Part shown: piece after piece, positions 1-64,000 of the stretch
How the letters are laid out: every line of letters starts with the position of its first letter
How positions within the stretch are numbered: position 1 is the stretch's first letter
Origin: Halobacteroidaceae bacterium
GTDB lineage: Bacteria > Bacillota > Halanaerobiia > B1SED10-174
Assembly (NCBI GenBank): GCA_003554585.1
Contig: PWGV01000163.1
Coordinates: 6,071 to 70,070, forward strand
Direction: 5' to 3'
Length of the DNA stretch: 64,000 nucleotides
Made by a program: the position numbers and the translations under genes
The notes under the pieces: generated by a model
Databases searched by the model: none
Told to the model about the DNA's origin: nothing
The model's input: the letters and a program-made list of their open reading frames with translations, nothing else

Positions 1-34
1 TGCTGTAGCAATTAGCCCCTGGACCCCGCGAAAA

Positions 35-1684
35 ATGACGGATAGAGGTTTTACTTTTTTGTGGCCTGTCCTTGACCCTGACCGGCCGATACCCGTGCCC
101 TCTGATTTTGGGGATGGCCGGACAGCAGGTTTTTCTGGTTATTATCTTCATTTTTTTGCTGAAGAAAAGAAAGAATTCGTGTTTTCCCGCCTGCCCGATT
201 TTTTTCAGCCAGTTCCACTGGGAGGGGAAAACAATTTTTCCGTACCTCCCCGCGATGAAAACACTCTTTTTCCCGGGGTTCCCCTGGGGTTCAACGATGA
301 GGATATTGACTTAATTGCTGCAACGGGTTGGCCAACAGTTGGCCGCCCCAATGTGAACCAGAACAGGGGAGACTATGACCCGGAGGAATTACTCGGGGAT
401 TTACCACGCCTGGAAGGTCTCCTTTTTGATGGGGGTGAAACCTGGGGTTATCCCGAAAATTTGGAAGAAACCGCCCTTCTTCTTGAGGGAAAAGATATCT
501 ACCTTGGTTTTGTTGAGCCTTTTCTCGCCCAGCAAAAAGGGATGAGAAACCTGGGATTGCTCGAAGAAGACCGTGTTCTTCGTTTGCACAGTGTTCAGCA
601 GGGGGAAATGGACAGCCAGTCTCCAGAAAGAATAATTTCTCGTTATATCCGCAGTGTCCGGGAAAGGAACGTCCGCCTGCTTTATTTCCGGCCGGTTTTG
701 GCTGCGGACAGGGGAGACCTGCTTGCTCAAAATGAAGCTCTCCTAAATAATCTAAAGGAACGCCTGGAAGGGCTGGGGTATAGTTTTGGAGAAGGAGGAT
801 ACTTTCAGCCTATAGAAATCAGGGCCTGGATAGTTTTATTTATCTGGGCGGGACTGGTTGCAGCAGGTTTATTGGTTTTGGGCTTTTTTTACCAGTTTTC
901 CAGGAAAAATCAGCTTTTGCTATTTGTTCTGGGCTGGCTGGGGGGAGCCGGGATTTATTTGATTGGTTTTCGAACCCTTTTCCTGCAGGGAGCCCTTTTG
1001 GGGGGAGCCCTGGTATTACCCCTTTTACCCCTGATGGTAGTGCTGGAAAAAAGGAAGGGCCCTTTTTGGCTGGACTGGTTTTTAATTTCCCTGGGGACTG
1101 TCCTGGGATCATTTTTTATCGGAGCCCTTGGGGCGGATAGATCATTTATCCTTGGATTAGAGGTTTTTCGAGGGGTTAAGGTGGCACTCCTATTGCCCCT
1201 AATGATTTTAGCCTATTATCTTTATCGGGAAAGATTTGCGGGAAAGTGGAAAAAGATGCTTCCTTCTCTGCCGGTTTTTATCAGCCTTGGGCTTATGGCG
1301 GTAGCACTGTTCTTTTATATTAACCGCTCGGGAAATTTCCCCCTTATTCCCGTTCCTCAATGGGAAATTGCCCTGCGGGAGTTTCTGGAGCGGGTCCTGG
1401 TAATCAGGCCGCGCTTTAAGGAGTTTATGTGGGGTCATCCCTTCCTCCTGGCAGGATTGTACCTTTTCCGGCAGAGGAAGTGGCCCTGGATTGCAAGTTT
1501 TTCTATTCTCCTGGGGTGCATGGGTTTAATTACAATGATAAATTCATTTACCCATTTCCATACTCCGCTTTGGGTTAGCCTCTGGAGAAGTATCCTGGGT
1601 ATTCTGCTGGGTGCTGGGTTAGGCTTGCTCCTGGTTTTAATTATTCGCTGGTTAGAAGGAGTCCTGGGGAGGGAAAAAATATGA
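35..1684 (+). CDS. Polytopic membrane protein, DUF5693-like, cell-wall polymer associated; function unknown
   Basis: 549-aa ORF. A soluble N-terminal half is followed by about 9-10 hydrophobic helices. ATGA start/stop overlap with the downstream csaB-like gene. The family name is from memory, not from a search. Confidence 0.65.
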   Translation: MTDRGFTFLWPVLDPDRPIPVPSDFGDGRTAGFSGYYLHFFAEEKKEFVFSRLPDFFQPVPLGGENNFSVPPRDENTLFPGVPLGFNDEDIDLIAATGWPTVGRPNVNQNRGDYDPEELLGDLPRLEGLLFDGGETWGYPENLEETALLLEGKDIYLGFVEPFLAQQKGMRNLGLLEEDRVLRLHSVQQGEMDSQSPERIISRYIRSVRERNVRLLYFRPVLAADRGDLLAQNEALLNNLKERLEGLGYSFGEGGYFQPIEIRAWIVLFIWAGLVAAGLLVLGFFYQFSRKNQLLLFVLGWLGGAGIYLIGFRTLFLQGALLGGALVLPLLPLMVVLEKRKGPFWLDWFLISLGTVLGSFFIGALGADRSFILGLEVFRGVKVALLLPLMILAYYLYRERFAGKWKKMLPSLPVFISLGLMAVALFFYINRSGNFPLIPVPQWEIALREFLERVLVIRPRFKEFMWGHPFLLAGLYLFRQRKWPWIASFSILLGCMGLITMINSFTHFHTPLWVSLWRSILGILLGAGLGLLLVLIIRWLEGVLGREKI

Positions 1685-2781
1685 AGAAAATAGTTATCTC
1701 TGGATATTACGGTTTTAATAATCTGGGTGATGAGGCAATTCTTCATGCCTTTCTGGAAGAAGTAAAAAGCTGGAATGAAGATATAAGTGTTACAGTCCTT
1801 TCTGGCAATGAGAATTTTACTTCCCAGACCCACAGCGTTTTCAGTGCGCCTCGCTGGCCTCTTCCGGAGGTTAAGCAAACAATGGAAGATTGCGATTTCT
1901 TTATAACCGGCGGGGGAAGCCTCCTGCAGGATAAAACTGGAGTTAAATCCATCCCCTATTATCTTGGGCTGAATAAAATTGCCCGGAAGGAAGGGGCGAT
2001 GACAGCTCTTTTCTCTTGTGGGGTTGGCCCCATTAATCGCCCTTATTTAAGGTGGTTAAGCCGGCAGGAACTTGATAAATTTGATTTTTTATCTGTGCGG
2101 GACGAATTTTCTCGAGAACTGCTGGAAGAAATAGGTGTTAAAAAAGATATCGAGATAATTCCGGATCCAGTTTTTCTCCTCTCGCCTCCAGAAAATGATC
2201 GGGGAAAGGATTTCCTGGAAAGGGAAGGAATTTCCGGACGAGGCCCCAGAGTTTTAATAGCTCCCAGGACAAATCCGGGGGATAAAAATATTAAACCTGA
2301 ACCCTGGATTGAAGTTTGCCAGCGACTCCAGTATGAACTTGGCGCAGGAATAATTATCTGGCCCATGCACTTTGAGCAGGATTTTGAATTAAGCAAGGCT
2401 ATTAGCGAAAGGGTTTCCGGAGTTTCAGTTCTGGAAGGGAACTATTCCTTACCCCGCTTTTTGGAAATACTTAAAGCAACGGACCTGGTAATCGGTGTTC
2501 GCTTCCACGCTCTTTTAATGGGAGCTGTTGCTGGAAGCAACCTACTTGGAATTTCCTATGACCCCAAGGTTAAAACCCTCCTGGGGCAACTGGGACTTCC
2601 CTCGGATTTTGAATTGGGAGAATTCTCTCCTTCAGCAGTTGCCCTGAGGGCCGAGAGAATTTTAGATGGAGGTTGTGTTGAACAAAAGGAACTGGGAGGG
2701 AAAGTTGAAAACCTCCGGGAAAAGGCCCGCAGGGGCATGAACCTGCTCAGGGATTTTATTGGGGGGGAATTTTATGGGTGA
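1681..2781 (+). CDS. csaB: Polysaccharide pyruvyl transferase CsaB
   Basis: N-terminus MKKIVISGYYGFNNLGDEAIL and C-terminal VIGVRFHALLMG are typical of CsaB-type pyruvyl transferases. Translationally coupled to both neighbours. Confidence 0.85.
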   Translation: MKKIVISGYYGFNNLGDEAILHAFLEEVKSWNEDISVTVLSGNENFTSQTHSVFSAPRWPLPEVKQTMEDCDFFITGGGSLLQDKTGVKSIPYYLGLNKIARKEGAMTALFSCGVGPINRPYLRWLSRQELDKFDFLSVRDEFSRELLEEIGVKKDIEIIPDPVFLLSPPENDRGKDFLEREGISGRGPRVLIAPRTNPGDKNIKPEPWIEVCQRLQYELGAGIIIWPMHFEQDFELSKAISERVSGVSVLEGNYSLPRFLEILKATDLVIGVRFHALLMGAVAGSNLLGISYDPKVKTLLGQLGLPSDFELGEFSPSAVALRAERILDGGCVEQKELGGKVENLREKARRGMNLLRDFIGGEFYG

Positions 2782-3520
2782 GAAAGTTGATGTCCTAGGT
2801 GTCCCAGTTCACCCGGGAACCCTTTCCCAGGCCCGGGAAAGGGTTTTTTCTTTGCTCTCGGAAGAAAAACGGGGGAATGCAGTTTTTAGCATAAATCCGG
2901 AAATTGTAATGGCCGCGAAAAAAGACCGGTCTTTTGCAGAAATACTAAAAAAAGGTAGTTTGAACCTCCCGGATGGAATAGGTGTGGTCTGGGCTTCCCG
3001 CTTGCTCGGGAAACAAGTGCCGGAAAGGATTGCAGGTTACGATCTCGTGCGGGAAATCCTGCCCGAATGTGCCCGCCGCGGTTACAGGGTTTACCTGCTG
3101 GGGGGGAAACCAGGCGTGGCCCGGGAAGCAGGAAGGAAAATTGAAAGAGAATACCCTGGATTGAAGGTGGCTGGAACCAGCCATGGTTATTTTTCCGGGG
3201 AAGAAACTGAAAAAATTCGGGAAGAATTGAGACAAGCAGCACCTGATGTCCTTTTGGTTGGGCTGGGATTTCCCCGCCAGGAACGTTTTATCGCTGAAAA
3301 TGCGGAAGCCCTTGGAATTCCCGTTAGCCTTGCTGTGGGAGGAACCATTGATGGCCTGGCTGGAAGGACCAGAAGGGCACCAGTTTTTTTGCAGCGGATC
3401 GGGCTGGAATGGTTATACAGGATAATTAGAATGCGGCGCTGGGATAGATTTCTTTCCCTGTCCCGGTTTGTAGTACTGGTTCTTTTAGTTAAATTGAAGG
3501 GAGGGGCACGGAGTGAATAA
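2774..3520 (+). CDS. WecG/TagA/CpsF-family glycosyltransferase (ManNAc transferase-like)
   Basis: VDVLGVPV start, INPEIVM, LPDGIGVVWASRLLG and GLGFPRQERF are family hallmarks. ATG 2774 preferred over TTG 2759. Confidence 0.85.
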   Translation: MGEKVDVLGVPVHPGTLSQARERVFSLLSEEKRGNAVFSINPEIVMAAKKDRSFAEILKKGSLNLPDGIGVVWASRLLGKQVPERIAGYDLVREILPECARRGYRVYLLGGKPGVAREAGRKIEREYPGLKVAGTSHGYFSGEETEKIREELRQAAPDVLLVGLGFPRQERFIAENAEALGIPVSLAVGGTIDGLAGRTRRAPVFLQRIGLEWLYRIIRMRRWDRFLSLSRFVVLVLLVKLKGGARSE

Positions 3521-4367
3521 ATTTTGGGGAGTAATTTTTGACCTTTTTATGATAATTGTTGGTTGCCTGATTACTGCAGCAGGCCTCCTCATTTTCCTTA
3601 TCCCCAATAAAATTGCTGCAGGGGGAGCAAGCGGGCTTGCAACGATTATTTACCATATCTGGGGTTTTCCCGTGGGAGCAGTTATTTTATTGATCAATGT
3701 GCCCCTTTTTATCATAGGTTTATTTTTATGGGGCTGGCAGATGGGCTGGAGGACTCTTTTTGCTACCCTGTTTTTAAGTGTTTCCCTGGATGTAATGGCT
3801 CCGTACATGGAGCCTGTGACAAATGATCCCCTGCTCGCATCCCTTTATGGGGGTATTGTTTCTGGTTTAGGAATGGGTCTGGTATTCCGGGCCCGGGGAA
3901 CAACCGGGGGAACAGACCTCGCTGCGAGACTTTTTAACCACTTTTCGGGGATTTCGATTGGTCAGGGCCTTATCCTGGTTGATGGACTGATTGTTCTTGC
4001 TGCGGGAGTGGTTTTTAGTCCAGAACTGGCTCTTTATGCCGCAATTTCAATTTTTGCTCTGGGTAAATCAATTGACCTGGTTCAGGAGGGTATTGGTTTT
4101 GCCAAAGCGGCATTAATTGTCACCGACCAGAAAAGGGAGGTTCAGGAGCAAATAATCGAGCGCCTGGGTCGGGGGGTAACTGGTTTACGAGCCACCGGTG
4201 GTTATACCGGGCGGGAGAAGGATGTGCTGATCTGTGTTATTTCCCGGACGGAAATTTCCAAGCTGAAAAAAATTGTTAGCATGGTGGATCCCAGAGCTTT
4301 TGTTATTATTACAGCGGCAAACGAGGTTTTAGGGGAAGGATTTAAGGAGGACTGGAAGAATATCTAA
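3513..4367 (+). CDS. YitT-family membrane protein with C-terminal DUF2179 domain
   Basis: AAGGASGLATIIYH motif, 5-6 TM helices, and a soluble C-terminal domain (RGVTGLRATGGYTG). GTG start 6 nt after a GGGAGGGG RBS. Confidence 0.85.
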   Translation: MNKFWGVIFDLFMIIVGCLITAAGLLIFLIPNKIAAGGASGLATIIYHIWGFPVGAVILLINVPLFIIGLFLWGWQMGWRTLFATLFLSVSLDVMAPYMEPVTNDPLLASLYGGIVSGLGMGLVFRARGTTGGTDLAARLFNHFSGISIGQGLILVDGLIVLAAGVVFSPELALYAAISIFALGKSIDLVQEGIGFAKAALIVTDQKREVQEQIIERLGRGVTGLRATGGYTGREKDVLICVISRTEISKLKKIVSMVDPRAFVIITAANEVLGEGFKEDWKNI

Positions 4368-4391
4368 ACTCTTTTCTTAAGGAGAGTTTTT
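4366..4391 (+). terminator. Weak intrinsic terminator after the yitT-like gene
   Basis: AAACTCT (4366-4372) pairs with AGAGTTT (4383-4389), followed by a short T run. AT-rich stem. Confidence 0.4.
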
Positions 4392-4558
4392 AGTTGCTTC
4401 CCGGAGGTTGCCAAAACCCCAAGGGTTATAGTATGCTAGAGAATGTCTCTCCATTTTGGTTAGCAGTTGAATTTTCCTGTGGAGAATATTGTTAAGAGGA
4501 TTAGGAATTTGCTTATAGAATTAGAGTATTGAAACCCAAAAAGAGGTTGGTGATAGTA

Positions 4559-5869
4559 ATGCGTTCACGCTTAGTTTTGCTTGTACTTGCAATCGCTTTA
4601 CTGGGGAGTTTAATGTCCCCGCAGGAGGTTCAAGGCTCAGACAGGCGTATTTATATGCTGGAATACGCCTATCAATATATTCAGCATTATTATGTAGAAC
4701 AGGTAGAGGCGGAAAAACTGGCCGAAGGTGCCATTGAGGGAACACGAAAAGTCCTGGAAGAATACAGAGATGAGCTTGCAGAAAATGACTGGGAACAATT
4801 GATAGGGAAATTGGATGACAACCCTTCCTCTCGTTCACCTTTTCGAGGGGTAGAGAATCTTTATCGCCTGGTTCTTGATGAATACCGGGATGTCATTGAT
4901 CCCGACGAGGTGGTTGAAGGCGCCCTGGCCGGGATGATGGAGCAGATCGATCCATATTCCCATTATATGAACCCTGAAAGGTACGAAGAAATGCAGAGGG
5001 AAATGGAAGGGGAATACGGAGGAATAGGCGTCCTTATAACCCTCCGGGACGATAGAGCGACGGTTGTTGAAGCTTTTGATAATACTCCTGGGTACCAGGC
5101 AAACCTGCAGCCGGGAGATGTTATTATGGAAGTAGATGGAGAATCTACTGAAGGGATGCTCCTCAATGATGTTTCCAGCCGGATCCGGGGACCCAAGGGA
5201 ACCCAGGTCAATTTGACAATTTACCGGCCGGAGACAGAGGAAGAATTTGATGTAGATATTACCAGGGAAACAATAGAAATACCAAATGTTACCGGGGAAA
5301 TGAAGGAAAATAATATTGGCTATATTTCGATAATGCAGTTCATGGAAAATACCGGGGAAAAAGTTGCGGGGAAAATATATGATTTGAAGGAACAGGGGGC
5401 CGATAAATTTATCATTGACCTCCGGGGTAATCCGGGGGGCCTTTTAAAAGAAGCCGTTAATGTTGCCAGCCTGTTTATGCCCAGAGGATCTGTGGTCCAT
5501 GTTGCAGACCGCAGTGGGATCAGGGAAGTTCTGGAAACCAATCCCAACTACACACCTCTTGATCTGCCCCTGGTGGTCCTGGTTGACATGGGAAGCGCCA
5601 GCGGTTCTGAAATAGTGGCTGCTGGAATCCAGGAACAAGAAGTTGGAACCCTGATTGGAGAGAACACATTTGGAAAAGCAACTGTTCAGTCAATTCTTCC
5701 CCTGCCCGATGGTTCCGCCCTGCGATTAACCACTGCTCGTTATTATACCTCCAAACAGGTTTTTATCGAGGAAGATGGGGTTGAACCTGATATAATTGTT
5801 GAGAGAAGCGAGGACCTTGAGGAGGATAAACAACTGGAAGAAGCGATTGGGTTCCTTTCTGATAAATAA
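4559..5869 (+). CDS. Carboxy-terminal processing peptidase, S41 family (CtpA/CtpB-like)
   Basis: Signal/anchor MRSRLVLLVLAIALLG, a PDZ region (GGIGV...PGDVIMEVDG), IIDLRGNPGG, GSASGSEI (Ser nucleophile) and FGKATVQ (Lys). ATG 4559 preferred over TTG 4529. Confidence 0.85.
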   Translation: MRSRLVLLVLAIALLGSLMSPQEVQGSDRRIYMLEYAYQYIQHYYVEQVEAEKLAEGAIEGTRKVLEEYRDELAENDWEQLIGKLDDNPSSRSPFRGVENLYRLVLDEYRDVIDPDEVVEGALAGMMEQIDPYSHYMNPERYEEMQREMEGEYGGIGVLITLRDDRATVVEAFDNTPGYQANLQPGDVIMEVDGESTEGMLLNDVSSRIRGPKGTQVNLTIYRPETEEEFDVDITRETIEIPNVTGEMKENNIGYISIMQFMENTGEKVAGKIYDLKEQGADKFIIDLRGNPGGLLKEAVNVASLFMPRGSVVHVADRSGIREVLETNPNYTPLDLPLVVLVDMGSASGSEIVAAGIQEQEVGTLIGENTFGKATVQSILPLPDGSALRLTTARYYTSKQVFIEEDGVEPDIIVERSEDLEEDKQLEEAIGFLSDK

Positions 5870-5891
5870 ACGAGGGACAGGAGGTAGGCCG

Positions 5892-7064
5892 GTGCGAATT
5901 GGGTTTTTTAGCGAGAGTTATTACCCATATATAAGCGGGGTAGTCCGCTCCATTGACCTTTTTAGCAGGGAATTGCGGAGTCTGGGCCACGAGGTTTATA
6001 TCTTTGCCCCAGACTATTATGACAGCAAAGAAGAAAAATTTGTTTACCGCTTTCCCTCGGTGCCCACGCCCAATGCACCGGGTTTTCGCCTGCCCATTCC
6101 CTATATGCCTAAATTAACGGGAACAATCGAAAACCTGGACCTGGATATCATCCATACGCACTCACCCTTCCTGATGGGACGTTTAGCCTCCGCCCTGGCC
6201 AAGAAACTAGAGCTTCCTCTTGTTTTTACCTATCATACCAAGTATGAGCAGTATGTCCACTACGTTCCCTTCGCCCGCAAAACTGCTCGCAGGGTAACAA
6301 TAAAACTCACCCGGGATTTTTGCCAGCGATGTGATGCCGTAATCGCCCCAACGGAATACGTAAAAAAAATGCTTGAGCGCGAGGGTATTACTACACCTAT
6401 AGAAATAATTCCTACGGGTGTAGAACTGGATAAGTTCAGGGATGGAAGCACGAACTGGCTGCGCCGGAGGTACAGATTCCAGAAGGAAGATGAAATTCTT
6501 CTCTATGTGGGGCGGCTGGGAGAAGAAAAGAACCTCCCATTTCTCCTGGAAGTGGTCAGGGATTTGATGAAAAAAAATCCCCGGTTGTATCTCCTCCTGG
6601 TTGGTGGAGGGCCTGATGAAAAGCAATTCAGGCGGATGGTCAACGATTGGGACCTGGAACACAGGATTATTTTTACTGGAGTAGTTAGTCCCCGCAAGGT
6701 GGTCGACTATTACCTGGGGGCAGATGTTTTTGTTTTTCCATCTGTTACAGAAACCCAGGGACTCGTGATTCTTGAAGCCATGGCAGCAGGCCTGCCTGTT
6801 GTTGCGATGAATAGAGAGGGGCCTTCCACGGTAATTGACTCTGGTAAAGACGGGATCCTTGTTCAACCCAATAAAACGAGTTTTAAACAGGGTCTGCTCC
6901 AGATTTTAGAAAACCCTCAGTATCGGGATGAATTGAGAGCAAATGCCGGGGAAAAAGCCCGTTCCCTTTCCTCGGTGGAAATGGGACTCAGGCTGGAAAA
7001 ACTTTACCGGGGATTACTGGCATCTAAAGATGCTCAAAAGGAAACAAACAGGAGCCAGAGCTGA
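5892..7064 (+). CDS. GT4 (group 1) glycosyltransferase
   Basis: VRIGFFSESYYPYISGV N-terminus, and C-terminal FVFPSVTETQGLVILEAMAAGLPVV (EX7E-type motif). GTG 5892 lies behind a GGAGGTAGG RBS. The upstream part of the listed ORF overlaps ctp. Confidence 0.85.
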   Translation: MRIGFFSESYYPYISGVVRSIDLFSRELRSLGHEVYIFAPDYYDSKEEKFVYRFPSVPTPNAPGFRLPIPYMPKLTGTIENLDLDIIHTHSPFLMGRLASALAKKLELPLVFTYHTKYEQYVHYVPFARKTARRVTIKLTRDFCQRCDAVIAPTEYVKKMLEREGITTPIEIIPTGVELDKFRDGSTNWLRRRYRFQKEDEILLYVGRLGEEKNLPFLLEVVRDLMKKNPRLYLLLVGGGPDEKQFRRMVNDWDLEHRIIFTGVVSPRKVVDYYLGADVFVFPSVTETQGLVILEAMAAGLPVVAMNREGPSTVIDSGKDGILVQPNKTSFKQGLLQILENPQYRDELRANAGEKARSLSSVEMGLRLEKLYRGLLASKDAQKETNRSQS

Positions 7065-7081
7065 TACTGGCTCTTTTTTTT
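7052..7081 (+). terminator. Intrinsic terminator overlapping the GT4 stop codon
   Basis: GAGCCAG (7052-7058) pairs with CTGGCTC (7067-7073), followed by T8. Confidence 0.7.
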
Positions 7082-7093
7082 CTAAATTTTTGA

Positions 7094-7122
7094 TTGCAGG
7101 AAAAAACTTTTTGGGTTATAAT
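7094..7122 (+). promoter_or_regulatory. Sigma-A-type promoter of uvrBA
   Basis: TTGCAG (7094-7099), 17-nt spacer, TATAAT (7117-7122). Confidence 0.6.
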
Positions 7123-7127
7123 ACTAT

Positions 7128-7141
7128 AGAACGTATGTCCG
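7128..7141 (+). promoter_or_regulatory. Candidate LexA (Cheo-type SOS) box
   Basis: AGAACGTATGTCCG has one core mismatch to GAAC-N4-GTTC. It lies 6 nt downstream of the -10 and immediately upstream of uvrB. Confidence 0.5.
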
Positions 7142-7151
7142 TATTTTAGAG

Positions 7152-9164
7152 GTGAGAAGATTGGGAGTTTTTAATTTACGAACCGAAATGGCCCCCAGGG
7201 GAGATCAACCCAAGGCCATTGATGAGCTGGTTGAGGGTTTCCAGGCAGGGTCCCTTGGTCAGACCTTACTTGGAGTTACTGGATCGGGAAAAACCTTTAC
7301 AATGGCTCATACCATCGCCCGGCTGGAAAAGCCAGCCCTGGTTATTGCCCACAACAAAACACTTGCTGCCCAGCTTTGCAGCGAATTCCGGGAGTTTTTT
7401 CCCAATAACGCCGTAGAATTTTTCGTTTCCTATTACGACTACTATCAACCCGAAGCCTATATCCCCCAGTCCGATACCTATATCGAAAAAGATGCTACAA
7501 TAAATGAAGATATTGAAAGGCTTCGGCTGGCAGCGACTTCTTCGCTCCTGGAAAGAAGAGATGTGATCATTGTTGCTTCCGTTTCCTGTATCTATGGTCT
7601 CGGTTCGCCTACAGACTACCTGGACCTCAGGTGCGAACTGGCCCGAGGCATGGAAAAGGACCGGGAGGAAATATTGCGGCAATTAACAATTATGCAGTAT
7701 TCCCGCAATGATCTTGATTTGACTTTCGGTCGTTTCCGGGCCAGGGGAGATACCCTGGAAATTTTCCCCGCTTATGATAGCCGGGCTTTAAGGGTAGAAT
7801 TATTCGGGGATGAAATAGAAAGGATTGTCAGGGTGGATACCCTGACCGGGGAAGCTTTAGAAGAACTTGACCATATCACCATTTATCCTGCATCTCACTT
7901 TGTAACCCCCGAGGCGAAAATAAAAAGGGCCCTTAAAACCATTGAAGAAGAACTGGAAGAGCGCCTGGCTGAATTAAAAGAACAGGACAAGCTTTTGGAA
8001 GCCCAGCGCCTGGAACAGCGGACCCGGTATGACATGGAAATGCTGGAGCAGATGGGTTTTTGTACCGGGATTGAGAATTATTCCCGGCACCTTGCAGGCC
8101 GCTCCCCGGGCAGCAGACCGCACACCCTGTTGGATTACTTCCCAGAAAACGATTTTCTTGTTATAATAGATGAATCCCACATGACCATCCCCCAGATCGG
8201 TGGTATGCACGCGGGGGACCGGTCCCGCAAGGAAAAGCTGGTGGAGTACGGGTTCCGGCTGCCATCTGCTCTTGATAACCGTCCCCTGAATTTTCAGGAA
8301 TTTGCCCGGATCGTTCCCCAGGCCATGTATGTATCTGCGACTCCGGGGCCATATGAAGAAAAAAACAGCGCCCGAATTGTAGAGCAGATTATCAGGCCCA
8401 CCGGGCTGGTCGATCCCCAAGTATTGGTCCGGCCCGTGAACGGACAGGTCGAGGACCTCTATTTCGAAATTGAGGAGGTTACCGGCAGGGGAGAAAGGGT
8501 GCTGGTTACAACCCTGACCAAGAGGATGGCCGAAGATTTAACCGAGTACCTTGCTGACATGGGGATAAAAGTCCGGTACCTGCACTCTGAGATTGATACC
8601 CTGGAAAGACTGGAAATAATCCGGGATTTACGCCTTGGGGAATTTGATGTGCTGGTAGGAATTAATCTCCTGCGGGAGGGGCTTGATCTACCCGAGGTTT
8701 CCCTGGTTGCCATACTTGATGCCGACAAGGAAGGGTACCTCCGTTCGGAAAGGGCCTTAATTCAGACCATAGGCAGGGCGGCCCGGAATGTAAGAGGCCG
8801 TGTGGTCATGTATGCGGACCGGATAACCCCTTCTATGGAAGCTGCAATAGGGGAAACCGAGCGGCGCCAGCAAAAGCAAAAAGAATTTAATGAAAAACAC
8901 GGAATAGAACCCAAATCGATTATCAAGGCAGTTCGAGAGGTGATTCGCCCGGTCGATATGGTGGCTGATAAACTGCGAGAAGACAGGACCAGAGATACTG
9001 GTGAAAAGAAAGAAAGAAGCCCAAGGGAAATCAGGGCACTGATAATAGAGCTGGAAAAAGAGATGAAGGAAGCAGCGGACCGGCTGGAATTTGAGCTGGC
9101 TGCGCAGATTAGAGACGAAATTAAAGAACTGGAACAGGAGCTGACGGCACATGAAGTCGGGTAA
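7152..9164 (+). CDS. uvrB: Excinuclease ABC subunit B
   Basis: [25 protein letters not shown] and a C-terminal UVR domain ([15 protein letters not shown]). The start could be GTG 7152 or TTG 7161. Confidence 0.97.
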
Positions 9165-12000
9165 AGATAGAATTTTAATCAGAGGTGCAGCCGAGCACAA
9201 CCTGAAAAATGTAGACGTGGTAATTCCCCGCAATCAACTGGTGGTAATTACGGGGATAAGCGGTTCAGGGAAAACAACCCTGGCTTTTGATACCATTTAT
9301 GCCGAGGGACAGCGGCGTTATGTTGAATCTCTCTCTGCTTACGCCCGGCAGTTTCTGGGTCAGATGGAGAAGCCCAAGGTTGACTATATTGAAGGCCTTT
9401 CTCCCGCTATTTCCATTGACCAGAAGACAACTCACCGCAACCCCCGTTCAACAGTGGGAACAGTAACTGAAATCTATGATTACCTGCGCCTTCTTTATGC
9501 CCGAGTTGGTAAACCGCACTGTCCTGAATGCGGGGAACCCATTTCCTCCCAGTCCCTTGATGAAATGGTGGATAGGGTCCTGGATACGCCCCAGAAGACT
9601 AAAATCCAGATTATGGCACCTCTGGTGCGGGGCAGGAAGGGTGAGCATCAGCAGATTCTGGACCAGGCCCGCCGGGACGGTTTTGTCCGGGTTCGAGTTG
9701 ACGGAGAAGTTCTTTCTCTCGATGAGGATATCAAACTGGAGAAAAATATCAAGAATACCATTGAAGTAGTGGTTGACAGGATAATAATAAAAGAAGGAAT
9801 TCGGGAAAGGCTGGCTGATTCTTTGGAAACTTCCCTCCAGATTGGCAAGGGTATTGTTATCATTGACCGGCATGGACAGGAAGACCTTGTCCTGAGCGAA
9901 AAGTTTGCCTGTATTAAATGTGGAATAGATATTGAGGAATTGGCTCCCCGACTGTTTTCCTTCAACAGTCCCTTTGGAGCCTGCAGTTATTGTGATGGCC
10001 TGGGAGAAATGCACGAATTTTCCCCGGACCTTGTTCTGGACCTGGATCGTTCCCTGGTCCAGGGGGCCATCAGGCCCTGGCGCAATTCCTCAAGCCGTTA
10101 TTTTGAACAACTTCAGGAAGCCGCGGCCTCTGCCCTGGGGATTTCCATGAAAACACCTTTAAAGGATGTTCCCGAGGAAAAAGTGCAAAAACTCCTCCAT
10201 GGGGTCGATGAAAAAGTTTCTTTCCACTACACTAACCGCTGGGGGAGAACCCGCCAGCACAACACCTATTTCCGGGGAATTATTAATTACCTGCGCCGCA
10301 GGCTCGATGAAACAGGTTCCGATGGAGTAAAGGATTCTCTGGATCAGTTCATGGAAAGGAATCCCTGTCCGCGCTGCAAGGGGGACCGGTTGCGTCCGGA
10401 GGCTCTGGCTGTAACTGTGGGGGGAATATCCATTATGGATGTTACCCGGATGTCAGTGGATAAGTCTTTTGCCTTCTTCGATTCACTCCGGCTTAAAGCC
10501 CGGGATGAAATGGTCGCCAGAGAAATAATTAAGGAAATAAAAACCAGGCTATCTTTTTTGCTAAATGTGGGCCTGGAATACCTTAGTCTGAGTCGAAAAG
10601 CCGGTACCCTATCCGGCGGGGAAGCCCAGCGGATTCGGCTGGCCACCCAGATCGGTTCCCAGTTGGTGGGAGTATTATATATCCTGGACGAACCATCCAT
10701 TGGTCTCCATCAAAGGGATAATAACCGGCTGATCAATATGCTCAAGGAGTTGCGGGACCTGGGGAACACTGTACTAATTGTGGAGCACGATGAAGAAACC
10801 ATCCGCTCGGCCGACCATGTAATTGACATTGGTCCCGGCGCCGGGAGGCACGGGGGCGAGATTGTAGCTCAGGGAACGCCTGATCAGATAACTCGCAATC
10901 GCAAATCACTAACGGGAGATTATCTCGCGGGGCGGGCCCGGATCGAAGTGCCCAGTGAGAGGTACCTTCCCAACGGAAAGTTTCTGGAGGTAAAAGGAGC
11001 CCGCCAGCACAACCTGAAAAATATAGACGTGGACATTCCCCTGGGAACCTTTACCTGTATTACTGGGGTTTCGGGTTCGGGGAAATCGACTCTCGTAAAT
11101 GAAATCATCCACCGGTCCCTGATGCGCCACTTTTATAATTCCCTGGATAGGCCCGGAGATCACGACCGAATTGAAGGGCTGGAATACCTGGACAAGGTTG
11201 TTACAATTGACCAGTCTCCTATCGGGAGAACCCCCCGCTCCAACCCGGCAACCTATACCAAAGTTTTTGACCATATCCGGGAACTGTTTTCCCAGACTGC
11301 AGAAGCCCGGCGCAGGGGCTACAACAAGGGAAGGTTTAGCTTTAATGTAAAGGGAGGGCGCTGTGAGTCCTGCCGGGGGGACGGAATAATCAAGATAGAA
11401 ATGCACTTCCTGCCCGACGTTTACGTTCCCTGCGAGGTGTGTCGTGGAGCCCGCTACAACCGGGAAACCCTGGAGATCAAGTATAAAGGTAAAACTATTG
11501 CCCAGGTCCTGGATATGATTGTGGAAGAAGCCCTGGAGTTTTTCAGCAATATACCCCCGATAAAAAGGCGGCTGCAAACCATGTACGATGTAGGGCTCGG
11601 TTATATTCGGCTGGGTCAGCCTGCGACAACTCTTTCCGGGGGGGAAGCCCAGCGGGTAAAAATTTCCTCGGAACTTTGTAAAAAGAGTACAGGGCGAACC
11701 CTGTATATCCTGGACGAACCGACTACGGGTCTCCACTTTGCCGACATAAAAAACCTTCTCGCTGTCCTGGCCCGGCTGCGGGAGGGTGGTAATACAGTGG
11801 TGGTAATAGAGCACAACCTTGATGTGGTTAAAAGTGCCGACTACCTGATTGACCTCGGTCCTGAAGGCGGGGAAAAGGGAGGCTACGTTATTGCCAGAGG
11901 TACCCCGGAAGAAGTTTCCCGGGTAAAAGAATCCTATACCGGAAGATTTTTACGCCCCATCCTTAATCGGGGGCAATCGGGAGTTGAGGCTGCGAATTAA
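9151..12000 (+). CDS. uvrA: Excinuclease ABC subunit A
   Basis: [11 protein letters not shown], two ABC modules ([18 protein letters not shown]; two LSGGEAQR signatures) and zinc-finger cysteines. Overlaps the uvrB stop by 14 nt. Confidence 0.97.
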
Positions 12001-12003
12001 AAA

Positions 12004-12022
12004 GGACCGGGAGGTCCTTTTT
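12004..12022 (+). terminator. Intrinsic terminator after uvrA
   Basis: GGACC (12004-12008) pairs with GGTCC (12013-12017) around a GGGA loop, then T5. An A-run upstream makes it potentially bidirectional. Confidence 0.65.
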
Positions 12023-12134
12023 AATTTGTTCGGGCCTTTTACCCGGCAAAAACAGAGAACAATTTAGCCGGGGGAGAAGGAAAAAGAAAACCCGCAAAGA
12101 AGAAAAAGGAAGAACAAAAAAAGCAGGTGGAAAA

Positions 12135-13667
12135 ATGAAAATAACTGACAGGTTTTCGGAAAAAGAAAAAAAGCGTTTTAACAAGTGGTTTGCCCAAAAC
12201 CGCAAAGAGGCAATTAAGACCGGCTTTATTATTGGGTTCCATTTTTTCCTTGGTTTTCTCCTGGGCTGGTTTTTATTTTTCGGGCCCCTGGAAATTGATA
12301 ATTCCCTGGTCCAATTTCTCGGGGGCCTCCTGGTTGGAATAATAAACCTATCTTTAACCACCAGGCAAAAATTCCTTTCCATTATTGGCAGGAAAAAAGA
12401 AGCTGCTCGCCTGGAAAAAAACCTTCGCCAGGGGCGCAGGGGTATAATTGGAGTCCTGTTAATTTTAATTATTATTCAACTCTATCTCCTGGGAATTTTC
12501 CCGCCGATCAGAGGGACTTCAGAGGCAAATTTTAACCGCATGTTCAGAATTTTAAGTTCTAATTATGCTTATGAAGTAGATTGGGATGCCCTCGAAGAAA
12601 AATATCGTCCTCTTTTCGCCGGGAGCAGTTTTCCCGATGAGTTCTACCCGCTGGCTCGACAATTTTTGGGGGAACTCAAAGATCCGGGTGTAGGAGTTTT
12701 CAGCGATAATCTGCCTCCCGAAGATCGCTGGCTGGGTCTGGTGAGGAAGATTGATGACCAGGCCCTTGTTGTCTGGGTAAGGCCGGGAGCGAATTTCGAG
12801 GGGTTGGAACCGGGGGCCCGGATTATAAAAAGAGAAGGTATGGAAGTAGAGGAATTTATCCAAACCCTACCTGAAAAAGAACTCCGTGCCTCTTCGCCTC
12901 AACTCCGGGAATATAACAGTTATTCCAGGCTTTTGACCCTGGGACCGGAGGAAGAAATAGAAATCGTTTATGAAACTCCTGCAGGAGAGGAAATTACCCG
13001 GAATATTAAGTGGGACGATGAATATTACGGGGAAAATCAAACTTCTTACCTTGTTGTGGAAGAGCTGGCGGAAAATGCCGTCCTGATCGAAATCAACACG
13101 TTTTTCACCCAATTGGCACCGGATCAGCTGGCAGATTTTGATAATGCCCTCAATCAATATCTGGATAAAGATTACCTGGTTCTTGACCTGCGGGAAAACA
13201 GGGGAGGAAGTCTTTATCTTGCCGAGCTAATTGCGGGACGATTTTTTAACGAAGAGTTAGAGTACGGAGAAGAAAAATACCCTTCCCGCCTTCCTCACAA
13301 AGCCTGGAGGTCCACTTTTTACTATGATATCAACCCCCGAGAACCTGTTTTTACCGGGGAAGTAATTCTCCTCGTTGATAAGATTAATATGGGCAATGCG
13401 GAATTATTTATCGCCGCTTTTAAAGATAGTGAAAGAGCTACACTAGTTGGATTTCCCACGGCTGGATCTGCAGGGGAATCTCTTTCCATGAGAATTTCCG
13501 AGGGGCAGGTTAATTATTCCTTCGGTGATTTCTGGCGGAATGGCGAGGTCCAGCTATTTGGACAGGGAATTGCTCCCCACCATGAGGTGGATTGGCGGAG
13601 GGAACACCTTATTGAAGGGATCGATCCTTATCGGGAAGTTTTAAAAGAACTAATTGGCATGGAATAA
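12135..13667 (+). CDS. Membrane-anchored S41-family peptidase-like protein
   Basis: Three N-terminal TM segments, then LVLDLRENRGGSLYLAELIAGRFF and GFPTAGSAGESL, which are typical of the S41 / tail-specific protease fold. Confidence 0.75.
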   Translation: MKITDRFSEKEKKRFNKWFAQNRKEAIKTGFIIGFHFFLGFLLGWFLFFGPLEIDNSLVQFLGGLLVGIINLSLTTRQKFLSIIGRKKEAARLEKNLRQGRRGIIGVLLILIIIQLYLLGIFPPIRGTSEANFNRMFRILSSNYAYEVDWDALEEKYRPLFAGSSFPDEFYPLARQFLGELKDPGVGVFSDNLPPEDRWLGLVRKIDDQALVVWVRPGANFEGLEPGARIIKREGMEVEEFIQTLPEKELRASSPQLREYNSYSRLLTLGPEEEIEIVYETPAGEEITRNIKWDDEYYGENQTSYLVVEELAENAVLIEINTFFTQLAPDQLADFDNALNQYLDKDYLVLDLRENRGGSLYLAELIAGRFFNEELEYGEEKYPSRLPHKAWRSTFYYDINPREPVFTGEVILLVDKINMGNAELFIAAFKDSERATLVGFPTAGSAGESLSMRISEGQVNYSFGDFWRNGEVQLFGQGIAPHHEVDWRREHLIEGIDPYREVLKELIGME

Positions 13668-13683
13668 AAAAGAAAAATTTTGC

Positions 13684-13737
13684 TCTCCCCGGAGTCTTTA
13701 GATTGGGAACCCAATCCTCGCCTTCCGGGGAGTTTTT
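13684..13737 (+). terminator. Compound hairpin terminator
   Basis: The outer stem pairs CTCCCCGGA (13684-13692) with TCCGGGGAG (13724-13732). It encloses an inner perfect hairpin GATTGGG-aa-CCCAATC and is followed by T5. Confidence 0.55.
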
Positions 13738-13811
13738 ATTTTAACTTAACCTTACCTTCCTTTTTGCCGATAAGGGAAAAGGAAGAAAAATAATTGACTG
13801 GCCAGGAAAAG

Positions 13812-14346
13812 CCGGAGGTGGGGGAGTTTGATCGGTGGGAAAAAAGAAAGAACTTTAATCGAGCTGGCCAAGCAGAAAGGGAAGTGACAGGGTTAAACAG
13901 GGCAGCGGGATTGTAACAGAAGCGGGAGAAGCCGTCGGCAATATCCACGAGGGGGTTAATAACGTAACGGAAAAGATGGGAGAAATAACACAGAATATTC
14001 AAGCCAGAATAATCAGAGCCTCCGGGTTAAACAGGCCAGAGAAAAAATTAATTCCTTCAGGGATCACATCTCCTCCAGTACAGAAAAGCAGACCAGCAAT
14101 ACCGAGGAAGCGGTCGGGATGGTGGGAAAAATGGCAGATCTTGCCCGAAAAGTTGCCGCGGCCTCAGAAGAACAATCAGCTTCCAGTGATGAGGTAGTGA
14201 AAAAGGTAGAGAATGTCAGACGTGATGCCGAAGAAAAGGCCCGGGCGTGCGATGAGCTAGCGTCCTTCCGCAACGATTTGCAGGGCCTGTCCCGGGACCT
14301 GCTAACGGTATTAAAACAGTTTGCAATAGAAACTAAAAAAATCTAA
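13812..14346 (+). pseudogene. Remnant of a methyl-accepting chemotaxis protein (C-terminal signalling-domain fragment, frameshifted and 5'-truncated)
   Basis: The frame ending at 14346 reads ...AVGMVGKMADLARKVAAASEEQSASSDEVVKKVENV..., the MCP EEQSAS box. The adjacent frame reads TEAGEAVGNIHEGVNNVTEKMGEITQNIQ. Further upstream there is only degenerate similarity (GEFDRWEKRKNFNRAGQAEREVTG versus GFAVVAEEVRKLAE...) with stop codons. No TM, HAMP or QTNLLALNAAIEAARAGE core is present. Confidence 0.7.
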
Positions 14347-14360
14347 AAAATATTTTTTCT

Positions 14361-14384
14361 CCCTGCCCGGGCAGGGATTTTTTC
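14361..14384 (+). terminator. Intrinsic terminator
   Basis: Perfect palindrome CCCTGCCCGGGCAGGG (14361-14376) followed by a T-rich run. Confidence 0.75.
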
Positions 14385-14533
14385 TAATTGAAGGCTTTTT
14401 GGGTTAATAAAGGTTGGAAAATGAAGAAATTTAAATTGACAGAGAATTGAAAAAAGAGCAGGAAATATTTAATCTCTATTGAAGTCTGATATTAAATATT
14501 AACTATAACTTTAAATAGGGGGCCCAAAAAGAG

Positions 14534-15727
14534 ATGCAGGAGATAGTAAAGAAAATTAAAGAAAGGGTGAAAAGCTACGAACCGGAAATGGTGCAATTCT
14601 TGCGGGATATTGTCGCCATTCCCAGTGAGAGTTGCCAGGAAAAAGAAGTGGTCCAGAGGATAAAAGAGGAAATGGAGAAAGTGGGTTTTGATGAGGTTAC
14701 CATTGATCCGATGGGTAATATCCTGGGACGAATTGGTTCCGGACCCAGGGTAATTGCCTACGATGCTCACATTGATTGCGTGGGAGTAGGTAACCCGGAT
14801 GAATGGCAGTGGGATCCTTTTGCAGGAAAGATGGAAGATGGAATTGTTTATGGCCGGGGGGCCTGTGACCAGAAAAGCGGTATGGCCGCAATGGTTTATG
14901 CCGGGAAAACGATAAAAGATTTAAAACTACACGACGATTTTAGCCTTTATTTTGTGGGAACCGTGCAGGAAGAGGACTGTGACGGTTTGTGCTGGCAGTA
15001 TATTGTTAAAGAGGGCGGTCTACAGCCTGAATTTGTAGTTGTTACCGAACCAACTGACCTGAACATATACCGGGGTCAGCGGGGTAGGATGGAAATGAAA
15101 GTTATTACCGAAGGAGTTTCCTGTCACGGGAGTGCCCCCGAGCGGGGGATTAATTCGATCTACAAAATGGGACCCATAATCCAGGGGATCAAAGAACTTA
15201 ACCCCCGCTTACATGTAGATGAGTTTCTGGGAAAGGGAACTATCACCATGACCCATATTACCAACGAAACTCCCAGCCTGAATGCTGTTCCCAATCGAAC
15301 TGTTGCCTACCTGGACCGGCGCCTGACAGATGGCGAAGATAAAGAACTGGCAATTGGCCAGGTTAAAGAGGTAATTGAAAAAGCGGGAACTGAAGCCAGG
15401 GTGGAAATGCTTCACTACGAAACACCCAGCTATACCGGCCTGGTCTATCCAACAGAAAAGTATTATCCTACCTGGGTTGTTCCCCCCCAACACCCTGTAA
15501 TTGAAAGCTCGGTTAAAGCCTTCCAGGAATTATTCGAAAAAGAACCCAAGGTGGATAAGTGGAATTTCAGTACCAATGGTGTTGCGATAATGGGTCTTCT
15601 GGATATTCCTTGTATTGGTTTTGGCCCGGGTAATGAAATTTATGCCCATACTGTTAATGACCAGGTTCCCGTGGAGGATCTCTGGCAGGCTGCAGCCTTT
15701 TACGCACATTTACCCCATCAGGTTTAG
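14534..15727 (+). CDS. ygeY: YgeY-family M20 peptidase/amidohydrolase (selenium-metabolism-linked hydrolase family)
   Basis: M20 metal motifs (AYDAHIDCVG, GRGACDQKSG, VQEEDCDG) and a length of about 400 aa. Sits directly upstream of a ygeW-like gene, as in the E. coli ygeW-X-Y-hyuA locus. Confidence 0.85.
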   Translation: MQEIVKKIKERVKSYEPEMVQFLRDIVAIPSESCQEKEVVQRIKEEMEKVGFDEVTIDPMGNILGRIGSGPRVIAYDAHIDCVGVGNPDEWQWDPFAGKMEDGIVYGRGACDQKSGMAAMVYAGKTIKDLKLHDDFSLYFVGTVQEEDCDGLCWQYIVKEGGLQPEFVVVTEPTDLNIYRGQRGRMEMKVITEGVSCHGSAPERGINSIYKMGPIIQGIKELNPRLHVDEFLGKGTITMTHITNETPSLNAVPNRTVAYLDRRLTDGEDKELAIGQVKEVIEKAGTEARVEMLHYETPSYTGLVYPTEKYYPTWVVPPQHPVIESSVKAFQELFEKEPKVDKWNFSTNGVAIMGLLDIPCIGFGPGNEIYAHTVNDQVPVEDLWQAAAFYAHLPHQV

Positions 15728-15751
15728 GGGAAAAATAATGGAGGTGTTTTA

Positions 15752-16759
15752 ATGAATACCATTTTTAGAGGAAAAGATTTTATTACTACCCAGGAATGGT
15801 CCAAGGATCAACTGGAAACGGCATTTGAACTATCCAGGGAATTCAAAATGAAATTTGCCCAGAATGAGTATACTGACCATATCCTGCGAGCAAGAACTCT
15901 TTTCATGATGTTTTTTGAACAATCCACCAGAACCAGGAACTCGATCGAAGCGGGTATGACTCAGCTGGGGGGGCACGCCCACGACCTGACTCCCGATAAG
16001 CTTCAGATTTCCCACGGGGAGGTTGCCCGGGATACTGCCAAAGTGCTTTCCCGCTTTGGGCACGGAATTGCTATCCGTTACTGTGATTATGGGATCGGAA
16101 ACAAGTACTTAAGAACCCTGGCCGAAAACTCTGATATTCCTATTATTAACATGCAGGACGATTTTTACCACCCCCTGCAGGGGCTGGCTGATTTGATGAC
16201 CATCCGGGAAAAACTGGGTGATCCCCGGGGCGCGAAAATTACGATTTCCTGGGCTTATGCTACCAGCCACGCCAAGCCGCTTTCAGTGCCTCAAACCCAG
16301 GCCCTCCTGTTCACCCGCTACGGCATGGATGTTACCTTCGCCTATCCCAGGGAGTTTCCCCTGATGGGGCCCATTATGGAGCAGGCTAAAAAGAATGCAG
16401 AAGATAGTGGGGGCAAGCTCAGAATAACCCATGATATGGACGAAGGTTTTGCCGACGCACAGATTGTAATTCCCAAGAGCTGGGGCGGTTTCCTGGGAGT
16501 TGAGGATCCCTACAGTGAAGAAGGAAAAGCCCAGATGAAAGAAAACCTGGAGAAAAACCAGGCCTGGATATGTGATGAACGGAGAATGGATCTGGCCGAC
16601 AAAAACGCCTATTACATGCATGCCCTCCCTGCTGATAGGGGTAACGAGGTAACCGATCCGGTAATCGATGGACCCCAGTCAATTGTTTATGACGAGGCAG
16701 AAAACCGCCTGCACACAGCCAAGGCCATTATGGCTCTGACGATTGGAGGTAGACCATGA
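15752..16759 (+). CDS. ygeW: YgeW-type (knotted) carbamoyltransferase
   Basis: STRTRNS carbamoyl-phosphate motif. QISHGEVARDTAKV, WAYATSHAKPLSVPQ and YMHALPAD parallel E. coli YgeW QIAHGETVRETANM, WAYSPSYGKPLSVPQ and YMHCLPAD (E. coli sequence recalled from memory). Confidence 0.85.
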   Translation: MNTIFRGKDFITTQEWSKDQLETAFELSREFKMKFAQNEYTDHILRARTLFMMFFEQSTRTRNSIEAGMTQLGGHAHDLTPDKLQISHGEVARDTAKVLSRFGHGIAIRYCDYGIGNKYLRTLAENSDIPIINMQDDFYHPLQGLADLMTIREKLGDPRGAKITISWAYATSHAKPLSVPQTQALLFTRYGMDVTFAYPREFPLMGPIMEQAKKNAEDSGGKLRITHDMDEGFADAQIVIPKSWGGFLGVEDPYSEEGKAQMKENLEKNQAWICDERRMDLADKNAYYMHALPADRGNEVTDPVIDGPQSIVYDEAENRLHTAKAIMALTIGGRP

Positions 16760-18222
16760 GAATCGATTTAACTATTAATCCAGAAGGACGGAAAAATGCT
16801 ATTGAAAGGGCCCGGGAAAAACAGGTTTTAATTCCCACGCTGGCCCAGCAGAAAAATCCGGAATTGATTCCCGAAAAGATTAAGGAAAAGCTGCGCGAAG
16901 TTGGGCTCTGGGATGTTAACAGCCTTAACCTGTTTCGGATTACCTGGAAAAACGAGCCCATAGCCGAAGGAGGACTTTACGGCGGCGTCAATTACCTGGA
17001 AATTCCTCCCGAAATATCCGGTGTGCCCGCCCGAATAATTGGGCTGGTGGGGAAGTGGTTTCCAACCGGAACCCATAAGGTGGGCGCCACTTTTGGCTGC
17101 CTGGTCCCCCGCCTGATTACGGGGCAGTTTGATCCGACAAGGGAAAAAGCTGTCTGGCCCTCAACCGGAAATTACTGCCGAGGAGGAGCCTACAACTCCC
17201 AGCTTCTGGGCTGCGAATCCATTGCCATTCTTCCCGAAGGTATGAGCAGGGAAAGATTCGAATGGCTCTCCCGGATAGCCGGAGAGGTAATAGGGACTCC
17301 AGGAACGGAGAGCAATGTTAAGGAGATTTTTGATAAATGCTGGGAACTTCGCCAAACCCGGGATAATGTGGTTATCTTTAACCAGTTTGAAGAGCTGGGT
17401 AATCATCTCTGGCACTATGAAGTAACTGGAAATGCCATGGCCGAAGTCCTCCGGGGTGAGATGGGCCCGGAAGACCGCTTTGCGGGAACGGTTCTCACAA
17501 CCGGTTCAGCAGGAACCATGGGGGCAGGGGAGTTTCTCAAAGAAATCTACCCTGAGAGCCGCCTGGCGGTGGGAGAAGCACTGCAGTGCCCCACACTTCT
17601 CCAGAATGGTTATGGGGATCACCGCCTGGAAGGGATTGGGGACAAGCACGTTCCCTGGATCCATAATGCCCGCAATACCGACATGGTTTTAGGTATAGAT
17701 GACAACGATGTTATGGCCGCGGTTCGACTTTTCAATGAGGAGGAAGGCAAACGCTACCTGGAAAAACAGGGGGTTTCCCCGAAGATCATTGCAAAACTGG
17801 ACCTATTAGGAGTTTCCGGCGTGGCCAACCTGGCCGGGGCAATTAAAATGGCCAAGTATTATGAACTCGGAGGGCAGGATATAATTATGACCGTTTTCAC
17901 AGATTCCATGGAGCTTTACAGGTCTCGCCTTGAAGAAATGCAGGAAAAAGATGGTGAATTCGACGCCGAAGCTGCGGCTATTGCCTATCACCGGAACCTG
18001 CAGGGGTTGGGAACCGACTTTCTGGAAGAAATGACCTATATCGGAAAAAAGAGAATCCACCAGCTCAAATATTTTACCTGGATCGAACAACAGGGAAGAG
18101 AGCTGGATGAGCTGAATGCCCAGTGGTACGACTATGACAATTACTGGAACGAATTTCGCCAGCAGGCCGAAGAAATTGACCGGGCCATAAACGAATTTAA
18201 CAGGGAGACCGGTCTCCTGTAA
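16756..18222 (+). CDS. Fold-type II (Trp-synthase-beta-like) PLP-dependent enzyme, 488 aa; specific reaction unknown
   Basis: FPTGTHKVGATFG (candidate PLP lysine), STGNYCRGGAY and TTGSAGTMGAG loops. ATGA overlap with ygeW. Confidence 0.75.
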   Translation: MRIDLTINPEGRKNAIERAREKQVLIPTLAQQKNPELIPEKIKEKLREVGLWDVNSLNLFRITWKNEPIAEGGLYGGVNYLEIPPEISGVPARIIGLVGKWFPTGTHKVGATFGCLVPRLITGQFDPTREKAVWPSTGNYCRGGAYNSQLLGCESIAILPEGMSRERFEWLSRIAGEVIGTPGTESNVKEIFDKCWELRQTRDNVVIFNQFEELGNHLWHYEVTGNAMAEVLRGEMGPEDRFAGTVLTTGSAGTMGAGEFLKEIYPESRLAVGEALQCPTLLQNGYGDHRLEGIGDKHVPWIHNARNTDMVLGIDDNDVMAAVRLFNEEEGKRYLEKQGVSPKIIAKLDLLGVSGVANLAGAIKMAKYYELGGQDIIMTVFTDSMELYRSRLEEMQEKDGEFDAEAAAIAYHRNLQGLGTDFLEEMTYIGKKRIHQLKYFTWIEQQGRELDELNAQWYDYDNYWNEFRQQAEEIDRAINEFNRETGLL

Positions 18223-18235
18223 GGAAGGGGATAAT

Positions 18236-19486
18236 ATGCAATATGTCCAGGGTTTAAGCTGTACAAACTGCGGTAAAAGTTATTCACCCGAACCCGACCG
18301 TTACCTCTGTTCCGAATGCGGTGATAGGGGGCTTTTGGAAGTTGAGTACAATTATGATCTCATTCGCAGGAATTGGGGCAGGAAAAAGCTGGCTGATAAT
18401 CCGGAGCCCAGCCACTGGCGTTATTTACCCCTTTTGCCTGTAAATCCGGAGACCATCCGCCCACTTCTCAGGGTGGGCGGTACCCCCCTTTATCAGAACA
18501 GGGTCCTCGGGACCGAACTGGGCTTAACAGAAGTCTGGATAAAAGATGATGGACTTAACCCCACTGGTTCCTTAAAAGACAGGGCTTCTTCCCTGGCAGT
18601 GGTTAAAGCCCGGGAAGCAGGCAGGGAAATTGTGGCCTGTTCCTCCACGGGTAACGCTGCTTCCTCCCTGGCGGGAAACGCTGCTGCAAATGGGCTCCAG
18701 GCAGTAATATTTGTTCCCAAGAGAGCCCCTTCCGGCAAGGTTGCGCAGCTCATGATTTTTGGAGCGTTGGTTATTTCTGTCCAGGGCAGTTACAGTGAGG
18801 CTTACGACCTGTCCGCATCTTCGATCAAACGCTGGAACTGGTATAACCGCAATGCAGCCATAAATCCCTACCTGATGGAAGGAAAGAAAACGGCAGTCCT
18901 AGAACTTGCCGAACAGCTTGATTGGAAGCTGCCGGACTGGATTGTCCTAACCGTTGGGGATGGTTGTACAATTGCGGGAGCCGGAAAAGCTCTGCGTGAT
19001 CTCCAGGAACTCGGCTTTATTGAAAATAAGCCCCGCCTGCTCGGGGTTCAGGCTGCGGGCTGCGCCCCTATTACTAGGGCCTGGGAACAGAGCGAACCCC
19101 TGCAGGTCTGTGCTGAAGAATCCCTTGCCGACAGTATCGCGGTGGGTAACCCCCGCAACTGGAGAAAGGCGATCCGGGCCATCAAGGAAACTGATGGCGT
19201 GTTGGTTAACGTTCCCGACGAGGAAATCCTGGAGATGATGAGGCTTCTTGGACGTAAAAGTGGAATTTTTGGAGAACCCGCAGGTGTAGCGGGACTCGCG
19301 GGAATTAGGCGGGCTGTCCGGGAAGGACTTATCGGAAAAAGCCAAAAAGTTGCAGTAATTATAACCGGGAACGGTTTGAAGGACATTGACAGCGCCCGCA
19401 AAGCTGCAGGGGAGCCCTACAAACTGCCTCCTGATCTGGCCCGCATGGAAGAAGTAGTAAGTAAGGAGGGATTGAAAGAACAATGA
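18236..19486 (+). CDS. Threonine-synthase-like PLP enzyme with N-terminal zinc ribbon
   Basis: CTNCGK...CSECG ribbon, NPTGSLKDRASS (PLP lysine), SSTGNAASSLA and GDGCTIAG. May be the functional analogue of ygeX in this cluster. Confidence 0.75.
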   Translation: MQYVQGLSCTNCGKSYSPEPDRYLCSECGDRGLLEVEYNYDLIRRNWGRKKLADNPEPSHWRYLPLLPVNPETIRPLLRVGGTPLYQNRVLGTELGLTEVWIKDDGLNPTGSLKDRASSLAVVKAREAGREIVACSSTGNAASSLAGNAAANGLQAVIFVPKRAPSGKVAQLMIFGALVISVQGSYSEAYDLSASSIKRWNWYNRNAAINPYLMEGKKTAVLELAEQLDWKLPDWIVLTVGDGCTIAGAGKALRDLQELGFIENKPRLLGVQAAGCAPITRAWEQSEPLQVCAEESLADSIAVGNPRNWRKAIRAIKETDGVLVNVPDEEILEMMRLLGRKSGIFGEPAGVAGLAGIRRAVREGLIGKSQKVAVIITGNGLKDIDSARKAAGEPYKLPPDLARMEEVVSKEGLKEQ

Positions 19487-20031
19487 GAAATGGACACCTG
19501 GGGGAAAAGATCAGGGAAAAGAGACGGGAAAAAGGGATGAGCCTGCAGGATGTAAGCAAAAAGATTGGTAAAACCTCCAGCTTTTTATCCCAGGTTGAAC
19601 GAAACCTCGTGGAGCCTTCTATCACTTCCCTCAGGGAAATCGCCAGAGTCCTGGAAGTCCCAATTTTCTATTTCCTGATCGATACCCACGAATATGACCC
19701 CGTGGTCCGGCGGGAAAAGCGAAAAACCCTGCGTTTTCCAGAATACAAGTTAACTTTTGAGCTCCTTTCTCCCGACCTGAACCGCAAGATGGAAGTCCTG
19801 GAAGGTCGGATACCTCCTGGTTCTTTTACCTGTCCCGAACCTCTGGCTCATGATGGGGAAGAATGCACGCTGGTTATAAAGGGCAAGATGGAAATTCAGA
19901 TTGGGGAAAAGGTTTACAATCTTGAAGAGGGGGATAGTATTTATTATTACGCTTCTGTTCCGCACAAGATAACCAATGTTGGTGAAGACGAACTGGTTTT
20001 TGTTTCTTCAATAACTCCACCCCATTTCTAA
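19483..20031 (+). CDS. XRE-family HTH plus cupin-domain transcriptional regulator
   Basis: HTH segment LGEKIREKRREKGMSLQDVSKKIGKTSSFLSQVERN, and a C-terminal cupin (GDSIYYYASVPHKITNVG). Overlaps the upstream stop codon. Confidence 0.85.
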   Translation: MRNGHLGEKIREKRREKGMSLQDVSKKIGKTSSFLSQVERNLVEPSITSLREIARVLEVPIFYFLIDTHEYDPVVRREKRKTLRFPEYKLTFELLSPDLNRKMEVLEGRIPPGSFTCPEPLAHDGEECTLVIKGKMEIQIGEKVYNLEEGDSIYYYASVPHKITNVGEDELVFVSSITPPHF

Positions 20032-20039
20032 AGGAAGTG

Positions 20040-21407
20040 ATGACCGCAATGCTTTTTAAAAACGGCAAAATTGTGAGTGGAAGCAAAACCCAAAAAGGAG
20101 ATCTTCGGGTTGTGGGAGAAAAGATTGCCGAAGTCGGTAAAGAACTTGAGCCCCGTCCCGGTGAAGAAGTTTACAACCTGGAAGGCTGTTATCTTCTTCC
20201 AGGAATTATTGATAGCCACACCCATTTTTCGCTGGAAGCCCGGGGGGCGGTAAGCGATGATGATCCCCATGCAGGTGGGGTTTCAGCCCTATGGGGAGGA
20301 GTTACAACAGTAATTGACTACGCCGATTTCCTTCCGGAAAAGCCAATTGGAGAAGGCATTGAAAAAAGAAAAAGAGTCTTTTCCCAATGCCCGGTTGATT
20401 ACCACTTTCACCTGGTTTTAAATAAACATTTTACAACTGATCGTTTGCCCGAACTGGAAGAGCTTGTTTCCATGGGAATTACATCCCTTAAACTATTTAC
20501 AACCTATCCCGAAGTCGGCTATATGCTGAAGGAAAACCTTTGGCCCGATATCCTTAAAAAATGCAAGAAAATCGGGCTTTTGGTAACTGTTCATGCCGAG
20601 GATAATTCTATAGTCGAAGATAAAACTGAAAGCTATCGGAAGGCAGGGCTTTTAGATTTTAAGTATCATTCCCGGCACCGACCTGCAGAATCTGAAGTTG
20701 AGGCAGTCAAGTGGCTCAGGGGAATGGTGGAAAAAACCGGCTGCCCGATTTATATTGTTCACATTTCTACCAGCGGAGCCTGGGAAGTCCTGGCAGAGGC
20801 CAGGGATAGGGGTCTGCCCATGCTTGGTGAAACTACACCGCATTACCTTCTTCTCGATGAGAACCTCTTCAATTATCCCCGGGCTGCGAAGAATATGATG
20901 ACTCCACCTTTACGCCGGGGAGCGGATCAGGAATGTTTGTGGAAGGGACTTGCAGGAGGAAGTATTGATGTTGTTGCAACTGACCACTGTGCTTTTACCG
21001 AAGAACGCAAACTTACCGCTGAAAATGCACTGGAGGTTCTTCCGGGAATACCGGGGGTGGAAACTCTGCTCCCCTTAACCTATTCCTACGGAGTTGAGGG
21101 AAACCGTTTTTCCGTTCAAAGGATGGTCCAGGTTTTAAGTGAAAATCCCGCAAAAATATTCGGACTTTACCCCCATAAAGGTAGCCTGGAAATAGGTTCG
21201 GATGCCGACCTTGTAGTTTATGATCCCCGGCCCCAGTGGGTTTTAAAAGATGAGGACCTTCACTCTGAAGCTGGTTATTCACCTTTTTCTGGATTGGAGA
21301 TAAAAGGGAAGGTTAAGCTTACAATGCTCAGGGGTGAAGTAAAGGTTCGGGACGGAGTTTTTACTGGAAAAGCTTCTGGAGGTCGGTTGTTAAAAGGCCG
21401 GCGTTGA
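20040..21407 (+). CDS. hyuA: D-hydantoinase/dihydropyrimidinase-family cyclic amidohydrolase
   Basis: PGIIDSHTHF, the carboxylated-lysine context SLKLFTTYP, VHAED, YIVHIST and ATDHCAF. The start could be 20037, 20040 or 20049. Confidence 0.85.
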   Translation: MTAMLFKNGKIVSGSKTQKGDLRVVGEKIAEVGKELEPRPGEEVYNLEGCYLLPGIIDSHTHFSLEARGAVSDDDPHAGGVSALWGGVTTVIDYADFLPEKPIGEGIEKRKRVFSQCPVDYHFHLVLNKHFTTDRLPELEELVSMGITSLKLFTTYPEVGYMLKENLWPDILKKCKKIGLLVTVHAEDNSIVEDKTESYRKAGLLDFKYHSRHRPAESEVEAVKWLRGMVEKTGCPIYIVHISTSGAWEVLAEARDRGLPMLGETTPHYLLLDENLFNYPRAAKNMMTPPLRRGADQECLWKGLAGGSIDVVATDHCAFTEERKLTAENALEVLPGIPGVETLLPLTYSYGVEGNRFSVQRMVQVLSENPAKIFGLYPHKGSLEIGSDADLVVYDPRPQWVLKDEDLHSEAGYSPFSGLEIKGKVKLTMLRGEVKVRDGVFTGKASGGRLLKGRR

Positions 21408-21425
21408 AATCAAGGAGGGAAAGTT

Positions 21426-22790
21426 GTGGGTACACTCTTACTGGAAAATATAGATTACCTGGTTACAATGGATGAAAAGCGGAGAGAGCTAAAAGGTTAT
21501 AGCCTTTTAATTGAAGATGGTATCGTCACCAGGCTGGAAAAAGGGATTAAAGCTCAGCCCGGCTGGGAGGTTATAGATGCAGGGGATAAATGGGTTTTCC
21601 CGGGATTAATAAATACCCATCACCATTTCTATCAGGCCCTAACCCGTTGCCTGGGGGAAGTCCAGGGTGCAGAACTTTTCCCCTGGCTGAAAACTCTTTA
21701 CCCGCTCTGGGCCCGGCTTACTTCCCGGGGAGTTGTAGCCAGTACCAGGGTTGCCCTGGCAGAACTTTTAAAAAGCGGCTGTACTACTGCCAGCGACCAC
21801 CACTATGTTTTTCCCCAGGGGCAGGACACCCGCCTGATAGATCACCAGATTGAAACTGCCCGGGAAATGGGCGTCCGTTTCCATCCCTGCCGGGGGAGCA
21901 TGTCCCGCGGGGAAGACGAGGGAGGACTACCCCCCCGGGAAGTGGTGCAGAAGGAAAGCGAAATTCTCGATGATTCTCTCCGGCTGATAGAAAAATACCA
22001 CGACCCCAGCCCCTATTCGATGTGCCAGATTGTCCTAGCACCCTGTTCTCCTTTTTCAGTAACCCCTGAACTCCTCCGGGAGACTGTTGTGCTGGCCCGG
22101 CAATACGGGGTCAGGTGCCATACACACCTTGCTGAAACAAGGGATGAAGACGATTACTGCCAGAAGGAACTGGGCATGAGGCCCCTGGAATTCATGGAAA
22201 AGATGGGCTGGCTGGGACAGGACGTCTGGTATGCCCATGGTATCCATTTCTCAGATGATGAGCTGGAGGTCCTGGCCAGGACCAAAACCGGTGTTGCCCA
22301 CTGTCCGGTATCCAACCAGAAATTATCTTCCGGAGTCGCCCGGGTTCCTGAGATGCTCCAAAAAGGAATCCCTGTTGGCCTTGCTGTTGATGGGAGCGCT
22401 TCCAATGATGGATCCAACATGCTGGTTGAAATGAAAAGTGCTCTTCTCCTACACAAGCTTTACTGGGGCATAGATTCTATGAGCTCACGGCAGGTGTTAG
22501 AAATGGCAACTCGCGGCGGGGCGGAACTTCTGGGCCGACCGGACCTGGGAAGCCTTGCTCCGGGTCAGGCTGGAGATCTATTTATGGTTGATCGCAGGAG
22601 AGTCGGCTATGCCGGGGCGGAGACGGACCCGGTAACAGCTCTTCTTACCTGTGGGGATAGTTTTCAGGCTGACCTTACAGTTGTAGGGGGAAAGGTCCTG
22701 GTTCAACAGGGAAGATTAAAAGATTTTGACGAGGCAGAGTTAAACCGGGAAGCAGCCGAACAATCCCGGGCCATGCTTGAGAAAGGGTGA
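21426..22790 (+). CDS. COG0402-type amidohydrolase (8-oxoguanine / guanine / chlorohydrolase-like deaminase)
   Basis: FPGLINTHHHFYQALTR, HTHLAET and VDGSASND. GTG start 6 nt after an AAGGAGGG RBS. Confidence 0.8.
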   Translation: MGTLLLENIDYLVTMDEKRRELKGYSLLIEDGIVTRLEKGIKAQPGWEVIDAGDKWVFPGLINTHHHFYQALTRCLGEVQGAELFPWLKTLYPLWARLTSRGVVASTRVALAELLKSGCTTASDHHYVFPQGQDTRLIDHQIETAREMGVRFHPCRGSMSRGEDEGGLPPREVVQKESEILDDSLRLIEKYHDPSPYSMCQIVLAPCSPFSVTPELLRETVVLARQYGVRCHTHLAETRDEDDYCQKELGMRPLEFMEKMGWLGQDVWYAHGIHFSDDELEVLARTKTGVAHCPVSNQKLSSGVARVPEMLQKGIPVGLAVDGSASNDGSNMLVEMKSALLLHKLYWGIDSMSSRQVLEMATRGGAELLGRPDLGSLAPGQAGDLFMVDRRRVGYAGAETDPVTALLTCGDSFQADLTVVGGKVLVQQGRLKDFDEAELNREAAEQSRAMLEKG

Positions 22791-22794
22791 TATT

Positions 22795-24123
22795 ATGCTG
22801 ATAATTGGAAATGGAACGGTTATTACCCATGATCCCGATCACCCCCTGCTGGAGGATGGAGGAATTGCTGTCCGAGATGGGGTTATCCAGGAAATTGGTC
22901 CCACCCATGAGTTGAAACAGCGTTATCCCCAGGCTTCATTTATTGAGGCGAAAAATAAAGTTGTGATGCCGGGTATGATCAATTCCCACATGCATTTCTA
23001 TAGTTCCTTTGCCCTGGGAATGGACTTAAAAACAAGCCCTCCCCAGCATTTTACCCAGATCCTGGAGAAGCTCTGGTGGCGGTTGGACAAGGTTTTGCAG
23101 GAAGAAGATATTTACTACAGCGCTCTGGTTGCGGCTATTGAAGGAATAAAAAATGGAACGACTACCTTTTTGGACCATCACGCCGGGCCTGGAGCAATAA
23201 CCGGGTCTCTTGACCAGATTGCCAGGGCCTGCACGGAGCTGGGATTGAGAGCCAGCCTGGCCTTTGAAGTGTCGGACAGGAATGGAGAAGAAGTTACCCA
23301 AAAAGGAATCGAAGAAAATATTCGCTTTTTTGACCGCTGCCAGGCGGAAAAAAACCCATTGCTGGCTCCTTCCTTTGGGTTGCACGCTTCTTTTACTCTT
23401 TCCGATTCAACACTGGGAAAATGCCGGGAGGCAGCAGGTGATAGAAATATTGGTTTCCATATTCATACTGCCGAGGGGAAAGCGGACCGGGAAGCTTCAA
23501 TGGAAAAACATGGAGTGCCCGTGGTAAAAAGGCTTGATAAATGGGGAGTGTGGAATGATTTAAGCCTGGCCATCCATGGAGTGCATATTGACGAAGAGGA
23601 AATGGACATTCTCTGGGAAAGGGATTCTGCAGTAATTCACAACCCGGAATCGAATATGGGCAATGCTGTTGGCCGGGCCCCGGTTTTAAAAATGCTGGAA
23701 AAAGGGCTTTTGGTTGGGATGGGTACTGATGGCTACACTACAGACATGTTTGAAGGCATTAAGGTAGCCAACCTTCTTCACAAACATGGGGAGGGCAATC
23801 CTTCTGCGGCCTGGGGAGAAATCCAGGAAATAGCTTTTGCCAATAATATTGAGATTGTTGAACGCCAGTTCAAGCAGAAAATTGGTGTAATTGCACCTGG
23901 AAACAGGGCAGATATAATTATCCTTGATTACAAACCGCGAACTCCCCTTACCAGCGATAACTTTTACATGCATATCCTCATGGGAATGTCGGGTCGGATG
24001 GTGGAAACCGCCCTGGTTGATGGGAGGGTTCTCCTGGAGAATAGGGAACTTGTTGGTCTGGACGAGGAAAAAATATTCCGGAGAGCCCGGGAAAGGGCTC
24101 AACGGGTCTGGGAGGAAATCTAA
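22795..24123 (+). CDS. ssnA: SsnA-family putative aminohydrolase
   Basis: MLIIGNGTV..., QRYPQASF, VMPGMINSHMHFYS, LWWRLD and GTDGYTTDMFE parallel E. coli SsnA MLILKNVT..., QRYPDASF, VMPGIVCSHNHFYS, LWWRLD and GTDGIGSDMFE (E. coli sequence recalled from memory). Confidence 0.85.
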   Translation: MLIIGNGTVITHDPDHPLLEDGGIAVRDGVIQEIGPTHELKQRYPQASFIEAKNKVVMPGMINSHMHFYSSFALGMDLKTSPPQHFTQILEKLWWRLDKVLQEEDIYYSALVAAIEGIKNGTTTFLDHHAGPGAITGSLDQIARACTELGLRASLAFEVSDRNGEEVTQKGIEENIRFFDRCQAEKNPLLAPSFGLHASFTLSDSTLGKCREAAGDRNIGFHIHTAEGKADREASMEKHGVPVVKRLDKWGVWNDLSLAIHGVHIDEEEMDILWERDSAVIHNPESNMGNAVGRAPVLKMLEKGLLVGMGTDGYTTDMFEGIKVANLLHKHGEGNPSAAWGEIQEIAFANNIEIVERQFKQKIGVIAPGNRADIIILDYKPRTPLTSDNFYMHILMGMSGRMVETALVDGRVLLENRELVGLDEEKIFRRARERAQRVWEEI

Positions 24124-24173
24124 AAGGGAGAAGTGATTAATGGAGGAAAAAAAAGCTTGAAGAAAAGGCTATA

Positions 24174-25484
24174 GTGCTTTACAAGCTCGAGGATAGACCG
24201 CCTCTTGTGGAAACTATACTCCTGGGGCTGCAGCACATGCTGGCAATGTTTGTGGGAATAATAACTCCACCTCTTATCGTTGCAGGTGCGATTGGACTTG
24301 ATACTGAAACAACGTCATTTATCGTATCAATGGCTCTGATTGCATCGGGGATTGCTACCTGGCTGCAGATAAAAACCCTGGGCCCAATTGGGTCGGGGCT
24401 ATTGGGTGTTCACGGGACCAGCTTTACTTTCTTGCCACCGGCCATTTCTGCAGGTTTGGCAGGAGGCTTACCGCTTATTTTTGGGATGGCCCTTATTACT
24501 TCACCCGTGGAAATGGTCCTTTCTAAGTTTGTCGAACAGGCCCGCAGAATTTTTCCTCCGGTCGTTACGGGTCCTGTTGTAATGATGATTGGACTCAGCC
24601 TTATTGGTTCGGGGATGAATGATTTTCTGGGTGGAGTAGGTTCGGCTGATTTTGCCAGCCCCCGCAACATTATCCTGGCCCTTTTTGTTCTCTCGATAAT
24701 CATTTATTTCAACCGTTTTGGGCGAGGACTGGCCCGGATAGGTGCAGTTGCAGTGGGTATCATTGTTGGTTACCTGGTCAGCTGACCCCTGGGGCTGGTT
24801 AACTTTGGACCAGTGACTGAGGCGGGGTGGTTGACCCTTCCCAGGCCGGTTGGGTATGGCCTGAGTTTCAGCTGGACTGCCGTCATCCCCTGGATAGTAG
24901 CCTATTTTATAACCTCAATAGAAACCATAGGTGACCTGACTGCAACTGCAGAAGCCTCTGGGGAACCGGTTACCGGAAAGTTACATAGCAGGCGGCTCCG
25001 GGGAGGTGTCCTTGCCGATGGTGTTGGCTCGGCTATTGCGGCTATCTTTAACTCTATGCCCAACACTACTTTCTCCCAGAACATCGGAGTAATTCACCTG
25101 GCCCGGATCGGCAGCAGGGTTGTGGGACTGGCCTGTGGAACCATCCTCCTGGTCCTTGGTTTTTTACCCAAAATCGGGGCTTTGGTAAGGGTAATGCCGC
25201 GTCCGGTCCTGGGAGGGGCAACTGTTGCCATGTTCGGCCTTGTGACTACTTCCCGGATCAGGATTGTCGCCTGGGGAGCCCTAACCGAGAGAAACATATT
25301 TATTCTCTCAATTGGCCTGGCCCTGGGGATGGGAGTTCAGTACGTTCCAGAAGCAACAGGACAGCTTCCCGCTGTCGTGGCCAGTATTTTTGAGCAGCCC
25401 ATTGCTACAACTGCAATTGTTACCTGCCTGCTAAATCTAATTATTCCCAGAGAAGAAAAGGAGGCTGATGTTGATGCTAATTGA
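24174..25484 (+). pseudogene. NCS2/NAT xanthine-uracil-urate permease interrupted by one in-frame TGA (24783-24785)
   Basis: ORFs 24174-24785 and 24813-25484 share one reading frame, separated by a single TGA plus 9 sense codons. The N-half has LEDRPPL...LGLQHMLAMFVG and the C-half has the NAT signature-like FSQNIGVIHLARIG. Confidence 0.8.
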
Positions 25485-26349
25485 TCTGGGGTATCGCGCC
25501 CCGGATTCACTGAAGGAAGCCCTGCAAATTTTGGGGGAAGATTCTTCTTATTTAATCCTTGCCGGGGGAACTGATCTTTTAGTCGAGTATTTTGATGCCC
25601 GGGAAAAAATGGGAAAGGTTCTCGATATTTCCCGCATGGAGGAATTGAAAAAAATGGAGATTGGAGAGGAGAAGATATTCCTCGGGGCATTAACAACCCA
25701 TGAAGATATCTACCGCAACTCAGACCTGCAGAAAACGGTTCCCCTTCTTTGCAGGGCTGCAAAAAGTGTTGGGGCTCCACAGATCAGGAATCAGGGAACT
25801 TTGGGTGGAAATATGGCCAATGCTTCTCCCGCTGCTGACCTGGCTCCCCCGCTCATTGCCCTGGGAGCCCGGATAATGCTGTCAGGTCCGGATGGGGAAA
25901 GATCCTTTAACCTCGATGAGTTTTTTACCGGACCCGGGAAGACTAGGAAAAATTCTGATGAAATTATTACCGGTGTAGAATTTAGTATTCCCGGGGGTGA
26001 TTTCCGGGGCACCTTCTTGAAAGTTGGGCAGCGCAGGGCCCTGGCGATTGCCGTGGCCAGCCTCGCTATTGCCCTCAGTTGTAGGGATGGAAAGGTTGAA
26101 GAAGTCCGCCTCGCCGCTGGCTCGGTTGCTCCAGTTCCTCTCAGGGCTCGTGAAACAGAGAAGATTTTACAGGGCCAAAAATTGGACAACCTTCCCCTGG
26201 AAAATGCTGCAGGCCGGTTAGAAAAAGAAGCAAGCCCAATAGATGATATCCGGGGGACAGGAGACTACAGGGCCAGGGTCCTGGGCAACCTCCTCCGTAA
26301 AGGTTTGCAGGAAGTTCTCTCCCAAGAAGGGGTGAGTGAAAATGGCTAA
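25468..26349 (+). CDS. Xanthine-dehydrogenase-family FAD-binding subunit (CoxM/XdhB-type)
   Basis: ILAGGTDL, IRNQGTLGGNMANASPAAD, and a C-terminal CO-dehydrogenase flavoprotein domain (DIRGTGDYRA). Confidence 0.85.
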   Translation: MLMLIDLGYRAPDSLKEALQILGEDSSYLILAGGTDLLVEYFDAREKMGKVLDISRMEELKKMEIGEEKIFLGALTTHEDIYRNSDLQKTVPLLCRAAKSVGAPQIRNQGTLGGNMANASPAADLAPPLIALGARIMLSGPDGERSFNLDEFFTGPGKTRKNSDEIITGVEFSIPGGDFRGTFLKVGQRRALAIAVASLAIALSCRDGKVEEVRLAAGSVAPVPLRARETEKILQGQKLDNLPLENAAGRLEKEASPIDDIRGTGDYRARVLGNLLRKGLQEVLSQEGVSENG

Positions 26350-26824
26350 AGTAAAAGTGAATTTGAAAGTGAACGGGAAAGAACATTCCCTGGAAGTAGA
26401 AGCTGCGACCAGGTTGCTGGACCTTTTAAGGGATGAACTGGGGTTGATTGGCACCAAGGAAGGTTGTGGCAAGGGGGAATGCGGGACCTGCACGGTAATT
26501 ATGGATGGGAAAACTGTTAATTCCTGCTTGGTTCTTGCTCCCCAGGCAGAGGGCCGGGAAATCACAACCATTGAAGGCCTGGGTTCTCCTGAAGCTCTGC
26601 ATCCCCTGCAGGAAGCTTTTATTACAAAAGGAGCAGTACAATGTGGTTACTGCACTCCCGGAATTCTTTTGTCTGCCTATAATCTGCTGAACAAAAATCC
26701 TCACCCCCCCAGGGAGGAAATTAAGGAAGGAATTTCGGGAAATCTTTGCCGCTGCACGGGCTATGTTAAAATAGTAGAAGCAATTGAATTCTTCAGCGAA
26801 GGGAGGGATGAGCATGGTAAATAA
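26336..26824 (+). CDS. Xanthine-dehydrogenase-family [2Fe-2S] small subunit
   Basis: GCGKGECGTCTV, QCGYCTPG and NLCRCTGY cysteine clusters. Confidence 0.9.
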   Translation: MKMAKVKVNLKVNGKEHSLEVEAATRLLDLLRDELGLIGTKEGCGKGECGTCTVIMDGKTVNSCLVLAPQAEGREITTIEGLGSPEALHPLQEAFITKGAVQCGYCTPGILLSAYNLLNKNPHPPREEIKEGISGNLCRCTGYVKIVEAIEFFSEGRDEHGK

Positions 26825-29123
26825 ATTTGTTGGGCAGAGGGTTGACCGGGTTGATGCCCGGGATAAGGTATCGGGGAAAGCACTTTATTCTGCTGATTTT
26901 TACCTGGAAGACATGCTTTATTTGAAGGTCCTGCGTGCTCCTCATCCCCATGCCCGAATTAAATCCGTGGATGTAAGCAAAGCCCGCAAGATACCCGGAG
27001 TTGTAATGGCCATAACCGCCAGGGACATTCCCTGGGTAAAAAACTTCGGCATGATTTTCAAGGACCAGGAAGTTCTTGCCCGGGAGAAGACTCGGTACAT
27101 GGGAGATGCCCTGGCGATAGTTGCAGCGGAGACACCTACCATAGCCCGGCAGGCCCTGGATAGTATCGAAGTTGATTACGAGCCCCTGGAAGTTCTTTCG
27201 GATCCACTCCAGGCCATGGACAAGAAAGTTCCTTATATTCACGAGCCCAGGGAAGAAAACTGTGAACCTGGCCTGAACCCAGGGAACTTGCTCTGCTCCC
27301 ATCGGCTGGAAAGAGGGGATATCAAAAAAGGTTTTGCCGAGGCAGACAAAATAATTGAAAACGAAATTCGAACTCCCCATGTTGAACACGTTGCCCTGCA
27401 GCCCGAGGCAGGGGTCGCAAAATATGACAAGGAAATCGGGGTTTGCACCATGTGGGTGGCTACACAGTGGCTGCATGATATTCAGGCCGATGTAGCCCAG
27501 GCTCTTAACCTGAAGGCCGAACAGGTTCAGATCATTCAGCCCGCGATCGGAGGAGCTTTTGGAAAACGGGAAGATGTTTCCGTCCACATTATTATAGGTT
27601 TGATGGCCATTTTAACCGGGCGACCCGTCAAGATGGAAATGACCCGGGAAGAACTGATGATTACCCAGAATAAGCGGCACCCCATTATTTTCCGCTACAA
27701 GACCGGGGTGAAAAATGACGGTACCATTACCGCCTGGGAAGCAGAAGTTATTGGAGATACGGGTGCCTATGCTTCAACCGGGTCAGCTGTAGTTCACCAG
27801 GCTCTCTATATGTGCACGGGACCCTACAACGTCCCTCACCTGAGGGGAGTCTCCTATACGGTTTATACCAACAATACTTATGCTGGCGCAATGCGGGGTT
27901 TTGGGGCAACCCAGGCGGCCTTCGCCTATGAAACCCAGATGGATTGTATCGCTGCGGAGCTGGGTATGGATCCCCTGGAGTTCCGGCGGGAAAATGCCTA
28001 TGAACTGGGCTCGATAACTCCCAATGGACAGATCCTAACCACAAGTGTGGGGATCAAAGAAACCCTGGATAAAGCTGCAGAAATATTCGGATATGAGCCC
28101 GGACAGCGCAGTAAAGAGGTTAATGGCAAAATCCGCGGAGTGGGAGTTGCCTCTTCCATGTTTGGTTGTGGTTACGGGGAAGGTTTTCCGGATCATTCTA
28201 TAGTTGACCTGGAAGTAACCGATGAGGGTAAGATCCTGGTCCATTCTGCTGCCGCTGATGTAGGGCAGGGGATTTTAACCGTGATCTGCCAGATTGTGGC
28301 TGAAGTTCTGGATATTCCGATGGACCTTGTGGAAATGGCTCCAGGAGATACTCACTCAACCCGAAACGCGGGGTCCACCTCGGCAACCCGGCAGACAATA
28401 TTTTCTGGAAATGCGGCGAAACTGGCTGCAGAAGAGCTTTTAGGGAAGATTTACCATAGGGCTTCTCTGGAACTTTCCAAACATCACCCCCAGTTTTTGG
28501 TAAAGGACGGAGAAGTTGTGTTGCAGGGCACAGAAACCAGACTATCCCTGGCGGAACTTTCCAGAATTTCAAGAGAAAAAGGAGATCCTCTCCAGGCTGA
28601 GGGATGCTATTTCCCCAGGACCGATGTTCCTGAGGAAGCAACAGGGCAGGGCCGACTGGTTTATGTTGCCTACGCGTTCAACACCCACATTACTGAAGTC
28701 GAGATTGATAAATATACCGGAGAAACAAAAGTTTTACGGGTTGTTGCAGTCCCCGATGTGGGGAGGGTAATCAACCGGGTTGGTGTTGAAGGGCAGAGTG
28801 AGGGAGGAACAGTTATGGGCCTGGGTATGGCTCTGATGGAAAAACAGGTTATCGAAAATGGTATTACCAGGAACGCTGACCTTTCAACCTACCTGATTCC
28901 CACTTCCCTGGATATGCCGGAGATAATTACTGATATTGTGGAAAGCGGTGATGCAGCTGGACCCTATGGGGCAAAGGGAATTGGCGAACCCGCACTATTG
29001 CCAGCGGCGCCAGCGATAATTAACGCGATTTACAACGCTACGGGAGTAAGGTTTTACCAAACACCGGTTACTCCCGATGAAATTCTGCAGGCACTGCAGT
29101 CCCGAGAAAGCAAAAACCCCTAA
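26814..29123 (+). CDS. Xanthine-dehydrogenase-family molybdopterin-binding large subunit
   Basis: GGAFGKRED, GAMRGFG and GAKGIGEP motifs. ATG 26814 is 6 nt after a GGGAGGG RBS. Confidence 0.9.
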   Translation: MVNKFVGQRVDRVDARDKVSGKALYSADFYLEDMLYLKVLRAPHPHARIKSVDVSKARKIPGVVMAITARDIPWVKNFGMIFKDQEVLAREKTRYMGDALAIVAAETPTIARQALDSIEVDYEPLEVLSDPLQAMDKKVPYIHEPREENCEPGLNPGNLLCSHRLERGDIKKGFAEADKIIENEIRTPHVEHVALQPEAGVAKYDKEIGVCTMWVATQWLHDIQADVAQALNLKAEQVQIIQPAIGGAFGKREDVSVHIIIGLMAILTGRPVKMEMTREELMITQNKRHPIIFRYKTGVKNDGTITAWEAEVIGDTGAYASTGSAVVHQALYMCTGPYNVPHLRGVSYTVYTNNTYAGAMRGFGATQAAFAYETQMDCIAAELGMDPLEFRRENAYELGSITPNGQILTTSVGIKETLDKAAEIFGYEPGQRSKEVNGKIRGVGVASSMFGCGYGEGFPDHSIVDLEVTDEGKILVHSAAADVGQGILTVICQIVAEVLDIPMDLVEMAPGDTHSTRNAGSTSATRQTIFSGNAAKLAAEELLGKIYHRASLELSKHHPQFLVKDGEVVLQGTETRLSLAELSRISREKGDPLQAEGCYFPRTDVPEEATGQGRLVYVAYAFNTHITEVEIDKYTGETKVLRVVAVPDVGRVINRVGVEGQSEGGTVMGLGMALMEKQVIENGITRNADLSTYLIPTSLDMPEIITDIVESGDAAGPYGAKGIGEPALLPAAPAIINAIYNATGVRFYQTPVTPDEILQALQSRESKNP

Positions 29124-29128
29124 AGAAG

Positions 29129-31885
29129 GTGATTGGATTGCCCGGCGACAATATTTTCAAGGTTAATGGGTTTGAGCAAACAATCCCGCAGGGTGAAACC
29201 AGGACCCTTTTGCAATACCTGCGGGATGAATTGAAACTCCTGGGTACAAAAGATGGTTGCTCAGAGGGACACTGTGGGGCCTGCACTGTTATTGTAGATG
29301 GTAAAGCCCGACTTGCCTGCCGTCTGCAGATGACCGACCTGGGAGGGGCAAGCGTGGAAACAATTGAAAACCTTTCCCGGAATTCAGAACTCCACCCCCT
29401 GCAGATTGCGTTTGCTAAAACCGGTGCTATTCAATGTGGATTCTGCACCCCCGGGATGATCATGTCGGCAAAAGCCCTTCTGGACAGGCAACCTGATCCC
29501 ACAGAAGATGAAATTAAAAAGGCCCTGCAGGGCAATCTCTGCCGGTGTACTGGCTATATTAAGATTGTGGAAGCCGTCAGGTTCGGAGCCCGTTATCTCC
29601 GGGAAAAGAGAGAGGAAGAGGAAGAGGAAAAAGATATCATTTCCCGGGTCGGGGAAAATGTTATCAAAAACGACGCTGTGGCCAAAGCAAGAGGAGAACC
29701 CTTTTACGTCGATGATCTATACAGAGAAAACATGCTTTACGGGAAGCTACATCTCAGCTCGGAACCCCACGCCAGAGTGGTTCAGGTAAATTTCGAAGAA
29801 GCCCTGCAGGTTCGGGGAGTTGTTAAAGTCCTTACTGCAGAAGATATCCCAGGCAGGAATTCTTTTGGGTTAAAAATTACCCATCAGCCCGTCCTGGCCG
29901 GGGATAAAGTCCGCTATACGGGTGATCCGGTGGCGTTGGTTTTAGCCGAAAGCAAGGCCGCGGCAGAAGAAGGCGCTGCCCGGATAAAGGTTATGTATGA
30001 AAAACTCCCCGCTTATTACAGGCCCGAAGATTCCTTGCAGGAAAATGCGGAAAAAATCCACGCAGAAGGCAACATTCTTACCGAATTAAATATAAAAAAG
30101 GGTTCACCCCAAGAGGCCATGGAAAAAGCAGATATAGTCGTGGAAGGTCAATACAAAACACCTTTCGGTGAACACGCTTACCTGGAACCCGATGGAGGAC
30201 TCGCCGAATACAGCGATGGAAAAATAACTGTCTGGTGTCCGAACCAGGGAGCGCATCAGTTCCGGGAAATGATTGCTGCAAGCCTGAACCTTCCCCTGGA
30301 AAAAGTCCGGGTTATTACCACAAAAACTGGAGGTGCTTTCGGAGGCCGGGAAGAGCCTACTGTCCAGATTCACTGTGCCCTGGGAGCCATGCTTACCGGG
30401 AGACCCGTTAAAATTATTCTTTCCCGGGAAGAAACAATCAGGATGTCCACAAAGCGTCATGCAGCCAGGATGTTTTACCGGACTGGAGTTAGCAAAGAGG
30501 GAAAAATAATAGCAGGAGAGGTTAAAATATACAGTGATACCGGGGCCTATGCTTCCCTGGGAGAACCTGTTGCCCTGCGGCACACCGCTTTTGCCCTGGG
30601 TCCTTATGTGGTTCCCAATGTCCGGGTCCAGACCTTTTCCGTTTACACCAATAATACTCCGGGAGGGGCTTTTCGGGGTTTCGGCAGTCCCCAGGTGAAT
30701 TTCGGAGCTGAACTGCAGATGGACCGCCTGGCCCGGGAGTTAAAGATGGATCCCCTGGAATTCCGGCTGAAAAATGCCTTGCAGAAAGGCGAAGCGACAA
30801 TAACTGGCCATATTCTTGGGGGAGGAGTTGGCTTTAAAGAATGCCTGCTTAAATTAAAAGAAGCATTGGAAAAGGAAAAGCTTCCCGAACCCCAGATTGG
30901 AGGGAAGATTGGATTTGGAATTGCCGGGGGCTATAAAAATGTGGGGATGGGAGCAGGTTTACCCGAAAAAACGGGTTCCGGCCTGCAGCTCAATTCCGAT
31001 GGAACCTTTACCCTCTTTGTGGGCTGCGTGGATTCGGGCCAGGGTTCAGATACCGCCATGGCTCAGATTGTTTCGGGAGTTTTGAATTGTTTTTTCCGAG
31101 ATATCAAAGTTGTTTCCGCGGATTCCGCATTGACCCCGGATGTTGGAGTAACGACGGCCTCCCGGATGATATTTTTGAGCGGTAATTCTGTGGCGGGCTG
31201 CGCCCGTGAATTTAAAGAAAAATTGTCCGGGGTTGTCGCTGATAAAACCGGGATAAAAGCCGAGGACCTGGAGCTTAACGGGAGGGGTTTTATTAAAAAA
31301 TCAACTGGAGGGGAAGTTATGAGCCTGCAAGAACTGGGCAAACTGATCCCCAATAACCGCCACGATTATGATTACCAGCCCCCCGAAACTCACCCCCTTC
31401 CCCTTGAAGATATTCCTGCAGTACCCAGCGCCAGGGAAAAACACCACCTGCATTTTGCCTACTGTTTCGGAGCCCACGGGGTTGTTTTAGAGGTTAATGA
31501 AGAAAAGGGGAAAATAAAAGTTCACAAGGTTTTTGCCGCCCATGATGTGGGCCGACAGGTAAATCCCCAGGGGGTTGAAAGCCAAATCCAGGGTGGTGTT
31601 GCCATGGGACTGGGCTACGTTCTGGGAGAAAACTATTACCTGAAAGATGGTTTTCCGGTCCAGAATAACCTTGCCCGTTTAAAACTCCTGCGGGCCAGGG
31701 ATATGCCCCAGGTAATTTCTCTGGTTGTAGAAGACAACCACCCTGACGGTCCCTTTGGGGCCAAGGGGATGGCAGAACTGCCCGGAGCCCCGGTTGCTCC
31801 CGCAGTGGTTAACGCCATATTTAATATCACGGGAAGGTTGATTACCCGCCTACCCGTTTCTGGCAGTGATTTAAAAGGAAAGTAA
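29129..31885 (+). CDS. xdhD: XdhD-like fused [2Fe-2S] plus molybdopterin-binding hydroxylase (selenium-dependent Mo hydroxylase class)
   Basis: N-terminal GCSEGHCGACTV, QCGFCTPG and NLCRCTGY, then GGAFGGREEP, GAFRGFG and GAKGMAELP. At 918 aa it has the same architecture as E. coli XdhD. Confidence 0.8.
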   Translation: MIGLPGDNIFKVNGFEQTIPQGETRTLLQYLRDELKLLGTKDGCSEGHCGACTVIVDGKARLACRLQMTDLGGASVETIENLSRNSELHPLQIAFAKTGAIQCGFCTPGMIMSAKALLDRQPDPTEDEIKKALQGNLCRCTGYIKIVEAVRFGARYLREKREEEEEEKDIISRVGENVIKNDAVAKARGEPFYVDDLYRENMLYGKLHLSSEPHARVVQVNFEEALQVRGVVKVLTAEDIPGRNSFGLKITHQPVLAGDKVRYTGDPVALVLAESKAAAEEGAARIKVMYEKLPAYYRPEDSLQENAEKIHAEGNILTELNIKKGSPQEAMEKADIVVEGQYKTPFGEHAYLEPDGGLAEYSDGKITVWCPNQGAHQFREMIAASLNLPLEKVRVITTKTGGAFGGREEPTVQIHCALGAMLTGRPVKIILSREETIRMSTKRHAARMFYRTGVSKEGKIIAGEVKIYSDTGAYASLGEPVALRHTAFALGPYVVPNVRVQTFSVYTNNTPGGAFRGFGSPQVNFGAELQMDRLARELKMDPLEFRLKNALQKGEATITGHILGGGVGFKECLLKLKEALEKEKLPEPQIGGKIGFGIAGGYKNVGMGAGLPEKTGSGLQLNSDGTFTLFVGCVDSGQGSDTAMAQIVSGVLNCFFRDIKVVSADSALTPDVGVTTASRMIFLSGNSVAGCAREFKEKLSGVVADKTGIKAEDLELNGRGFIKKSTGGEVMSLQELGKLIPNNRHDYDYQPPETHPLPLEDIPAVPSAREKHHLHFAYCFGAHGVVLEVNEEKGKIKVHKVFAAHDVGRQVNPQGVESQIQGGVAMGLGYVLGENYYLKDGFPVQNNLARLKLLRARDMPQVISLVVEDNHPDGPFGAKGMAELPGAPVAPAVVNAIFNITGRLITRLPVSGSDLKGK

Positions 31886-31933
31886 AGTTGGAAGAAATTG
31901 GCCCCAAAATTTTACGAGATAGGAGGATTGCTG

Positions 31934-33178
31934 ATGGCTGAGGAAAAAAAACTTAGCAAAGAAGCCGCTCTATTGGAAGCTGCTAATTGTTTAAAGTGCT
32001 ATAAGCCTCCCTGCCAGGATGACTGTCCTGCTGGGATTGATATTCCCAGTTTTATCTACAAGATAAAAACCGGGGATATCAAGGGAGCGAAACGGGTTTT
32101 GTACGATAAAAATATATTCTCTGCAACCTGTGCTGCAGTATGTCCGGTGGAAGAGCTCTGCCAGGAAAACTGTAACAAGGGGCAGGTAAGCCGGGCTGTT
32201 TCAATAGGTCAACTGCAGGCTTATGCTGTTGAAAAAGGGGGAGAAATTGAATTTCCCCAGGAAGAAAAAACCAAAAACCCCCGGAAAGTTGCCGTAATAG
32301 GTGCCGGGCCTGCGGGGATGACTGGAGCTTACCGCCTGGGTCGGGCAGGTCACCAGGTGGATTTATTCGAAGCCCAAAAGCGGCCCGGAGGAACGCCCTT
32401 CTGGGGCATTCCTCCCTGGCGCCTTTCCCGGGAAACTCTGGAGCGGGAAATCGAAGAGATTGAAAAACAACTGCACAGCAGCAAATATAATACCCGGGTA
32501 GGGGAAGATATCCAGGTTGAGGATTTACTCAGAGAATATGATGCAGTTCTGGTTTCCTGTGGGCTGGGTGAGGGTTCTGTCCTCCGGATAAAAGGAGCTG
32601 AACTAAAGGGAACTGTAGATGCTGTAACTTTTCTCAAGGCCCATAATACAGGTGAAAATGGAATGCCGTCCCCCGAAGGCAAGGTTGTCCTCATAATCGG
32701 TGGAGGTAATACGGCAATGGATGCTGCAATGGCAGCAAAGGAAGCGGGGGCAGAAAGAAGTATTGTTGTTTACCGCCGATCCTGGGAAGAAATGCCTGCC
32801 TGGAAAGCAGAAATTCAAAAGGCGCAGAACCGCGGTGTTGAATTTATGCTGCAAACGGCTCCAGTGGAAATCCTGGGGGAGAAAATGCTTGAAGCCGTGA
32901 AACTTGTCCCTACTCGCCTTGTCCCCGAAGAAGGCCGCCGGCCGCGCCCGGTTCCCATTGAAGGAAAGGAGTTCGTTTTTCCCGCCGGGCTGGTTATAAC
33001 CGCCCTGGGGCAGCTTGATAACCCTCTGGTGGAAAAACTCGAGAGTAGAGAAAAGGTCTTTTTTGCAGGAGATGCTGCTGGAGGCGAGGCCACAGTGGTC
33101 CAGGCAGTAGCAGAAGGAAAAGAGGCCGCAGAAAAAATAATGGCCTATTTCCAGGAAGCTAAAGGAAGAGGGGTGTAA
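31934..33178 (+). CDS. preT: PreT / GltD-like NAD(P)H-flavin Fe-S oxidoreductase subunit
   Basis: N-terminal Cys clusters (CLKCYKPPCQDDCP; CAAVCPVEELCQENC) and two dinucleotide folds (VAVIGAGPAGM; VLIIGGGNTAMD). ATG 31934 is 7 nt after an AGGAGG RBS. Confidence 0.8.
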   Translation: MAEEKKLSKEAALLEAANCLKCYKPPCQDDCPAGIDIPSFIYKIKTGDIKGAKRVLYDKNIFSATCAAVCPVEELCQENCNKGQVSRAVSIGQLQAYAVEKGGEIEFPQEEKTKNPRKVAVIGAGPAGMTGAYRLGRAGHQVDLFEAQKRPGGTPFWGIPPWRLSRETLEREIEEIEKQLHSSKYNTRVGEDIQVEDLLREYDAVLVSCGLGEGSVLRIKGAELKGTVDAVTFLKAHNTGENGMPSPEGKVVLIIGGGNTAMDAAMAAKEAGAERSIVVYRRSWEEMPAWKAEIQKAQNRGVEFMLQTAPVEILGEKMLEAVKLVPTRLVPEEGRRPRPVPIEGKEFVFPAGLVITALGQLDNPLVEKLESREKVFFAGDAAGGEATVVQAVAEGKEAAEKIMAYFQEAKGRGV

Positions 33179-33181
33179 ACC

Positions 33182-34381
33182 ATGACCGACCTATCTCTGG
33201 AGTTTTGCGGAATAAAATATCCGAATCCTTTTGTTCTTGCTGCTGCTCCCACCACAGACAAGGAAGAAATGGTTGGCAGAGCTTTCGAGGCTGGATGGGG
33301 TGGGGCAATTTTAAAGACCACCTCGGTGGAAACTGAAGATGTTAGCCTGGTTTACCCGATGATGACCGGCCTTGATTATGATAATAAGAGGCTTGCCGCC
33401 CTGGAGAATATTGACCTGATCTCGCATCATCATATTGATGTGGTGGAAAAGAGAGTTCGGATCCTGAAAAAAGAATTTCCCGACCGGGTAGTTGCTGCCA
33501 GTATCATGGGGCAGGCCAAAGAACACTGGGAGGAGCTGGTGCAGAGGCTGGAAGCCGCAGGTGTTGACCTGATTGAATGCAGCTTTTCCTGTCCTCACGG
33601 CATGCCCGAAAAGGGAATGGGCAGTACCATAGGGCAGAATCCTGAGCTTGTGGAGAGAACTGCCCGGTGGGTAAAAGAAGCTGCGAAGAGAGTTCCCGTC
33701 GTAATAAAATTAACTCCGCAGATTGCTGATATTACAGTCGCTGCGGAAGCGGTAAAAAAGAGTGGGGCAGATGGAGTTTGCGCCATTAATACGGTTAAGG
33801 GAATACTTGGAGTGGATATTTATGATTTTGTCCCCCATCCCAAGGTTAGAGATAAATCAACTATTGGAGGGGTATCGGGACTTGCAATTAAACCTGTTGC
33901 TCTCCGCTGTGTTGCAGAAATAGCCCGAAGTGTGGATATTCCGGTAACTGCTTCCGGTGGTATTACAACCTGGCGGGATGCAGTAGAATTTTTGCTCCTC
34001 GGTGCCCGCAACCTCCAGGTCTGTACAGCAGCCATGCAGTATGGTTTTGACCTGGTTGGTGATTTGAAAGAAGGTCTGGCCAACTACATGGCAGAAATGA
34101 ATTTCTCCTCGGTGGAGCAGATAGTTGGAAAATCTTTACCCAAACTTGTGGACCACGGTGCCCTTTCCCGTGATATCAAGGTGGTTTCCCGGGTTGACGA
34201 GGATCGCTGCATCAAGTGCGGGCGCTGTTATGTTGCCTGTAATGATGGAGGGCATCAGGCTATAACCATTGGCGAGGACAGGGTACCACAGTTTGATGAA
34301 GAAGAGTGCGTTGGGTGTGCTTTCTGCACAACTATCTGCCCTGTATATTGTCTGGAAATGGAACGAGTTGAGGATAAGTAA
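33182..34381 (+). CDS. preA: PreA-like dihydropyrimidine/dihydroorotate-dehydrogenase-fold subunit with C-terminal 2x[4Fe-4S]
   Basis: FCGIKYPNPF, an SFSCPHG active-site region, and CIKCGRCYVAC plus CVGCAFCTTICP clusters. Confidence 0.85.
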   Translation: MTDLSLEFCGIKYPNPFVLAAAPTTDKEEMVGRAFEAGWGGAILKTTSVETEDVSLVYPMMTGLDYDNKRLAALENIDLISHHHIDVVEKRVRILKKEFPDRVVAASIMGQAKEHWEELVQRLEAAGVDLIECSFSCPHGMPEKGMGSTIGQNPELVERTARWVKEAAKRVPVVIKLTPQIADITVAAEAVKKSGADGVCAINTVKGILGVDIYDFVPHPKVRDKSTIGGVSGLAIKPVALRCVAEIARSVDIPVTASGGITTWRDAVEFLLLGARNLQVCTAAMQYGFDLVGDLKEGLANYMAEMNFSSVEQIVGKSLPKLVDHGALSRDIKVVSRVDEDRCIKCGRCYVACNDGGHQAITIGEDRVPQFDEEECVGCAFCTTICPVYCLEMERVEDK

Positions 34382-34409
34382 AAAAAGGCTACCGGGAGGG
34401 AGCTTTACT

Positions 34410-36116
34410 ATGAAGGATAAATTGCTGGCTCAGGCCAGGGGAGAAGAAAAAGCCGATATTGTTTTCAAAAACGGTCAGGTTGCTGATGTTTTCAACGGAG
34501 AACTACTCTCCGATAGGGTCGCCGTATCCGAAGGGGTGATCCTGGGAATTGGTGATTACAGGGGGAAAGAGGAAATTGACCTGGACGGGCATATCCTGGT
34601 TCCTGGTTTTTTCGACGGACACCTCCACGTGGAAAGTTCCCTGGTTAGTGTTGGCGAATTTGCCCGCCAGGTTATTCCCCTCGGTACTACCTCTATTTAT
34701 GCCGATCCCCATGAAATCGCCAACGTCGCGGGGAAAGACGGGATCAGGTACATGCTAACTGAGGGGAGAAAGTACCCCTGGAATTTCAACCTGATGCTTC
34801 CTTCCTGTGTTCCGGCCTCCCCCTTTGAAACTCCCGGAGCAGTCCTGGAGGTTGACGATCTCCTGGAGTTTTATGATGAAGAAAATGTTTACGGCCTGGG
34901 AGAGGTAATGAACTACCCCGGGGTGATAAATGGAGATAAGAAGCTCTGGGCCAAGTTAAAGGCTTTTTCCGGGCGTTTTAAAGACGGGCATGCTCCCGGG
35001 GTAACTGGAATGGAACTCAATGCCTACCTCCTTGGAGATATTAAGGCAGATCACGAAGTGATAAGCGCTGAAGAAGCCCGCCAGAAAGTAGCCGCCGGAA
35101 TGTTTGTAATGGCCAGAGAGGCTTCCGGGGCGCAAAATCTCCGGGAAATACTCCGGGCCCTGGATGGCAAAAACCAGGACAGATTTATCCTGGCCACTGA
35201 TGATCGTCACCCGGAGGATCTTTTGAACCAGGGGCATATCAACTACCTGCTTGAACTCGCAGTAAAGGAAAGACTTGATCCCCTGCTCGCACTTCGCCTG
35301 GTAACATTGAACCCGGCTATTGCCTTCGGGGAAAAAGACCTGGGAGCCATCGCACCCGGTTACCGGGCTGACCTGGTAGTTCTTGAAGACCTGGAAAAAT
35401 TCAGGGCCTTAGAAGTTTATAAAGAGGGGAAACTGGTCGGAAAAGAAGGAGAAGCGTTATTTTCTGTTGCTAAAACCTCTCAAGATTCCCGAATAAGGGG
35501 TTCTGTGAATATTGGTTCCCTTGAGCTCGAACACTTTAAACTCCCTTCAGGAAAAAGGTTTCGGGTTATCGAAATGGTCCCCGGCCAGATAACAACCCGG
35601 CATTTAATTAAAGAGCTAGAGGTGAAAGAGGGACAGATTGCGAATATAATAGAAAAGGGACTGGTAAAACTTGCAGTTGTGGAAAGACATCATGCTTCGG
35701 GGAACGTGGGATTGGGGCTTTTAGCCGGACTGGGTCTGGAAAAGGGCGCCCTCGCAGTTTCCGTTGCTCATGACTCCCACCACGTTATTGTCGCAGGTGC
35801 GGATGATCCATCCATGTTAAAAGCGGTAAACGAAATTGAAAATATGGGAGGTGGCGTGGTTCTGGTTGCGGATAACCAGGTGCAGGCTTCAGTCCCCCTC
35901 CCCATAGCAGGTCTGATGAGTGAAGAGCCTATTGGTATGGTTGCCAGGCAAATGACCATGTTAAATGAGAAGGCAGAAAAAATGGGTATAAAAATGGAAA
36001 ATCCCACAATGGCCCTGAGTTTTCTGGCTCTTCCGGTCATTCCCGAACTTAAACTGACTGATAAAGGGCTTTTTGATAGTCAGAAATTCCAACCGGTGTC
36101 CCTGGTTGTAGAATGA
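34410..36116 (+). CDS. ade: Adenine deaminase
   Basis: ADIVFKNGQV, LVPGFFDGHLHVESS, IYADPHEIANV and KADHE. ATG 34410 lies behind a GGGAGGGA RBS. The listed ORF extension 34269-34409 overlaps preA. Confidence 0.85.
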   Translation: MKDKLLAQARGEEKADIVFKNGQVADVFNGELLSDRVAVSEGVILGIGDYRGKEEIDLDGHILVPGFFDGHLHVESSLVSVGEFARQVIPLGTTSIYADPHEIANVAGKDGIRYMLTEGRKYPWNFNLMLPSCVPASPFETPGAVLEVDDLLEFYDEENVYGLGEVMNYPGVINGDKKLWAKLKAFSGRFKDGHAPGVTGMELNAYLLGDIKADHEVISAEEARQKVAAGMFVMAREASGAQNLREILRALDGKNQDRFILATDDRHPEDLLNQGHINYLLELAVKERLDPLLALRLVTLNPAIAFGEKDLGAIAPGYRADLVVLEDLEKFRALEVYKEGKLVGKEGEALFSVAKTSQDSRIRGSVNIGSLELEHFKLPSGKRFRVIEMVPGQITTRHLIKELEVKEGQIANIIEKGLVKLAVVERHHASGNVGLGLLAGLGLEKGALAVSVAHDSHHVIVAGADDPSMLKAVNEIENMGGGVVLVADNQVQASVPLPIAGLMSEEPIGMVARQMTMLNEKAEKMGIKMENPTMALSFLALPVIPELKLTDKGLFDSQKFQPVSLVVE

Positions 36117-36197
36117 GAGGAGGTGGTAGGAAGGTTATATGACAAAAAGTTTTCTCATTGCTTGAGGTAACATAATTGCAAAGGAGGTACTTAATTT

Positions 36198-37511
36198 ATG
36201 GATTTTATTGAACGCCAGTTTCAATTAAAGGCCAATAAAACCAACCTGAAAACAGAAATAATTGCTGGGATCACTACCTTTATGACAATGGCCTATATTA
36301 TCTTTGTTAACCCCAGTATCCTGGCTGACGCCGGCATGCCCTGGGAAGGCGTTTTCATGGCAACAATCGCCGGTATTATCCTGGGAACCGTGGCCATGGC
36401 CTTCCTGACCAACTATCCCTTTGCCCTTGCATCGGGGATGGGTTTGAACGCCTTTTTTGCTTACACAGTTGTTATCGGGATGGGTGTACCCTGGCAGGTG
36501 GCCCTGGGGATTATCTTCCTTGAAGGTATTTTGTTTATTATTTTAAGTATAACCCCGGTCCGCAAGATGATTGTAAACAGCATCCCCATGAGTTTAAAAG
36601 CTGCAATCAGCGCGGGGATCGGTCTCTTTATTGCTTTTATTGGTCTGCAAAATGCGGAAATAATTGTTGGTTATGAAGCAACCATGGTGACCATTGGCGA
36701 CCTGGCTTCAGGGCCTCCCCTTGTAGCAATCTTCGGAACCATTGTTATTGGAATACTTTATGCTCTCAAGGTTAAAGGTTCCCTTTTATGGGGGATCCTG
36801 GCTGCTACAGCCTTCGGCGCGCTGCCCGGGATTGGCGTAACCCCGCCTTTTGATGGTATTTTTGCGGCGCCTGATTTTGCAAGCTGGGGACAGGTTTTTG
36901 GAAAACTCGATGTGCGGGGAGCAATTGATATTGGTTTAATCGGTGTAATTATTGCTTTCCTCTTTGTCGACCTTTTTGATACTGCTGGAACCCTGGTCGG
37001 AGTCAGCACCCAGGCCGGATACCTGGACGAAGATGGAAACCTGCCCAAGGCCAATCGGGCCCTGCTCGCTGATGCTATTGGAACTACAGGTGGTGCGATT
37101 TTCGGAACATCCACGGTAACTACCTATATTGAATCTGCTGCGGGTGTTGCTGAAGGCGGAAGGACCGGATTAACCGGGCTGGTAACTGCGTTCCTTTTCC
37201 TTCTGTCAATTTTCTTCATGCCCATAGTTGGTATTGTTCCCGGTGCTGCTACGGCACCTGCTCTGGTAATAGTTGGTACTATGATGATGAGCAATATTCT
37301 CAAAATTGACTGGGATGACTTTACAGAGGTGTTACCCGCTTTTATCGTCATGATTACAATGCCCCTGGCCTATTCCATATCCCACGGGATTGCTCTTGGT
37401 TTTATTTTCTTCCCGATCATCAAGATTTTTACCGGCCGGAGCAAAGAGGTGCATCCCCTGGTTTATACCCTGGGAGCTCTCTTCATCCTTTACTTTATAT
37501 TTATCGAATAA
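36198..37511 (+). CDS. AzgA/PbuG-type NCS2 purine (adenine/guanine/hypoxanthine) permease
   Basis: FQLKANKTNLKTEIIAGITTFMTMAYIIFVNP N-terminus and YIESAAGV. About 12 TM helices. Confidence 0.85.
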   Translation: MDFIERQFQLKANKTNLKTEIIAGITTFMTMAYIIFVNPSILADAGMPWEGVFMATIAGIILGTVAMAFLTNYPFALASGMGLNAFFAYTVVIGMGVPWQVALGIIFLEGILFIILSITPVRKMIVNSIPMSLKAAISAGIGLFIAFIGLQNAEIIVGYEATMVTIGDLASGPPLVAIFGTIVIGILYALKVKGSLLWGILAATAFGALPGIGVTPPFDGIFAAPDFASWGQVFGKLDVRGAIDIGLIGVIIAFLFVDLFDTAGTLVGVSTQAGYLDEDGNLPKANRALLADAIGTTGGAIFGTSTVTTYIESAAGVAEGGRTGLTGLVTAFLFLLSIFFMPIVGIVPGAATAPALVIVGTMMMSNILKIDWDDFTEVLPAFIVMITMPLAYSISHGIALGFIFFPIIKIFTGRSKEVHPLVYTLGALFILYFIFIE

Positions 37512-37519
37512 CAAAAAAA

Positions 37520-37545
37520 GGAGGGGGCGACCCCTCCTTTTTTTT
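37520..37545 (+). terminator. Intrinsic terminator after the purine permease
   Basis: GGAGGGG (37520-37526) pairs with CCCCTCC (37531-37537), followed by T8. Flanked by an upstream A7, so potentially bidirectional. Confidence 0.8.
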
Positions 37546-37565
37546 CCCTGACGGGGGGTGGATAA

Positions 37566-38174
37566 ATGATCGCAGCCGTTCTCCTCGCTGCCGGTGAGGG
37601 ACGCCGGATGAAGAGGCTAAAACAAACCTTACCCTGGGAAAATGAACTTACCCTGGTCCAGGCCAGCCTGGAAAACATCCTGACCTGTAGGGAGATAGAA
37701 GGCCCCATCCGGGTGGTTATTGGAGCCAAAGCAGAGCAGGTTCGGGAAAATTTTAAAAAATATTCTGACCCCCGGCTGGAGATTCGGAGAAACCGGGAAT
37801 ACAAAAAAGGAATGATATCCTCGATAAAAACAGGACTTGCATCGCTACCCGGAGAGGTAAATGGGTTTTTCATAGCTCTTTCCGACCAGCCCCTGATTTC
37901 TTCCGGGACCTATACTGAATTGATAAGAATTTTCCGGGAGGGAGAACATAAAATTATTGTGCCTGTTTACCAGGAAAAAAGAGGGCATCCAGTTTTATTG
38001 TCCTCTGGTTTTCTGGCGGAAATTCTGGAAATGCCGGATAGTCCGGGGGGATTACGTCCCCTGTTAAAAAGGCACCAGGACCAGGTTTTATGGAAGAATG
38101 TAAAAGATCCAGGAGTTACTATCGACCTGGACTATCCCGAGGATTATTTCCATTACAGGAGGGAAGGGAAATGA
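37566..38174 (+). CDS. mocA: MobA-like NTP transferase, MocA-type molybdenum cofactor cytidylyltransferase
   Basis: AAVLLAAGEGRRM N-terminus, ALSDQP and a length of about 200 aa. Precedes yqeB/yqeC. Confidence 0.7.
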   Translation: MIAAVLLAAGEGRRMKRLKQTLPWENELTLVQASLENILTCREIEGPIRVVIGAKAEQVRENFKKYSDPRLEIRRNREYKKGMISSIKTGLASLPGEVNGFFIALSDQPLISSGTYTELIRIFREGEHKIIVPVYQEKRGHPVLLSSGFLAEILEMPDSPGGLRPLLKRHQDQVLWKNVKDPGVTIDLDYPEDYFHYRREGK

Positions 38175-38980
38175 GAAAGGGACCCGTAATCATTAAAGGC
38201 GCTGGAGAGATGGCCTCGGGAACTGCTCATAAGCTCTTTCGAGCTGGTCTGAAGGTGGTAATGACTGAAATTCCCCAGCCCCAGGCTGTTCGCCGGGGAG
38301 TTTCTTTTGCCCAGGCCGTTTTTACCGGGGAACATACAGTTGAAGACGTAACTGCCTGCTGCGTGCAAAAAATCTCGGAAATTATTGAGGTTTTAAATCA
38401 GGGATTTATCCCGGTTCTTCCCCGGCCTCTTACTGCTGAAGAACTGGAGGAATTAAATCCCAGGGCCCTGGTTGATGCTACCCTGGCTAAAGAACAAACT
38501 GATACCTACTGGGGAGAAGCTCCCGTTGTAATTGGGCTGGGGCCTGGATTTCGGGCTCCGGAAGATGTCCATGCGGTAATTGAAACTCAGAGAGGGCATC
38601 ACCTTGGCCGGATATATTTCCAGGGTATTGCTGCACCCAATACCGGAGAACCGGGTGAAATACTGGGTTATACCTGGGAACGGGTTTTAAGATCTCCCGC
38701 AAAAGGCGAATTTGTTGCTTTCCGGGAAATTGGTGATGAGGTTGAAGCAGGAGATGAAATAGGGGTAATTGATAAGCAGGATATGGTCTGTGCAGGGATT
38801 CCAGGAGTCATCCGGGGTTTAATCTATCCGGGTTTAACTGTTGGAAAAGGAACCAAGCTCGGAGATATTGATCCCCGGGGGATCCGGGAGTATTGTTTCA
38901 CAATTTCTGATAAAGCCAGGAACATTGCGGGAGGTGTTCTGGAGGCCTTGCTTTTCCTGGAGGGGAAAAAATATGTTTAA
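38171..38980 (+). CDS. yqeB: YqeB-family selenium-dependent molybdenum hydroxylase accessory protein
   Basis: VIIKGAGEMASGTAHKLFRAGLKVVMTEIPQPQAVRRGVSFAQAVF matches my recollection of the YqeB-family N-terminus. ATGA overlap with mocA. Confidence 0.7.
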   Translation: MRKGPVIIKGAGEMASGTAHKLFRAGLKVVMTEIPQPQAVRRGVSFAQAVFTGEHTVEDVTACCVQKISEIIEVLNQGFIPVLPRPLTAEELEELNPRALVDATLAKEQTDTYWGEAPVVIGLGPGFRAPEDVHAVIETQRGHHLGRIYFQGIAAPNTGEPGEILGYTWERVLRSPAKGEFVAFREIGDEVEAGDEIGVIDKQDMVCAGIPGVIRGLIYPGLTVGKGTKLGDIDPRGIREYCFTISDKARNIAGGVLEALLFLEGKKYV

Positions 38981-39719
38981 ACCCGGTATTGATCCAGTTA
39001 TTTCTCTGATTGGGGCGGGAGGGAAAACCTCAATTTTATATCATTTCGGGGATTGTTCTTCCCGCCTGGGAGAAAAGGTAGTGCTTACCACTACAACCAG
39101 GGTTTTTCCTGTTGAACGGCAGGATGTACCCCTGCTCCTGGAAGAAGACAGGGAGAAAAGAGCCGAAAGGGCAGGAGAACTTTTAAAAACTCATTCCCTG
39201 ATTCAGGTTGGGGCAGGAAGGGTAGGGAAAAAGGTAATTGGAGTTGAACGGGAAACAGTTCAGGACTTCCTGCAGAACGGGGCCGACCGGGTTATTGTTG
39301 AAGCCGATGGAGCCCGGGGTTTGCCTTTGAAATTTCCCGCGGAGCATGAACCCGTTTTACCTTTTCCACCGGGAAGGGTTTTCCTGGTCGTTGGAGCCTG
39401 GGCTCTGGGCCAGCCTTTTTCAGAGAAAATTTTTCACCGGCCGGAGCTTGCCCGGCGTTACCTTAGCTGGAAAGAAGGGCAGCTAATCGAAGGGGAACAC
39501 ATCGCTGATTTACTGCTCCACCCTAAATCATATTTACCGCGCCTGGAAGGGAAAAAAATATCAGTGATTTTAAATGGAGTTCGGGGTATGTGGCAGGAAA
39601 ATGAAGCCCAGAGGATAGGGGCAATTTTGTTCCGCAAAAGCAGGGTAGGAAATATTTACCTCACCAACCTTAAAGACCAACCATTCCTATGGAAATTGCT
39701 AAGAAGAAGGCAGGAATAG
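38973..39719 (+). CDS. yqeC: YqeC-family selenium-dependent hydroxylase accessory protein
   Basis: ISLIGAGGKTSILYHF P-loop-like N-terminus and VIVEADGARGLPLKFPAEHEPV. Overlaps the yqeB stop. Confidence 0.7.
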   Translation: MFKPGIDPVISLIGAGGKTSILYHFGDCSSRLGEKVVLTTTTRVFPVERQDVPLLLEEDREKRAERAGELLKTHSLIQVGAGRVGKKVIGVERETVQDFLQNGADRVIVEADGARGLPLKFPAEHEPVLPFPPGRVFLVVGAWALGQPFSEKIFHRPELARRYLSWKEGQLIEGEHIADLLLHPKSYLPRLEGKKISVILNGVRGMWQENEAQRIGAILFRKSRVGNIYLTNLKDQPFLWKLLRRRQE

Positions 39720-39783
39720 GAAAAATTTTGTCAAAATATAGTACTGGGAAATGGCAGAATATTTAAAATGAGGAGGGTTTTTC

Positions 39784-40518
39784 TTGAGAAAGTTAATGTA
39801 CCTGGTTTTGGTTTTGGCACTGGTGTTGGGGCTTGGTGGACAGGCTTTTGCCCAGACTTATGTTGTTGGTACCAGCGCGGACTTTCCACCCTTTGAGTAT
39901 ATTGAAGACGGGGAGTTTGTTGGGTTTGATATGGACCTGATGCGAGCTATTGCTGATGAAATGGACTTCGAGATTGAATTTCGCGATATTAGCTTCGACT
40001 CACTTATTCCCGGACTGCGAACCGGGACAATCGACATTGTCATCGCTGCAATGACAATTACCGAGGAAAGGAAGCAGGCTGTAAGCTTTTCCGACCCCTA
40101 TTATGTAGCGAATCAAAGTGTTATTGTAAAGGAAGGTTTGGATCGTGACCTGACGGTTTTATTCGGGGATAACCGGATCGGAGCCCAGACCGGGACAACC
40201 GGAGATCTCTGGGTAACCGAAAGACTTTATGATCAGGGTATTCTCACCGGGCAGGTTGTTCGTTACGAGACATTTGACCTGGCAATAGAAGACCTGGTGA
40301 ACGAGAATGTTGAGGCCCTGGTTCTTGACCGGCCGGTTGCGGAAAGATTCGTTGAGGATCGCCCCTTAATCCTGGTTGGGGAAATAATAACCCACGAGGA
40401 GTATGGAATTGCTGTTGACCGCGGCAACGAAGAACTATTACAGAAGCTAAATGAAGGTCTGCAGAGAGTAATTGATTCAGGGCGGATGGGCGAATTAATC
40501 GACAAGTATTTCCGGTAA
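39784..40518 (+). CDS. Polar amino-acid ABC transporter substrate-binding protein (family 3)
   Basis: Signal peptide ending GQAFA, then DFPPFEY, GFDMDL and MTITEERK. Confidence 0.85.
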   Translation: MRKLMYLVLVLALVLGLGGQAFAQTYVVGTSADFPPFEYIEDGEFVGFDMDLMRAIADEMDFEIEFRDISFDSLIPGLRTGTIDIVIAAMTITEERKQAVSFSDPYYVANQSVIVKEGLDRDLTVLFGDNRIGAQTGTTGDLWVTERLYDQGILTGQVVRYETFDLAIEDLVNENVEALVLDRPVAERFVEDRPLILVGEIITHEEYGIAVDRGNEELLQKLNEGLQRVIDSGRMGELIDKYFR

Positions 40519-40563
40519 AATTTAAATTAACCAGGTAGAAAAAACGAGAGGAAGGGATCTGCT

Positions 40564-41241
40564 ATCGAAAAGCTCCAGTTAGTCTGGGATGCACTCCCGG
40601 CTCTCTGGACGGGGACTAAGGTAACAATCCACCTGACGGTGTTAGGGTTGGGGTTGGGTCTGGCGGTTGCCATTCCGATTTCATTCCTCCAGATCTTTGC
40701 GCCCCAACCCTTCCGTTTATTGGCCTCGGCCTACGAGAGGGTGCTGCGGAGCATCCCCCTTTTAGTAACGCTATTTTTATTGTTTTATGGACTTCCTGCT
40801 TTTGGGATCCGGCTTGCTCCTTTTACCGCCGCTGCAATAGGGGTTGGGTTAAGGAGTTCTGCCTACCAGTCCCAGATTTTTCGGGGGGCAATTTTGTCTA
40901 TTTCGGAAAATCAGTTTCGGGCTGCCCTGTCCATGGGTATGAACCGAATTAGGGCTTTCCGGCATATAATCATGCCCCAGGCATTGCGCCTGGCTATTCC
41001 TCCCTGGACCAACGAACTGACCATAGTGCTCAAGGATACCTCGATGGCTTTTGCCCTGGGGGTTGTGGAGCTGGTCCGCCAGGGAAGGTATATAATAGTA
41101 GCAACGCGAGAACCTTTGCTGATTTACCTTACGATTGCCGCTATTTACCTTATTCTGACACTGCTAAGCAACAATACCCTGGGGCGCCTGGAGAAAAGAC
41201 TTCGCATTCCAGGTATTGGTGTAGAGGAGCGTGCCCGATGA
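40564..41241 (+). CDS. Amino-acid ABC transporter permease (His/Glu/Gln/Arg family), probable non-canonical ATC start
   Basis: EAA-type loop [32 protein letters not shown]. Conservation with the paralogue at 42002 extends about 18 codons upstream of the first canonical start (GTG 40639). The frame opens at 40531 with no ATG, GTG or TTG. An AGGAAGGGA RBS lies 6 nt before ATC 40564. Confidence 0.7.
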
Positions 41242-42005
41242 ATAAGGAAAAAGATACCGTATTGAGAATTGAAGATCTGCACAAGAGTTTTGGCGATAAC
41301 CATGTTTTGCGGGGAGTTTCCCTGGGAATACGCAGGGGCGAAACCAAAATTTTGATTGGCCCCAGTGGAACAGGCAAAAGCACCCTATTAACCTGTATTA
41401 ATATGCTTACCCCTCCCGATTCGGGTAAGATCTGGCTTTTAGATGATGAAATTACTGCGAGCAGGAGGGTTAACTTGCTCCGGCAAAAAATCGGTTTTGT
41501 TTTCCAGGATTTCAGTCTTTTTAATCACCTGACTGCTCTGGGAAATGTCAGGATTGGACTTACCAAGGTTAAGGGAATGGATAGGAAAAAGGCGAAAGAA
41601 AAGGCAATGCAGGAATTAGAACAGGTGGGTCTCGGTGATAAAGCTTTCTCCTATCCTGCCCAGCTCTCGGGAGGCCAGAAACAAAGGGTGGCAATTGCCC
41701 GGGCTCTGGCCATGGACCCGCAGCTCATTTTGTTCGATGAACCCACTTCCGCCCTTGACCCCGAATTGATCGGGGAAGTTTTGAGCGTAATGAAAAATCT
41801 TGCCAACCGGGGAATGACCATGCTGGTTGTCAGCCACGAAATGGGCTTTGCCAGGACCGTCGCGGATGAAGTTATTTTCATGGAAGGCGGGGTAATAGTT
41901 GAACAGGGTCCTCCCACCCAGCTTTTTAGCAATCCCAAGGTTGAGAGGACCGGGGAATTTCTCTCCCGCCTGAGCAGTCTTTTTGGGGAGGGGGAAGAAG
42001 AATGA
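41238..42005 (+). CDS. Amino-acid ABC transporter ATP-binding protein (GlnQ-like)
   Basis: [24 protein letters not shown] and [11 protein letters not shown]. Confidence 0.9.
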
Positions 42006-42670
42006 CCTTCTGGCAGGTTATCCAGCATTCCTGGGGGCCCCTGATGGATGGCCTACAGGTTACAATTCAGTTGACCCTTTTATCAATCGTTTTCGGTCTT
42101 GCCCTGGGTTTAATTCTGGCCCTGGGGAAGGTTTACGGCGTGAAACCAATCCGCTGGTTATGTACAGCCTTTATTGAAGTTATCCGGGGAACACCCCTAC
42201 TGGTCCAGATTTTTATCTTTTACTTTGGACTTCCCCCGTATGGAATTCGGCTTTCACCCCTGGAAGCTGCTGTATTAGCTTTTTCAGTTAATAGCGGCGC
42301 CTATCAGGCGGAATATCTGCGTGGGGCTATCCAATCGATCCCCAGCGGGCAGATGCAGGCAGCATTATCCATGGGAATGACCCGCTGGCAGGGGATTATT
42401 TCGATTATTATGCCCCAGGCCTTACGCCGGGTGATCCCCCCGTGGACCAACGAATTTATTTACCTTTTAAAATACACTTCGCTGGCCTATATTATTGGAA
42501 CCCAGGAAATAATGGCACAGGCCCGCTTTGTTGCCAGCAGGAACTATGAATATTTCCAGACCTACCTTTTTGCCGCTTTGATCTACCTGGTGGTTGTTCT
42601 GGTTTTTTCTGAACTGTTTAGCTGGCTGGAACGCCGGGTGCGGATTCCGGGTTTTGAACACCATAAATAA
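42002..42670 (+). CDS. Amino-acid ABC transporter permease (second subunit)
   Basis: [36 protein letters not shown] overlap with the ATPase gene. Confidence 0.85.
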
Positions 42671-42687
42671 AAGGATTCAGGAATTTC

Positions 42688-42716
42688 TTTACCCGGTTAA
42701 TGGGCAATGCTATAAT
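42688..42716 (+). promoter_or_regulatory. Promoter with extended -10 upstream of the ROK kinase gene
   Basis: TTTACC (42688-42693), 17-nt spacer, TGcTATAAT (42708-42716). Confidence 0.5.
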
Positions 42717-42744
42717 TAGCTGTAGAGGGGAGGTTTAACCAGTT

Positions 42745-43683
42745 ATGCAGGAAAAATATCTGGGGGTTGATATTGGAGGCACCAAGGTAATGCTGGCCCT
42801 GGTTACAGCCGATGGGTTAACCTTAAAAAGAGACCGAATTGAAACCATGGCTGAGGAAGGGCCCCGTCGGGTTGTGGAAAGGATTGTAGGGTCGATAAAA
42901 AAAATAACCGGCGAGGAGAAAATAACTGCGGTAGGTCTTGGTGTTCCGGGACCGATTGATTTTTCCCGCGGGGTTGTAGCCCTTGCCCCCAATCTGGGGT
43001 GGAAAAATGTAGCCATAGTAGAACTTTTTGCAGAGCATCTTGATTTACCTATTTTCCTGGAGAACGATGCCCTGGTCGCGGCCTGGGGGGAGAAAACTGT
43101 AGGAGCGGGGAAAGATTTTGACCATTTTATCTATATGACTATCAGCACCGGGATTGGCGGAGGGCTGATTTTGGAGGGGAAGCTCTACCGGGGAGCACAT
43201 GGAGCCGGGGGGGAAATCGGACACATGATTATTGATCCTACCGGTCCTACCTGTGGCTGCGGCAATCAGGGTTGCCTGGAAGCCATGGCCTCGGGCAAAG
43301 CACTGGCACGCATGGGGCGGGAAGCCCTGGAACAGGGCCAGTGGCCAGAAGGTCCCAGCCCCGAGGGTATAACCGGTTCCACCATTACCAACTGGGCCAA
43401 GGCGGGAGACCAGCCTTCAATTGAAATAATTGATCGGCAGGCCCGTTACCTGGGTCTGGGCCTGGCCAACCTGACCCATCTGTTTGATCCTCAGGCCTTC
43501 GTTCTTGGTGGAGGAGTAATGACTGCGGCAGATCTGCTGCTGCCCCGCATCCAGGCTGCAATGGAAGACTACCTGATGCCTGGTTATGGGGAACGTTTGC
43601 AGCTCCTGCCTGCAAAACTCGGTGATATAGGTGGGGCCCTCGGGGCGGCAATGGTGGCCAGGGATTTTGGGCCGAAAAAGTAA
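42745..43683 (+). CDS. ROK-family glucokinase
   Basis: LGVDIGGTKV, GGGLILEGKLYRGAHGAGGEIGH and the CGCGNQGCLE zinc motif. Confidence 0.85.
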   Translation: MQEKYLGVDIGGTKVMLALVTADGLTLKRDRIETMAEEGPRRVVERIVGSIKKITGEEKITAVGLGVPGPIDFSRGVVALAPNLGWKNVAIVELFAEHLDLPIFLENDALVAAWGEKTVGAGKDFDHFIYMTISTGIGGGLILEGKLYRGAHGAGGEIGHMIIDPTGPTCGCGNQGCLEAMASGKALARMGREALEQGQWPEGPSPEGITGSTITNWAKAGDQPSIEIIDRQARYLGLGLANLTHLFDPQAFVLGGGVMTAADLLLPRIQAAMEDYLMPGYGERLQLLPAKLGDIGGALGAAMVARDFGPKK

Positions 43684-43701
43684 AAAGCCCCTGGGGGCTT
43701 T
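43684..43701. terminator. Short GC hairpin between convergent genes (possible bidirectional terminator)
   Basis: AAAGCCCC-tg-GGGGCTTT. Overlaps the stop codon of the minus-strand methyltransferase. Confidence 0.4.
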
Positions 43702-44398
43702 AAGCAAGGTCTATGCGAATCAGGGCGCTCCGGCGGGGGTTGGGGAGATACAGCCCTTCCCCGTCGGGGCGGGCGATTTGCCTGGCATGATTGCGGGCCA
43801 TCTGGGGGGAAATACGAAGCTGCTGTGATAAAAATGAAGTGGCTTCTTCCATGTCCTTAACTGGCTGTCCGAAATCAAAAGAGATCAATTCCAGGTGGTA
43901 ATTTAAATCCAGATTTTTCAGGGCTGCTTCTGTTTCCTCGTAAGGCAGGGGAGAAGTAGCCCTTTCCAAACCACTGCCAAAATCTTTTGGGCCCGCCGGG
44001 GCGATTAAGAAAACTTTTCGGCGGGTGTGCTCACAGATTTTTTTTAAACTCTCTTTCCTGCCCATGACCTGAGAACCGGAAAAAGCGGAAATAGTTACAT
44101 CGGCAATAATCCCTTCCGGAAATTCGCCGGGCCAGGAACCGGAGAGGATTTCGATTTTTTCGCAATTCCCGGTTACCTTTTCCAGGTATTTTCGGGGCAG
44201 CGGAGCAGGTTCCAGGTTATAGACCTTTTTTACGTGGCCAAATAGTTCCCGGGAAAAAAGCCCGGGACCTGAACCAATGTCTAAAAGGACATCGTCGGGT
44301 TGCAGGAAGGGTTTAATTTTCTCGATAAAAACACTGGGATAATCCGACTGCTCTCCTGCCTGCAAATACCAGCGCAGGCGATCAATATTCCATCTCAT
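43700..44398 (-). CDS. Class I SAM-dependent methyltransferase
   Basis: Motif I VLLDIGSGPGLF. 4-nt overlap with the upstream NTPase gene. Confidence 0.75.
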   Translation of the reverse strand: MRWNIDRLRWYLQAGEQSDYPSVFIEKIKPFLQPDDVLLDIGSGPGLFSRELFGHVKKVYNLEPAPLPRKYLEKVTGNCEKIEILSGSWPGEFPEGIIADVTISAFSGSQVMGRKESLKKICEHTRRKVFLIAPAGPKDFGSGLERATSPLPYEETEAALKNLDLNYHLELISFDFGQPVKDMEEATSFLSQQLRISPQMARNHARQIARPDGEGLYLPNPRRSALIRIDLA

Positions 44399-44940
44399 CG
44401 GGCCAAAAGCCCCCTTTCACGAAGAAAATTTCCGAGCAGGGATGCGGTTCTCCGCTCCTCGATCCTGTGGATTTCCACTCCAGGGGTAGCCCTGACCCGG
44501 TCCAAAAATGGACTGGACTTTTCCTTGATTACTCCAAGAACCGGCTGGGTTGAACGGAGCCTGGCCAGGACCGCCTGCTGAAACAGAAGGGCTTCTTCCT
44601 CGAAAATTCCCAGCTCGTCCATTATTAACAGGGAACAATTAACCGCCTGCTGGAGGGCCCGGGTGCCTTTCTGATTAAAAGTGCTTAAGACAGGGATCCA
44701 GCGGGAGCAGTTTTTTTTCTGATAGATTACCAGGTCCCGGATGGATCCCTGGAAGGATTTAGTTAGGCAGTATGGTTCCTCCCTGAGGTCAGCCAGCCTA
44801 AAAGCTACTGTTTTCCCGGAAAGAAGCATGCGCTGGACGACAAAACCTCCAACAGGACCCTTAATTTCTGGAATGAAGTCAACTATTAAAGAAGATTTTC
44901 CCCGACGAGGGGGGCCGGTGAGGAAAAAGTTATTGGGCAT
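44395..44940 (-). CDS. THEP1/NTPase_1-like P-loop nucleoside triphosphatase
   Basis: FFLTGPPRRGKSSLI (Walker A), GGFVVQR and LLIMDELGIFE (Walker B). ATG 44940 lies behind a GGAGGA RBS. The longer listed ORF extension is unsupported. Confidence 0.75.
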   Translation of the reverse strand: MPNNFFLTGPPRRGKSSLIVDFIPEIKGPVGGFVVQRMLLSGKTVAFRLADLREEPYCLTKSFQGSIRDLVIYQKKNCSRWIPVLSTFNQKGTRALQQAVNCSLLIMDELGIFEEEALLFQQAVLARLRSTQPVLGVIKEKSSPFLDRVRATPGVEIHRIEERRTASLLGNFLRERGLLAR

Positions 44941-45024
44941 TTGTTCCTCCTGTAAGGTACTAAATTTAAAGCCATTATTGCATACGGGGGATGGAAAGTC
45001 AATATTTATAAGGAGGGGAAGGTA

Positions 45025-46026
45025 ATGAGCGGGATTTACCATAATCTTAAAAAAATGATTGAAGCCGGGAAAGCCGGATTATTTTTTATCGATCTTGACC
45101 AGGAGCCAGGACGGCTGGGCCTTTATGATTCTGGCGGAGACTTTCTCGCTGGAGCTGACTTTGTCCCCAGGGATATAAGGAAAGATGTTATAGATTCCAG
45201 CAAACCTGGCATTCGAAAAAGCTCGGGAGGCAGGATTTATGGAGAGCTAGTGGCCCCGGTCCCCGTCCTTGTAATCCTGGGAGGGGGACATATAGCTAAA
45301 CCCCTTGCAGAAATGGGAAAACAAATTGGGATGAAAACCTGGGTAGTCGACGACCGGAAAGAATTTGCCTCCCCGGAGCGCTTCCCCGGTGTAAATAAAT
45401 TAATTGCCGGAGAATACAGGGAGTTTTTCCGGAAATTCCAGCCGGGCCTGGAACACTTTCTGGTAATAGTGACCCGCGGTCACAGGCACGACCTGAGTTG
45501 TGCCCTTGAGGCTTTGCAAACCAGGGCCTCCTATATCGGGATGATAGGTAGTAAGCGTAAGGTTAAAGAAGTATTTCAAAAATTAAAAGAAGAAGGTTTT
45601 ACAGAAGAAGATATTAGAAGGATTTATGCTCCTATTGGTCTTGATATTGGTGCAGAAAGCCCCGGGGAAATAGCTGTTAGTATTGTCGCTGAGATTATTA
45701 AAGTAAAAAAGGGTAAAGGGGAGCCAGGTAACTGGCAGGAAATCCTTCCTGCCCTGCAGAAGGGCAGCATGCTGGCGACAATAGTCTCTGCCAGCGGATC
45801 TACTCCTCGGGGAGCGGGCGCCCGCCTTCTTTTGCAGCCTGATGGTTCTACAGTAGGAACTGTAGGCGGAGGGCTGGGTGAAGGAAAGGTAATTCAAAAA
45901 GCCCGAGAAATCCAGGGCTCGGGAAGCAAAGTTTTGCTGGATTTTGAACTGGATCAGGATATCGCGGAAGAAGAAGGTATGATTTGTGGAGGTTCTTTTT
46001 CCGTTTTTATTCAACCTGTTGAATAG
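45025..46026 (+). CDS. xdhC: XdhC/CoxI-family molybdenum hydroxylase maturation factor with atypical domain order
   Basis: Rossmann segment VLVILGGGHIAKPLAEMGKQIGMKTWVVDDR...VIVTRGHRHD...IGMIGSKRK. A canonical XdhC_CoxI-type segment sits at the C-terminus (ATIVSASGSTPRGAGARLLL...GTVGGG...GMICGGSFSVFIQP). Confidence 0.8.
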   Translation: MSGIYHNLKKMIEAGKAGLFFIDLDQEPGRLGLYDSGGDFLAGADFVPRDIRKDVIDSSKPGIRKSSGGRIYGELVAPVPVLVILGGGHIAKPLAEMGKQIGMKTWVVDDRKEFASPERFPGVNKLIAGEYREFFRKFQPGLEHFLVIVTRGHRHDLSCALEALQTRASYIGMIGSKRKVKEVFQKLKEEGFTEEDIRRIYAPIGLDIGAESPGEIAVSIVAEIIKVKKGKGEPGNWQEILPALQKGSMLATIVSASGSTPRGAGARLLLQPDGSTVGTVGGGLGEGKVIQKAREIQGSGSKVLLDFELDQDIAEEEGMICGGSFSVFIQPVE

Positions 46027-46040
46027 GGAAGTAAATTGAG

Positions 46041-47867
46041 GTGAAGGTTTTGTTAAAAGAAAAACTCAGTCGATTAACTGCCCAGAGCGGTGTATATATT
46101 TTAAAAGATCAACTCGGGGAAGTTTTGTACGTGGGCAAGGCAAAATCCCTGCGCAGCAGGGTGCGTTCTTATTTTCAAAAGGGTGTTGCTTCTCCCAAGA
46201 CCAGGATGCTCCAGGAAAGAATCGGAGATTTTGAGGTTTATATCACCTCCAATGAAGTCGAGGCCATGATTCTGGAAAGCAACCTGATTAAAAAACATCA
46301 GCCTCCTTTTAATATCCGGTTGAAGGATGATAAAACCTATCCCTATTTAAAGGTTACCCTGCAGGAAGATTTTCCCCGGATTATTAAAACCAGGCAGTTT
46401 CGCCGGGACGGGGCCCGCTACTTTGGTCCTTACACCAGCGTTGAAGCTGTAAACCGCACCCTGAAGTGGCTGCTCCGGCTTTTTCCCCTGCGGACCTGCA
46501 AGAGAAAAATTACCGCAGGCGAGAAGTGGGAGCGGGCCTGTTTAAATTACCATATAAAAAAATGCCTGGGCCCCTGTATTGGTGCAGTTGACCCCCAGGA
46601 ATACCAGCAATGGGTGGAGAAAGTTATTCTATTTCTCGAGGGCAAACAGGAAGAACTCTTAAAGCAGGTGGAAAAAAATATGCAAAAAGCCGCCCTCAAC
46701 CAGGAATATGAACAGGCGGCCGAGTACAGGGATGCTCTCCAGGCCATGGAAAAAGTCCGTGAACGCCAGGAAGTAGTCTGGACTGGGGACGAAGAAAAGG
46801 ATATCCTGGGTCTGGCCCGAGAAGGTGACCGGTCCTGTATCCAGGTTTTTCAAATCCGTCATGGCAGACTTTTAGGGCGGGAACACTTTTTCCTGGAAGG
46901 AACTGGTGAGAGGACCTTGGGTGAGATTGTAACTGCCTTCGTGCAGCAGTATTACCTTGGCTCAAGGGGAGCCCCGCGGGAAATAATACTGCCGGAGGCT
47001 CCTGAGGAAAGGGAACTGATCGGGGCCTGGCTGAGTAAAGAAGCAGGTCACCGGGTAGTTCTAACGGTTCCCCAGAAAGGGAAAAAATTCAGGTTATTGA
47101 AGCTGGCCCGGGAGAATGCAGAATACCAGCTGGAACAGGAAAATCTCCTGGAGGAAGAAAAGAGAAAGAAAGAAGAAAAAGATTTAAAACAGTTGAAAAA
47201 GGCTCTCGGGCTGGAAACATTCCCAGAGGTTATCGAAGGTTTTGATATTTCTAATATTGGTGGGGAAGAGGCAGTTGGTTCAATGGTTGTTTTTGTCCAT
47301 GGACGGCCTGCAGGAGAAAGGTACCGCCGTTATAAGATCCGGACCGTTGAGGGCAGTAATGATGTGGCCATGATGGGGGAAGTGCTTGAAAGGCGCCTGG
47401 AACGGTTAAAAAATGAGGGTGGGACCCCTCCTGACCTGATATTAATCGACGGAGGAAAAGGACAGGTAAATCGGGTCCAGTCTGTCCTGGAAAAATTTAG
47501 TTTGGCGGATATTCCTTTAATTGGGCTGGCGAAAAAGGAAGAAGAAATTGTTTTTCCCGGCCAGCAAAAAGAACTGCGTCTGGATCTGGGGGATCGCGGT
47601 TTACAGCTTCTGCAAAAAGTCCGGGATGAGGCTCATCGATTTGCCCTGGGTTATCACCGCCGCTTACGGCTGCGGAGCATGACTCACAGCCTCCTGGAGG
47701 ATATTTCTGGCATAGGACCCAAGAAGAGAAAGGTCCTGCTTGATCATTTCGGTTCAATGGCCGCTCTCCGGCAGGCAGATTTAAATGAATTGAGCAAGGT
47801 TCCGGGGATAAATAAAAAAACTGCGGAAATAATTAGGGATTGGTTCCAGGAAAATCTACAAAGTTAA
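46041..47867 (+). CDS. uvrC: Excinuclease ABC subunit C
   Basis: GIY-YIG N-terminus (SGVYILKD...VLYVGKAKSLRSRV), a UVR domain (EYEQAAEYRDALQAM), an endonuclease V domain and a C-terminal HhH pair. Confidence 0.95.
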   Translation: MKVLLKEKLSRLTAQSGVYILKDQLGEVLYVGKAKSLRSRVRSYFQKGVASPKTRMLQERIGDFEVYITSNEVEAMILESNLIKKHQPPFNIRLKDDKTYPYLKVTLQEDFPRIIKTRQFRRDGARYFGPYTSVEAVNRTLKWLLRLFPLRTCKRKITAGEKWERACLNYHIKKCLGPCIGAVDPQEYQQWVEKVILFLEGKQEELLKQVEKNMQKAALNQEYEQAAEYRDALQAMEKVRERQEVVWTGDEEKDILGLAREGDRSCIQVFQIRHGRLLGREHFFLEGTGERTLGEIVTAFVQQYYLGSRGAPREIILPEAPEERELIGAWLSKEAGHRVVLTVPQKGKKFRLLKLARENAEYQLEQENLLEEEKRKKEEKDLKQLKKALGLETFPEVIEGFDISNIGGEEAVGSMVVFVHGRPAGERYRRYKIRTVEGSNDVAMMGEVLERRLERLKNEGGTPPDLILIDGGKGQVNRVQSVLEKFSLADIPLIGLAKKEEEIVFPGQQKELRLDLGDRGLQLLQKVRDEAHRFALGYHRRLRLRSMTHSLLEDISGIGPKKRKVLLDHFGSMAALRQADLNELSKVPGINKKTAEIIRDWFQENLQS

Positions 47868-47926
47868 TAAAATTATAAAATAAATGCAAGAGTTTAATAT
47901 TAATATTAAAAACTTTAAAAAAAGTC

Positions 47927-47955
47927 TTGACAGGGTCCTTAAGGGACCCTATAAT
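47927..47955 (+). promoter_or_regulatory. Consensus sigma-A promoter with an inverted repeat inside the spacer
   Basis: TTGACA (47927-47932), 17-nt spacer, TATAAT (47950-47955). The spacer reads GGGTCC-ttaag-GGACCC, a perfect 6-bp inverted repeat. Confidence 0.75.
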
Positions 47956-48014
47956 TATATTAAGAAAATTAAAATTTTCCTTAAAATAATTAATGGTGAG
48001 AGGAGGGAACGAAA

Positions 48015-48392
48015 ATGGCCAATCCGATAGTTGGAAAATGTCCGGTTTGTAATGAAGGAATGAATGTCACCAGGCTGGAGTGTCCCTACTGCCAGACTAA
48101 AGTGGAAGGAAAATTCGAGATATGCCGTTTCTGCCGGCTGGGAAAAGACCAGCTTCGTTTCGTGGAAGTATTTATAAAATCAAGAGGGAATATTAAAGAG
48201 GTAGAGAGGGAACTGGGAATATCCTATCCCACCGTCCGCTCAAAGCTGGATAATGTGATCAAAGCAATGGGATATGACGTCCAGACCGCTCCCGAGGATG
48301 AAACCGGTGCCAAGCGCCGTGATATACTGGAAATGCTGAACAAAGGGGAAATTACTTCAAAAGAAGCCGTAAAAATGCTTAAAGACCTTTAA
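48015..48392 (+). CDS. DUF2089-family zinc-ribbon/HTH protein with C-terminal SHOCT-like tail
   Basis: CPVCNEGM...CPYCQ ribbon, LRFVEVFIKSRGNIKEVERELGISYPTVRSKL HTH, and tail DILEMLNKGEITSKEAVKMLKDL. Confidence 0.8.
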   Translation: MANPIVGKCPVCNEGMNVTRLECPYCQTKVEGKFEICRFCRLGKDQLRFVEVFIKSRGNIKEVERELGISYPTVRSKLDNVIKAMGYDVQTAPEDETGAKRRDILEMLNKGEITSKEAVKMLKDL

Positions 48393-48415
48393 AATAATTA
48401 CTGGAGGTGTTTTTG

Positions 48416-48775
48416 ATGAGTGAAGAAAGAAAAAGGATTCTGGAGATGCTGGCCGAGGGAAAAGTCAGCCCCGAAGAAGCCGACGACCTTTTAAATACCC
48501 TGGAGAAAAGCGAATCCAAGGCGGTTCCGGAGAGAGCCCGGCGTCTTTTAAAGGTTAGAATCAGGGAGGCTGGAACCGAAAAAGTTAATATCACTTTGCC
48601 TCTTTCCCTGGCAAGGGTTGCCCTCAAATTTGTTCCGGCTGAGGCAAAAAAAGAGCTGGAAGAACAGGGAGTTGACATTGAGGACCTTTTGAGTTCGGTC
48701 AGCAACGAGCTTCAGGAAGGAAAACTGGTTGACATTAAAGATGGAGACGATAGCGTAGAAATTTATATTGAATAA
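48416..48775 (+). CDS. SHOCT-like domain protein, 119 aa
   Basis: MSEERKRILEMLAEGKVSPEEADDLLNTLE. ATG 48416 is 8 nt after a GGAGG RBS. Confidence 0.65.
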   Translation: MSEERKRILEMLAEGKVSPEEADDLLNTLEKSESKAVPERARRLLKVRIREAGTEKVNITLPLSLARVALKFVPAEAKKELEEQGVDIEDLLSSVSNELQEGKLVDIKDGDDSVEIYIE

Positions 48776-48788
48776 GAGGGGTGCTCTT

Positions 48789-49118
48789 ATGGCTGGTATT
48801 CCCTGGAGATATAATTCATTTTGCCTCATTAGTTTTAAGAAGGGAAGGCGAAGGTTTTCCATCCCCATCCCTCTTTCTCTTGCCCAGGATTTTGTTGAAG
48901 CTATCTGCTGGGTTTTATACTGGGTAATCAGGCTATCTTCGAACACAAAAATCCAGGCTAAAATTAACAGGAAATTACCCTTCAAGCTAAAATCCCGGGA
49001 AATACTGAGAATTTTAAAGTTGCCCCACTGGTTTTTTACCGAATTAAGATTTTGCGGTTCTCTGGTTCTGGTCAGGGTCAAGGACGAGGATTTTTTTATG
49101 GAAATTCGTCTTATTTAG
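48789..49118 (+). CDS. Hypothetical small protein, partial paralogue of the preceding gene's C-terminal half
   Basis: RRRFSIPIPLSLAQDFV...VLVRVKDEDFFMEIRLI parallels RRLLKVRI...NITLPLSLARVAL...LVDIKDGDDSVEIYIE. An AAGAGGGG RBS precedes the start. Confidence 0.45.
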   Translation: MAGIPWRYNSFCLISFKKGRRRFSIPIPLSLAQDFVEAICWVLYWVIRLSSNTKIQAKINRKLPFKLKSREILRILKLPHWFFTELRFCGSLVLVRVKDEDFFMEIRLI

Positions 49119-49129
49119 GGGGGAGAAAA

Positions 49130-50260
49130 ATGAGTTCCAAGCAGGATGAAAAATTGATGATTTTAAAAATGCTGGACGAGGGAAAGATTACCCTCGAAGA
49201 GGCCAATGAGTTACTGGAGGCTCTTTATGCAAGGAGCGAGGATTTATCTGAAGAGGAAGACTTCTCCAGGGACTTTAAAAAGGGTCTGCAGGGATTAAAA
49301 GATGGAATGGAAAAAGGTATTTCTGAAGCTAGGGACGGGCTGCAAAAAGGAAGAACCGAAATTGAAAATGAAACAGAAGGCCTGGGAACATTTCTTAAAA
49401 GTATTTTTGGTTCTTTTTCGACCGGTATTGTTGGCAGTGGATATGGCTTTACAGACAGGGAAACAGGTTCTTTCACCGCGGAAAATGTCGAGATTGCCCT
49501 GGATACACGAAATGGAAATATTGAAATTACTGAAGCTACGGGAGATCAATTTGAACTGGAAATAAATTCCCGGGTTCGAGCAGAAAATGAAGAAAAAGCG
49601 AAAAACAAAAAAACCCGGGGGATGGAAATCCAGAAAGAAGGCAACCGCCTCTATTTCCGGGTGACAGAGAGGGAAATTGTTGCCAATGTCCGGCTCAGCC
49701 TGCCCAAAAAACACCTGTACAATCTACATCTGGATACCAGCAATGGCCGCGTCGAGGTCTCCGGTCTTCAGGCTGACAAGATTGAAGCTGATACTTCCAA
49801 CGGCAGAATTGTTTTCCGGGATATGTCCGGGAAGATTTTCCGGGCTGATACCTCCAATGGCCGGGTCGAGATGAAAAATGTTAAAGGTGGCGAATTTATT
49901 GCAGACACTTCTAATGGAAGCATCTATATCCAGGGAGAGGGCCAGCTTTTCAATGGAGATACCTCCAATGGCAGCATTACTATTGAACCCAAATTTAAAG
50001 CTGATGGGGAAATTAAAGCTGATACTTCTAACGGGCGAATCAAGCTACACCTGCCCCGGGAAGAAGATATTGGCTACAGCCTGGAGGCAAGTACCTCCAT
50101 GGGAAGCTTAAATATTGAACTTCCGGAAATAGAGTACAGCGAAAAACAGGAAAGCTATTCCAGGAAGAAAGCAGTCGGGAAAACCCGCGGTTATCAGGAG
50201 AAACCGATTAAAGTTGAGATTGAAGCAAGCACTTCCATGGGGAGCCTTTACCTGGGCTGA
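49130..50260 (+). CDS. LiaX/YvlB-like protein: N-terminal SHOCT-like helix plus DUF4097 beta-repeat domain
   Basis: KLMILKMLDEGKITLEEANELLEAL, followed by at least 7 repeats of (A/G)DTSNG(R/S)I. Confidence 0.8.
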   Translation: MSSKQDEKLMILKMLDEGKITLEEANELLEALYARSEDLSEEEDFSRDFKKGLQGLKDGMEKGISEARDGLQKGRTEIENETEGLGTFLKSIFGSFSTGIVGSGYGFTDRETGSFTAENVEIALDTRNGNIEITEATGDQFELEINSRVRAENEEKAKNKKTRGMEIQKEGNRLYFRVTEREIVANVRLSLPKKHLYNLHLDTSNGRVEVSGLQADKIEADTSNGRIVFRDMSGKIFRADTSNGRVEMKNVKGGEFIADTSNGSIYIQGEGQLFNGDTSNGSITIEPKFKADGEIKADTSNGRIKLHLPREEDIGYSLEASTSMGSLNIELPEIEYSEKQESYSRKKAVGKTRGYQEKPIKVEIEASTSMGSLYLG

Positions 50261-50281
50261 TTTTAAAAAAGGAGAGAAAAA

Positions 50282-51175
50282 ATGAAAAGAAAAATTTTGC
50301 CTCTTATTTTTTTTGTTTTAGTGCTTGCTGTCTCCTTGACAGGTTGCTATGACAATGGCTATGTTTTAAGGCAAGACATAAGCGGGGAACTTGTTCCAAC
50401 CCGGGCCCAATGGGCGGAGCTGGACTTTTTCAGCCGCAATGGTTCGGTTACCATCAAACCTGTCGCGGGAGCAGAGTTTAAGGTGGAAATGGAAATGCGG
50501 GTTCGGACTGTAACCCGATCCGAAGCAAAAAAAGCAGTAGAGGAAAATGTAATTATTGAAAATCAGATGGGTTTTTTAAGAATTGGTGTTGATGATTCCA
50601 GGATAAGTGCTCGAATAGTTGCGGAAGTTCCCAGGGATCTTTATTATGATTTAACTGTAAGAACTTCCAACGGGAGCATTACAGTTGAAGAATTGGAACT
50701 GGGAGAGGTCCGACTGCGGTCTTCTAATGGGAGTTTAAATCTGACCAATATTAATTTTGATTATTTAGACGGGATTACTTCTAATGGTTCGGTTCGAACC
50801 GCTGGCATTTTTGGGGACAGACTTCAATTGGAGACTTCGAATGGAAGTGTAAATCTGGAAGGAGCCGCAAGAGAATTTGAGATACGGACTTCAAATTCTC
50901 GCATGGTTTTGGAACCGGAGTTTTTATCTGACCGGCCGGAAATGCTGGCTCGAACTTCCAACGGAAATATTACCCTGACTTTGCCTCTGGAGAGAAATAC
51001 AGGATTTGAAATCCAGGGTCAAACCTCAAATGGAACTTTCAATTACAATGATTTATCCCAGGTGGTCCCGCTTCGGGATGGTTTAATTCAGACTCAGGAT
51101 TTCTCAAATATGCGTGTGCAGGTTAAAATTGACCTCAGCACTTCCAACGGAAATATTGAGGTTAAGGAGAGATAA
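50282..51175 (+). CDS. Lipoprotein with DUF4097 beta-repeat domain
   Basis: Lipobox LAVSLTGC, and repeated (R/T)(T/S)SNGS(I/V/L) units. Confidence 0.8.
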   Translation: MKRKILPLIFFVLVLAVSLTGCYDNGYVLRQDISGELVPTRAQWAELDFFSRNGSVTIKPVAGAEFKVEMEMRVRTVTRSEAKKAVEENVIIENQMGFLRIGVDDSRISARIVAEVPRDLYYDLTVRTSNGSITVEELELGEVRLRSSNGSLNLTNINFDYLDGITSNGSVRTAGIFGDRLQLETSNGSVNLEGAAREFEIRTSNSRMVLEPEFLSDRPEMLARTSNGNITLTLPLERNTGFEIQGQTSNGTFNYNDLSQVVPLRDGLIQTQDFSNMRVQVKIDLSTSNGNIEVKER

Positions 51176-51193
51176 TAAGAAAGGAGGTTTCCA

Positions 51194-51565
51194 ATGTTCT
51201 GGGATCGTAAGAGCTTTCTTTTCCGCTGGATTCTTAACGCGGTCTTATTATATATTGTCGCCGGTCTTTTGGGAGGGCTTTCCATTACCGGTTTCTGGGC
51301 TGTGGTTGCTGCAGGGCTTGTTCTGGGACTGGCAAATGCAATAATAAGGCCGGTCCTGATTATCGTTTCTTTACCGCTAAATCTTTTAACTCTTGGTTTA
51401 TTTACCTTTGTGGTTAATGCCCTGATGATCATGCTTACCGGGCGAATAGTCGGAGGTTTCTACGTTGCAGGTTTCTGGCCTGCAGTCTGGGCAGCAGTAT
51501 TAATGGCGATTTTCGGTGGGATAATCAGCGGCCTGGTCTATGATCGAAAAGAGTACAGAAGGTAG
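51194..51565 (+). CDS. DUF360 / phage-holin-family-IV-like membrane protein (YvlD/LiaZ-like)
   Basis: Four TM segments and the motif GLANAIIRPVLIIVSLPLNLLTLGLFTFVVNALMIMLT. Confidence 0.8.
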   Translation: MFWDRKSFLFRWILNAVLLYIVAGLLGGLSITGFWAVVAAGLVLGLANAIIRPVLIIVSLPLNLLTLGLFTFVVNALMIMLTGRIVGGFYVAGFWPAVWAAVLMAIFGGIISGLVYDRKEYRR

Positions 51566-51637
51566 TGTAATCTAGATTACGGTAATTTGCCTTTATTTAT
51601 ATTATTTTAGGGGGAGAATAAATAGGGAGGTGAGGAC

Positions 51638-51808
51638 TTGACCCACGTAATTTCTGATGAATGCATTCTTTGCGGTGCCTGTGTTGACGAATGTCCAGTT
51701 GATGCGATCAGTGAAGGAGAGGAAAAGTACCATATCGATCCTGAAACCTGTATTGATTGCGAGGCCTGTGTGGACGCCTGTCCTGTAGAGGCGATCAGCG
51801 CCGAATAG
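51638..51808 (+). CDS. 2x[4Fe-4S] clostridial-type ferredoxin (56 aa, absent from the supplied ORF track)
   Basis: My own translation gives LTHVISDECILCGACVDECPVDAISEGEEKYHIDPETCIDCEACVDACPVEAISAE, which carries two CxxCxxCxxxCP motifs. TTG start after a GGGAGGTGAGG RBS, with a strong terminator following. The listed antisense ORF 51602-51877 is a shadow. Confidence 0.8.
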   Translation: MTHVISDECILCGACVDECPVDAISEGEEKYHIDPETCIDCEACVDACPVEAISAE

Positions 51809-51817
51809 GTCTATTAA

Positions 51818-51848
51818 ATACATCCCCACTGGGGGATGTATTTTTTTT
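51818..51848 (+). terminator. Intrinsic terminator after the ferredoxin gene
   Basis: ATACATCCCC-actg-GGGGATGTAT followed by T8. Confidence 0.8.
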
Positions 51849-51927
51849 CGCATATTTAAGGGAGGAGCGATTTGCACTACATATGGTTGGCAAATCCTGG
51901 TTATAGAATTTTTCCATCCTTTTGCCC

Positions 51928-51956
51928 TTGAAAAATTACCTCTCCTGTGTTATATT
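51928..51956 (+). promoter_or_regulatory. Promoter with extended -10 upstream of the methyltransferase gene
   Basis: TTGAAA (51928-51933), 17-nt spacer, TGtTATATT (51948-51956). Confidence 0.5.
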
Positions 51957-51988
51957 TTATTCTTGTGGAAACAAGGAGGGAAAACAAA

Positions 51989-52651
51989 ATGGAAATTTCC
52001 AACTGGGATATTTTCTGGGCCGGAAGCGAGGAAAAAGATTACTGGAAAGAGCCGGATCCATTTGTCCTGGAATTAATTGATAGCTACCCCCAGGAAAAAT
52101 TTCCCCGGGTTTTGGACCTGGGCTGTGGAATGGGTCGACATGCCCTGGCTTTTGCCCGGCATGGTTACGAGGTAACAGCAGCTGATTCTTCCCGGCAAGC
52201 CCTTGATCATGTTGAAGAAAGGGCGAAAAAAAGAGAGCTTAAAGTGACCAATGTTTTGGGAGATTACAGAAGCCCCCTTTTTGCCGAGGGAAGTTATGAT
52301 ATTGTTATATGCTACAATGTACTATACCACTGCCTCAGGGAAGAGATGGTCCGGGCGATTAATCTCTGCCAGAAGTACCTTAAGCCAGGGGGGGTTTTGT
52401 TTTTTACCTGCCCCACCAGGGATGATGGTAAATATGGAGATGGTGAAAAGATAGCTCCCCATACTTTTCTGAGCGAGAACTCCACCCATCCCGGGGCCCT
52501 GCATTATTTCTCGAATTCGGAAGATATAGACTGTTTTTGCACGGGCTTTGAGGTTTTGAGTAAGAAGAAAAGGGAATATTACTGGAAGCAGGACGGAGTA
52601 GTAAATTTCAGCTCTTACTGGCAGTTGACAGCCCAAAAAATTGAAGCTTAA
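51989..52651 (+). CDS. Class I SAM-dependent methyltransferase
   Basis: VLDLGCGMGRHALAFARHGYEVTAADSS. ATG 51989 lies behind an AAGGAGGG RBS. Confidence 0.8.
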   Translation: MEISNWDIFWAGSEEKDYWKEPDPFVLELIDSYPQEKFPRVLDLGCGMGRHALAFARHGYEVTAADSSRQALDHVEERAKKRELKVTNVLGDYRSPLFAEGSYDIVICYNVLYHCLREEMVRAINLCQKYLKPGGVLFFTCPTRDDGKYGDGEKIAPHTFLSENSTHPGALHYFSNSEDIDCFCTGFEVLSKKKREYYWKQDGVVNFSSYWQLTAQKIEA

Positions 52652-52654
52652 ATA

Positions 52655-52686
52655 AATAAGGCCAATCCTTAAGGATTGGCCTTATT
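52655..52686. terminator. Bidirectional intrinsic terminator between convergent genes
   Basis: Perfect 14-bp stem AATAAGGCCAATCC-ttaa-GGATTGGCCTTATT, with T-rich and A-rich flanks. Confidence 0.85.
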
Positions 52687-52692
52687 TTCCAA

Positions 52693-53847
52693 TTATTTGT
52701 TTTGTTCTTTTAGTTGTTGCGCAAATGAAACTGCGAGGTTAGTATTAAATTTAAATTCAGAAAAAGCTCTATCCAGGGCCGTAAGGGTCCTGAAAATTCT
52801 CCCTGAATCGGAATTGTAACCCATATGGCCCAAACGCCAGATTAAACCATCCAGAGGGCCCAGGCTGCCTCCGATTTGAACCCGGTACTGTTCCCAGAGG
52901 TGTTGCCGGAAGGAGTTATCTGAGATTCCGCCTGGGATAAAAAAGGCGCTTACGGTGCTGGCGAAATTGCTCAGCGGATAGAGCTCCAAGCCGTTAGTTA
53001 ATAGACTCCCCCGGACTGCTGCTGCAAGCTGTTCGTGGTTTTCAAGGACCCAGGGCCAGTTTTCAAGGGCAATTTCACAGGCCACACCAAGGGCCGCGAT
53101 ATCTGGGGCTGGCTGGGTGTAGGGGAAAGTTCCCTTTTTAAGCCAGGTATCCTGCCACACTTTTAAATTTAAGTAGAACCCCCGAAAGGGTTCTTTTCTT
53201 TTTTCGATTTTTTCCCAGGCTCGCGGGCTCAGGGAGAGAAAGGATAATCCTGGAGGAGCAGAGAGGGCTTTCTGGCTGCCTCCCAAAATTACGTCCATCT
53301 TGTTTTGATCAGCATTAACCCGGTCTCCACCAATTGAAGCAACTGCATCAACAATGGAAATTATTCCTTTTTCGGAAAGATAAGGGCAGATCTCTTCCAG
53401 TGGATTGAGAATCCCCGTTGGGGTTTCACAGTGAACCATTGTTGCCAGATTAATCCCGGGGTTTTGTCCTAAGATTTCATCGAGGTCATCCACAGTTATG
53501 GGTTTTCTCCAATCTTTTTCCACGAGGATTGGTTTTCCCCCATAACTTTGCACAAAATCTGCTAATCCTTTTCCGAAAAGACCGTTGGCCAGGCAGAGAA
53601 CCTTTTCGCCAGGTTCAACCAGGCTGGCAATGGAAGCTTCAAGTCCCAGCATTCCCTCGCCGGCCAGGATAAGGACGGGGTTTTGGGTGCCCATAATCCT
53701 TCCCAATTTCGCAGCTGTTTCGCTGTATATTTCTGTAAACCTGGAGTCAAAATCAGGGTTCAACCGGCAACCGGCCATCGCCTCCTGGACCCGGGGATCT
53801 GTTGCAGTGGGTCCAGGGGTAAAAATTAAATCTTCCTGGTAATGCAT
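52693..53847 (-). CDS. Class V aminotransferase (AGXT / serine-pyruvate / PucG-like family)
   Basis: LIFTPGPT N-terminus and the PLP lysine context GGSQKALSAPPGLS. ATG 53847 lies behind an AAAGGAGGA RBS, 13 nt after the mobB-like stop. Confidence 0.85.
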   Translation of the reverse strand: MHYQEDLIFTPGPTATDPRVQEAMAGCRLNPDFDSRFTEIYSETAAKLGRIMGTQNPVLILAGEGMLGLEASIASLVEPGEKVLCLANGLFGKGLADFVQSYGGKPILVEKDWRKPITVDDLDEILGQNPGINLATMVHCETPTGILNPLEEICPYLSEKGIISIVDAVASIGGDRVNADQNKMDVILGGSQKALSAPPGLSFLSLSPRAWEKIEKRKEPFRGFYLNLKVWQDTWLKKGTFPYTQPAPDIAALGVACEIALENWPWVLENHEQLAAAVRGSLLTNGLELYPLSNFASTVSAFFIPGGISDNSFRQHLWEQYRVQIGGSLGPLDGLIWRLGHMGYNSDSGRIFRTLTALDRAFSEFKFNTNLAVSFAQQLKEQNK

Positions 53848-53860
53848 GGTATTTCCTCCT

Positions 53861-54622
53861 TTAGGAATCGGGGGATATTTCAATTTTTATTTCCTGGTGG
53901 GGTTTATAACCCTCCAGGGTTTGCAGATAACCTTTAATAATTCCGGCCAGGGCTTCCTGGACAAATGGAACCATGGGAAGTTCCTTTCCGCCAATACTTA
54001 CTTTCACCCGGCCATCCTGGATTACACACTCGCTGGCCTGGCCCTTATCCCTCAGGATATCCGCGAGGAGTTCACGGCAGGACCTGCCGCAGGCCTCACA
54101 GCACTCGGGAGGGAAGTCAGGAAGTAGAGGAGGTGTTTTTTCCAGGATCAGGGCGGCCAGTTCCCGAAACTTTTTCCGGGCATCGAAAAGCGGAGGGTAA
54201 TCGAAAGGGAGCTTGTTTTCACCCTGGGAAGATATCAGGCCTGAAATTGCAACAGTTCGGGGGTTTTTTAATTCTTCCACATCACCGGTGTTTCTGGCGC
54301 AGAGGATCTGGGGAACATTTAGTTCCCGGTCCCCCTCGATAATTACAATGTCGTGGTGATAAAAAGATAGGATTTCCTGCAGGGGTAGCTGGTAGGGGAA
54401 AATAATATTGGTCTCAAAAAGCCCCCGGCCGGTAACAAGTTCGGCCCCGGCTTCCCTATGACGGTGAGTATTTGACCCGGGTGTCTCCATGGAGAATTTC
54501 TCATAATGAATGTCCTTAATGGAACCCACGCTTAAATTGCGGTGTTTGAATTCCCGGATTAAATTTTCCACCGTTGTTGTTTTTCCAGAACCGCTTATTC
54601 CTATTACTGAAATAACTTTCAT
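53861..54622 (-). CDS. MobB-like P-loop NTPase with Cys-rich C-terminal extension
   Basis: [22 protein letters not shown] (MobB-type Walker A) and DIVIIEGD. There is an extra ~90-aa C-terminus containing PPECCEACGRSC. TAATG overlap with ecfT. Confidence 0.65.
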   Translation of the reverse strand: MKVISVIGISGSGKTTTVENLIREFKHRNLSVGSIKDIHYEKFSMETPGSNTHRHREAGAELVTGRGLFETNIIFPYQLPLQEILSFYHHDIVIIEGDRELNVPQILCARNTGDVEELKNPRTVAISGLISSQGENKLPFDYPPLFDARKKFRELAALILEKTPPLLPDFPPECCEACGRSCRELLADILRDKGQASECVIQDGRVKVSIGGKELPMVPFVQEALAGIIKGYLQTLEGYKPHQEIKIEISPDS

Positions 54623-55362
54623 TAAATCAACCCTTTCAGGTGAAGTGTAACCATGATTAAGCCTCCGGTAAGGCTGAGGATAATTGTGGTGTAATCTCCT
54701 TTCTTGAGCTTAAGAGAATGGAGAAAAGTCCTCCGGGGATAGGACCGGAAGGCCCGGGCTTCCATGGCCAGGGCAATTTGTTTGGAACGGAGAATGGCCA
54801 TGGTTACAAGGGGTAAAAAAAGGCTTTTATAAATCTTCAACTGCTGGGACCAGGGCATTCTTTTGAGGTCAACTCCTCTCAGCTGGAGGGCGGTAAAGAC
54901 ATCATTTGCTTCTTCCCGCAAAAGGGGCAGAAACCTGATGCCCAGGGATACCATGTAGGCAAGTTCATAGGGTAAAGACCAGGCTACAAGGCCCTGGACA
55001 AAACGGCCGGGAGGTGAACTTGCCAGAATTAACCCACAGCAGAGGATAATGAAAAGCCGGAGAACAAGACTTGTTCCCTGGAGAATCCCCTCCAGGGTTA
55101 CAAGGGAGTACTCGCCTACTGTAATTAAGGTGGTGGTCCCGGGGTAGAAAACTGCCTGGATCAAGACAAGCCCCCCCAGGATTATCACCAAACGGCGCAT
55201 TCTCCTGGCAATTTTCAGCGGGTTGCAGTTAAATAAGGGGAGGAGAACCAGGGCCAGGAAAAGGATTGGAACCAGGTAAATGGGGTGGTTAAAAATAACG
55301 GCAAGGGTCGCCAGAACTCCACTTAAAACAAATTTACTTCGGGGGTCTAGTTCTTTCAGCAT
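54622..55362 (-). CDS. ecfT: ECF transporter transmembrane T component (CbiQ/EcfT family)
   Basis: Multi-TM protein carrying the two Ala-Arg-Gly-type coupling helices (ALQLRGVDL and LAMEARAFRS). Confidence 0.85.
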   Translation of the reverse strand: MLKELDPRSKFVLSGVLATLAVIFNHPIYLVPILFLALVLLPLFNCNPLKIARRMRRLVIILGGLVLIQAVFYPGTTTLITVGEYSLVTLEGILQGTSLVLRLFIILCCGLILASSPPGRFVQGLVAWSLPYELAYMVSLGIRFLPLLREEANDVFTALQLRGVDLKRMPWSQQLKIYKSLFLPLVTMAILRSKQIALAMEARAFRSYPRRTFLHSLKLKKGDYTTIILSLTGGLIMVTLHLKGLI

Positions 55363-56033
55363 TGGACCACCCCTTCCATGAGCTGGCCTTTTTTTAATTC
55401 TCGGACGCAGCTGGCCAGTTTTCCGGCAAACTGGTGGTCGTGGCTGATAAGAAGTATTCCCCGGTTTTTTTGTAGCAGTTTATGGAGGTAAAAATAGAGT
55501 TCTTCTTTGCGCCGGGGATCCAGGCCTGTTGTTGGTTCATCGAGGATGAAAAAGGGTGGGTCTAAAGCCATAATTGCTGCTAAAGCAAGGCGCTGTCTTT
55601 CCCCCTGGCTCAGGGTGAAGGGGAATTTTTCCCGCAGGCGGTCAAGGTCAAAAAATTTAAGAAGTTCGGTTACTTTTTCCCGGTTTTCCTCGGAATTTTT
55701 ATTTCGAAACTGAAGGGCAAATCCCACTTCTTCTTCAACACTGGAACAGAATAACTGGCGGTTGGGGTTTTGAAACAAATAACCCACACGCTCCCCGATT
55801 TTTGCCAGGGACAGACTTTCGAGTTTTTGCCCGTCAACGGAAATCTGTCCCTTTTCGGGCTTGATAATCCCAATCAGGATTTTGCTCAGGGTTGTTTTTC
55901 CCGACCCGTTGGCTCCCAGGAGAGCAAGGCATTCTCCGCTGTGCAGTTCAAGGTTAATATTTTCCAGCAGAAAAGGCTGATCTTTTTGATACCGGAAATA
56001 AAGGTTTTTAGCGATTAAAGCCATTGCATTCAA
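55356..56033 (-). CDS. ECF/ABC transporter ATP-binding protein (A' component)
   Basis: GANGSGKTT, LSQGERQRLALA and [10 protein letters not shown]. Confidence 0.9.
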   Translation of the reverse strand: MNAMALIAKNLYFRYQKDQPFLLENINLELHSGECLALLGANGSGKTTLSKILIGIIKPEKGQISVDGQKLESLSLAKIGERVGYLFQNPNRQLFCSSVEEEVGFALQFRNKNSEENREKVTELLKFFDLDRLREKFPFTLSQGERQRLALAAIMALDPPFFILDEPTTGLDPRRKEELYFYLHKLLQKNRGILLISHDHQFAGKLASCVRELKKGQLMEGVVQC

Positions 56034-56707
56034 CTCCAGCGGGCCTGGCCGTTTTCTAGGTGTAACAAACGGTCGGAGGCTGCGAGATTTTCCAGTTGAT
56101 GGTCAACCAGGATTAAACTTTTTCCTGCTTTTTTAAGGGGGAAGATGATTTCCTGGACCCTTCGCCGTCCTTCTTGATCCAACTGGGACAGGGCTTCATC
56201 CAGAATCAGGGTATGGGGTCTCAAAGCAAGAATTGACCCCAGGGCCAGGAGCTGCTTTTCACCCCCGGAAAGCTGGGCAGGATTGGTATAACGGTACTGG
56301 GTCATTCCTGTTAGTTCAAGAACTTCTTTTATTCTTGTTTCAATTTCTTCCGGAGGCAGGCACAGATTTTCAGGACCAAAGGCAATTTCTTCTTCCACTG
56401 TCGTGCAGAACAACTGGGTTTCCGGATCCTGGAAAACCATCCCTATCTTCTGGGACAGCCGGGGAAGAGGAATAGAAGAGAGGGGCTGTTCATCTACCAG
56501 GATTTTCCCCATGATATTTCCGGGAAGGTGCCGGGGAATAATCCCGCTTAAACAGTAGCACAGTGTACTCTTGCCGCAACCGCTGGGACCTGTAATTCCA
56601 ATTACTTCTCCCGGGTTTAGTTTAAAGTTTAGGTCTGTCCAGAGGGGATAATTATCATCCGGGAAGGAAAAGGTAAAATTTTTAACGACAAGCCTGGTTC
56701 CGTTCAT
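56030..56707 (-). CDS. ECF/ABC transporter ATP-binding protein (A component)
   Basis: GPSGCGKST, LSGGEKQLLALG and ILDEALSQLD. 4-nt overlaps with both flanking genes. Confidence 0.9.
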   Translation of the reverse strand: MNGTRLVVKNFTFSFPDDNYPLWTDLNFKLNPGEVIGITGPSGCGKSTLCYCLSGIIPRHLPGNIMGKILVDEQPLSSIPLPRLSQKIGMVFQDPETQLFCTTVEEEIAFGPENLCLPPEEIETRIKEVLELTGMTQYRYTNPAQLSGGEKQLLALGSILALRPHTLILDEALSQLDQEGRRRVQEIIFPLKKAGKSLILVDHQLENLAASDRLLHLENGQARWS

Positions 56708-57228
56708 TCTACCGTCACCCGGGTCAGATACTTACACCAGCGCATGGCAAACTCATCCTGGAGGACAACTGTCATGAAGGGACCATCCCCGCCTTCTTCC
56801 CTCGTTTCAAGCCATTCCCCTTCCCGGGCGTAGACCAGGTAAATATTATTTTCTTCCAGGACTTCCTCGGAACTGTAGGCGATGGTATAACCATCTGCAG
56901 CCCGGGCAATTACCCGGTCAGCTTCTCCGAGGGTTTCGGGGAAGACATGGTTTAGGAATTCATTAAGAGGAACTCCGGTGAAAAAGATCTCGGTATCCTC
57001 TGCTGTGCTGCTGCGCCTGATGGTCCTGATGTTTGTTGCTTTTAAATCGAGGATTTCATCAAGGGTAATATCAACTGCTTCACCGGCAAAACTTATCCGC
57101 AAAATTCTTTCCCTTAATAACTCTCTTTCTTCCTCTACACCGCCGATATTGGCAATGGCCAGAGAAATAATAATGATTGCAAACAGGCCCATAATCCAGT
57201 AAATTTGCTTTGGTTTCAATTCTTTCAT
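56704..57228 (-). CDS. N-terminally membrane-anchored protein with one SUOX-fold (oxidoreductase molybdopterin-binding-like) domain
   Basis: Single TM helix IYWIMGLFAIIIISLAIANIGG. Then FTGVPLNEFLNHV...ARAADGYTIAY...GPFMTVVLQDEFAMRWCKYLTRVTV, which follows the G-x-L...DGY...P-x-R-L-V-V-P...VK-x-L-x-I pattern of PF00174-type domains. Confidence 0.55.
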   Translation of the reverse strand: MKELKPKQIYWIMGLFAIIIISLAIANIGGVEEERELLRERILRISFAGEAVDITLDEILDLKATNIRTIRRSSTAEDTEIFFTGVPLNEFLNHVFPETLGEADRVIARAADGYTIAYSSEEVLEENNIYLVYAREGEWLETREEGGDGPFMTVVLQDEFAMRWCKYLTRVTVE

Positions 57229-57231
57229 TTG

Positions 57232-59103
57232 CTAATTACCTCCTTGCAGGTGAAAAAAGGGGACAATTAGGTCCTGGTAATAAAAACGGCCGTGGTTGCC
57301 CCCTTCAGGGGTTTTTCTCATTCCATGATCCGGCATAATTAAAATATCTCCCGGCCAGAAAGAGGAAATTTCCTGGAGATATCCGTCCAAAACAGAGAGA
57401 GTCTCCATGGTCCTTTGGTCGAAAGGTCCGTATTCGTGGCCGGCAATATCCAGGGATTTGAAGTGGACAAACAAAAGGTCGTAATCTTTCTTAACCATAT
57501 CCCGGGCAGTGATGATTATTTCTTCGTCACCGCGGGGGTGGAGAACTGGAGCAATCTCCGAATAAAGGGGATTTATTGCTCCCTGCAGGCTAGCGACCTT
57601 TAAACCCTGTTCTGCGGAGAGATCAAGGATGTTTTGAACCAGGGGTTCCCGGTCTCTCCGCTGGTGAATTCCGGTCCCGGGAGGAAGTTCCCCGGTTAAA
57701 AGGGAAGCAGTATTTACATTGGTAATCGGGGGGTAGGCTACCCGGGCCATTTTTGTTTCCTCCCGGGAGCCGAGGAAGGGAATTAATTCGTTTTCCCGGG
57801 CGTACAGGAACTGGTCAAAACCAAATCCATCAACCAGGATTAATAGAATTCTTCGGTTATCAGCCATAAGGGTATTCATTTTGGGTACAATGTCAGCGAT
57901 AGAAATATCCGGAGGCTCAAACATTACACCCGCCAGGCTACCCAGAATTTCCTGTCCTTCTTTATCAACCAGGGTAAAGGAATTATTCTCAAAGGCAATA
58001 TGCTGTCCCTCGGGCTCGTAGAGCGCTTCCTCTCCTTTCAGGTTTACGGCGAGGAAAGGGCCGGTATATTCTGCAAAATATTCCTCGAGTTTAATTAAAG
58101 GCTCTGCCTGGTTTTGAGCCAGGAATTCTCCTGGAGTCATGTTTAATAGATTTTTCCTGGGAGTAACGATGCCCAGGGGAGCAGTATCTCCCAGGACAAT
58201 AATCTCCCCAATTCCCTGCAGAATATTTTCTTTCCCGGCCCCACCCAGGTTCCAGGTTCTGCTTTCCTCCTGGATTTCCAGGAAAATTTCATCCAAAGCA
58301 GTGGAGGAAAAATCTATGTTCTCGCCATTTTCTCCCCGCAGGTATACCTTCTGCAGACCAAGTGGTTCGGCTTTTTCCAGAACTTCCTCCAGGGAAATTC
58401 GCTCCTCTGAATAAGAGGAGATGGTGTAGGGGTTATCTACATCGCCTTTAATTTCAAGCGGGGAAACTGCATTTTTATCACTGCCTGTATCCGAACACCC
58501 GGTTAAAAATAGGGAGAAAATTAGCAGGGCGAAGAGCCCCGGTTTCAAAACGTTTTTGAAGAGGGGAGTTTTTTCCAACTGGCGCAGTAATTGAAAACAG
58601 ATAATTCCCCCGCCTCCCCCGGAAAAGGCTCCCAGGAAAAGAGACAGGAGGAGAGGTATAAGGGGCAGGCGGAAAAAAACCACATTAACCAGGAATGTTC
58701 CGCTCAGGTTAGCAAGGGTTCCGGCCATAAAGCAGTGAAAAATTGTGGCTTTCCGGGGTTGCCCAAAAAGAAAAAGCCCAAAATCTACCATTAAGCCGGG
58801 GAGAATATAGGTCATAAGGCTTAAAACCCCGTGGGAACCCACAACTCCCAATGCCATTACAAGGATGGCCTGGATTAAACAGGTTATTGTTGCAGCTCCA
58901 TTTTTATTGACCAGAAACCGGGCCATGACAATCCACATCATATAAAGGCCACCGGCCAGGGCTCCTCCGGGAATAAAAAGTGGAGCAGTGATCATATGCA
59001 CAAGGGGAGTGATTATGGGTTTTGTTGCTATACCCAAAACAGCCATCATGGCCATCAGGGTCAGGTCGAACATGGAAAACCGCAAAAGGTACCGGTGCAG
59101 CAT
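57232..59103 (-). CDS. Fusion protein: ECF S-component-like 6-TM domain, internal lipobox-like TM, linker domain, and C-terminal alkaline-phosphatase-superfamily nucleotide pyrophosphatase/phosphodiesterase domain
   Basis: Residues 1-185 are hydrophobic (LMAMMAVLGIATKPIITP...). Then LFALLIFSLFLTGCSDTG. The C-terminus has ILLILVDGFGFD, YPPITNVNTASLLTGELPPGTGIH, FVHFKSLDIAGHEYGP, IMPDHGM and GNHG, which are NPP/PF01663-type metal and nucleophile motifs. Confidence 0.7.
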   Translation of the reverse strand: MLHRYLLRFSMFDLTLMAMMAVLGIATKPIITPLVHMITAPLFIPGGALAGGLYMMWIVMARFLVNKNGAATITCLIQAILVMALGVVGSHGVLSLMTYILPGLMVDFGLFLFGQPRKATIFHCFMAGTLANLSGTFLVNVVFFRLPLIPLLLSLFLGAFSGGGGGIICFQLLRQLEKTPLFKNVLKPGLFALLIFSLFLTGCSDTGSDKNAVSPLEIKGDVDNPYTISSYSEERISLEEVLEKAEPLGLQKVYLRGENGENIDFSSTALDEIFLEIQEESRTWNLGGAGKENILQGIGEIIVLGDTAPLGIVTPRKNLLNMTPGEFLAQNQAEPLIKLEEYFAEYTGPFLAVNLKGEEALYEPEGQHIAFENNSFTLVDKEGQEILGSLAGVMFEPPDISIADIVPKMNTLMADNRRILLILVDGFGFDQFLYARENELIPFLGSREETKMARVAYPPITNVNTASLLTGELPPGTGIHQRRDREPLVQNILDLSAEQGLKVASLQGAINPLYSEIAPVLHPRGDEEIIITARDMVKKDYDLLFVHFKSLDIAGHEYGPFDQRTMETLSVLDGYLQEISSFWPGDILIMPDHGMRKTPEGGNHGRFYYQDLIVPFFHLQGGN

Positions 59104-59106
59104 TAT

Positions 59107-60159
59107 TTATACCTCCCCATCAAGAGCCTTGATCAATAGAATTCCTCGGATGTGGAAGTTGCGAGGGAGGTGGGAAAAATGGACTCGAAAACTCCCGTCA
59201 TCAAGCTGTTTTATTATTCCCTGCTGGATGTCCTCTAAAGAAATTTCAACTGAATAACCATCAACAGCCTCAATTTTAAGGCCATTGCTCCAATCCAGGC
59301 CGGCTTTTTCAACAAACTTATCCAGGGCGATTCCTTCTTCCCCATTGATTTCTGCTGGGGGAAGATCCTTAATCCAGTTGGACCAGAAAACAATTTTTTC
59401 TCTACCCAGTTGTATTGAACTCAAACCCTTTACCTGGCGGCCCGCGTGCAGTTTCTCTCCGGAAAAAGTTGGGACTCCATTATCCAGGGGGTCTATATAA
59501 GTGTCGGGGATGTCTGACAAACGTTCGGTTTTTGTGTGGCCGTCTGCCGCAGAAAAGAAGATGAAATCACCAATTGGGTTGAGTTCTTCAACGATAGAAG
59601 AGATCAAAACCCGGGAATCAATAACTCCCATTTTTTCGGCCAGGGAAGAGAAAAGGTAAACAGCATCCACCTCTATTTCAAACAGGCCTCCTTCCAGTTC
59701 CGCACGGACGCAATTGCGAACCCAGTACATCATTTCTTCTCCGGGGATTACAACCCGGAGCGGGTATTCATTTTCAGGAAGTTTTTGCCCATCATCCCGG
59801 AAAATGGCCAGGAGGATATTCCGGTTTCGGAATATTTCGGGGGGAATCTGGACAACGTAGCCGTCCTCAGCAATGAAACGGAGCCCTTCCAGGCCTTCCT
59901 GGGAGTAACCTTTATTTTCGAGGATGGTCTGCAAAAGAACTCCCTGGTAGGTCCGCTGCTGTTCTTCGACCACGATAGTTACTTCTTTTTGCTCCAGGCT
60001 TTTGAGAAAAACAGGAGTTAAACTGAGCTTTTCTCCGTCGGGGAGAATTATTTCGAAAACCCATTCCACCCTGCCGCATGGTCCTGCTGCAGCCTGGGGT
60101 AATAGGGTTGTTGTTAGAAGTAGAAAAGCTAACATAATAAAAAGCGCAAGTTTTTTCAT
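59107..60159 (-). CDS. Secreted protein with two to three tandem SUOX-fold (molybdopterin-binding-like) domains
   Basis: Sec-type signal MKKLALFIMLAFLLLTTTLLPQAAAG with no twin arginine. Repeats: YQGVLLQTILENKGY...FIAEDGYVVQI...PLRVVIPGEEMMYWVRNCVRAEL; SAADGH; and GIALDKFVEKAGL...IEAVDGYSVEI. Confidence 0.6.
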   Translation of the reverse strand: MKKLALFIMLAFLLLTTTLLPQAAAGPCGRVEWVFEIILPDGEKLSLTPVFLKSLEQKEVTIVVEEQQRTYQGVLLQTILENKGYSQEGLEGLRFIAEDGYVVQIPPEIFRNRNILLAIFRDDGQKLPENEYPLRVVIPGEEMMYWVRNCVRAELEGGLFEIEVDAVYLFSSLAEKMGVIDSRVLISSIVEELNPIGDFIFFSAADGHTKTERLSDIPDTYIDPLDNGVPTFSGEKLHAGRQVKGLSSIQLGREKIVFWSNWIKDLPPAEINGEEGIALDKFVEKAGLDWSNGLKIEAVDGYSVEISLEDIQQGIIKQLDDGSFRVHFSHLPRNFHIRGILLIKALDGEV

Positions 60160-60233
60160 TAAAATTTTCCTCCTTGGATTATTTACTTTAGATTGTGGAT
60201 GATTTAAAATAGATTAATTTGTTCCCTGGAAGT

Positions 60234-60263
60234 GAAAATAAAAAAACCTCCGGAAAGGGAGGT
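60234..60263 (-). terminator. Intrinsic terminator acting as the riboswitch expression platform
   Basis: The minus strand reads ACCTCC-ctttcc-GGAGGT followed by TTTTTTTATTTT. Lies about 75 nt upstream of the first operon gene. Confidence 0.7.
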
Positions 60264-60283
60264 CAGGTACAGACTAAGGTACC

Positions 60284-60377
60284 ACTCCTTTCCACACTGG
60301 GAGGCACAGCCGTTTCCAGCAGTGCCCTATCGGCTTGAGGCCAGCCCAACAAGGGGTAAGGCGTTCAAGCTCGGAGT
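60284..60377 (-). promoter_or_regulatory. Moco (or Tuco) riboswitch-like aptamer (cis-regulatory RNA)
   Basis: Minus strand: ACUCCGAGC...GCC-uua-CCC-cuuguu-GGG-cu-GGCCUC...GGCAC-u-GCUG-GAAA-CGGC-u-GUGCCUCCC-agugu-GGAAAGGAGU. P1 pairs ACUCC with GGAGU. The CCGAGC, GCCUC, GCCUCCC and GGAAAGGAG blocks match my recollection of the Moco RNA motif. Not verified with a covariance model. Confidence 0.6.
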
Positions 60378-60487
60378 CAATTTTCTGTTCCTTTTCTTAA
60401 TTCGTGAATACCCTGGAAACCCCTTTATTTTTTGCAGGAATTTTTATAATAAGAGGAGAAATTGTTCAAAAATGTACAAGACGAGGG

Positions 60488-62236
60488 GTGGTTTTCCTGG
60501 GAAGAAAAATTATTTTTTATTTTTTCGTTATCTTTCTTTTTCTTTATTGCCCCACTGTGGATGCTTTTGATATCCCAGAAGTAAAAATTGAAGATGGAGT
60601 TTTACGGGCTGGCTCGGGGTGGAGAATTGATCTTGAAGGACTGCGGATAGGATTTTTAAGTGGGAGCCCGGAGGAGATTGGAATCCAGCATGGCCTTTTA
60701 ATGACCGAAAACCCGGAAGAACTCAGGCAAAAAATGCTGGATAAGCTACCTTTTGCTCATCCAGAGACCCTTGGAGAGAGGTTCGCGGGGTTTTTTCTCA
60801 ATACCTATGCCCGTTTTCAGTTTTACCCTGCTTTTTTAAGGCATACACCAGAAGAATATATTCGGGAAATGCGGGGCTTTGTCCTGGGGGCCTCCCGGGG
60901 GGAAGAAGACGACATTTACGATGTTATGATGGGTAATGCTGCTCAAGATCTTGAAATCGCTGCCTGTTCAGCATTCGCTGCCTGGGGGAATGCAACCGAA
61001 GACGGGGAAATTTACGTGGGCAGGAACCTTGACCACGGGGGAATGCTGGATCTGGCCAGCTACCAGTACCTGGCAATTTATGACCCCGAAAGGGGATACC
61101 GTTTTGCCGTCCATAATTACCCGGCTTTTGTGGGGACAATGAGCGGAATGAATGAAAAAGGGCTGGTTATTAGCTCAAATTATTCAATGGCCCGCAGGGA
61201 GGAAACGACAATTAATGGACTCCCCTACATGTTTATGTTACGCAATGTTCTCCAGAACGCAGCTACTATCGATGAAGCCCTGGAAATAATCAAAAATACC
61301 CCTCGAACAATTGGGCTGACCCTGCTCCTGGCTGACGGGAAAACGCCAGAAGCTGTTGTAGTGGAAATAACTGCTGATAGGATGCAGGTAAGAACTGGAG
61401 AGGATTATATCTTCGCTGCCAACCGCTATTTACATCCCGAGATGAAAGACTATCAGGCCGGGGGCTGGCTGGCTTCAGCCCTGCGGGAGAAGCGCTTTCA
61501 GGAGTTGATTACCGATGAATTCTGGGGTCAGATTGATGTCTCCGTCACCCGTGATATCATGCGGGATCGATTGCCTCCTGAAGGTTTTAAACAGGAAAAC
61601 TTCGGGCAGGGTATCAACCATGAAGTGAATATGGCTTCCATGGCCATGGTTCCCTCCCGGGGGGAATTCTGGGTGGGAGCAGTAGATGATTCTGAAATTC
61701 CTTTTGCGGCTGATGCCCACTTTGTTGGGATTGATGTCCGGAAAATCTGGGAAACCGGGGAACCACCCCGGGAACCGATTGGTATTCTGGAGGCAACACC
61801 CCGGGAGGGGTACGAGGGTTACTGGTTTAAGGCTCGGGAAGCCAACCTTCTTTTAGGCCAGGGAAAAAGAGAAAAAGCCCTTGAACTCCTGGAAGAAGTT
61901 TTATCTGTTTACCCCCGGGCAGAAATGCCCCTGCTTCTGGCCGGGAGAGCCCTGATTAGAGAAGGGGAAATAGATAAAGGGATTGAATACCTGGAGCGTT
62001 TTGCAACCCTTGAGTATAACAGCGAACCGTTCCATCAAATGGAAGGTTATTTCTGGCTGGCTGTGGTTTACGATCAGGTTGGAGAGAGGGAAAAGGCAGT
62101 TGAGTATTACCGAAAAAGCTTGCAGGTCCAGATTGAAGATATGCCCCCGGCCGAAGGCGGTTACCGTTATTTCGCCGAAAAGGGAATTGAAACTCCGCTA
62201 AAGTTAACTCCCGAGGGGAGGGTATATATTCCGTGA
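60488..62236 (+). CDS. Exported C45-family (acyl-CoA:6-APA acyltransferase-like / Ntn) hydrolase with C-terminal TPR repeats
   Basis: Signal-like N-terminus VVFLGRKIIFYFFVIFLFLYCPTVDA from GTG 60488. ACSAFAAWGNATEDGEIYVGRNLD is the Ntn Cys context. TPR-like C-terminus (ALELLEEVLSVYP..., AVEYYRKSLQ). The start is uncertain. Confidence 0.7.
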   Translation: MVFLGRKIIFYFFVIFLFLYCPTVDAFDIPEVKIEDGVLRAGSGWRIDLEGLRIGFLSGSPEEIGIQHGLLMTENPEELRQKMLDKLPFAHPETLGERFAGFFLNTYARFQFYPAFLRHTPEEYIREMRGFVLGASRGEEDDIYDVMMGNAAQDLEIAACSAFAAWGNATEDGEIYVGRNLDHGGMLDLASYQYLAIYDPERGYRFAVHNYPAFVGTMSGMNEKGLVISSNYSMARREETTINGLPYMFMLRNVLQNAATIDEALEIIKNTPRTIGLTLLLADGKTPEAVVVEITADRMQVRTGEDYIFAANRYLHPEMKDYQAGGWLASALREKRFQELITDEFWGQIDVSVTRDIMRDRLPPEGFKQENFGQGINHEVNMASMAMVPSRGEFWVGAVDDSEIPFAADAHFVGIDVRKIWETGEPPREPIGILEATPREGYEGYWFKAREANLLLGQGKREKALELLEEVLSVYPRAEMPLLLAGRALIREGEIDKGIEYLERFATLEYNSEPFHQMEGYFWLAVVYDQVGEREKAVEYYRKSLQVQIEDMPPAEGGYRYFAEKGIETPLKLTPEGRVYIP

Positions 62237-63369
62237 AAAGTTTAACCCTGGCAATTTTAATTTTTAGCCTTTTATCTGTTTCCTCGATCCAGGTAGAAGC
62301 TTCAGACAATTGTAAAATAGAAGAAATTATTGTGCTGGGCCTGACCAGGACGGAAGAAAGCGTTGTGCTTTCTCAGCTTCCTTTTTCGGAAGGAGATGTC
62401 TGGAAAGAAGAGTACCGGAGATGGACCCTGCGCAGATTACAGCTTCTGGATTTCTTTGCCTATGATCCGCTGCGGGTTATTGTTGAGCCCATAGAGGATG
62501 AAAAATGCCGGGTCATTGTTCGAGCTACAGACCCGACAGTATTATACAAAGAGCCCATGAAATTTTTGCTAACAAATGCAGTGAATCTACTTTTCCGGCA
62601 ATTTGAACTTTCCCTTTTTAATCCCGGGGGAATTGGAAGCAGTTTTAAGTTTTATGGCAGCTGGGGTAACTACAGGAACCTGGGGATGACAGTTTCCAGT
62701 CCCATTGGGGCGGGAATTGGTTCTGCCGGTGGACAAATTTATTCAAACTCAACAGGATTCTATAAGGAAAGTGGACTGGTATTTAAGGGCGACTACAGCA
62801 ACTGGGTTGATCCTTCAATTCGTTTAACGGGTGGAATTGATTACCGGACTGGGGAGCTCAACGAACAAAAACAGATAATTATGTTACCCCGGGGAGAATT
62901 ATATTATGATAATGAGTTTAAAGGAGAGATAAAGACTTCGGCAGGCTTTTTTTTCACCGGGGAAAAACCTTTTATCCGGCTTCAGGGGCAGGCTATGGGA
63001 GAACTGGGGTCATTTGTTGGATTAATCCGGGGCGGTTTCATTGCAGGGGCAAACCCACCCTTAAATTATCACTACCGCCTGGGAGGGTTTGGACTAATTC
63101 CCCTGCGGGGTCAACCAGTTGAACTGGCCCGGAATTTTTTATTGGGAACTGTAGAATACCATTTTCAAACCCCTCAGTTTATCCCCATCCTTTTTGCTGA
63201 CGGGGGCTGGTATAGCCCCGGGGGAGAAGGAGGAAATATTAATATCGGGGCAGGACTGGCAATGGAAATTCCCCTCGGGGTAATCAGGGCTGATTTTGCC
63301 TGGCATCCCTTCCGGGGGACTACTGGCTTTAATATTGGTTTTGGCCACAGCTACCGCCCTCCATTTTAA
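62233..63369 (+). CDS. Omp85/BamA-superfamily outer-membrane beta-barrel with a single POTRA domain
   Basis: Signal peptide ending VEASD, a POTRA-like segment IEEIIVLGLTRTEESVVLSQLPFSEGDVW, alternating beta-strand pattern, and the terminal aromatic signature GFGHSYRPPF. GTGA overlap with the upstream gene. Confidence 0.75.
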   Translation: MKSLTLAILIFSLLSVSSIQVEASDNCKIEEIIVLGLTRTEESVVLSQLPFSEGDVWKEEYRRWTLRRLQLLDFFAYDPLRVIVEPIEDEKCRVIVRATDPTVLYKEPMKFLLTNAVNLLFRQFELSLFNPGGIGSSFKFYGSWGNYRNLGMTVSSPIGAGIGSAGGQIYSNSTGFYKESGLVFKGDYSNWVDPSIRLTGGIDYRTGELNEQKQIIMLPRGELYYDNEFKGEIKTSAGFFFTGEKPFIRLQGQAMGELGSFVGLIRGGFIAGANPPLNYHYRLGGFGLIPLRGQPVELARNFLLGTVEYHFQTPQFIPILFADGGWYSPGGEGGNINIGAGLAMEIPLGVIRADFAWHPFRGTTGFNIGFGHSYRPPF

Positions 63370-63419
63370 CCAGGGGAATTGAGAGAAGAAAAGGGCTCTT
63401 TAGGGGGCCTTTTTTTTAT

Positions 63420-63448
63420 TTGCATAAATCGTAGGTATGTGTTAGTAT
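63420..63448 (+). promoter_or_regulatory. Promoter of csoR-copZ
   Basis: TTGCAT (63420-63425), 17-nt spacer, TGtTAGTAT (63440-63448). Confidence 0.55.
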
Positions 63449-63458
63449 ATAAATAGCC

Positions 63459-63475
63459 ATACCCCGTAGGGGTAT
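63459..63475 (+). promoter_or_regulatory. CsoR operator
   Basis: Perfect palindrome ATACCCC-gta-GGGGTAT between the -10 and the RBS. This is the classic GC-tract CsoR box architecture. Confidence 0.75.
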
Positions 63476-63489
63476 ATGGAGGTGGTTTC

Positions 63490-63774
63490 ATGAAGTATCG
63501 GGAGAGACCTGATCAGTTTAAAAAGAAATTAATGGACAGGATGGAAAGAATTAATGGGCAGACCCGTGGAATTTTGAAAATGATTGAAGAAGACCGCTAT
63601 TGTATTGATATTCTTATTCAAATAGGCGCTGTAAAAGGTGCGCTTAACCAGGTTGCCCTGCAGCTTTTCGAGGACCACAGCCAGCACTGTCTGGCGGACT
63701 CCATGGTAAGCGGGGGTAAAAAACAGGAAGAAGCAGTAGAAGAGCTGCTTACAGCACTGAAAAGAATGCTTTAA
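63490..63774 (+). CDS. csoR: CsoR-family copper-sensing transcriptional repressor
   Basis: RINGQTRGILKMIEEDRYCIDILIQIGAVKGAL...HSQHC, which carries the C-H-C ligand pattern. Confidence 0.9.
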   Translation: MKYRERPDQFKKKLMDRMERINGQTRGILKMIEEDRYCIDILIQIGAVKGALNQVALQLFEDHSQHCLADSMVSGGKKQEEAVEELLTALKRML

Positions 63775-63787
63775 GGAGGTGGAAGAA

Positions 63788-64000
63788 ATGAGGAAAATTA
63801 TCCATATAGAAGGTATGAGCTGCGGTGGTTGTGTTGCCCGGGTAAAAAAAGCCCTGGAGGGCATTCCGGGAATAGAATCGGTTAATGTAGAACTGGAAGC
63901 CAAACGGGCAGAGGTTACCGGTCCGGAAGAGGTTCTGCAGGAAGAACAACTCCGGGAAGCAATAAGCAAACTGGGTTATACGGTTAAGGGAGTTGATTGA
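63788..64000 (+). CDS. copZ: HMA-domain copper chaperone CopZ
   Basis: IEGMSCGGCVARVKKAL motif. The stop TGA ends exactly at the window edge. Confidence 0.85.
   Translation: MRKIIHIEGMSCGGCVARVKKALEGIPGIESVNVELEAKRAEVTGPEEVLQEEQLREAISKLGYTVKGVD

Follow-up and report, generated by a model that had tools for sequence, protein, structure and literature searches.

A Moco-family-riboswitch-repressed ECF transporter operon with exported PruR-like domains, a candidate for pterin-cofactor scavenging in anaerobic bacteria

Introduction

In the periplasm, pterins are bound by PruR, whose ligands include tetrahydromonapterin and neopterin and whose pocket does not have room for Moco (PMC11194511). Among ECF transporters, the YkoE family of S components (PF09819) binds thiamine/HMP (PMC5037267) and, as a family for organic heterocycles, is distinct from the metal-specific CbiM/NikM family. 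ECF subunits furthermore serve extracytosolic flavin trafficking (PMC9973259). Moco-family riboswitches are commonly located upstream of modABC, tupABC and wtpABC (PMC2408646; PMC11725836), and in Eubacterium limosum tungsten limitation derepresses operons with terminator-type P3-less riboswitches (PMC11725836). Here we describe a riboswitch-controlled ECF transporter operon of a Halobacteroidaceae bacterium. The initial annotation knew of no described ECF system for Moco, and our literature search found no paper describing a system of this kind.

Organisation of the operon

The window, by which we mean the whole 64-kb stretch of DNA that was analysed, contains eight minus-strand genes that form a real operon, a Moco-family-riboswitch-repressed ECF system (Table 1). 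Starting from the promoter-proximal gene, the junctions are a 3-nt gap, a second 3-nt gap, a 4-nt overlap, a second 4-nt overlap, a 7-nt overlap and a 1-nt overlap; the last, between the MobB-like and aminotransferase genes, is a 13-nt gap if translation of the aminotransferase starts at the ATG used by its L004 orthologue. This tight packing had been described in the initial annotation, as had the perfect bidirectional terminator that closes the operon; the ORFs, domains and junctions bear out the former, and the latter is a 15-bp hairpin between two convergent stop codons. Also as annotated, the window encodes two Mo hydroxylases, which are of the XDH type and span 26784-31885, while a MobA/MocA-like gene is located at 37566. 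The reported lack of moa, moe and mog genes holds for the roughly 48 window ORFs scanned, a set that excludes seven large ones within the first 24 kb, and a 64-kb window is no measure of moa absence genome-wide.

Table 1 Features of the operon, with coordinates in the window
Feature	Position	Strand	Basis
Perfect 15-bp palindromic hairpin, bidirectional terminator	52654..52687	.	Read directly from sequence
Class-V aminotransferase (AGXT/PhnW/pyridoxamine-pyruvate-like)	52693..53847 (ORF to 53883)	-	PF00266 E = 3e-14
MobB-like P-loop NTPase, C-terminal Cys-rich (CC-x2-C-x3-C…C) domain	53861..54622	-	PF03205 E = 1.7e-22
EcfT, CbiQ family transmembrane coupling component	54622..55362	-	PF02361 E = 8.8e-27
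EcfA', ABC ATPase	55356..56033	-	PF00005 E = 2.8e-33
EcfA, ABC ATPase	56030..56707	-	PF00005 E = 1.2e-28
sX, 174 aa, N-terminal membrane anchor and one PruR-like domain	56704..57228	-	PF00174, Foldseek
S-NPP fusion, 623-aa ORF	57232-59103	-	PF09819 + PF01663
NPP/ENPP-type phosphodiesterase/pyrophosphatase domain, residues 405-623	57235..57891	-	PF01663 E = 3.7e-11
Extracytoplasmic N-terminal beta-rich NPP region, residues 204-404	57892..58494	-	AlphaFold model
TM7 with internal lipobox (…FLTGC, C203)	58495..58548	-	C203 invariance, NPP-family profile
ECF S-component domain, residues 1-185, PF09819 YkoE-like	58549..59103	-	PF09819 E = 2.9e-12
X3, Sec-exported 350-aa protein	59107..60159	-	PF00174 partial, sX-family HMM
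Expression platform with intrinsic terminator (GC-rich stem of 7 bp, then U7)	60237..60264	-	Terminator scan, folding
Moco/Tuco riboswitch aptamer RF01055, P3-less variant	60269..60388	-	cmscan 62.1 bits

An OFF switch of the proposed tungsten-cofactor type in the leader

The Moco-motif-like RNA proposed upstream of the operon matches RF01055 over the full model length (positions 1-135) with 62.1 bits (E = 1.7e-12), above the gathering score of 36, and orthologous aptamers in L004, L010, L012 and L013 score 62-67 bits. The P3 columns are deleted in the alignment and the P3 hairpin is thus absent; all 35 aptamers with inspected alignments belong to this P3-less class. Because the class has been proposed to sense the tungsten cofactor, the effector is likely Tuco rather than the Moco of the initial annotation, whose assignment to the RF01055 family stands. 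The terminator scan places the stem at 60264..60245, followed by the U-run, and the terminator folds at -10.3 kcal/mol alongside the folded aptamer. Its 5' arm and loop are able to pair instead with the aptamer's 3' GGAAAGGAG segment, and folding without access to the 5' strand of P1 yields this alternative antiterminator, GGAAAGGAG:CUCCCUUUCC (-16.8 kcal/mol). As modelled, the leader is a transcriptional OFF switch. The usual targets of Moco-family riboswitches are metal transporters or biosynthesis genes.

The transporter and its fused phosphodiesterase

The genes encode an ECF importer of the dedicated (group-I) kind, and family models match each of the two ABC ATPases, EcfT, the MobB-like protein and the class V aminotransferase that had been named from the sequence. 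EcfA is best matched by TIGR04520 ECF_ATPase_1 (7e-59) and EcfA' by TIGR04520 and TIGR04521. The combination of a 6-TM S-component-like domain and an NPP-type domain in one protein, joined through an internal lipobox, was likewise correctly recognised. The structure model of the S domain has six TM helices plus TM7, and 65 positions are invariant over its fused and stand-alone forms. The lipobox cysteine is invariant in 8/8 fusion proteins, the fusion spans positions 10-494 of the NPP-family profile with the N-terminal signal region included, and in the canonical operon S and NPP are separate neighbouring genes; TM7 and its lipobox are the retained lipoprotein signal of a once-separate NPP gene. 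Fusion of S and NPP arose in two lineages with differing architectures.

Residues 204-404 align with the N-terminal portion of stand-alone NPP proteins and gave no match to the sX HMM; residues 216-395 are modelled as beta strands at low to moderate confidence. In the catalytic domain the metal ligands and Thr nucleophile are intact (D425, T461, D552, D592, H593 and H604 are invariant), the catalytic residues are conserved family-wide, the best Foldseek matches are Xanthomonas NPP and ENPP1/3/5/6/7 (E ~1e-6), and the family profile matches 2gsn and ENPP4. The surface enzyme is therefore predicted to be catalytically intact.

The MobB-like protein scores 85.6 bits with TIGR00176 (cut-off 76.2) and is best matched by the PRK14494 MobB/FeS model; across phyla its family has 63% mean column identity, with the cysteines conserved. 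For the aminotransferase the best NCBIfam match, NF046070 (1.5e-68), falls under the cut-off and cysteine-desulfurase models score weakly. It is found in nine loci, adjoins S in Pelotomaculum (L055), and is a lineage-specific addition.

Exported domains that resemble PruR

The 350-aa protein was initially described as two to three SUOX-fold-like domains, which is roughly right: the sX-family HMM detects one full (residues 2-155, E = 1.5e-20) and one partial (residues 275-313, E = 1.6e-4) sX-type domain, a Cys-less, PruR-like, truncated SUOX fold. The SUOX likeness itself holds as partial PF00174 matches, of 29.6 bits in X3 (profile positions 69-156 of 169) and 26.5 bits in sX, whereas by fold PruR is the best match. 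PruR structures fill the top seven Foldseek ranks for sX (E = 6e-6 to 4e-5; model confidence moderate, pLDDT 67), and the sX family profile matches 7kos and 7kom at 8e-7, aligning D112-G-Y114 with PruR N102-x-Y104 so that the pterin-stacking Tyr is conserved. At the place of the PruR P-W motif, in contrast, the sX family has (K/R)-S-S, and PruR's DcpA-type partner is absent here. Missing from the SUOX-like domains are the Mo-ligating Cys, which rules out a SUOX-type Moco site in them, and the Moco domain's N-terminal third, so that they are unlikely to hold a catalytic Mo/W site. The models suggest that the exported domains resemble pterin-binding PruR proteins more closely than SUOX enzymes, and capture of a pterin ligand would fit this likeness. 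The same domain is also contained in giant SLH- or Big_2-anchored surface proteins.

A widespread cluster with local variants

The window operon represents one local form of a conserved cluster that is widespread among anaerobic bacteria. Relatives of the S component were found in 354 species representatives, and 80 fetched loci define a canonical order: riboswitch, FMN-binding lipoprotein, multi-domain exported protein, S, NPP, small anchored protein, EcfAA'T, MobB and an atypical kinase, the last being a conserved, protein-kinase-like, Bud32/RIO-like small kinase. Kinase and FMN_bind flavoprotein are missing from the window operon, where S and NPP are fused. Over 94 loci, sX was counted in 82, S in 75, the ATPases in 71, T in 70, NPP in 57, X3 and MobB in 51 each, the kinase in 31 and FMN_bind in 24. 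Of the 80 loci, at least 41 have a same-strand riboswitch upstream, including 8/8 canonical loci missed by a strict pattern; non-canonical architectures had none within the DNA fetched.

From the sequences, the canonical layout would place the FMN-binding lipoprotein, at least one protein with Cys-less PruR-like domains and the NPP-type lipoprotein outside, the YkoE-family S with EcfAA'T in the membrane, and the MobB-like NTPase with its Cys-rich domain, the kinase and sometimes MoeA in the cytoplasm. Links to the Mo/W cofactor in other genomes are independent of the window: MoeA is inserted within the operon in some, TupA-, TupB- and WtpC-like (TupABC-like) genes are appended to it in L065, and ModE-like regulators flank riboswitch-less Thermoleophilia loci. 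A FecCD-type importer is embedded in six loci. The L069 operon includes ApbE, NapH-like/FMN_bind fusions occur in 11 loci, and 29/35 FMN_bind proteins have a flavinylation motif. In L078 a GGDEF protein is encoded downstream of the operon. In close relatives the NPP domain and X3 have been lost by deletion and the remaining operon is kept; the surface trimming of dinucleotides proposed in the initial annotation is consequently not obligatory.

Discussion

Our preferred reading, with a probability of about 0.55, is an importer for an extracellular Moco/Tuco-derived pyranopterin phosphate compound, which would be captured and processed outside the cell and re-metalated inside. The operon would be transcribed when cofactor is scarce. 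The exported pterin-fold domains would then capture a pyranopterin phosphate compound, be it Moco/Tuco, a dinucleotide form of either, or a precursor or degradation product from other anaerobes, and relay it inward in a hand-over likened to that of NEAT-domain heme systems. The NPP enzyme would strip nucleotide or phosphate and the flavoprotein, in genomes having one, would keep or restore the reduced state of the pterin. Following import by the S component with EcfAA'T, the cytoplasmic kinase of other genomes may re-phosphorylate the pterin and MobB, with MoeA, may support re-insertion of W or Mo; the finished cofactor would bind the riboswitch and terminate transcription. An organic phosphate substrate is implied by the conserved NPP catalytic residues, the kinase in the operon and the repeated fusion of S and NPP, and the metal is apparently handled separately, given the TupA/TupB/WtpC-like genes and FecCD-type importers.

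Tungstate, molybdate and vanadate bind the active sites of the alkaline phosphatase superfamily as phosphate mimics, and the main rival to the pterin importer, uptake of the metal oxyanion, draws on such sites as oxyanion binders. The ECF importer would transport tungstate or molybdate, either free or as the thio- or complexed forms of sulfidic, alkaline sediments, with SUOX-like and alkaline-phosphatase-superfamily domains capturing the oxyanion and MobB/MoeA, both found in the operon, passing the metal to molybdopterin. This is possible, if doubtful: the known company of the riboswitch family (PMC2408646; PMC11725836), the tungsten-associated type of every inspected aptamer, the ModE-like regulators beside riboswitch-less loci and the relatives whose system works without NPP and X3 all suit it, yet the S component belongs to the wrong family, the exported domains have pterin binders and not oxyanion binders as their nearest structural relatives, an ECF metal importer would be redundant beside the TupABC-like and FecCD-type importers, and oxyanion uptake offers no obvious task for a small-molecule kinase, a catalytically intact phosphodiesterase or a flavin reductase module.

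FMN_bind lipoproteins, their NapH-like fusions and flavinylation motifs, ApbE and the giant surface-anchored proteins would instead suit an extracytoplasmic redox system, in which SUOX-like proteins, FMN-binding protein, NapH-like polyferredoxin and ApbE make up a surface reductase or oxidase and the ECF module sends a cofactor outward or serves maturation, as proposed for FAD and Listeria EET; ECF subunits in flavin trafficking are the precedent (PMC9973259). We consider this unlikely, as the SUOX-like domains lack the Mo-ligating Cys, the window operon is without any flavoprotein, kinase, MobB and MoeA handle cofactors in the cytoplasm, and an OFF switch fits a supply function and not a cofactor-consuming enzyme. 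Very improbable, by analogy with PruR, is uptake or sensing of non-Moco pterins (of the neopterin, monapterin or biopterin type, or folate-related) with an incidental riboswitch: the ligands of PruR (PMC11194511) and the GGDEF neighbour favour it, but it leaves unexplained the riboswitch association across several phyla and the company of MobB, MoeA, TupABC-like genes and ModE-like regulators, and the PruR motif and partner are absent.

Several observations also weigh against the pterin-cofactor importer itself. The PruR pocket would not admit Moco (PMC11194511) and its P-W motif is replaced; the MobB, MoeA and ModE-like neighbours suit metal uptake equally well, as does the usual regulon of Moco-family riboswitches, which are lacking from the fetched DNA of non-canonical architectures; close relatives keep the transporter without NPP domain and X3, the window has neither kinase nor flavoprotein, and the aminotransferase has no place in the scheme. 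Of the initial interpretation, the riboswitch-repressed ECF system stands, together with its exported pterin-fold domains, its surface NPP and its MobB-like protein. The SUOX-type Moco sites do not stand, and MGD/MCD trimming, re-tailoring through MobB and MocA, and Moco auxotrophy are hypothetical.

The named hosts, such as Syntrophomonas, Pelotomaculum and Halanaerobiales, are anaerobes, and many of the MAGs derive from anaerobic digesters or sediments, anoxic habitats in which the labile cofactor could persist. So far this operon is the strongest candidate for a bacterial system scavenging environmental pterin cofactor of Mo/W enzymes.

The operon and its genomic surroundings

Eight minus-strand ORFs follow the leader, and their junctions are either 3-nt gaps or overlaps of 1–7 nt; a gap of 13 nt precedes the last gene if the ATG at 53847 is its start, as in the orthologue. 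The initial annotation had described eight tightly joined genes with a Moco-motif-like RNA ahead of them and a bidirectional terminator behind, and all three elements were recovered (see table), as were its domain assignments with Pfam and NCBIfam. The 350-aa exported protein (X3) and the 174-aa membrane-anchored protein (sX) carry partial PF00174 matches, the 623-aa protein unites an ECF S component (PF09819) with an NPP-type phosphodiesterase (PF01663), and the core of the transporter consists of CbiQ/EcfT (PF02361) and two ATPases (PF00005 in each). ECF ATPase models are the best matches of the latter, yet the scores lie under the equivalog cut-offs. MobB scores above its cut-offs (TIGR00176, 85.6 versus 76.2; PF03205, 80.2 versus 26.6), and its cysteine-rich C-terminal domain resembles the PRK14494 ‘MobB/FeS’ models with scores under theirs. 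The operon has neither the flavoprotein nor the kinase seen in relatives and is closed instead by a class V aminotransferase, for which AGXT/PhnW-type models score highest; assignment as a Moco-sulfurase-like cysteine desulfurase was rejected, the desulfurase models scoring weakly. An aminotransferase of this class recurs directly upstream of the S component in an unrelated Pelotomaculum (L055; L-numbers denote related loci fetched from other genomes), and on the strength of this recurrence its association with S may be functional.

Coordinates of features in the window and in related loci
Feature	Sequence	Coordinates	Strand	Remarks
RF01055 (Moco RNA motif) aptamer	window	60388..60269	-	cmscan 62.1 bits versus gathering 36, E = 1.7e-12
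Intrinsic terminator	window	60264..60245 + U-run	-	terminator scan; 5 nt past aptamer
X3, 350-aa exported protein	window	59107-60159	-
S-NPP fusion, 623 aa	window	57232-59103	-
sX, 174-aa anchored protein	window	56704-57228	-
Class V aminotransferase	window	52693-53847	-
Perfect 15-bp palindrome	window	52654-52687		between convergent stop codons
Xanthine/uracil permease halves	window	24174-24785 and 24813-25484	+	adjacent ORFs; profile 2-198 and 211-388
Purine-catabolism cluster	window	25468-39719 and 45025-46026	+
PF03266 NTPase_1	window	44395-45042	-	divergent from XdhC
Stand-alone S gene	L012	5205-5813		ends in TM7, lipobox and linker remnants
Stand-alone S gene	L013	6352-7059		ends in TM7, lipobox and linker remnants
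Tandem P3-less aptamers	L031	5971-6223		ahead of operon
Tandem P3-less aptamers	L043	2455-2701		ahead of operon
FecCD permease, ATPase, Peripla_BP_2, TiaS-TCKD-like and DUF364/DUF4213 genes	L043	3645-7375
CRISPR array (RF01315 repeats)	L037	14923-15419		few kb downstream of operon
GGDEF diguanylate cyclase	L078	6824-7903		right after kinase gene

Elsewhere in the window lies a purine-catabolism cluster with two xanthine-dehydrogenase-family Mo hydroxylases, dihydropyrimidine-dehydrogenase-like subunits, an adenine deaminase, permeases, a MobA/MocA-like transferase, XdhC and YqeC, an accessory factor of selenium-dependent Mo hydroxylases. The hydroxylases and the MocA-like gene had been noticed initially, as had the lack of moa, moe and mog genes, none of which occurs among the ~48 ORFs scanned, the scan being confined to the window. 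Judging by its gene content, the organism is a committed Moco user. Two adjacent ORFs that correspond to the halves of a xanthine/uracil permease represent a split gene, a frameshifted gene or a sequencing error. PF03266 NTPases are encoded not only next to XdhC but also beside the ECF operons of Thermoleophilia, L018, L073 and L081, and the family may constitute a recurrent NTPase associated with Mo/W cofactors.

A widespread cluster with local variants

The S-NPP fusion is rare, with only eight clusters in a word-indexed protein search; for the S domain by itself, that search gives 1,302 relatives, many of them 50–60% identical. An exhaustive HMMER search with the S domain yields 274 clusters at 50% identity, and relatives are present in 354 of the species-representative genomes. 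The closest record (97% identity) comes from a Bacillota MAG of soda-lake sediment, and the neighbouring relatives are Halobacteroidaceae. Clustering of all ORFs from 94 fetched loci revealed a recurrent set of families, comprising sX in 82 loci, the S component in 75, the ATPases in 71, EcfT in 70, NPP in 57, X3 and MobB in 51 each, a Bud32/RIO-like kinase in 31 and an FMN_bind lipoprotein in 24.

These genes follow a canonical order: a riboswitch lacking the P3 stem, the FMN_bind lipoprotein, X3 (~365 aa), in some cases an sX gene, and S, then NPP (~500 aa), sX (~170 aa), EcfA, EcfA', EcfT, MobB with its cysteine-rich domain (MobB/Cys4) and the kinase. The architecture occurs in Clostridia, Tissierellia, Halanaerobiales, Peptococcaceae, Sumerlaeota, Dehalococcoidia, Thermotogaceae and Actinomycetota, and the operon of the window is a local variant of it. 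The kinase has kept the Lys, Asp, Asn and Asp that are invariant in protein-kinase-like kinases; among proteins of known structure, it is closest in sequence to Bud32, RIO2 and aminoglycoside phosphotransferases. NCBIfam holds no model for X3, for the kinase or for the S subfamily of the window.

From the first relatives, the NPP domain and X3 had been regarded as lineage-specific accessories, a view overturned by a census of 80 loci and by the family counts. Both are canonical members of the cluster, and the simple operons are deletion derivatives. Simple operons still carry remnants of a seventh transmembrane segment (TM7) and a lipobox; in some Halobacteroidaceae the stand-alone S genes end in TM7, lipobox and linker pieces left over from the S-NPP fusion, which shows that NPP and X3 were lost there recently. 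A CRISPR array lies near one operon, and in the Sumerlaeota loci L047, L059 and L067 genes for small NifX/NifB-type ‘dinitrogenase FeMo-cofactor’ domain proteins (PF02579) immediately precede the riboswitch and its operon.

The S component and the ecto-phosphodiesterase

In the window lineage formerly adjacent S and NPP genes have been fused. The fusion covers positions 10–494 of the NPP-family profile, so that the ‘internal lipobox’ with its invariant C203 is the retained lipoprotein signal of the NPP protein. A second S-NPP fusion of different architecture is found in Thermoleophilia/Actinomycetota; further fusions had been suspected in L059, L067 and L070, and HMM checks restricted them to these two groups. 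The relationship to YkoE rests on Pfam PF09819, since the S-domain profile had no YkoE match among PDB sequences. The YkoE family binds a heteroaromatic vitamin (PMC5037267).

The initial annotation had placed an NPP-type enzyme at the cell surface, and this assignment is reinforced by both profile and fold: the PF01663 match has E = 3.7e-11, and the domain matches Xanthomonas NPP and ENPPs by sequence and by structure (Foldseek E ~1e-6). The alkaline-phosphatase-superfamily fold, the two-metal ligands and the Thr nucleophile are all present. Residues D425, T461, D552, D592, H593 and H604 are invariant in the fused domains, and the family at large retains the catalytic set Asp, Thr, Asp, His, Asp, His, His; the ecto-phosphodiesterase is intact, and is predicted to act on nucleotide pyrophosphate or phosphodiester bonds.

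Exported domains with a PruR-like fold

The PF00174 matches of the exported proteins span profile positions 69–156/160 of 169, the C-terminal two-thirds of the Moco domain, and with SorA the alignment is limited to the C-terminal half. At the position of the Mo ligand there is no Cys, and a conserved (K/R)-S-S or S-R-G-K stands in its place. Lacking a full-length Moco domain as well as the ligating Cys, these proteins should not be called molybdopterin-dependent oxidoreductases. The SUOX-fold domains proposed initially hold as a truncated, PruR-like version of that fold, but not as Moco sites of the SUOX type.

The seven best PDB matches of an AlphaFold model of the 174-aa sX are all PruR structures (E = 6e-6 to 4e-5, Foldseek probability 1.0, target-normalised TM-scores 0.62–0.70), ahead of sulfite dehydrogenases (E ~0.02); the models (pLDDT 67 for sX, and 62) were built on shallow alignments and warrant moderate confidence only. 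A profile of 35 sX-family sequences matches PruR over nearly the whole domain (E = 8e-7), and a D-G-Y motif (D invariant, G in at least 90%) aligns with the pterin-contacting N102-x-Y104 of PruR. The P-W motif of PruR is replaced by S-S, and a conserved R-W near the C-terminus, outside the aligned stretch, may correspond to PruR W160, which together with N102 and Y104 makes up the pterin sandwich. PruR itself is a secreted, Cys-less SUOX-fold protein that binds pterins, not Moco (PMC11194511). The sX-type domain occurs once or twice in X3 and also in large SLH- or Big_2-anchored surface proteins in or beside the operon. Export or anchor segments at the N-terminus are nearly universal among proteins with PruR-like domains, and in the sX family they are found in 97 of 98.

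The leader

The sole gathering-level Rfam match that cmscan found in the whole window is the RF01055 aptamer, which spans model positions 1–135 of 135. The columns of the P3 hairpin are deleted in its alignment, and P3 is missing from all orthologous aptamers inspected in this way; four longer aptamers (134–142 nt) had been suspected of possessing it, and alignment revealed a longer P2 loop and no P3. The P3 stem is a feature of the Moco-sensing subclass, and the P3-less class has been tied to the metabolism of the tungsten cofactor, Tuco (Regulski et al. 2008; PMC2408646). In E. limosum, tungsten limitation derepresses terminator-type operons that carry a P3-less riboswitch (PMC11725836). By alignment the window aptamer falls into the P3-less subclass, the proposed Tuco sensor, and with P3 lacking throughout, Tuco is a likelier effector than the Moco assumed at first.

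Folding of the full leader yields the aptamer and a free-standing terminator. Omission of the 5' strand of P1 lets the conserved GGAAAGGAG pair with CUCCCUUUCC, located within the 5' arm and loop of the terminator; this antiterminator (-16.8 versus -10.3 kcal/mol for the terminator) uses the 3' strand of P1 and excludes the terminator, and vice versa. As modelled, the layout is that of a classical transcriptional OFF switch. Score, full-length match and expression platform all accord with RF01055, and ligand binding is predicted.

A census combining pattern search and Rfam extends this arrangement to the relatives. A strict sequence pattern matched in 25 of the 80 loci, Rfam confirmed eight of nine candidates found with a relaxed pattern, and it added a riboswitch in each of eight canonical loci that the strict pattern had missed. 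The element is present in at least 41/80 loci, every time upstream and on the operon strand. In the DNA fetched, no riboswitch is seen in those Tissierellia loci whose first genes, at the edge of the locus, encode giant SLH proteins, nor in loci of the Syntrophomonas, Desulfoscipio, Formimonas and Thermoleophilia types. Two loci have tandem aptamers, which could produce a sharper, more digital response.

Molybdenum, tungsten and redox neighbours

Genes next to and inside the operons point to the same metabolism. MoeA lies between MobB and the kinase in L026, and two further MoeA-family proteins in the neighbour scan are probably the equal-sized inserts that L038 and L070 have at this position; in L034 EcfT is followed by a molybdopterin oxidoreductase, and TupA-, TupB- and WtpC-like genes are appended past the kinase in L065. 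In place of the riboswitch, Thermoleophilia loci encode a short HTH protein that matches the ModE repressor domain best (6e-18, under the cut-off), accompanied by the PF03266 NTPase. The link to Mo/W cofactor metabolism is, on this comparative evidence, robust and multiply independent. ApbE heads the operon in L069, and the flavoprotein, NapH-like and ApbE components suggest redox processing outside the cell.

In six loci (L024, L027, L028, L042, L043 and L074) the riboswitch-led operon includes a FecCD permease, an ATPase and a Peripla_BP_2 protein, and a TiaS-TCKD-like protein and DUF364/DUF4213 are embedded with the FecCD genes (e.g. in L043). These inserts resemble the ‘iron’ transporters under E. 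limosum Tuco riboswitches (PMC11725836), whose true substrate may deserve a second look.

Comparison with known systems

With the group-I ECF importers YkoEDC (thiamine/HMP), BioMNY and CbiMNQO the cluster shares an operon-encoded S component, two ABC ATPases and CbiQ/EcfT, and with YkoEDC in particular an S component of the PF09819 YkoE family; shared with group-I importers are also a riboswitch for the end-product cofactor as controlling element and the salvage logic of repression when that cofactor is plentiful. In contrast to these importers, the cluster has among its conserved members an ecto-phosphodiesterase, one or more exported proteins of a binding fold and, in many cases, a flavoprotein, and in two lineages S is fused to the enzyme. 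A hallmark of ECF transporters is that they have no extracytoplasmic binding proteins, and operons of the window type violate it, the delivery role being putative. The probable Mo/W cofactor-related substrate class is without precedent among ECF systems, and none that transports Mo, W or Moco is described in the literature searched.

PruR (PDB 7KOS, 7KOU, 7KOM, 7KP2, 7RKB) resembles the exported domains in being small and secreted and in having a truncated SUOX fold that lacks the Cys ligand of Mo. It is proteobacterial, paired with a DcpA-type c-di-GMP enzyme, carries the P-W motif and serves in signalling, whereas the domains described here have (K/R)-S-S, are often multi-domain or SLH/Big_2-anchored and belong to a transporter operon with cofactor-assembly genes. 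A DcpA-type (GGDEF/EAL) partner is missing, and the partners are ECF, NPP and MobB genes. GGDEF is found nearby only in the actinomycetotal L078, where a diguanylate cyclase gene right after the kinase gene recalls the PruR–DcpA pterin signalling pair.

The known Moco/Tuco regulons (moaABCDE, modABC, tupABC, WOR1 and the FecCD-type ‘fet’ of E. limosum) share the aptamer family with its P3-less subclass, the terminator-type OFF platform and the theme of Mo/W cofactor supply. Here, unlike in those regulons, the regulated genes encode an ECF transporter and pterin-fold and phosphodiesterase ectoproteins, a gene set not named as a regulon member in the literature searched.

Surface capture is known from the Isd/NEAT heme relay of Gram-positive bacteria and from BtuG/BtuH, which capture B12 at the surface of Bacteroides. 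As in those systems, wall-anchored, membrane-anchored and multi-domain proteins encoded beside a membrane importer all carry one recurring ligand-binding domain, an analogy that suggests capture at the surface and relay to the transporter; the binding fold is a different one, and the importer is of the ECF type as opposed to a type-II ABC or TonB-dependent transporter. Ecto-nucleotidases assist vitamin salvage in the NadN/PnuC route for NAD and in the extracellular hydrolysis of FAD/FMN before uptake by RibU. The likeness lies in a surface phosphodiesterase or phosphatase that trims a nucleotide-linked cofactor, import, and trapping by an intracellular kinase. What sets the cluster apart from those routes is a presumed pyranopterin cofactor as substrate, the physical fusion of enzyme and S in the window, and a candidate kinase that is Bud32/RIO-like and missing from the window.

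What is the cargo?

We put the odds at somewhat better than even that an organic pyranopterin phosphate compound is carried, and not the bare metal. An organic cargo is favoured because the capture domains have a pterin-binding fold, because S belongs to the YkoE family and not to CbiM/NikM, because a phosphodiesterase outside and a small-molecule kinase inside mirror vitamin salvage, and because S and NPP have been fused twice. The main rival, uptake of the metal in some chemical form, would suit the Mo/W setting of the operons; the co-encoding of metal importers, TupABC-like in L065 and of the FecCD type in six loci, also speaks for an organic cargo, and we regard metal uptake as unlikely. 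Should the ECF module instead serve an extracytoplasmic redox system, the flavin-related components would find a natural place; we consider such a system improbable. Uptake or sensing of ordinary pterins, the ligands of PruR, has the Mo/W cofactor link and the partner genes against it, and we give it very little credence.

A bolder reading, to which we assign a probability of roughly 0.45, is that the cluster encodes a dedicated pathway, the first in prokaryotes, for taking up and salvaging the pyranopterin (molybdopterin/tungstopterin) cofactor. PruR-like domains at the surface would take up cofactor freed by neighbouring anaerobes, the ecto-NPP and a flavin reductase would process it, and the specialised ECF transporter would bring the product into the cell, where the Bud32-like kinase with MobB and MoeA would re-activate and re-metalate it; the tungsten-cofactor riboswitch would exert feedback over the whole pathway. 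The general idea of a salvage importer for a cofactor of the Moco family, put forward in the initial annotation, is strengthened by the comparative evidence, and its details of effector and SUOX-type site have been revised. The more specific steps of MGD/MCD trimming and MocA re-tailoring are putative, as is auxotrophy. We rate the cluster as a probable ECF system for salvage under riboswitch control, in which both the substrate class and the accessory machinery are without precedent.

Implications

Movement of the labile Mo/W cofactor between cells has so far been studied only in nematodes feeding on bacterial Moco; the literature searched reports no bacterial transporter for Moco, Tuco or molybdopterin, only this work on dietary Moco in nematodes. 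A conserved riboswitch operon of 8–12 genes in several hundred species of anaerobes makes such movement directly testable. Should the cargo prove to be the metal, a tungstate system of the ECF type that carries pterin-fold ectodomains would still be a novelty. If the salvage reading is confirmed, the ECF paradigm would be widened to include extracytoplasmic capture proteins and ecto-enzymes, and functions would be found for mis-annotated or uncharacterised groups such as the exported PF00174-domain proteins, MobB/FeS and the Bud32-like kinase. Moco/Tuco would then be a shared, exchangeable ‘vitamin’ of anoxic microbial communities, a micronutrient traded in guts, digesters and sediments alongside B12, thiamine and other vitamins.

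Follow-up and report, generated by a model that had tools for sequence, protein, structure and literature searches.

An ECF S component fused to an ecto-phosphodiesterase in a riboswitch-led operon of a Halobacteroidaceae bacterium, with a possible role in pyranopterin salvage

Related transporters, enzymes and regulons

ECF transporters are held to function without extracytoplasmic partners, and we know of none whose substrate is of the pyranopterin kind. The group I ECF importers, such as YkoEDC (thiamine/HMP) and CbiMNQO/NikMNQO, resemble the locus described here in that the S component comes with a dedicated EcfT and two EcfA proteins encoded alongside it. As in YkoEDC, the S domain falls within PF09819, the family of YkoE, a binder of thiamine/HMP, i.e., of aminopyrimidine-type ligands. 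As in the Ni/Co ECF systems (CbiN, NikK/NikL), the operon encodes extra extracytoplasmic helpers, but those found here are an NPP ectoenzyme that is catalytically complete by sequence and PruR-like domains. The locus differs from these importers in joining the S component covalently to one of its helpers and in having a Tuco-type riboswitch as regulator. PMC13119186 cites the paper on the YkoE structure.

The catalytic domain of the fusion has the fold, the bimetal site, the Thr nucleophile and the predicted extracellular location of the NPP/ENPP enzymes (Xanthomonas 2GSN; ENPP1/3). Its core is only about 210 aa compared with about 380 aa, with a TM-score of about 0.4 on the target, and, unlike in those enzymes, a 200-aa linker domain peculiar to this family comes before it and a tether or a fusion attaches it to a transporter subunit. 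In Haemophilus, NAD is trimmed outside the cell by NadN and e(P4) before uptake through PnuC, and is then rebuilt. The salvage proposed here would be similar, a surface pyrophosphatase/phosphatase making a charged dinucleotide cofactor transportable, but with other families of enzymes, another class of transporter and another cofactor, and the enzyme can share a polypeptide with the transporter subunit. The ABC importers OpuA and GlnPQ have a substrate-binding domain fused to the membrane domain, and the cytochrome b/c1 protein FbcH of Bradyrhizobium is a membrane polyprotein cut at an internal signal peptide. Our fusion likewise joins an extracytoplasmic partner to a membrane subunit via a signal-anchor helix, but the partner is an enzyme instead of a binding protein and the transporter is of the ECF type; if Cys203 is used, one precursor would be split at an internal signal sequence, as in FbcH, and we know of no precedent for an internal signal of the lipoprotein (signal peptidase II) kind in a polyprotein.

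PruR of Agrobacterium and its relatives (7KOS, 7KOU, 7KOM, 7KP2) are small secreted SUOX-fold proteins without the Mo-ligand Cys, a build that the ectodomains of this operon appear to share; PruR is periplasmic, binds monapterin or neopterin and signals to a diguanylate cyclase/phosphodiesterase (PMC11194511). Unlike PruR, the domains described here occur singly, in tandem or on S-layer-anchored giant proteins, and next to a transporter. The Moco/Tuco regulon (moa, mod, tup, WOR1 and 'Fe ABC-type' transporters) offers P3-less aptamers and terminator-type platforms before transporter operons, as in this locus, but no ECF-type transporter is among the regulated genes in PMC2408646 and PMC11725836.

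Whether bacteria take up the Mo/W cofactor or pterin precursors instead of synthesizing them is the question that this operon bears on, and it is directly testable because several cultured strains carry the operon. The interpretation we prefer, at roughly an even chance of being right, is a dedicated group-I-type ECF importer in which the S component and an ecto-NPP form a read-through fusion, and which salvages a pyranopterin related to the Mo/W cofactor, trimmed by the NPP domain right at the mouth of the transporter. If true, cofactor sharing would join the ecology of tungsten-dependent anaerobes. The fuller claim, tentative and somewhat short of probable, is that this would be the first dedicated bacterial salvage system for a pyranopterin (Mo/W) cofactor, combining a PruR relay, an ecto-NPP, a YkoE-type S component, MobB/FeS, riboswitch feedback and an S-NPP 'polyprotein' split at an internal lipobox.

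Domains of the fusion protein and genes of the operon

The window, i.e., the whole stretch of 64,000 nucleotides analysed, contains the fusion gene and its operon (Table 1). The S domain matched PF09819 (ABC_cobalt, ECF S component) at aa 13-132 (Pfam, E=2.9e-12; score 47.2 bits, cut-off 25.2), a match that spans positions 2-119 of the 121 in the profile, and was 50-60% identical to stand-alone S proteins of about 180-205 aa from related loci; the S-domain profile had no match among PDB sequences. By hydropathy, six helices lie within aa 11-173, and one more follows at aa 187-201. Positive charges (K/R) were confined to the odd-numbered loops (hydropathy and the positive-inside rule), so the S domain would be N-in and C-in and TM7 would run from inside to outside, which by these simple rules puts the NPP domain outside the membrane. 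The sequence-only reading had proposed an ECF S component, a domain of about 200 aa after the lipobox and an extracytoplasmic NPP domain. This layout was borne out by the Pfam match together with the operon context, by a beta-rich aa 204-410 region, by the direction of TM7 and by the presence in the ORF of every NPP motif that had been quoted.

Table 1. Position of the fusion gene, its domains and the neighbouring operon features in the window
Feature	Position	Strand	Basis or remark
Class V aminotransferase	52693..53883	minus	PF00266, far below NCBIfam cut-offs; 23-nt overlap with MobB gene
MobB-like P-loop protein, Cys-rich C-terminal domain (CCxxCxxxC...C)	53861..54622	minus	PF03205 E=1.7e-22
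EcfT transmembrane component	54622..55362	minus	PF02361 CbiQ E=8.8e-27
EcfA' ATPase	55356..56033	minus	PF00005 E=3e-33; best NCBIfam ECF_ATPase_1 and ECF_ATPase_2, below cut-offs
EcfA ATPase	56030..56707	minus	PF00005 E=1e-28; best NCBIfam ECF_ATPase_1, below cut-off
Oxm174, membrane-anchored 174-aa PruR-like ectoprotein	56704..57228	minus	PF00174 E=5.5e-6
S-NPP fusion ORF	57232..59103	minus	ATG start, 623 aa
NPP catalytic domain, aa 411-623	57235..57873	minus	PF01663, profile match, Foldseek
Linker ectodomain, aa 204-410, two beta-rich subdomains	57874..58494	minus	AlphaFold pLDDT >90 over most
TM7 and lipobox, aa 186-203, KPGLFALLIFSLFLTGC	58495..58548	minus	Retained lipoprotein signal peptide of NPP partner (supported)
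S-component domain, aa 1-185, six TM helices	58549..59103	minus	PF09819 and topology
Oxm350, secreted 350-aa protein, repeated PruR/sulfite-oxidase-like (Oxidored_molyb) domains	59107..60159	minus	PF00174 E=6.3e-7
Terminator-like hairpin and U-tract, 5 nt past aptamer	60245..60264	minus	Pattern scan, consensus match only
Moco/Tuco riboswitch aptamer RF01055, P3-less variant	60269..60388	minus	Rfam

The linker opens with a conserved P-L-x-I-x-G-D-V motif and is also conserved in unfused NPP proteins. It had no Pfam match and no PDB sequence match, and its comparison with the Oxm174 family (hhalign) gave a 57-column match around 'DG' at a probability of 8%, which is not significant and for which no homology is claimed. 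The NPP domain matched PF01663 (Phosphodiest) at aa 532-600 (Pfam, E=3.7e-11, 43.7 bits against a cut-off of 23), and its profile matched the Xanthomonas NPP 2GSN (E=6.4e-11) with the nucleophile Thr aligned. The AlphaFold model of aa 203-623 had a pLDDT of 95.3 and a pTM of 0.92, and its best Foldseek matches were NPP, ENPP and PorX structures (probability 1.0). The full-length fusion, with an alignment of eight sequences, was modelled poorly (pLDDT 61), and Foldseek with the full-length or ectodomain model listed only NPP structures, the S domain and linker being crowded out. All seven catalytic and metal-binding residues, i.e., the two-metal site and the Thr nucleophile, are present in the fusion. 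Across 76 family members D425, D552, H593 and H604 were each found in 76/76, D592 in 75 and H556 in 74, and the nucleophile T461 was Thr in 64, Ser in 11 and Ala in one. This full retention of nucleophile and metal ligands suggests that the NPP domain is a working ecto-hydrolase.

Following the riboswitch, the operon encodes the secreted PruR/sulfite-oxidase-like protein, S-NPP, the anchored PruR-like protein, EcfA, EcfA', EcfT and MobB/FeS. The genes for EcfA, EcfA' and EcfT, which lie directly downstream of the S-NPP region in the window, were present in 69-71 of the 80 related loci. The MobB-like protein scored 85.6 bits with TIGR00176 mobB (cut-off 76.2) and occurred in 52 of the 80; its gene is conserved at the end of the operon, and its C-terminal cysteines are conserved. 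A small RIO/APH-like kinase, whose similarity to RIO, Bud32 and APH proteins was weak and which matched nothing in the PDB, occurred in 39/80 loci. FMN_bind redox proteins were found in 33/80 and NapH-like proteins in 11/80; neither has a gene within the window. In some loci MoeA, DUF364 and a FecCD/Peripla_BP_2 importer lie in the same riboswitch-led operon. The operon family was found in 338 carrier genomes of anaerobes, several of them cultured strains, from the Clostridia, Halanaerobiales, Actinomycetota, Dehalococcoidia, Sumerlaeota and Thermotogota. We did not find the system described in the literature on ECF transporters with Mo/W cofactor, although a mention in the founding ECF comparative-genomics survey is possible; it is apparently a widespread and undescribed transporter system. 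The class V aminotransferase, found in only 2/80 related loci, is a lineage-specific operon addition. A phosphonate link through a PhnA-like NPP and a PhnW-like aminotransferase was rejected on this rarity and the low aminotransferase scores, and also on the PhnA matches of the NPP domain, which were no better than its NPP matches.

The two ectoproteins matched PF00174 above cut-off. The Oxm350 family profile, present in 57/80 loci, hit the SorA Moco domain (E=4e-6) and the PruR homologue 7KP2 (E=0.012), and the Oxm174 profile, present in 69/80, hit PruR 7KOM (E=3.5e-4), SorA (0.01) and PruR 7KOS (0.015); over both families the similarity to PruR is low (E=3.5e-4 to 0.14) but consistent. In PruR, a SUOX fold without the cysteine, the pterin is sandwiched between a Tyr and a Trp (PMC11194511). 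In the Oxm proteins a Tyr (DGY) and a Trp that would correspond to this pair are conserved, the equivalence of the Trp being drawn via the SorA alignment, and Asp stands where PruR has Asn; in Oxm174, Y114 is nearly invariant and W164 invariant. These domains have no Cys at the Mo-ligand position and correspond to a catalytic Moco domain without its N-terminal half, so they look like binders rather than enzymes. Oxm350 has a Sec-type signal and no twin-arginine motif, and since the Oxm signals are of Sec or anchor type, not Tat, export would be in the unfolded state without cofactor. Taken together, the Oxm domains are PruR-like and putatively bind pterins.

The aptamer matched the full RF01055 model (positions 1-135) at 62.1 bits, well over the gathering score, which is 36 (cmscan, E=1.7e-12), its P3 hairpin being deleted. 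P3 was missing in all ten aligned aptamers, the one in the window and nine from related loci. P3-less aptamers have been tied to the tungsten cofactor (PMC2408646, PMC11725836), and by the P3-absence criterion of PMC2408646 the aptamer of the window is predicted to be of the tungsten-cofactor (Tuco) type. A model of the Tuco-type aptamer, built from the hits in the window and the nine loci and scanned over the 80 loci, found an RF01055-type aptamer upstream on the operon strand in 53. The hairpin behind the aptamer has a 7-bp stem (GACCTCC...GGAGGTT) followed by TTTTTATTTT and is a candidate OFF-type expression platform. In E. limosum, operons with a riboswitch plus terminator go up under W limitation (PMC11725836). 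The riboswitch, the PruR-like ectoproteins and MobB, which define what the system is about, were absent from the sequence-only reading.

Cargo and direction of transport

The substrate, the direction of transport and the cleavage target of the NPP domain are inferred from the features above. Under pyranopterin salvage, the operon would be on at low cofactor and turned off by the P3-less Moco riboswitch. The PruR-like ectodomains would catch a pyranopterin outside, which may be the Mo/W cofactor set free by other cells, one of its dinucleotides with guanine or cytosine, a breakdown product or a precursor. The NPP domain beside the S-component pocket would strip off the nucleotide or phosphate, and the trimmed pterin would be imported through the S domain, powered by EcfAA'T. 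In the cytoplasm MobB/FeS would handle the pterin and rebuild the core, possibly helped in many genomes by the small RIO/APH-like kinase. Against this reading, the NPP gene was not found in 18/80 loci, some of which end at contig edges, and in the related MAG L004 the fused gene has an intact S half but an NPP half that has decayed to a pseudogene; some lineages can do without the NPP partner. Chemically, the Mo/W cofactor in its free form is labile, and we know of no bacterial uptake of it.

Import of the oxyanion tungstate (or molybdate) in place of a pterin is the main rival, which we judge unlikely. On this view oxyanions would be captured at the bimetal site of the NPP domain, and the SUOX-like domains would be additional modules for handling oxyanions or metal. 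Tetrahedral oxyanions do bind to the bimetal site in the alkaline-phosphatase superfamily, tungstate, molybdate and vanadate being classic active-site ligands or inhibitors, and MobB and MoeA belong to the metal-insertion stage of the pathway, both in favour of an oxyanion. On the other hand, we know of no anion-carrying ECF S component, and the S domain is of a vitamin-type family. The nucleophile and all metal ligands are retained, as a working hydrolase needs, and many otherwise complete operons have no NPP partner, neither of which suits a capture site; the documented ligand of the closest solved Oxm relatives is a pterin. The regulation, with a riboswitch in the window and in most related loci, also fits tungstate, as the oxyanion importers ModABC and TupABC are the known transporters under Moco/Tuco riboswitches (PMC2408646, PMC11725836). 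But Tuco riboswitches also sit before cofactor-using enzymes and 'iron' transporters (PMC11725836), and thus regulation alone is no proof of the cargo. The co-occurrence of FMN_bind and NapH-like proteins, together with the FecCD-type importer in the same operons, points to an organic, redox-active ligand rather than an oxyanion.

The same redox proteins have been considered for traffic in the opposite direction, in which a pterin cofactor, perhaps as a dinucleotide, would be delivered to Sec-exported SUOX-like apoproteins; the NPP domain would transfer or trim the cofactor, and electrons would come from the FMN_bind/NapH proteins. ECF-dependent cofactor traffic to the outside has a precedent in RibU-EetB-FmnA of Listeria, which exports FAD for extracytosolic flavinylation (PMC9973259). 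The SUOX-fold domains and the non-Tat signals of the Oxm proteins would also agree with delivery. We nevertheless consider outward transport improbable: the Oxm domains are binder-like, lacking the Mo-ligand Cys and half of the Moco domain, an operon shut off when cofactor is plentiful fits supply more than consumption, and the window has neither of the electron-transfer genes.

It is very improbable that the cargo is another phosphorylated vitamin, e.g., of the thiamine/HMP type as in the YkoE family, which the NPP domain would dephosphorylate outside and which would be phosphorylated again after import, the riboswitch association being secondary. The PF09819 membership of the S domain is compatible with this, as are the logic of dephosphorylation before uptake and the small kinase, thiamine kinase being a member of the APH family. 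The Rfam search of the window and the nine related loci, in contrast, detected RF01055 as the only riboswitch, with no TPP, FMN or other vitamin riboswitch, and the count of Tuco-type aptamers, the conserved MobB gene and the PruR-like ectodomains all speak against it.

Origin of the fusion and its internal lipobox

The fusion had been read as a true joining of two genes, and our results agree. Contigs of four separate salt-lake or soda-lake metagenome runs from different years span the gene with zero indels, one of them covering its full 1.9 kb, where just one nucleotide is substituted. In other assemblies, proteins of 83% and 53% identity show this 623-aa architecture within the same operon, and the reading frame is intact in the 83%-identical MAG. 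Compared with the gene of that MAG, synonymous and amino-acid changes numbered 45:6 in the S domain and 53:32 in the NPP domain, and the two halves evolve under purifying selection. That the fusion is an artefact of assembly or sequencing, or an accident without function in one genome, for which the decayed NPP half of L004 could be cited, is effectively refuted by the indel-free independent runs, the related architectures elsewhere, the selection on both halves and two more independent fused clades.

Unfused orthologues, which the earlier reading had suggested as a record of the fusion event, were abundant. The S gene stands directly before a separate gene for an anchored NPP of about 500 aa in 55/80 related loci, with gaps of -28 to +52 nt, and S-NPP was fused in only 3/80. 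An exhaustive protein search found three fused clusters among the best 150, and in NJ trees the fused proteins fell in three separate clades, each beside unfused relatives. The fusion is thus a rare derived state with at least three independent origins. A first impression that fusion is the rule in the family came from a word-indexed search that gave only eight clusters, all fused, and was overturned by the genome scan and the exhaustive search. An S component paired with an ecto-NPP, a combination that had been called unusual, is instead the conserved norm for this family in hundreds of genomes; what is rare is their covalent fusion. The S component has also been fused independently to the other ectoprotein, Oxm174 (P0023, P0047, P0062, P0073 and L080). 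Repeated fusions to two different ectoproteins argue for a physical complex of the S component with them, and they strengthen the view that extracellular processing may be coupled to the transporter entry site.

We read the 623-aa protein as a read-through fusion of neighbouring operon genes, one for the S component and one for a membrane-anchored ecto-phosphodiesterase. About 22 of 57 unfused NPP proteins begin with a lipoprotein signal and the remainder with a signal anchor. In the fusion the signal comes after 185 residues and six TM helices, and an N-terminal position was seen only in the unfused orthologues. A basic stretch (R174, K178, K183, K187) precedes a 13-residue hydrophobic core including GLFALLIFSLF, and FLTGC203S matches the lipobox pattern [LVI][ASTVI][GAS]C as L-T-G-C203. 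These features support the derivation of TM7 and the lipobox from the signal peptide of a once-separate lipoprotein. Because the S domain ends in the cytoplasm, the signal peptide of the partner could persist as TM7 and export the remainder of the chain.

The lipobox had been regarded as a fossil, which is now doubtful. Cys203 is kept in 11/11 members of two independently fused clades with an overall identity of 33-55%, in surroundings that are otherwise highly variable, and this invariance means that the lipobox is probably still used. The precursor would be lipidated and cut at Cys203 to give a 7-TM S component and a lipoprotein NPP, side by side in a 1:1 ratio. We know of no demonstrated case of lipobox processing after six TM helices, and if true it would be a new route to two membrane proteins from one gene. 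The third fused clade, P0022, lies within the same operon type and is without a cysteine, so the single-chain form evidently works too. A separate NPP product from a conserved internal start was rejected, as Leu186 has the codon TTG in the window but TTA in the 83%-identical relative.

The fusion gene and its product

The fusion (Table) is a real single gene. A near-identical sequence was found in at least ten salt-lake or soda-lake metagenome runs dated 2012-2025; contigs from four such runs cover the gene without insertion or deletion, and one of them spans it whole. Another MAG carries an 83%-identical gene with length and frame unchanged, in which synonymous differences outnumber amino-acid differences in both the S domain (45:6) and the NPP domain (53:32), and the operon of a 53%-identical relative is identical in make-up. 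Together the indel-free contigs and these two relatives exclude an assembly or frameshift artefact.

The protein begins with an S-component domain and ends with a complete NPP domain, as the sequence-only reading had held. PF09819, an ECF S-component family, matched aa 13-132 (E=2.9e-12), and PF01663, the NPP family, matched the C-terminal part (E=3.7e-11); both exceed the curated Pfam cut-offs. The hydropathy scan placed six helices within aa 11-173 and a seventh at aa 187-201. In this region Lys and Arg are confined to the N-terminus and loops 3, 5 and 7, as would be expected if both ends of the S domain lay inside and the seventh helix (TM7) led from inside to outside, so that the predicted topology also agrees with an extracytoplasmic enzyme. 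In TM7, basic residues lead into a hydrophobic core of 13 residues, which is followed by the lipobox L-T-G-C203.

The NPP catalytic set is complete (D425, nucleophile T461, D552, H556, D592, H593 and H604) and is 97-100% conserved among 76 relatives; in the alignment of the family profile with 2GSN, the Thr coincides with the 2GSN nucleophile. The predicted structure of aa 203-623, built on 76 sequences, had a pLDDT of 95.3 and a pTM of 0.92, and its top structural matches were Xanthomonas NPP, ENPP1/3 and the PorX phosphodiesterase domain. The linker (aa 204-410) is predicted to form two beta-rich subdomains, and a search of Pfam and PDB found no sequence relatives of it.

Table. Features of the window and of related loci in other genomes (L numbers; positions are those of each locus)
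Feature	Position	Strand	Description
Operon gene 1		-	secreted 350-aa protein (large ectoprotein), repeated Oxidored_molyb-like domains
Operon gene 2	57232-59103	-	S-NPP fusion, intact, 623 aa
Operon gene 3		-	anchored 174-aa protein (small ectoprotein), one Oxidored_molyb-like domain
Operon genes 4-6		-	EcfA, EcfA', EcfT
Operon gene 7		-	MobB protein, conserved CCxxCxxxC...C tail
Aminotransferase	52693-53883	-	class V; overlaps MobB gene by 23 nt; this lineage only
Moco riboswitch	60269-60388		directly upstream of operon; Rfam 62 bits against gathering score 36
Molybdenum hydroxylases	25468-31885, 37566-38174, 38841-39719		two of xanthine-dehydrogenase family (FAD, 2Fe-2S, MoCoBD subunits), with companions
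NTPase_1 gene	44395-45042	-	THEP1-like
Divergent gene	60404-62236	+	610-aa protein, starts just past riboswitch
L004	642-1877		decaying fused gene
L008	8701-9471		255-aa kinase-fold protein
L018	3441-15959		operon of about 12 kb headed by two tandem P3-less riboswitches
L022	10753-10876		group II intron domain match (RF02001)
L056	4081-7971		1296-aa S-layer-anchored protein
L080	9995-11131		S-small-ectoprotein fusion

Unfused relatives, repeated fusion and the lipobox

The scan, at one genome per species, gave 338 relatives, and 80 loci were examined. Cultured strains with the operon include Maledivibacter halophilus M1, Paramaledivibacter caminithermalis DSM 15212, [Clostridium] ultunense DSM 10521 and Wukongibacter sp. 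M2B1. The expected unfused orthologues were common: in 55 of the 80 loci an S gene of 180-205 aa is followed, at a gap of -28 to +52 nt, by a separate NPP gene of about 500 aa, which encodes the same linker with the motif P-L-x-I-x-G-D-V and the NPP domain. The unfused NPP proteins start with a lipoprotein signal (about 22 of 57) or with an uncleaved signal anchor. Because the two genes adjoin, loss of one intervening stop codon suffices for fusion, which is topologically allowed since the C-terminus of the S component is cytoplasmic. Fused genes were found in only three loci, and when 1.84 billion representative proteins were searched exhaustively, the best 150 matches included three fused clusters. 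In neighbour-joining trees of either domain, calculated without bootstrap, the fused proteins fall in three clades, each beside unfused relatives: the clade of the window, an actinobacterial clade and the single protein P0022, which is located in the same kind of operon and has a seventh helix without cysteine. Other S components (P0023, P0047, P0062, P0073 and L080) are joined to the small PruR-like ectoprotein and not to NPP; here the junction is a signal-anchor helix without cysteine. Such recurrent fusion, now with one partner and now with the other, offers good though indirect evidence of working contact between the S component and the ectoproteins.

The lipobox had been read as an apparent fossil, but none of the 11 proteins in the two fused clades that have a lipobox has lost its Cys. 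Their overall identity goes down to 33-55%, and the stretch ahead of TM7 varies wildly in length within the actinobacterial clade. Conservation of the Cys under these circumstances argues for continued use of the lipobox, that is, for lipidation and probably cleavage. Cleavage would split the protein into an S component with seven TM helices and an NPP lipoprotein; P0022, the fusion without the cysteine, shows that one chain is functional too. We know of no proven case of internal lipobox processing.

The operon, its riboswitch and the ectoproteins

The earlier picture of the fusion anatomy stood, but it had missed the riboswitch, the ectoproteins and the MobB gene around it. The fusion is the second gene of a tightly packed operon, whose genes overlap or lie 3 nt apart. 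Among the 80 loci, EcfA was present in 71, EcfA' in 70, EcfT and the small ectoprotein in 69 each, NPP in 62, the large ectoprotein in 57 and MobB in 52. The aminotransferase was found in two loci; its nearest NCBIfam models, pyridoxamine-pyruvate and 2-aminoethylphosphonate transaminases, are far below their cut-offs.

The Moco riboswitch is the sole Rfam match within the 64-kb window, and a terminator-like hairpin follows the aptamer. The P3 stem is absent from all ten aligned aptamers, and with the covariance model made from these ten, 53 of the 80 loci had at least one aptamer on the same strand as the operon. Regulski et al. tied the P3-less variant to the tungsten cofactor (PMC2408646), and a 2024 study of E. 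limosum took it as the signature of W-dependent switches; there, the two operons with a terminator behind the aptamer, fetABC1 and focA, rose under W limitation (PMC11725836).

The profiles of both ectoprotein families matched the second half of the Moco domain of the sulfite dehydrogenase SorA and, weakly, the PruR proteins 7KOM, 7KOS and 7KP2. PruR is a small secreted protein of sulfite-oxidase fold that lacks the molybdenum-ligand cysteine and holds the pterin between a Tyr and a Trp (PMC11194511). The operon ectoproteins, too, have no cysteine at the corresponding position. A Tyr (in D-G-Y) and a Trp are conserved in them, the Trp being equated through the SorA alignment, but Asp takes the place of the pterin-contacting Asn of PruR. 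Their signals are Sec signals or anchors, not Tat. In other genomes, Oxidored_molyb-like domains also occur on S-layer-anchored giants. The L056 protein combines such a domain with three SLH domains and with repeats of the Big_7 and MG2 types. It seems to belong to the ligand-capture set, as a member anchored in the cell wall, and is reminiscent of the haem relay systems of Gram-positives.

Candidate cargo and accessory genes

We propose that the operon encodes a cofactor-repressed ECF importer of a pyranopterin compound. The presumed pterin-binding surface domains would capture the compound, the ecto-NPP would take off a nucleotide or phosphate, the S domain would bring the core in, and MobB/FeS would handle it inside the cell; the fusion would keep NPP fixed right at the entrance to the S component. 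The anatomy, conservation and regulatory link are direct observations, the pyranopterin is the presumed cargo, and we give the account as a whole an even chance of being right. The earlier suggestion that processing may be coupled to transporter entry gains from the repeated independent fusions of the S component with one or the other ectoprotein. Caution is called for by the weakness of the PruR matches, by the occurrence of Tuco (tungsten cofactor) riboswitches ahead of enzymes and so-called iron transporters too (PMC11725836), by the absence of NPP from some operons and by L004, a 75%-identical Halobacteroidaceae MAG in which the NPP part of the fused gene is a pseudogene. There the gene decays downstream of aa 235, with in-frame stops, aa 266-486 deleted and catalytic residues mutated; the S domain, TM7 and lipobox are intact.

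The main rival is tungstate uptake, in which the bimetal site of NPP would act as an oxyanion receptor; we consider this unlikely. Outward delivery of cofactor to exported sulfite-oxidase-like proteins, for which the FAD trafficking of Listeria offers a parallel, is quite improbable and fits the cysteine-less ectodomains poorly; another phosphorylated vitamin as cargo is quite improbable too, given the Moco/Tuco riboswitch. In the literature searched, which covered part of the older work, no ECF transporter tied to the Mo/W cofactor and no S component fused to an ectoenzyme was found. We regard the proposed system as an ECF importer whose accessory parts and regulator are new, as its cargo class probably is; it has a real, though less than even, chance of being the first system for the salvage of cofactor pterins.

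Frequent extras in the operons of other genomes are FMN_bind lipoproteins, NapH-like iron-sulfur proteins, a small RIO/APH-like kinase, MoeA, DUF364 and a FecCD/Peripla_BP_2 importer, and in L018 all of these lie behind one tandem riboswitch. The L018 operon holds the kinase, the FecCD/ABC/Peripla_BP_2 importer, a TiaS/methanogenesis-marker-11-like protein, an FMN_bind lipoprotein and the whole ECF system. The 'Fe ABC-type' transporters that stand under Tuco riboswitches in E. limosum (PMC11725836) may be of the same kind as the L018 importer, with a cargo that is perhaps not iron. The kinase-fold protein of 255 aa, with weak RIO1/APH/Bud32 matches, was found in 39 of the 80 loci (e.g., L008), usually after MobB; the window holds no homologue of this gene or of the FMN_bind and NapH-like genes. 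The intron match in L022 lies just downstream of the MobB gene.

The organism of the window clearly uses pterin cofactors. Its molybdenum hydroxylases, accompanied by a MobA-like nucleotidyltransferase and a YqeC protein, recall selenium-dependent molybdenum hydroxylase clusters and lie amid purine/pyrimidine-degradation genes. The divergent 610-aa protein combines TPR repeats with a domain of the acyl-CoA:6-APA acyltransferase/choloylglycine-hydrolase-like kind. Homologues of the NTPase_1 gene stand beside the ECF operon in eight related loci.

Follow-up and report, generated by a model that had tools for sequence, protein, structure and literature searches.

Cysteine-less, Sec-exported SUOX-fold proteins as putative pterin-capture modules of a riboswitch-controlled ECF importer

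Introduction

The molybdenum/tungsten cofactor (Moco/Tuco) is regarded as too labile for sharing. Work on nematodes reportedly shows uptake of dietary cofactor, for which a carrier is not known. In the SUOX enzymes, molybdenum is coordinated by a hairpin cysteine (C185 in chicken sulfite oxidase, C102 in YedY); the periplasmic bacterial members (YedY/MsrP, SorA) are exported folded by Tat, and the other SUOX enzymes are intracellular.

The closest described system is PruR, a Sec-exported, non-catalytic, cysteine-less pterin binder, in which the pterin is held between a tyrosine (Y104) and a tryptophan (W160) and hydrogen bonded by an asparagine (N102), in a truncated cleft that its authors judged too small for Moco (PMC11194511). 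Its members are A. tumefaciens Atu3496 and homologues from Vibrio and Klebsiella, represented by PDB entries 7kos/7kou, 7kom, 7kp2, and 7rkb (PMC11194511). Here, we describe a locus in a 64,000-nucleotide stretch of a Halobacteroidaceae genome (the window), where two proteins related to PruR in fold, which we call SUOX350 and SUOX174, are encoded together with the components of an ECF transporter (Table 1).

Results

Two exported SUOX-fold proteins

Both open reading frames are present, and for neither is a longer in-frame start possible; the ATG of SUOX350 has a ribosome-binding site, AAGGAGG, 9 nt upstream. In Pfam, both pass the gathering score of 24 for PF00174 (Oxidored_molyb), SUOX350 with 29.6 bits and SUOX174 with 26.5 bits, the match being limited to profile positions of about 69–160 out of 169. 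The AF2 models (pLDDT 91 for SUOX350 and 88.5 for SUOX174) place the SUOX fold at residues 31–160 and 42–173, respectively (Foldseek probability 1.0). The molybdopterin-binding fold, first proposed in a sequence-only reading of this DNA, is thus borne out by profile and model alike.

The same reading had described a Sec-like signal on the 350-aa protein, a simple N-terminal anchor on the 174-aa protein and no twin-arginine motif in either, and by motif and hydropathy rules all of this holds: SUOX350 begins with MKK, a 17-residue hydrophobic core and AAA/G, which makes a Sec-type signal; SUOX174 begins with a transmembrane helix that continues as a stalk helix; and RR is absent from both N-termini. 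Among the 152 best family members, the rules assign a lipobox to 107, an SPI signal or anchor to 29, a loose RR to four, and a canonical Tat motif to none. The SUOX350 family itself comprises 284 representative homologues in a full HMMER scan, where a word-based homologue search gave only four relatives. Tat is present in this genome (two tatC genes) and serves a genuine molybdoenzyme there, a 752-aa protein on contig C92 with the canonical N-terminus …SRRSFLK…, so the Sec-type N-termini of SUOX350 and SUOX174 fit a non-enzyme role. The sequence-only reading had argued along similar lines: Sec export means no pre-loaded Moco, and hence proteins for binding or capture.

In structural comparisons, the first domain of SUOX350 (D1) matches PruR 7kom with a TMt of 0.76 (Foldseek) and PruR 7kp2 with a VIA Z of 15.9 over 123 of 138 residues, and all of the top six Foldseek matches of SUOX174 are PruR, with TMt 0.70–0.76. 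The likeness is visible by fold search only, since phmmer of SUOX174 against the PDB sequences returned nothing meaningful. D1 also matches SoxC (VIA Z 16). The structural alignments begin at residue ~149 of chicken sulfite oxidase and residue 68 of SorA, leaving the SUOX N-terminal segment uncovered, and the Mo-co dimerisation domain PF03404 is absent from the Pfam matches with E up to 0.01. In size, D1 and SUOX174 are as minimal as PruR with its small cleft (PMC11194511), a point against the importer proposed below.

Beyond D1, SUOX350 contains two shorter domains, D2 and D3, whose kinship to D1 is based on hhalign: D2 aligns to D3 with a probability of 97% (E 3e-11), and D3 to D1 with a probability of 97% (E 8e-11, 76 columns). 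The repeats noticed earlier in this protein are therefore real, although they consist of one complete domain and two truncated copies.

Table 1. Features of the SUOX350/SUOX174 locus, in coordinates of the window
Feature	Coordinates	Strand	Evidence and details
Moco/Tuco riboswitch aptamer (RF01055), P3 stem missing	60269..60388	(-)	Rfam cmscan 62.1 bits, E 2e-14, full model 1-135
Terminator-like hairpin + T run directly 3' of aptamer, expression platform	60245..60264	(-)	pattern scan
SUOX350, 350-aa exported SUOX-fold protein	59107..60159	(-)	signal peptide residues 1-25, then D1, D2, D3
D1 (residues 31-160), complete PruR-like SUOX domain	59680..60069	(-)	invariant D99-G100-Y101, near-invariant W146; no hairpin Cys
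D2 (residues 163-262), truncated SUOX-derived repeat	59374..59673	(-)	invariant D206, G240; Leu/Phe in place of Tyr (column counts)
D3 (residues 263-350), truncated SUOX-derived repeat	59110..59373	(-)	D-G-Y kept, Trp missing
623-aa fusion: ECF S component, lipobox-like transmembrane segment, M1, M2, outward-facing phosphodiesterase	57232..59103	(-)	Pfam PF09819 (S component), PF01663 (phosphodiesterase)
M1, half-SUOX repeat of the 623-aa fusion	about 58174-58491		matches D2/D3 at probability 95-97%
SUOX174, 174-aa membrane-anchored SUOX-fold protein	56704..57228	(-)	transmembrane + stalk helix residues 6-39; PruR-like domain residues 42-173 (56710-57105)
EcfA ATPase	56030..56707	(-)	TIGR04520 199 bits; PF00005
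EcfA' ATPase	55356..56033	(-)	TIGR04520/TIGR04521 about 180 bits
EcfT transmembrane component	54622..55362	(-)	PF02361 CbiQ 94.6 bits
MobB-like P-loop protein, Cys-rich C-terminal domain	53861..54622	(-)	PF03205 80 bits; NF011064 MobB/FeS-domain 117 bits
Class V aminotransferase, last gene at locus	52693..53883	(-)	PF00266

Loss of the catalytic cysteine and a conserved Tyr/Trp pair

Column counts were made over 66 homologues of SUOX350 and 27 homologues of SUOX174. The hairpins of D1 and SUOX174 contain no cysteine, and the canonical Mo-ligand cysteine is absent from this hairpin in 65/66 and 26/27 sequences of the two families, respectively. Where the SUOX enzymes have C-x-G at the hairpin tip, S-x-G or SS is found in 41/66 and 13/27, and D1 itself has EEQQ, without a serine motif. 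In PruR, a truncated hairpin carries a conserved PW motif whose tryptophan takes the place of the cysteine; tryptophan in the hairpin occurs in 1/66 and 0/27 here.

In both families, conservation is instead highest at D-G-Y and a tryptophan: D99 (66/66), Y101 (66/66), and W146 (65/66) in the SUOX350 family, and D112 (27/27), G113 (27/27), Y114 (25/27), and W164 (24/27) in the SUOX174 family. Matched by motif spacing, these residues would correspond to N102, Y104, and W160 of PruR, with aspartate where PruR has asparagine and a hairpin-to-Tyr spacing of 35 residues compared with 34. On this basis, D-G-Y and the tryptophan likely form the pterin sandwich in SUOX350 and SUOX174.

A different cysteine had been thought to occupy an equivalent position in the two proteins (YWVRNCVRAEL in D1, MRWCKYLTRV in SUOX174). 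This equivalence we reject: the D1 cysteine is at W+4 and that of SUOX174 at W+1, three residues out of register, and the former is kept in 2/66 homologues, where leucine is usual, the latter in 16/27. The cysteine argument is wrong, yet dispensable for the reading of the two as capture proteins.

A conserved importer operon under Moco/Tuco riboswitch control

RF01055 has only two copies in this genome, each leading a SUOX trio of its own. At the window's copy, the 5' arm of the terminator-like hairpin could, as read from the sequence, pair instead with the aptamer's GGAAAGGAG, and we infer that the riboswitch would have OFF logic. The S component belongs to PF09819, a family that we take to include YkoE.

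Using a 12-sequence alignment, we gathered 49 related loci. In 37 of these, the genes are preceded by a same-strand RF01055, confirmed by Rfam in 15 of the 15 tested. The order SUOX350, S component, phosphodiesterase, SUOX174, EcfA, EcfA', and EcfT is colinear in 24 of the 49 loci and rearranged in two more, the S component and the phosphodiesterase protein being separate genes in most relatives; hosts of the colinear or rearranged operon include Bacillota, Actinomycetota, Sumerlaeota, Thermotogaceae, Limnochordia, and Coriobacteriia. Of the 24 colinear loci, 23 have the MobB-like gene after EcfT, and the remaining one (L043) stops at a contig end. The class V aminotransferase, considered as a further member of the system, was rejected, as it is found elsewhere only in the closest relative (L018). 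At some loci, exported FMN_bind proteins adjoin, or look fused to, the homologues, which hints at redox chemistry and speaks against an importer.

Cofactor enzymes without a cofactor pathway

In the window's own genome (91.5% complete), MoaA, MoaC, MoaE, MoeA, and MogA were not found, the sole MoCF_biosynth match being CinA; the genome keeps five AOR enzymes, three PF00384 molybdopterin-family enzymes, MobA, and the MobB-like protein. Thirty of the 49 carrier genomes are without both MoaA and MoaC; of these 30, AOR is present in 20 and MoeA missing in 25. MoaA and MoaC are both present in the other 19, which shows that the system is not restricted to auxotrophs.

Over a phylum sample of 401 genomes, 16/38 (42%) of the AOR+/MoaC− genomes have the family, compared with 15/201 (7.5%) of the AOR+/MoaC+, 1/77 of the AOR−/MoaC+, and 2/85 of the AOR−/MoaC− genomes, an enrichment in AOR+/MoaC− genomes with an odds ratio of 9 in a test that ignores relatedness. 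All of the 17 AOR+/MoaC− carriers examined are also without MoaA and MoeA; they span eight families and include one closed, one-contig genome. Incompleteness of the metagenome-assembled genomes as the main cause of the missing pathway was rejected because the presence of MoaA and MoaC is concordant over the 49 genomes, and is further disfavoured by the completeness of these 17 carriers (90–100%, including the closed genome) and by the retention of MobA. The family is absent from 20 of the 38 AOR+/MoaC− genomes; this, and the 19 carriers with MoaA and MoaC, count against the importer.

Discussion

A probable importer for a molybdopterin-type cofactor

A cofactor fold without its catalytic cysteine, encoded in a cofactor-sensing transporter operon, most likely means that ready-made cofactor is captured outside a cell unable to make it. 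We believe that SUOX350 and SUOX174 are probably non-catalytic, Sec-exported pterin binders of the PruR type, recruited as outward-facing capture/chaperone modules of a dedicated ECF importer whose cargo would be a molybdopterin-type cofactor, either Moco/Tuco or the MPT core. To the further proposal, that they serve as extracellular receptors in a system dedicated to taking up the finished Mo/W pterin cofactor, the first such system in prokaryotes, we give an even chance. The sequence-only reading, in which the two were extracytoplasmic binding or capture proteins and not enzymes, gains support from sequence comparison and predicted structure: the loss of the cysteine, the PruR fold, a Tat system that serves a real molybdoenzyme, the importer operon, and the enrichment in AOR+/MoaC− genomes all point the same way.

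In the scheme that we propose, the ligand, its hand-over to the S component, the substrate of the phosphodiesterase, and the role of the MobB-like protein are all putative. Neighbouring or lysed cells would set the cofactor free, and the surface phosphodiesterase would take off any GMP or CMP. The SUOX domains would then hold the pterin between the conserved tyrosine and tryptophan, and so protect it, before handing it to the S component for import by EcfAA'T; the hand-over is suggested by the fixed gene order and by the fusion of the S component with a phosphodiesterase that itself carries such domains. The MobB-like protein would be the cytoplasmic recipient, from which the cofactor could be used directly by AOR enzymes, or have a nucleotide re-attached by MobA for enzymes of the molybdopterin-guanine-dinucleotide type (PF00384 family). 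With a full internal pool, the Tuco-type riboswitch would turn the operon off. The high lability of free Moco sits uneasily with an extracellular pool.

Alternative readings

The likeliest alternative, though in our view an unlikely one, keeps this architecture and changes the cargo to a pterin precursor or breakdown product (e.g., cPMP, or another small pyranopterin or pterin), the SUOX domains binding a bicyclic pterin alone, as PruR does. The domains are indeed PruR-sized, with the PruR cleft described as admitting only small pterins, and MoeA is kept by 5 of the 30 carriers without MoaA and MoaC, making metal insertion after import possible in these. In the window's own genome and 17 further carriers, however, MoeA, MoaA, and MoaC are all missing, as is MoaE in the former, so that there would be no means of finishing a precursor that precedes MPT or metal insertion; a phosphodiesterase of the nucleotide-pyrophosphatase type also suits dinucleotide cofactors more than cPMP.

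Improbable, too, is a metal importer, in which tungstate or molybdate would be bound by the SUOX-fold proteins and brought in by the ECF module, under riboswitch control like the mod and tup operons. ECF transporters for metals do exist (CbiMNQO, NikMNQO). Molybdate and tungstate transporters are, moreover, commonly under Moco/Tuco riboswitch control (PMC2408646). Imported metal would, however, be useless to carriers without MoaA, MoaC, and MoeA, the conserved residues are of the aromatic pterin-sandwich type with no oxyanion-site character, and the conserved phosphodiesterase and MobB-like partners would have no role.

We give very little weight to the possibility that the proteins are real extracytoplasmic oxidoreductases that gain their cofactor after export, perhaps with serine in place of cysteine as ligand and with FMN-binding partners; such post-export insertion of Moco is without precedent to our knowledge. 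The hairpin-tip serines of many homologues and the FMN_bind neighbours would suit such enzymes, and Regulski et al. read such genes as sulphite oxidases (PMC2408646). Against this, the window's own D1 does not have even the serine motif, neither the SUOX N-terminal segment nor the dimerisation domain is in evidence, and cofactor-sensing OFF control by a riboswitch would be odd for an enzyme that uses the cofactor, as reflected in its being noted as an “exception” (PMC2408646). Equally remote is a role in which they, like PruR, would sense a signalling pterin in the periplasm and modulate a partner protein instead of supplying a transporter: PruR is nearest in fold and size and likewise Sec-exported and cysteine-less, but its PW motif is missing here, a DcpA-type diguanylate cyclase/phosphodiesterase partner is absent, the fixed neighbours being ECF components, an alkaline-phosphatase-superfamily phosphodiesterase, and the MobB-like protein, and Moco/Tuco riboswitch control suggests cofactor supply.

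What a cofactor importer would mean

Our literature searches returned nothing relevant on an ECF or other bacterial uptake system for Moco/Tuco, and capture of the ready-made Mo/W cofactor would, as far as these searches reach, be an uptake route undescribed for bacteria. If the importer is real, many anaerobes (Bacillota, Actinomycetota, Sumerlaeota, Thermotogota, and others) would be natural Moco/Tuco auxotrophs whose AOR-family and PF00384 (formate-dehydrogenase-type) enzymes depend on cofactor from neighbouring cells, and cofactor cross-feeding in anaerobic communities would have a testable molecular route. It would account for genomes with several tungsto-pterin enzymes yet no biosynthetic pathway, and for the “exception” of Tuco-type riboswitches before “sulphite oxidase” genes (PMC2408646). 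As a warning for annotation, “molybdopterin-dependent oxidoreductase” proteins with lipoprotein signals are probably non-enzymes.

Comparison with known systems

The SUOX enzymes (sulfite oxidase 1sox, SorA 2blf, SoxC 2xts, and YedY/MsrP 1xdq) have a homologous fold (PF00174; VIA Z 11–16 over ~130 residues) and the C-terminal motif P-x-R…Y-W-V-K is shared. In these enzymes, however, the cysteine ligand sits on a long hairpin and there are further N-terminal and dimerisation segments, whereas SUOX350 and SUOX174 are cysteine-less, with an apparently truncated domain and, in the family, Sec or lipoprotein signals.

Among transporters, the nearest are the group I (dedicated) ECF importers, said to be so classed by Rodionov et al. 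2009, e.g., CbiMNQO/NikMNQO(K/L) and YkoEDC. Common to both are a dedicated EcfAA'T with its own S component, riboswitch control, and outward-facing accessory proteins; here, however, the accessories are SUOX-fold putative pterin binders and a phosphodiesterase, and in the searchable literature no ECF system with such accessories, nor a molybdopterin-type ECF substrate, was found. BtuG/BtuB of vitamin B12 capture and the substrate-binding proteins of ABC transporters are alike in that a high-affinity binder at the surface or in the periplasm supplies a transporter, but their folds are unrelated to SUOX350 and SUOX174 and the transporter class is different.

PruR remains the closest. It has in common with D1 and SUOX174 the minimal SUOX fold of ~130 residues, and with both proteins Sec-type export, the lack of a Mo-ligand cysteine and of catalytic partner domains, and a conserved tyrosine and tryptophan spaced as in its pterin sandwich; for both it is the best structural match (TMt 0.70–0.76, VIA Z 15–16). 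D1 has the size of a small stand-alone PruR, and SUOX174 is an anchor plus one such domain. PruR, however, is a single domain of Proteobacteria, partnered with the c-di-GMP enzyme DcpA in monapterin-type pterin signalling, whereas here the domain is multiplied into a full and two truncated copies, a phosphodiesterase-borne half-copy, and a membrane-anchored copy, in families that have D-G-Y instead of N-x-Y and are without the PW motif. In anaerobes of other phyla, the partners of the PruR-like domain are an ECF importer, a surface phosphodiesterase, and a MobB-like protein, with a Moco/Tuco riboswitch in control.

Fold and domain architecture

SUOX350 and SUOX174 both match Oxidored_molyb above the Pfam gathering threshold, over the C-terminal half of the profile only. 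AF2 models built on the family alignments (pLDDT 91 and pTM 0.81 for SUOX350, pLDDT 88.5 for SUOX174) place a SUOX fold at residues 31–160 of SUOX350 (domain D1) and residues 42–173 of SUOX174, and comparison with known folds gave a SUOX fold in both proteins, as the sequence-only reading had claimed. The top six PDB matches of SUOX174 are all PruR “pterin binding protein” (7kom, 7rkb, 7kos, 7kou, 7kp2; TM-score 0.70–0.76 on target), and 7kom and 7kp2 also rank first for D1 in Foldseek. Superposed with VIA, D1 matches 7kp2 with a Z of 15.9 (123/138 residues at 2.1 Å), level with SoxC (Z 16.0) and SorA (Z 15.3); by sequence, the family profile finds SorA at E 1e-7 and PruR at E 5e-3.

In profile–profile alignments, D3 (residues 263–350) aligns with the C-terminal two-thirds of D1 (probability 97%, E 8e-11) and D2 (163–262) with D3 (probability 97%), which rules out three equal repeats. 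A further half-repeat, M1, is carried by the 623-aa phosphodiesterase fusion protein (95–97% probability).

Conserved residues

The cysteines of D1 and SUOX174, previously read as equivalent, are not so when counted from the conserved tryptophan: that of D1 lies at W+4, where it is shared by 2/66 homologues and leucine is usual, while that of SUOX174 lies at W+1, where 16/27 family members have cysteine and the others Asn, Val, Ala, or Ser (Asn in the paralogue from the same genome). At the hairpin of the canonical Mo-ligand cysteine, only 1/66 sequences of the D1 family and 1/27 of the SUOX174 family have Cys; the tip is S-x-G or SS in 41/66 and 13/27, and EEQQ in D1 itself.

Clearly conserved instead are D99 (66/66), G100 (61/66), Y101 (66/66), and W146 (65/66) in D1, along with P133, R135, and M144-Y145, and in the SUOX174 family D112 and G113 (27/27), Y114 (25/27), W164 (24/27), K166 (27/27), and a GG-x-GP motif. 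In PruR, Y104 and W160 sandwich the pterin ring, with N102 providing a hydrogen bond; W70 takes the former Cys position, and the tyrosine is also found in YedY (PMC11194511). Because of the shared D/N-x-Y motif and a hairpin-to-Tyr spacing of 35 residues vs. 34 in PruR, the D-G-Y and W of our family are likely equivalent to these pterin-sandwich residues.

Export signals

SUOX350 opens with MKK, a 17-residue hydrophobic core, and AAA/G, a plain Sec (SPI-type) signal by the motif and hydropathy rules used for all signal calls, and SUOX174 has a single N-terminal helix (residues 6–39 of the AF2 model), which we read as a membrane anchor plus stalk; both signals thus stand as first proposed. A cryptic Tat motif was also considered for SUOX350; its ORF starts at the earliest possible start codon, with an AAGGAGG ribosome-binding site 9 nt upstream, and therefore has no hidden RR extension. 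HMMER searches against 1.8 billion representatives returned 284 SUOX350-family relatives; of the best 152, 107 have a lipobox, 29 an SPI signal or anchor, and 14 none, the last probably truncated sequences. The canonical S/T-RRxFLK motif occurs in 0 of the same 152, and a loose RR in four. This is not for want of a Tat system, as the genome has two tatC genes and a 752-aa molybdopterin enzyme with a textbook SRRSFLK signal. In a cofactor auxotroph, that enzyme would need to be loaded with imported cofactor before Tat export.

If the 378-aa plus-strand ORF is a small Omp85-type barrel, an outer membrane exists, and the exported SUOX proteins would here be periplasmic and not surface-exposed.

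Operon organization and riboswitch

The two SUOX genes belong to an eight-gene minus-strand operon. In the 623-aa protein, a lipobox-like transmembrane segment joins the S component to a phosphodiesterase that faces outward and belongs to the alkaline-phosphatase superfamily.

Features of the window, of other contigs of the same genome (C5, C92, C120, C146), and of two relatives
Feature	Position	Strand	Remarks
RF01055 Moco/Tuco riboswitch	60269–60388	−	62 bits; P3 stem absent
Terminator-like hairpin	60245–60264	−	3′ of aptamer
SUOX350	59107–60159	−	350 aa
623-aa protein	57232–59103	−	ECF S component (PF09819) + phosphodiesterase (PF01663) fusion
SUOX174	56704–57228	−	174 aa
EcfA, EcfA′, EcfT		−	After SUOX174 gene, in that order
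MobB-like P-loop protein		−	After EcfT gene; Cys-rich tail
Class V aminotransferase	52693–53883	−	Closes operon
378-aa ORF	62233–63369	+	Ends ...YRPPF; no Pfam match
Second riboswitch-led trio	C146 (L013:2997–6774)	−	RF01055, 79 bits; importer-less
Tat-signal molybdopterin oxidoreductase, 4Fe-4S partner	C92:914–3172 and 5184–5933		752 aa; tatC nearby
Formate-dehydrogenase-like molybdopterin enzyme	C120:8831–11518		One in-frame TGA; probably a selenocysteine enzyme
MobA-like NTP transferase	C5 (L067:744–2079)	−	208 aa; overlaps start of tatC gene
Tandem Moco riboswitches, extra genes before SUOX350 gene	L024:3352–8818; L034:7056–9004		Two Clostridia relatives

A pattern scan in which each species was represented by a single genome yielded 49 loci, spread over Bacillota, Actinomycetota, Sumerlaeota, Thermotogaceae, Limnochordia, and Coriobacteriia, which were sorted by tblastn with the window's proteins. 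The full colinear set (SUOX350, S component, phosphodiesterase, SUOX174, EcfA, EcfA′, EcfT) is found in 24/49, followed by a MobB-like gene in 23 of the 24 (the other, L043, ends at a contig end), and a rearranged version in 2/49. Six loci run off their contig after the S component, nine are importer-less, with SUOX350, phosphodiesterase, and in three cases SUOX174, and eight have SUOX-family genes only (one with SUOX174) and lack a neighbouring transporter or phosphodiesterase gene. The S component–phosphodiesterase fusion, seen in the window and its closest relative (L018), is a local variant, as the two genes are separate at most loci; most relatives have a phosphodiesterase of ~495 aa that carries a transmembrane segment or lipobox of its own, and those of L044, L050, and L052 are longer (565–666 aa). 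The aminotransferase gene is likewise present only in L018 and absent at the other 48 loci.

With a covariance model from the genome's only two RF01055 copies, 37/49 loci show a same-strand Moco motif upstream, and Rfam scored RF01055 above gathering in all 15 loci tested. The second copy leads genes for a 376-aa SUOX protein, a 501-aa lipoprotein phosphodiesterase, and a 184-aa SUOX protein. P3-less Moco RNAs before “putative sulphite oxidase” genes in S. wolfei have been listed as an exception (Regulski et al. 2008; PMC2408646). The platform would fit an OFF switch, since pairing with the GGAAAGGAG strand of the aptamer could break up the terminator that follows it.

The extra genes of the two Clostridia relatives encode a RIO1/APH-like kinase and, in L024, a FecCD/ABC/Peripla_BP_2 importer. 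Directly upstream of their SUOX350 gene lies that of an exported FMN_bind protein, which may be an outside redox partner; some homologues of 450–540 aa seem to have an FMN_bind-like N-terminal extension.

Cofactor economy of the hosts

The genome (2.89 Mb, 91.5% complete) has five genes of the AOR family and three for molybdopterin (PF00384) enzymes, of which one contains an in-frame TGA, and we found in it no MoaC, MoaA C-domain, MoaE, or MoeA; the one MoCF_biosynth match is CinA. Its only identified Moco-pathway genes are those of MobA and the MobB-like protein, so that the pathway is reduced to its final step, the addition of the nucleotide. Of the 49 carrier genomes, 19 have MoaC and 18 of the same genomes MoaA; both are absent in 30, of which 20 are AOR+ and 25 are without MoeA.

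Across 401 genomes sampled evenly from the phylum, a strong family match was scored in 16/38 AOR+/MoaC−, 15/201 AOR+/MoaC+, 1/77 AOR−/MoaC+, and 2/85 AOR−/MoaC− genomes. The naive odds ratio is 9, with a p of about 5e-7 that is too optimistic, since relatedness makes the genomes non-independent. MoaA and MoeA are missing as well from every one of the 17 sampled AOR+/MoaC− carriers, which belong to 13 genera in 8 families, have a completeness of 90–100%, and include a one-contig genome. The family is absent in about half of the AOR+/MoaC− genomes, ten of those twenty being <90% complete. The system is not restricted to auxotrophs, as larger carrier genomes retain the pathway; pathway-keeping genomes occur in B12 and thiamine salvage too.

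Proposed pathway

We propose that, outside the cell, the exported SUOX domains bind and protect the pterin of Moco/Tuco, or its MPT core; dinucleotide forms would lose their GMP or CMP to the phosphodiesterase, the S component with EcfAA′T would import the cofactor, the MobB-like protein would take it up, and MobA would rebuild the guanine-dinucleotide cofactor for PF00384-family enzymes. The proposal draws on the following observations: the domains are exported, PruR-like, and Cys-less and conserve an aromatic pair; their genes are in fixed association with those of an ECF importer, a surface phosphodiesterase, and a MobB-like protein; a cofactor-sensing riboswitch controls them; and the system is enriched in genomes of users that cannot make the cofactor.

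The main doubt on Moco/Tuco as cargo is cleft size, the PruR cleft having been judged too short for Moco by its authors (PMC11194511). That the cargo is instead a smaller pterin or precursor is unlikely in our estimate; capture of oxyanions by the SUOX-fold proteins, set beside the conserved aromatic pair, is decidedly improbable.

Comparison with known systems

Our literature search found no paper on the SUOX350/SUOX174 family or on any bacterial Moco/Tuco importer. Two defining features of SUOX enzymes are missing from the family, the Cys ligand and either Tat export or loading in the cytoplasm, and we give very little credence to a true enzyme with FMN-binding partners. Closest in fold and mode of action is PruR, whose SUOX fold is exported by Sec, has no catalytic role, and binds pterin; its PW motif and DcpA partner are, however, absent here, and PruR-like signalling is hardly probable. 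We file SUOX350 and SUOX174 as proteins of the PruR kind whose domain has gained additional copies, some of them truncated, and has been co-opted for an ECF importer.
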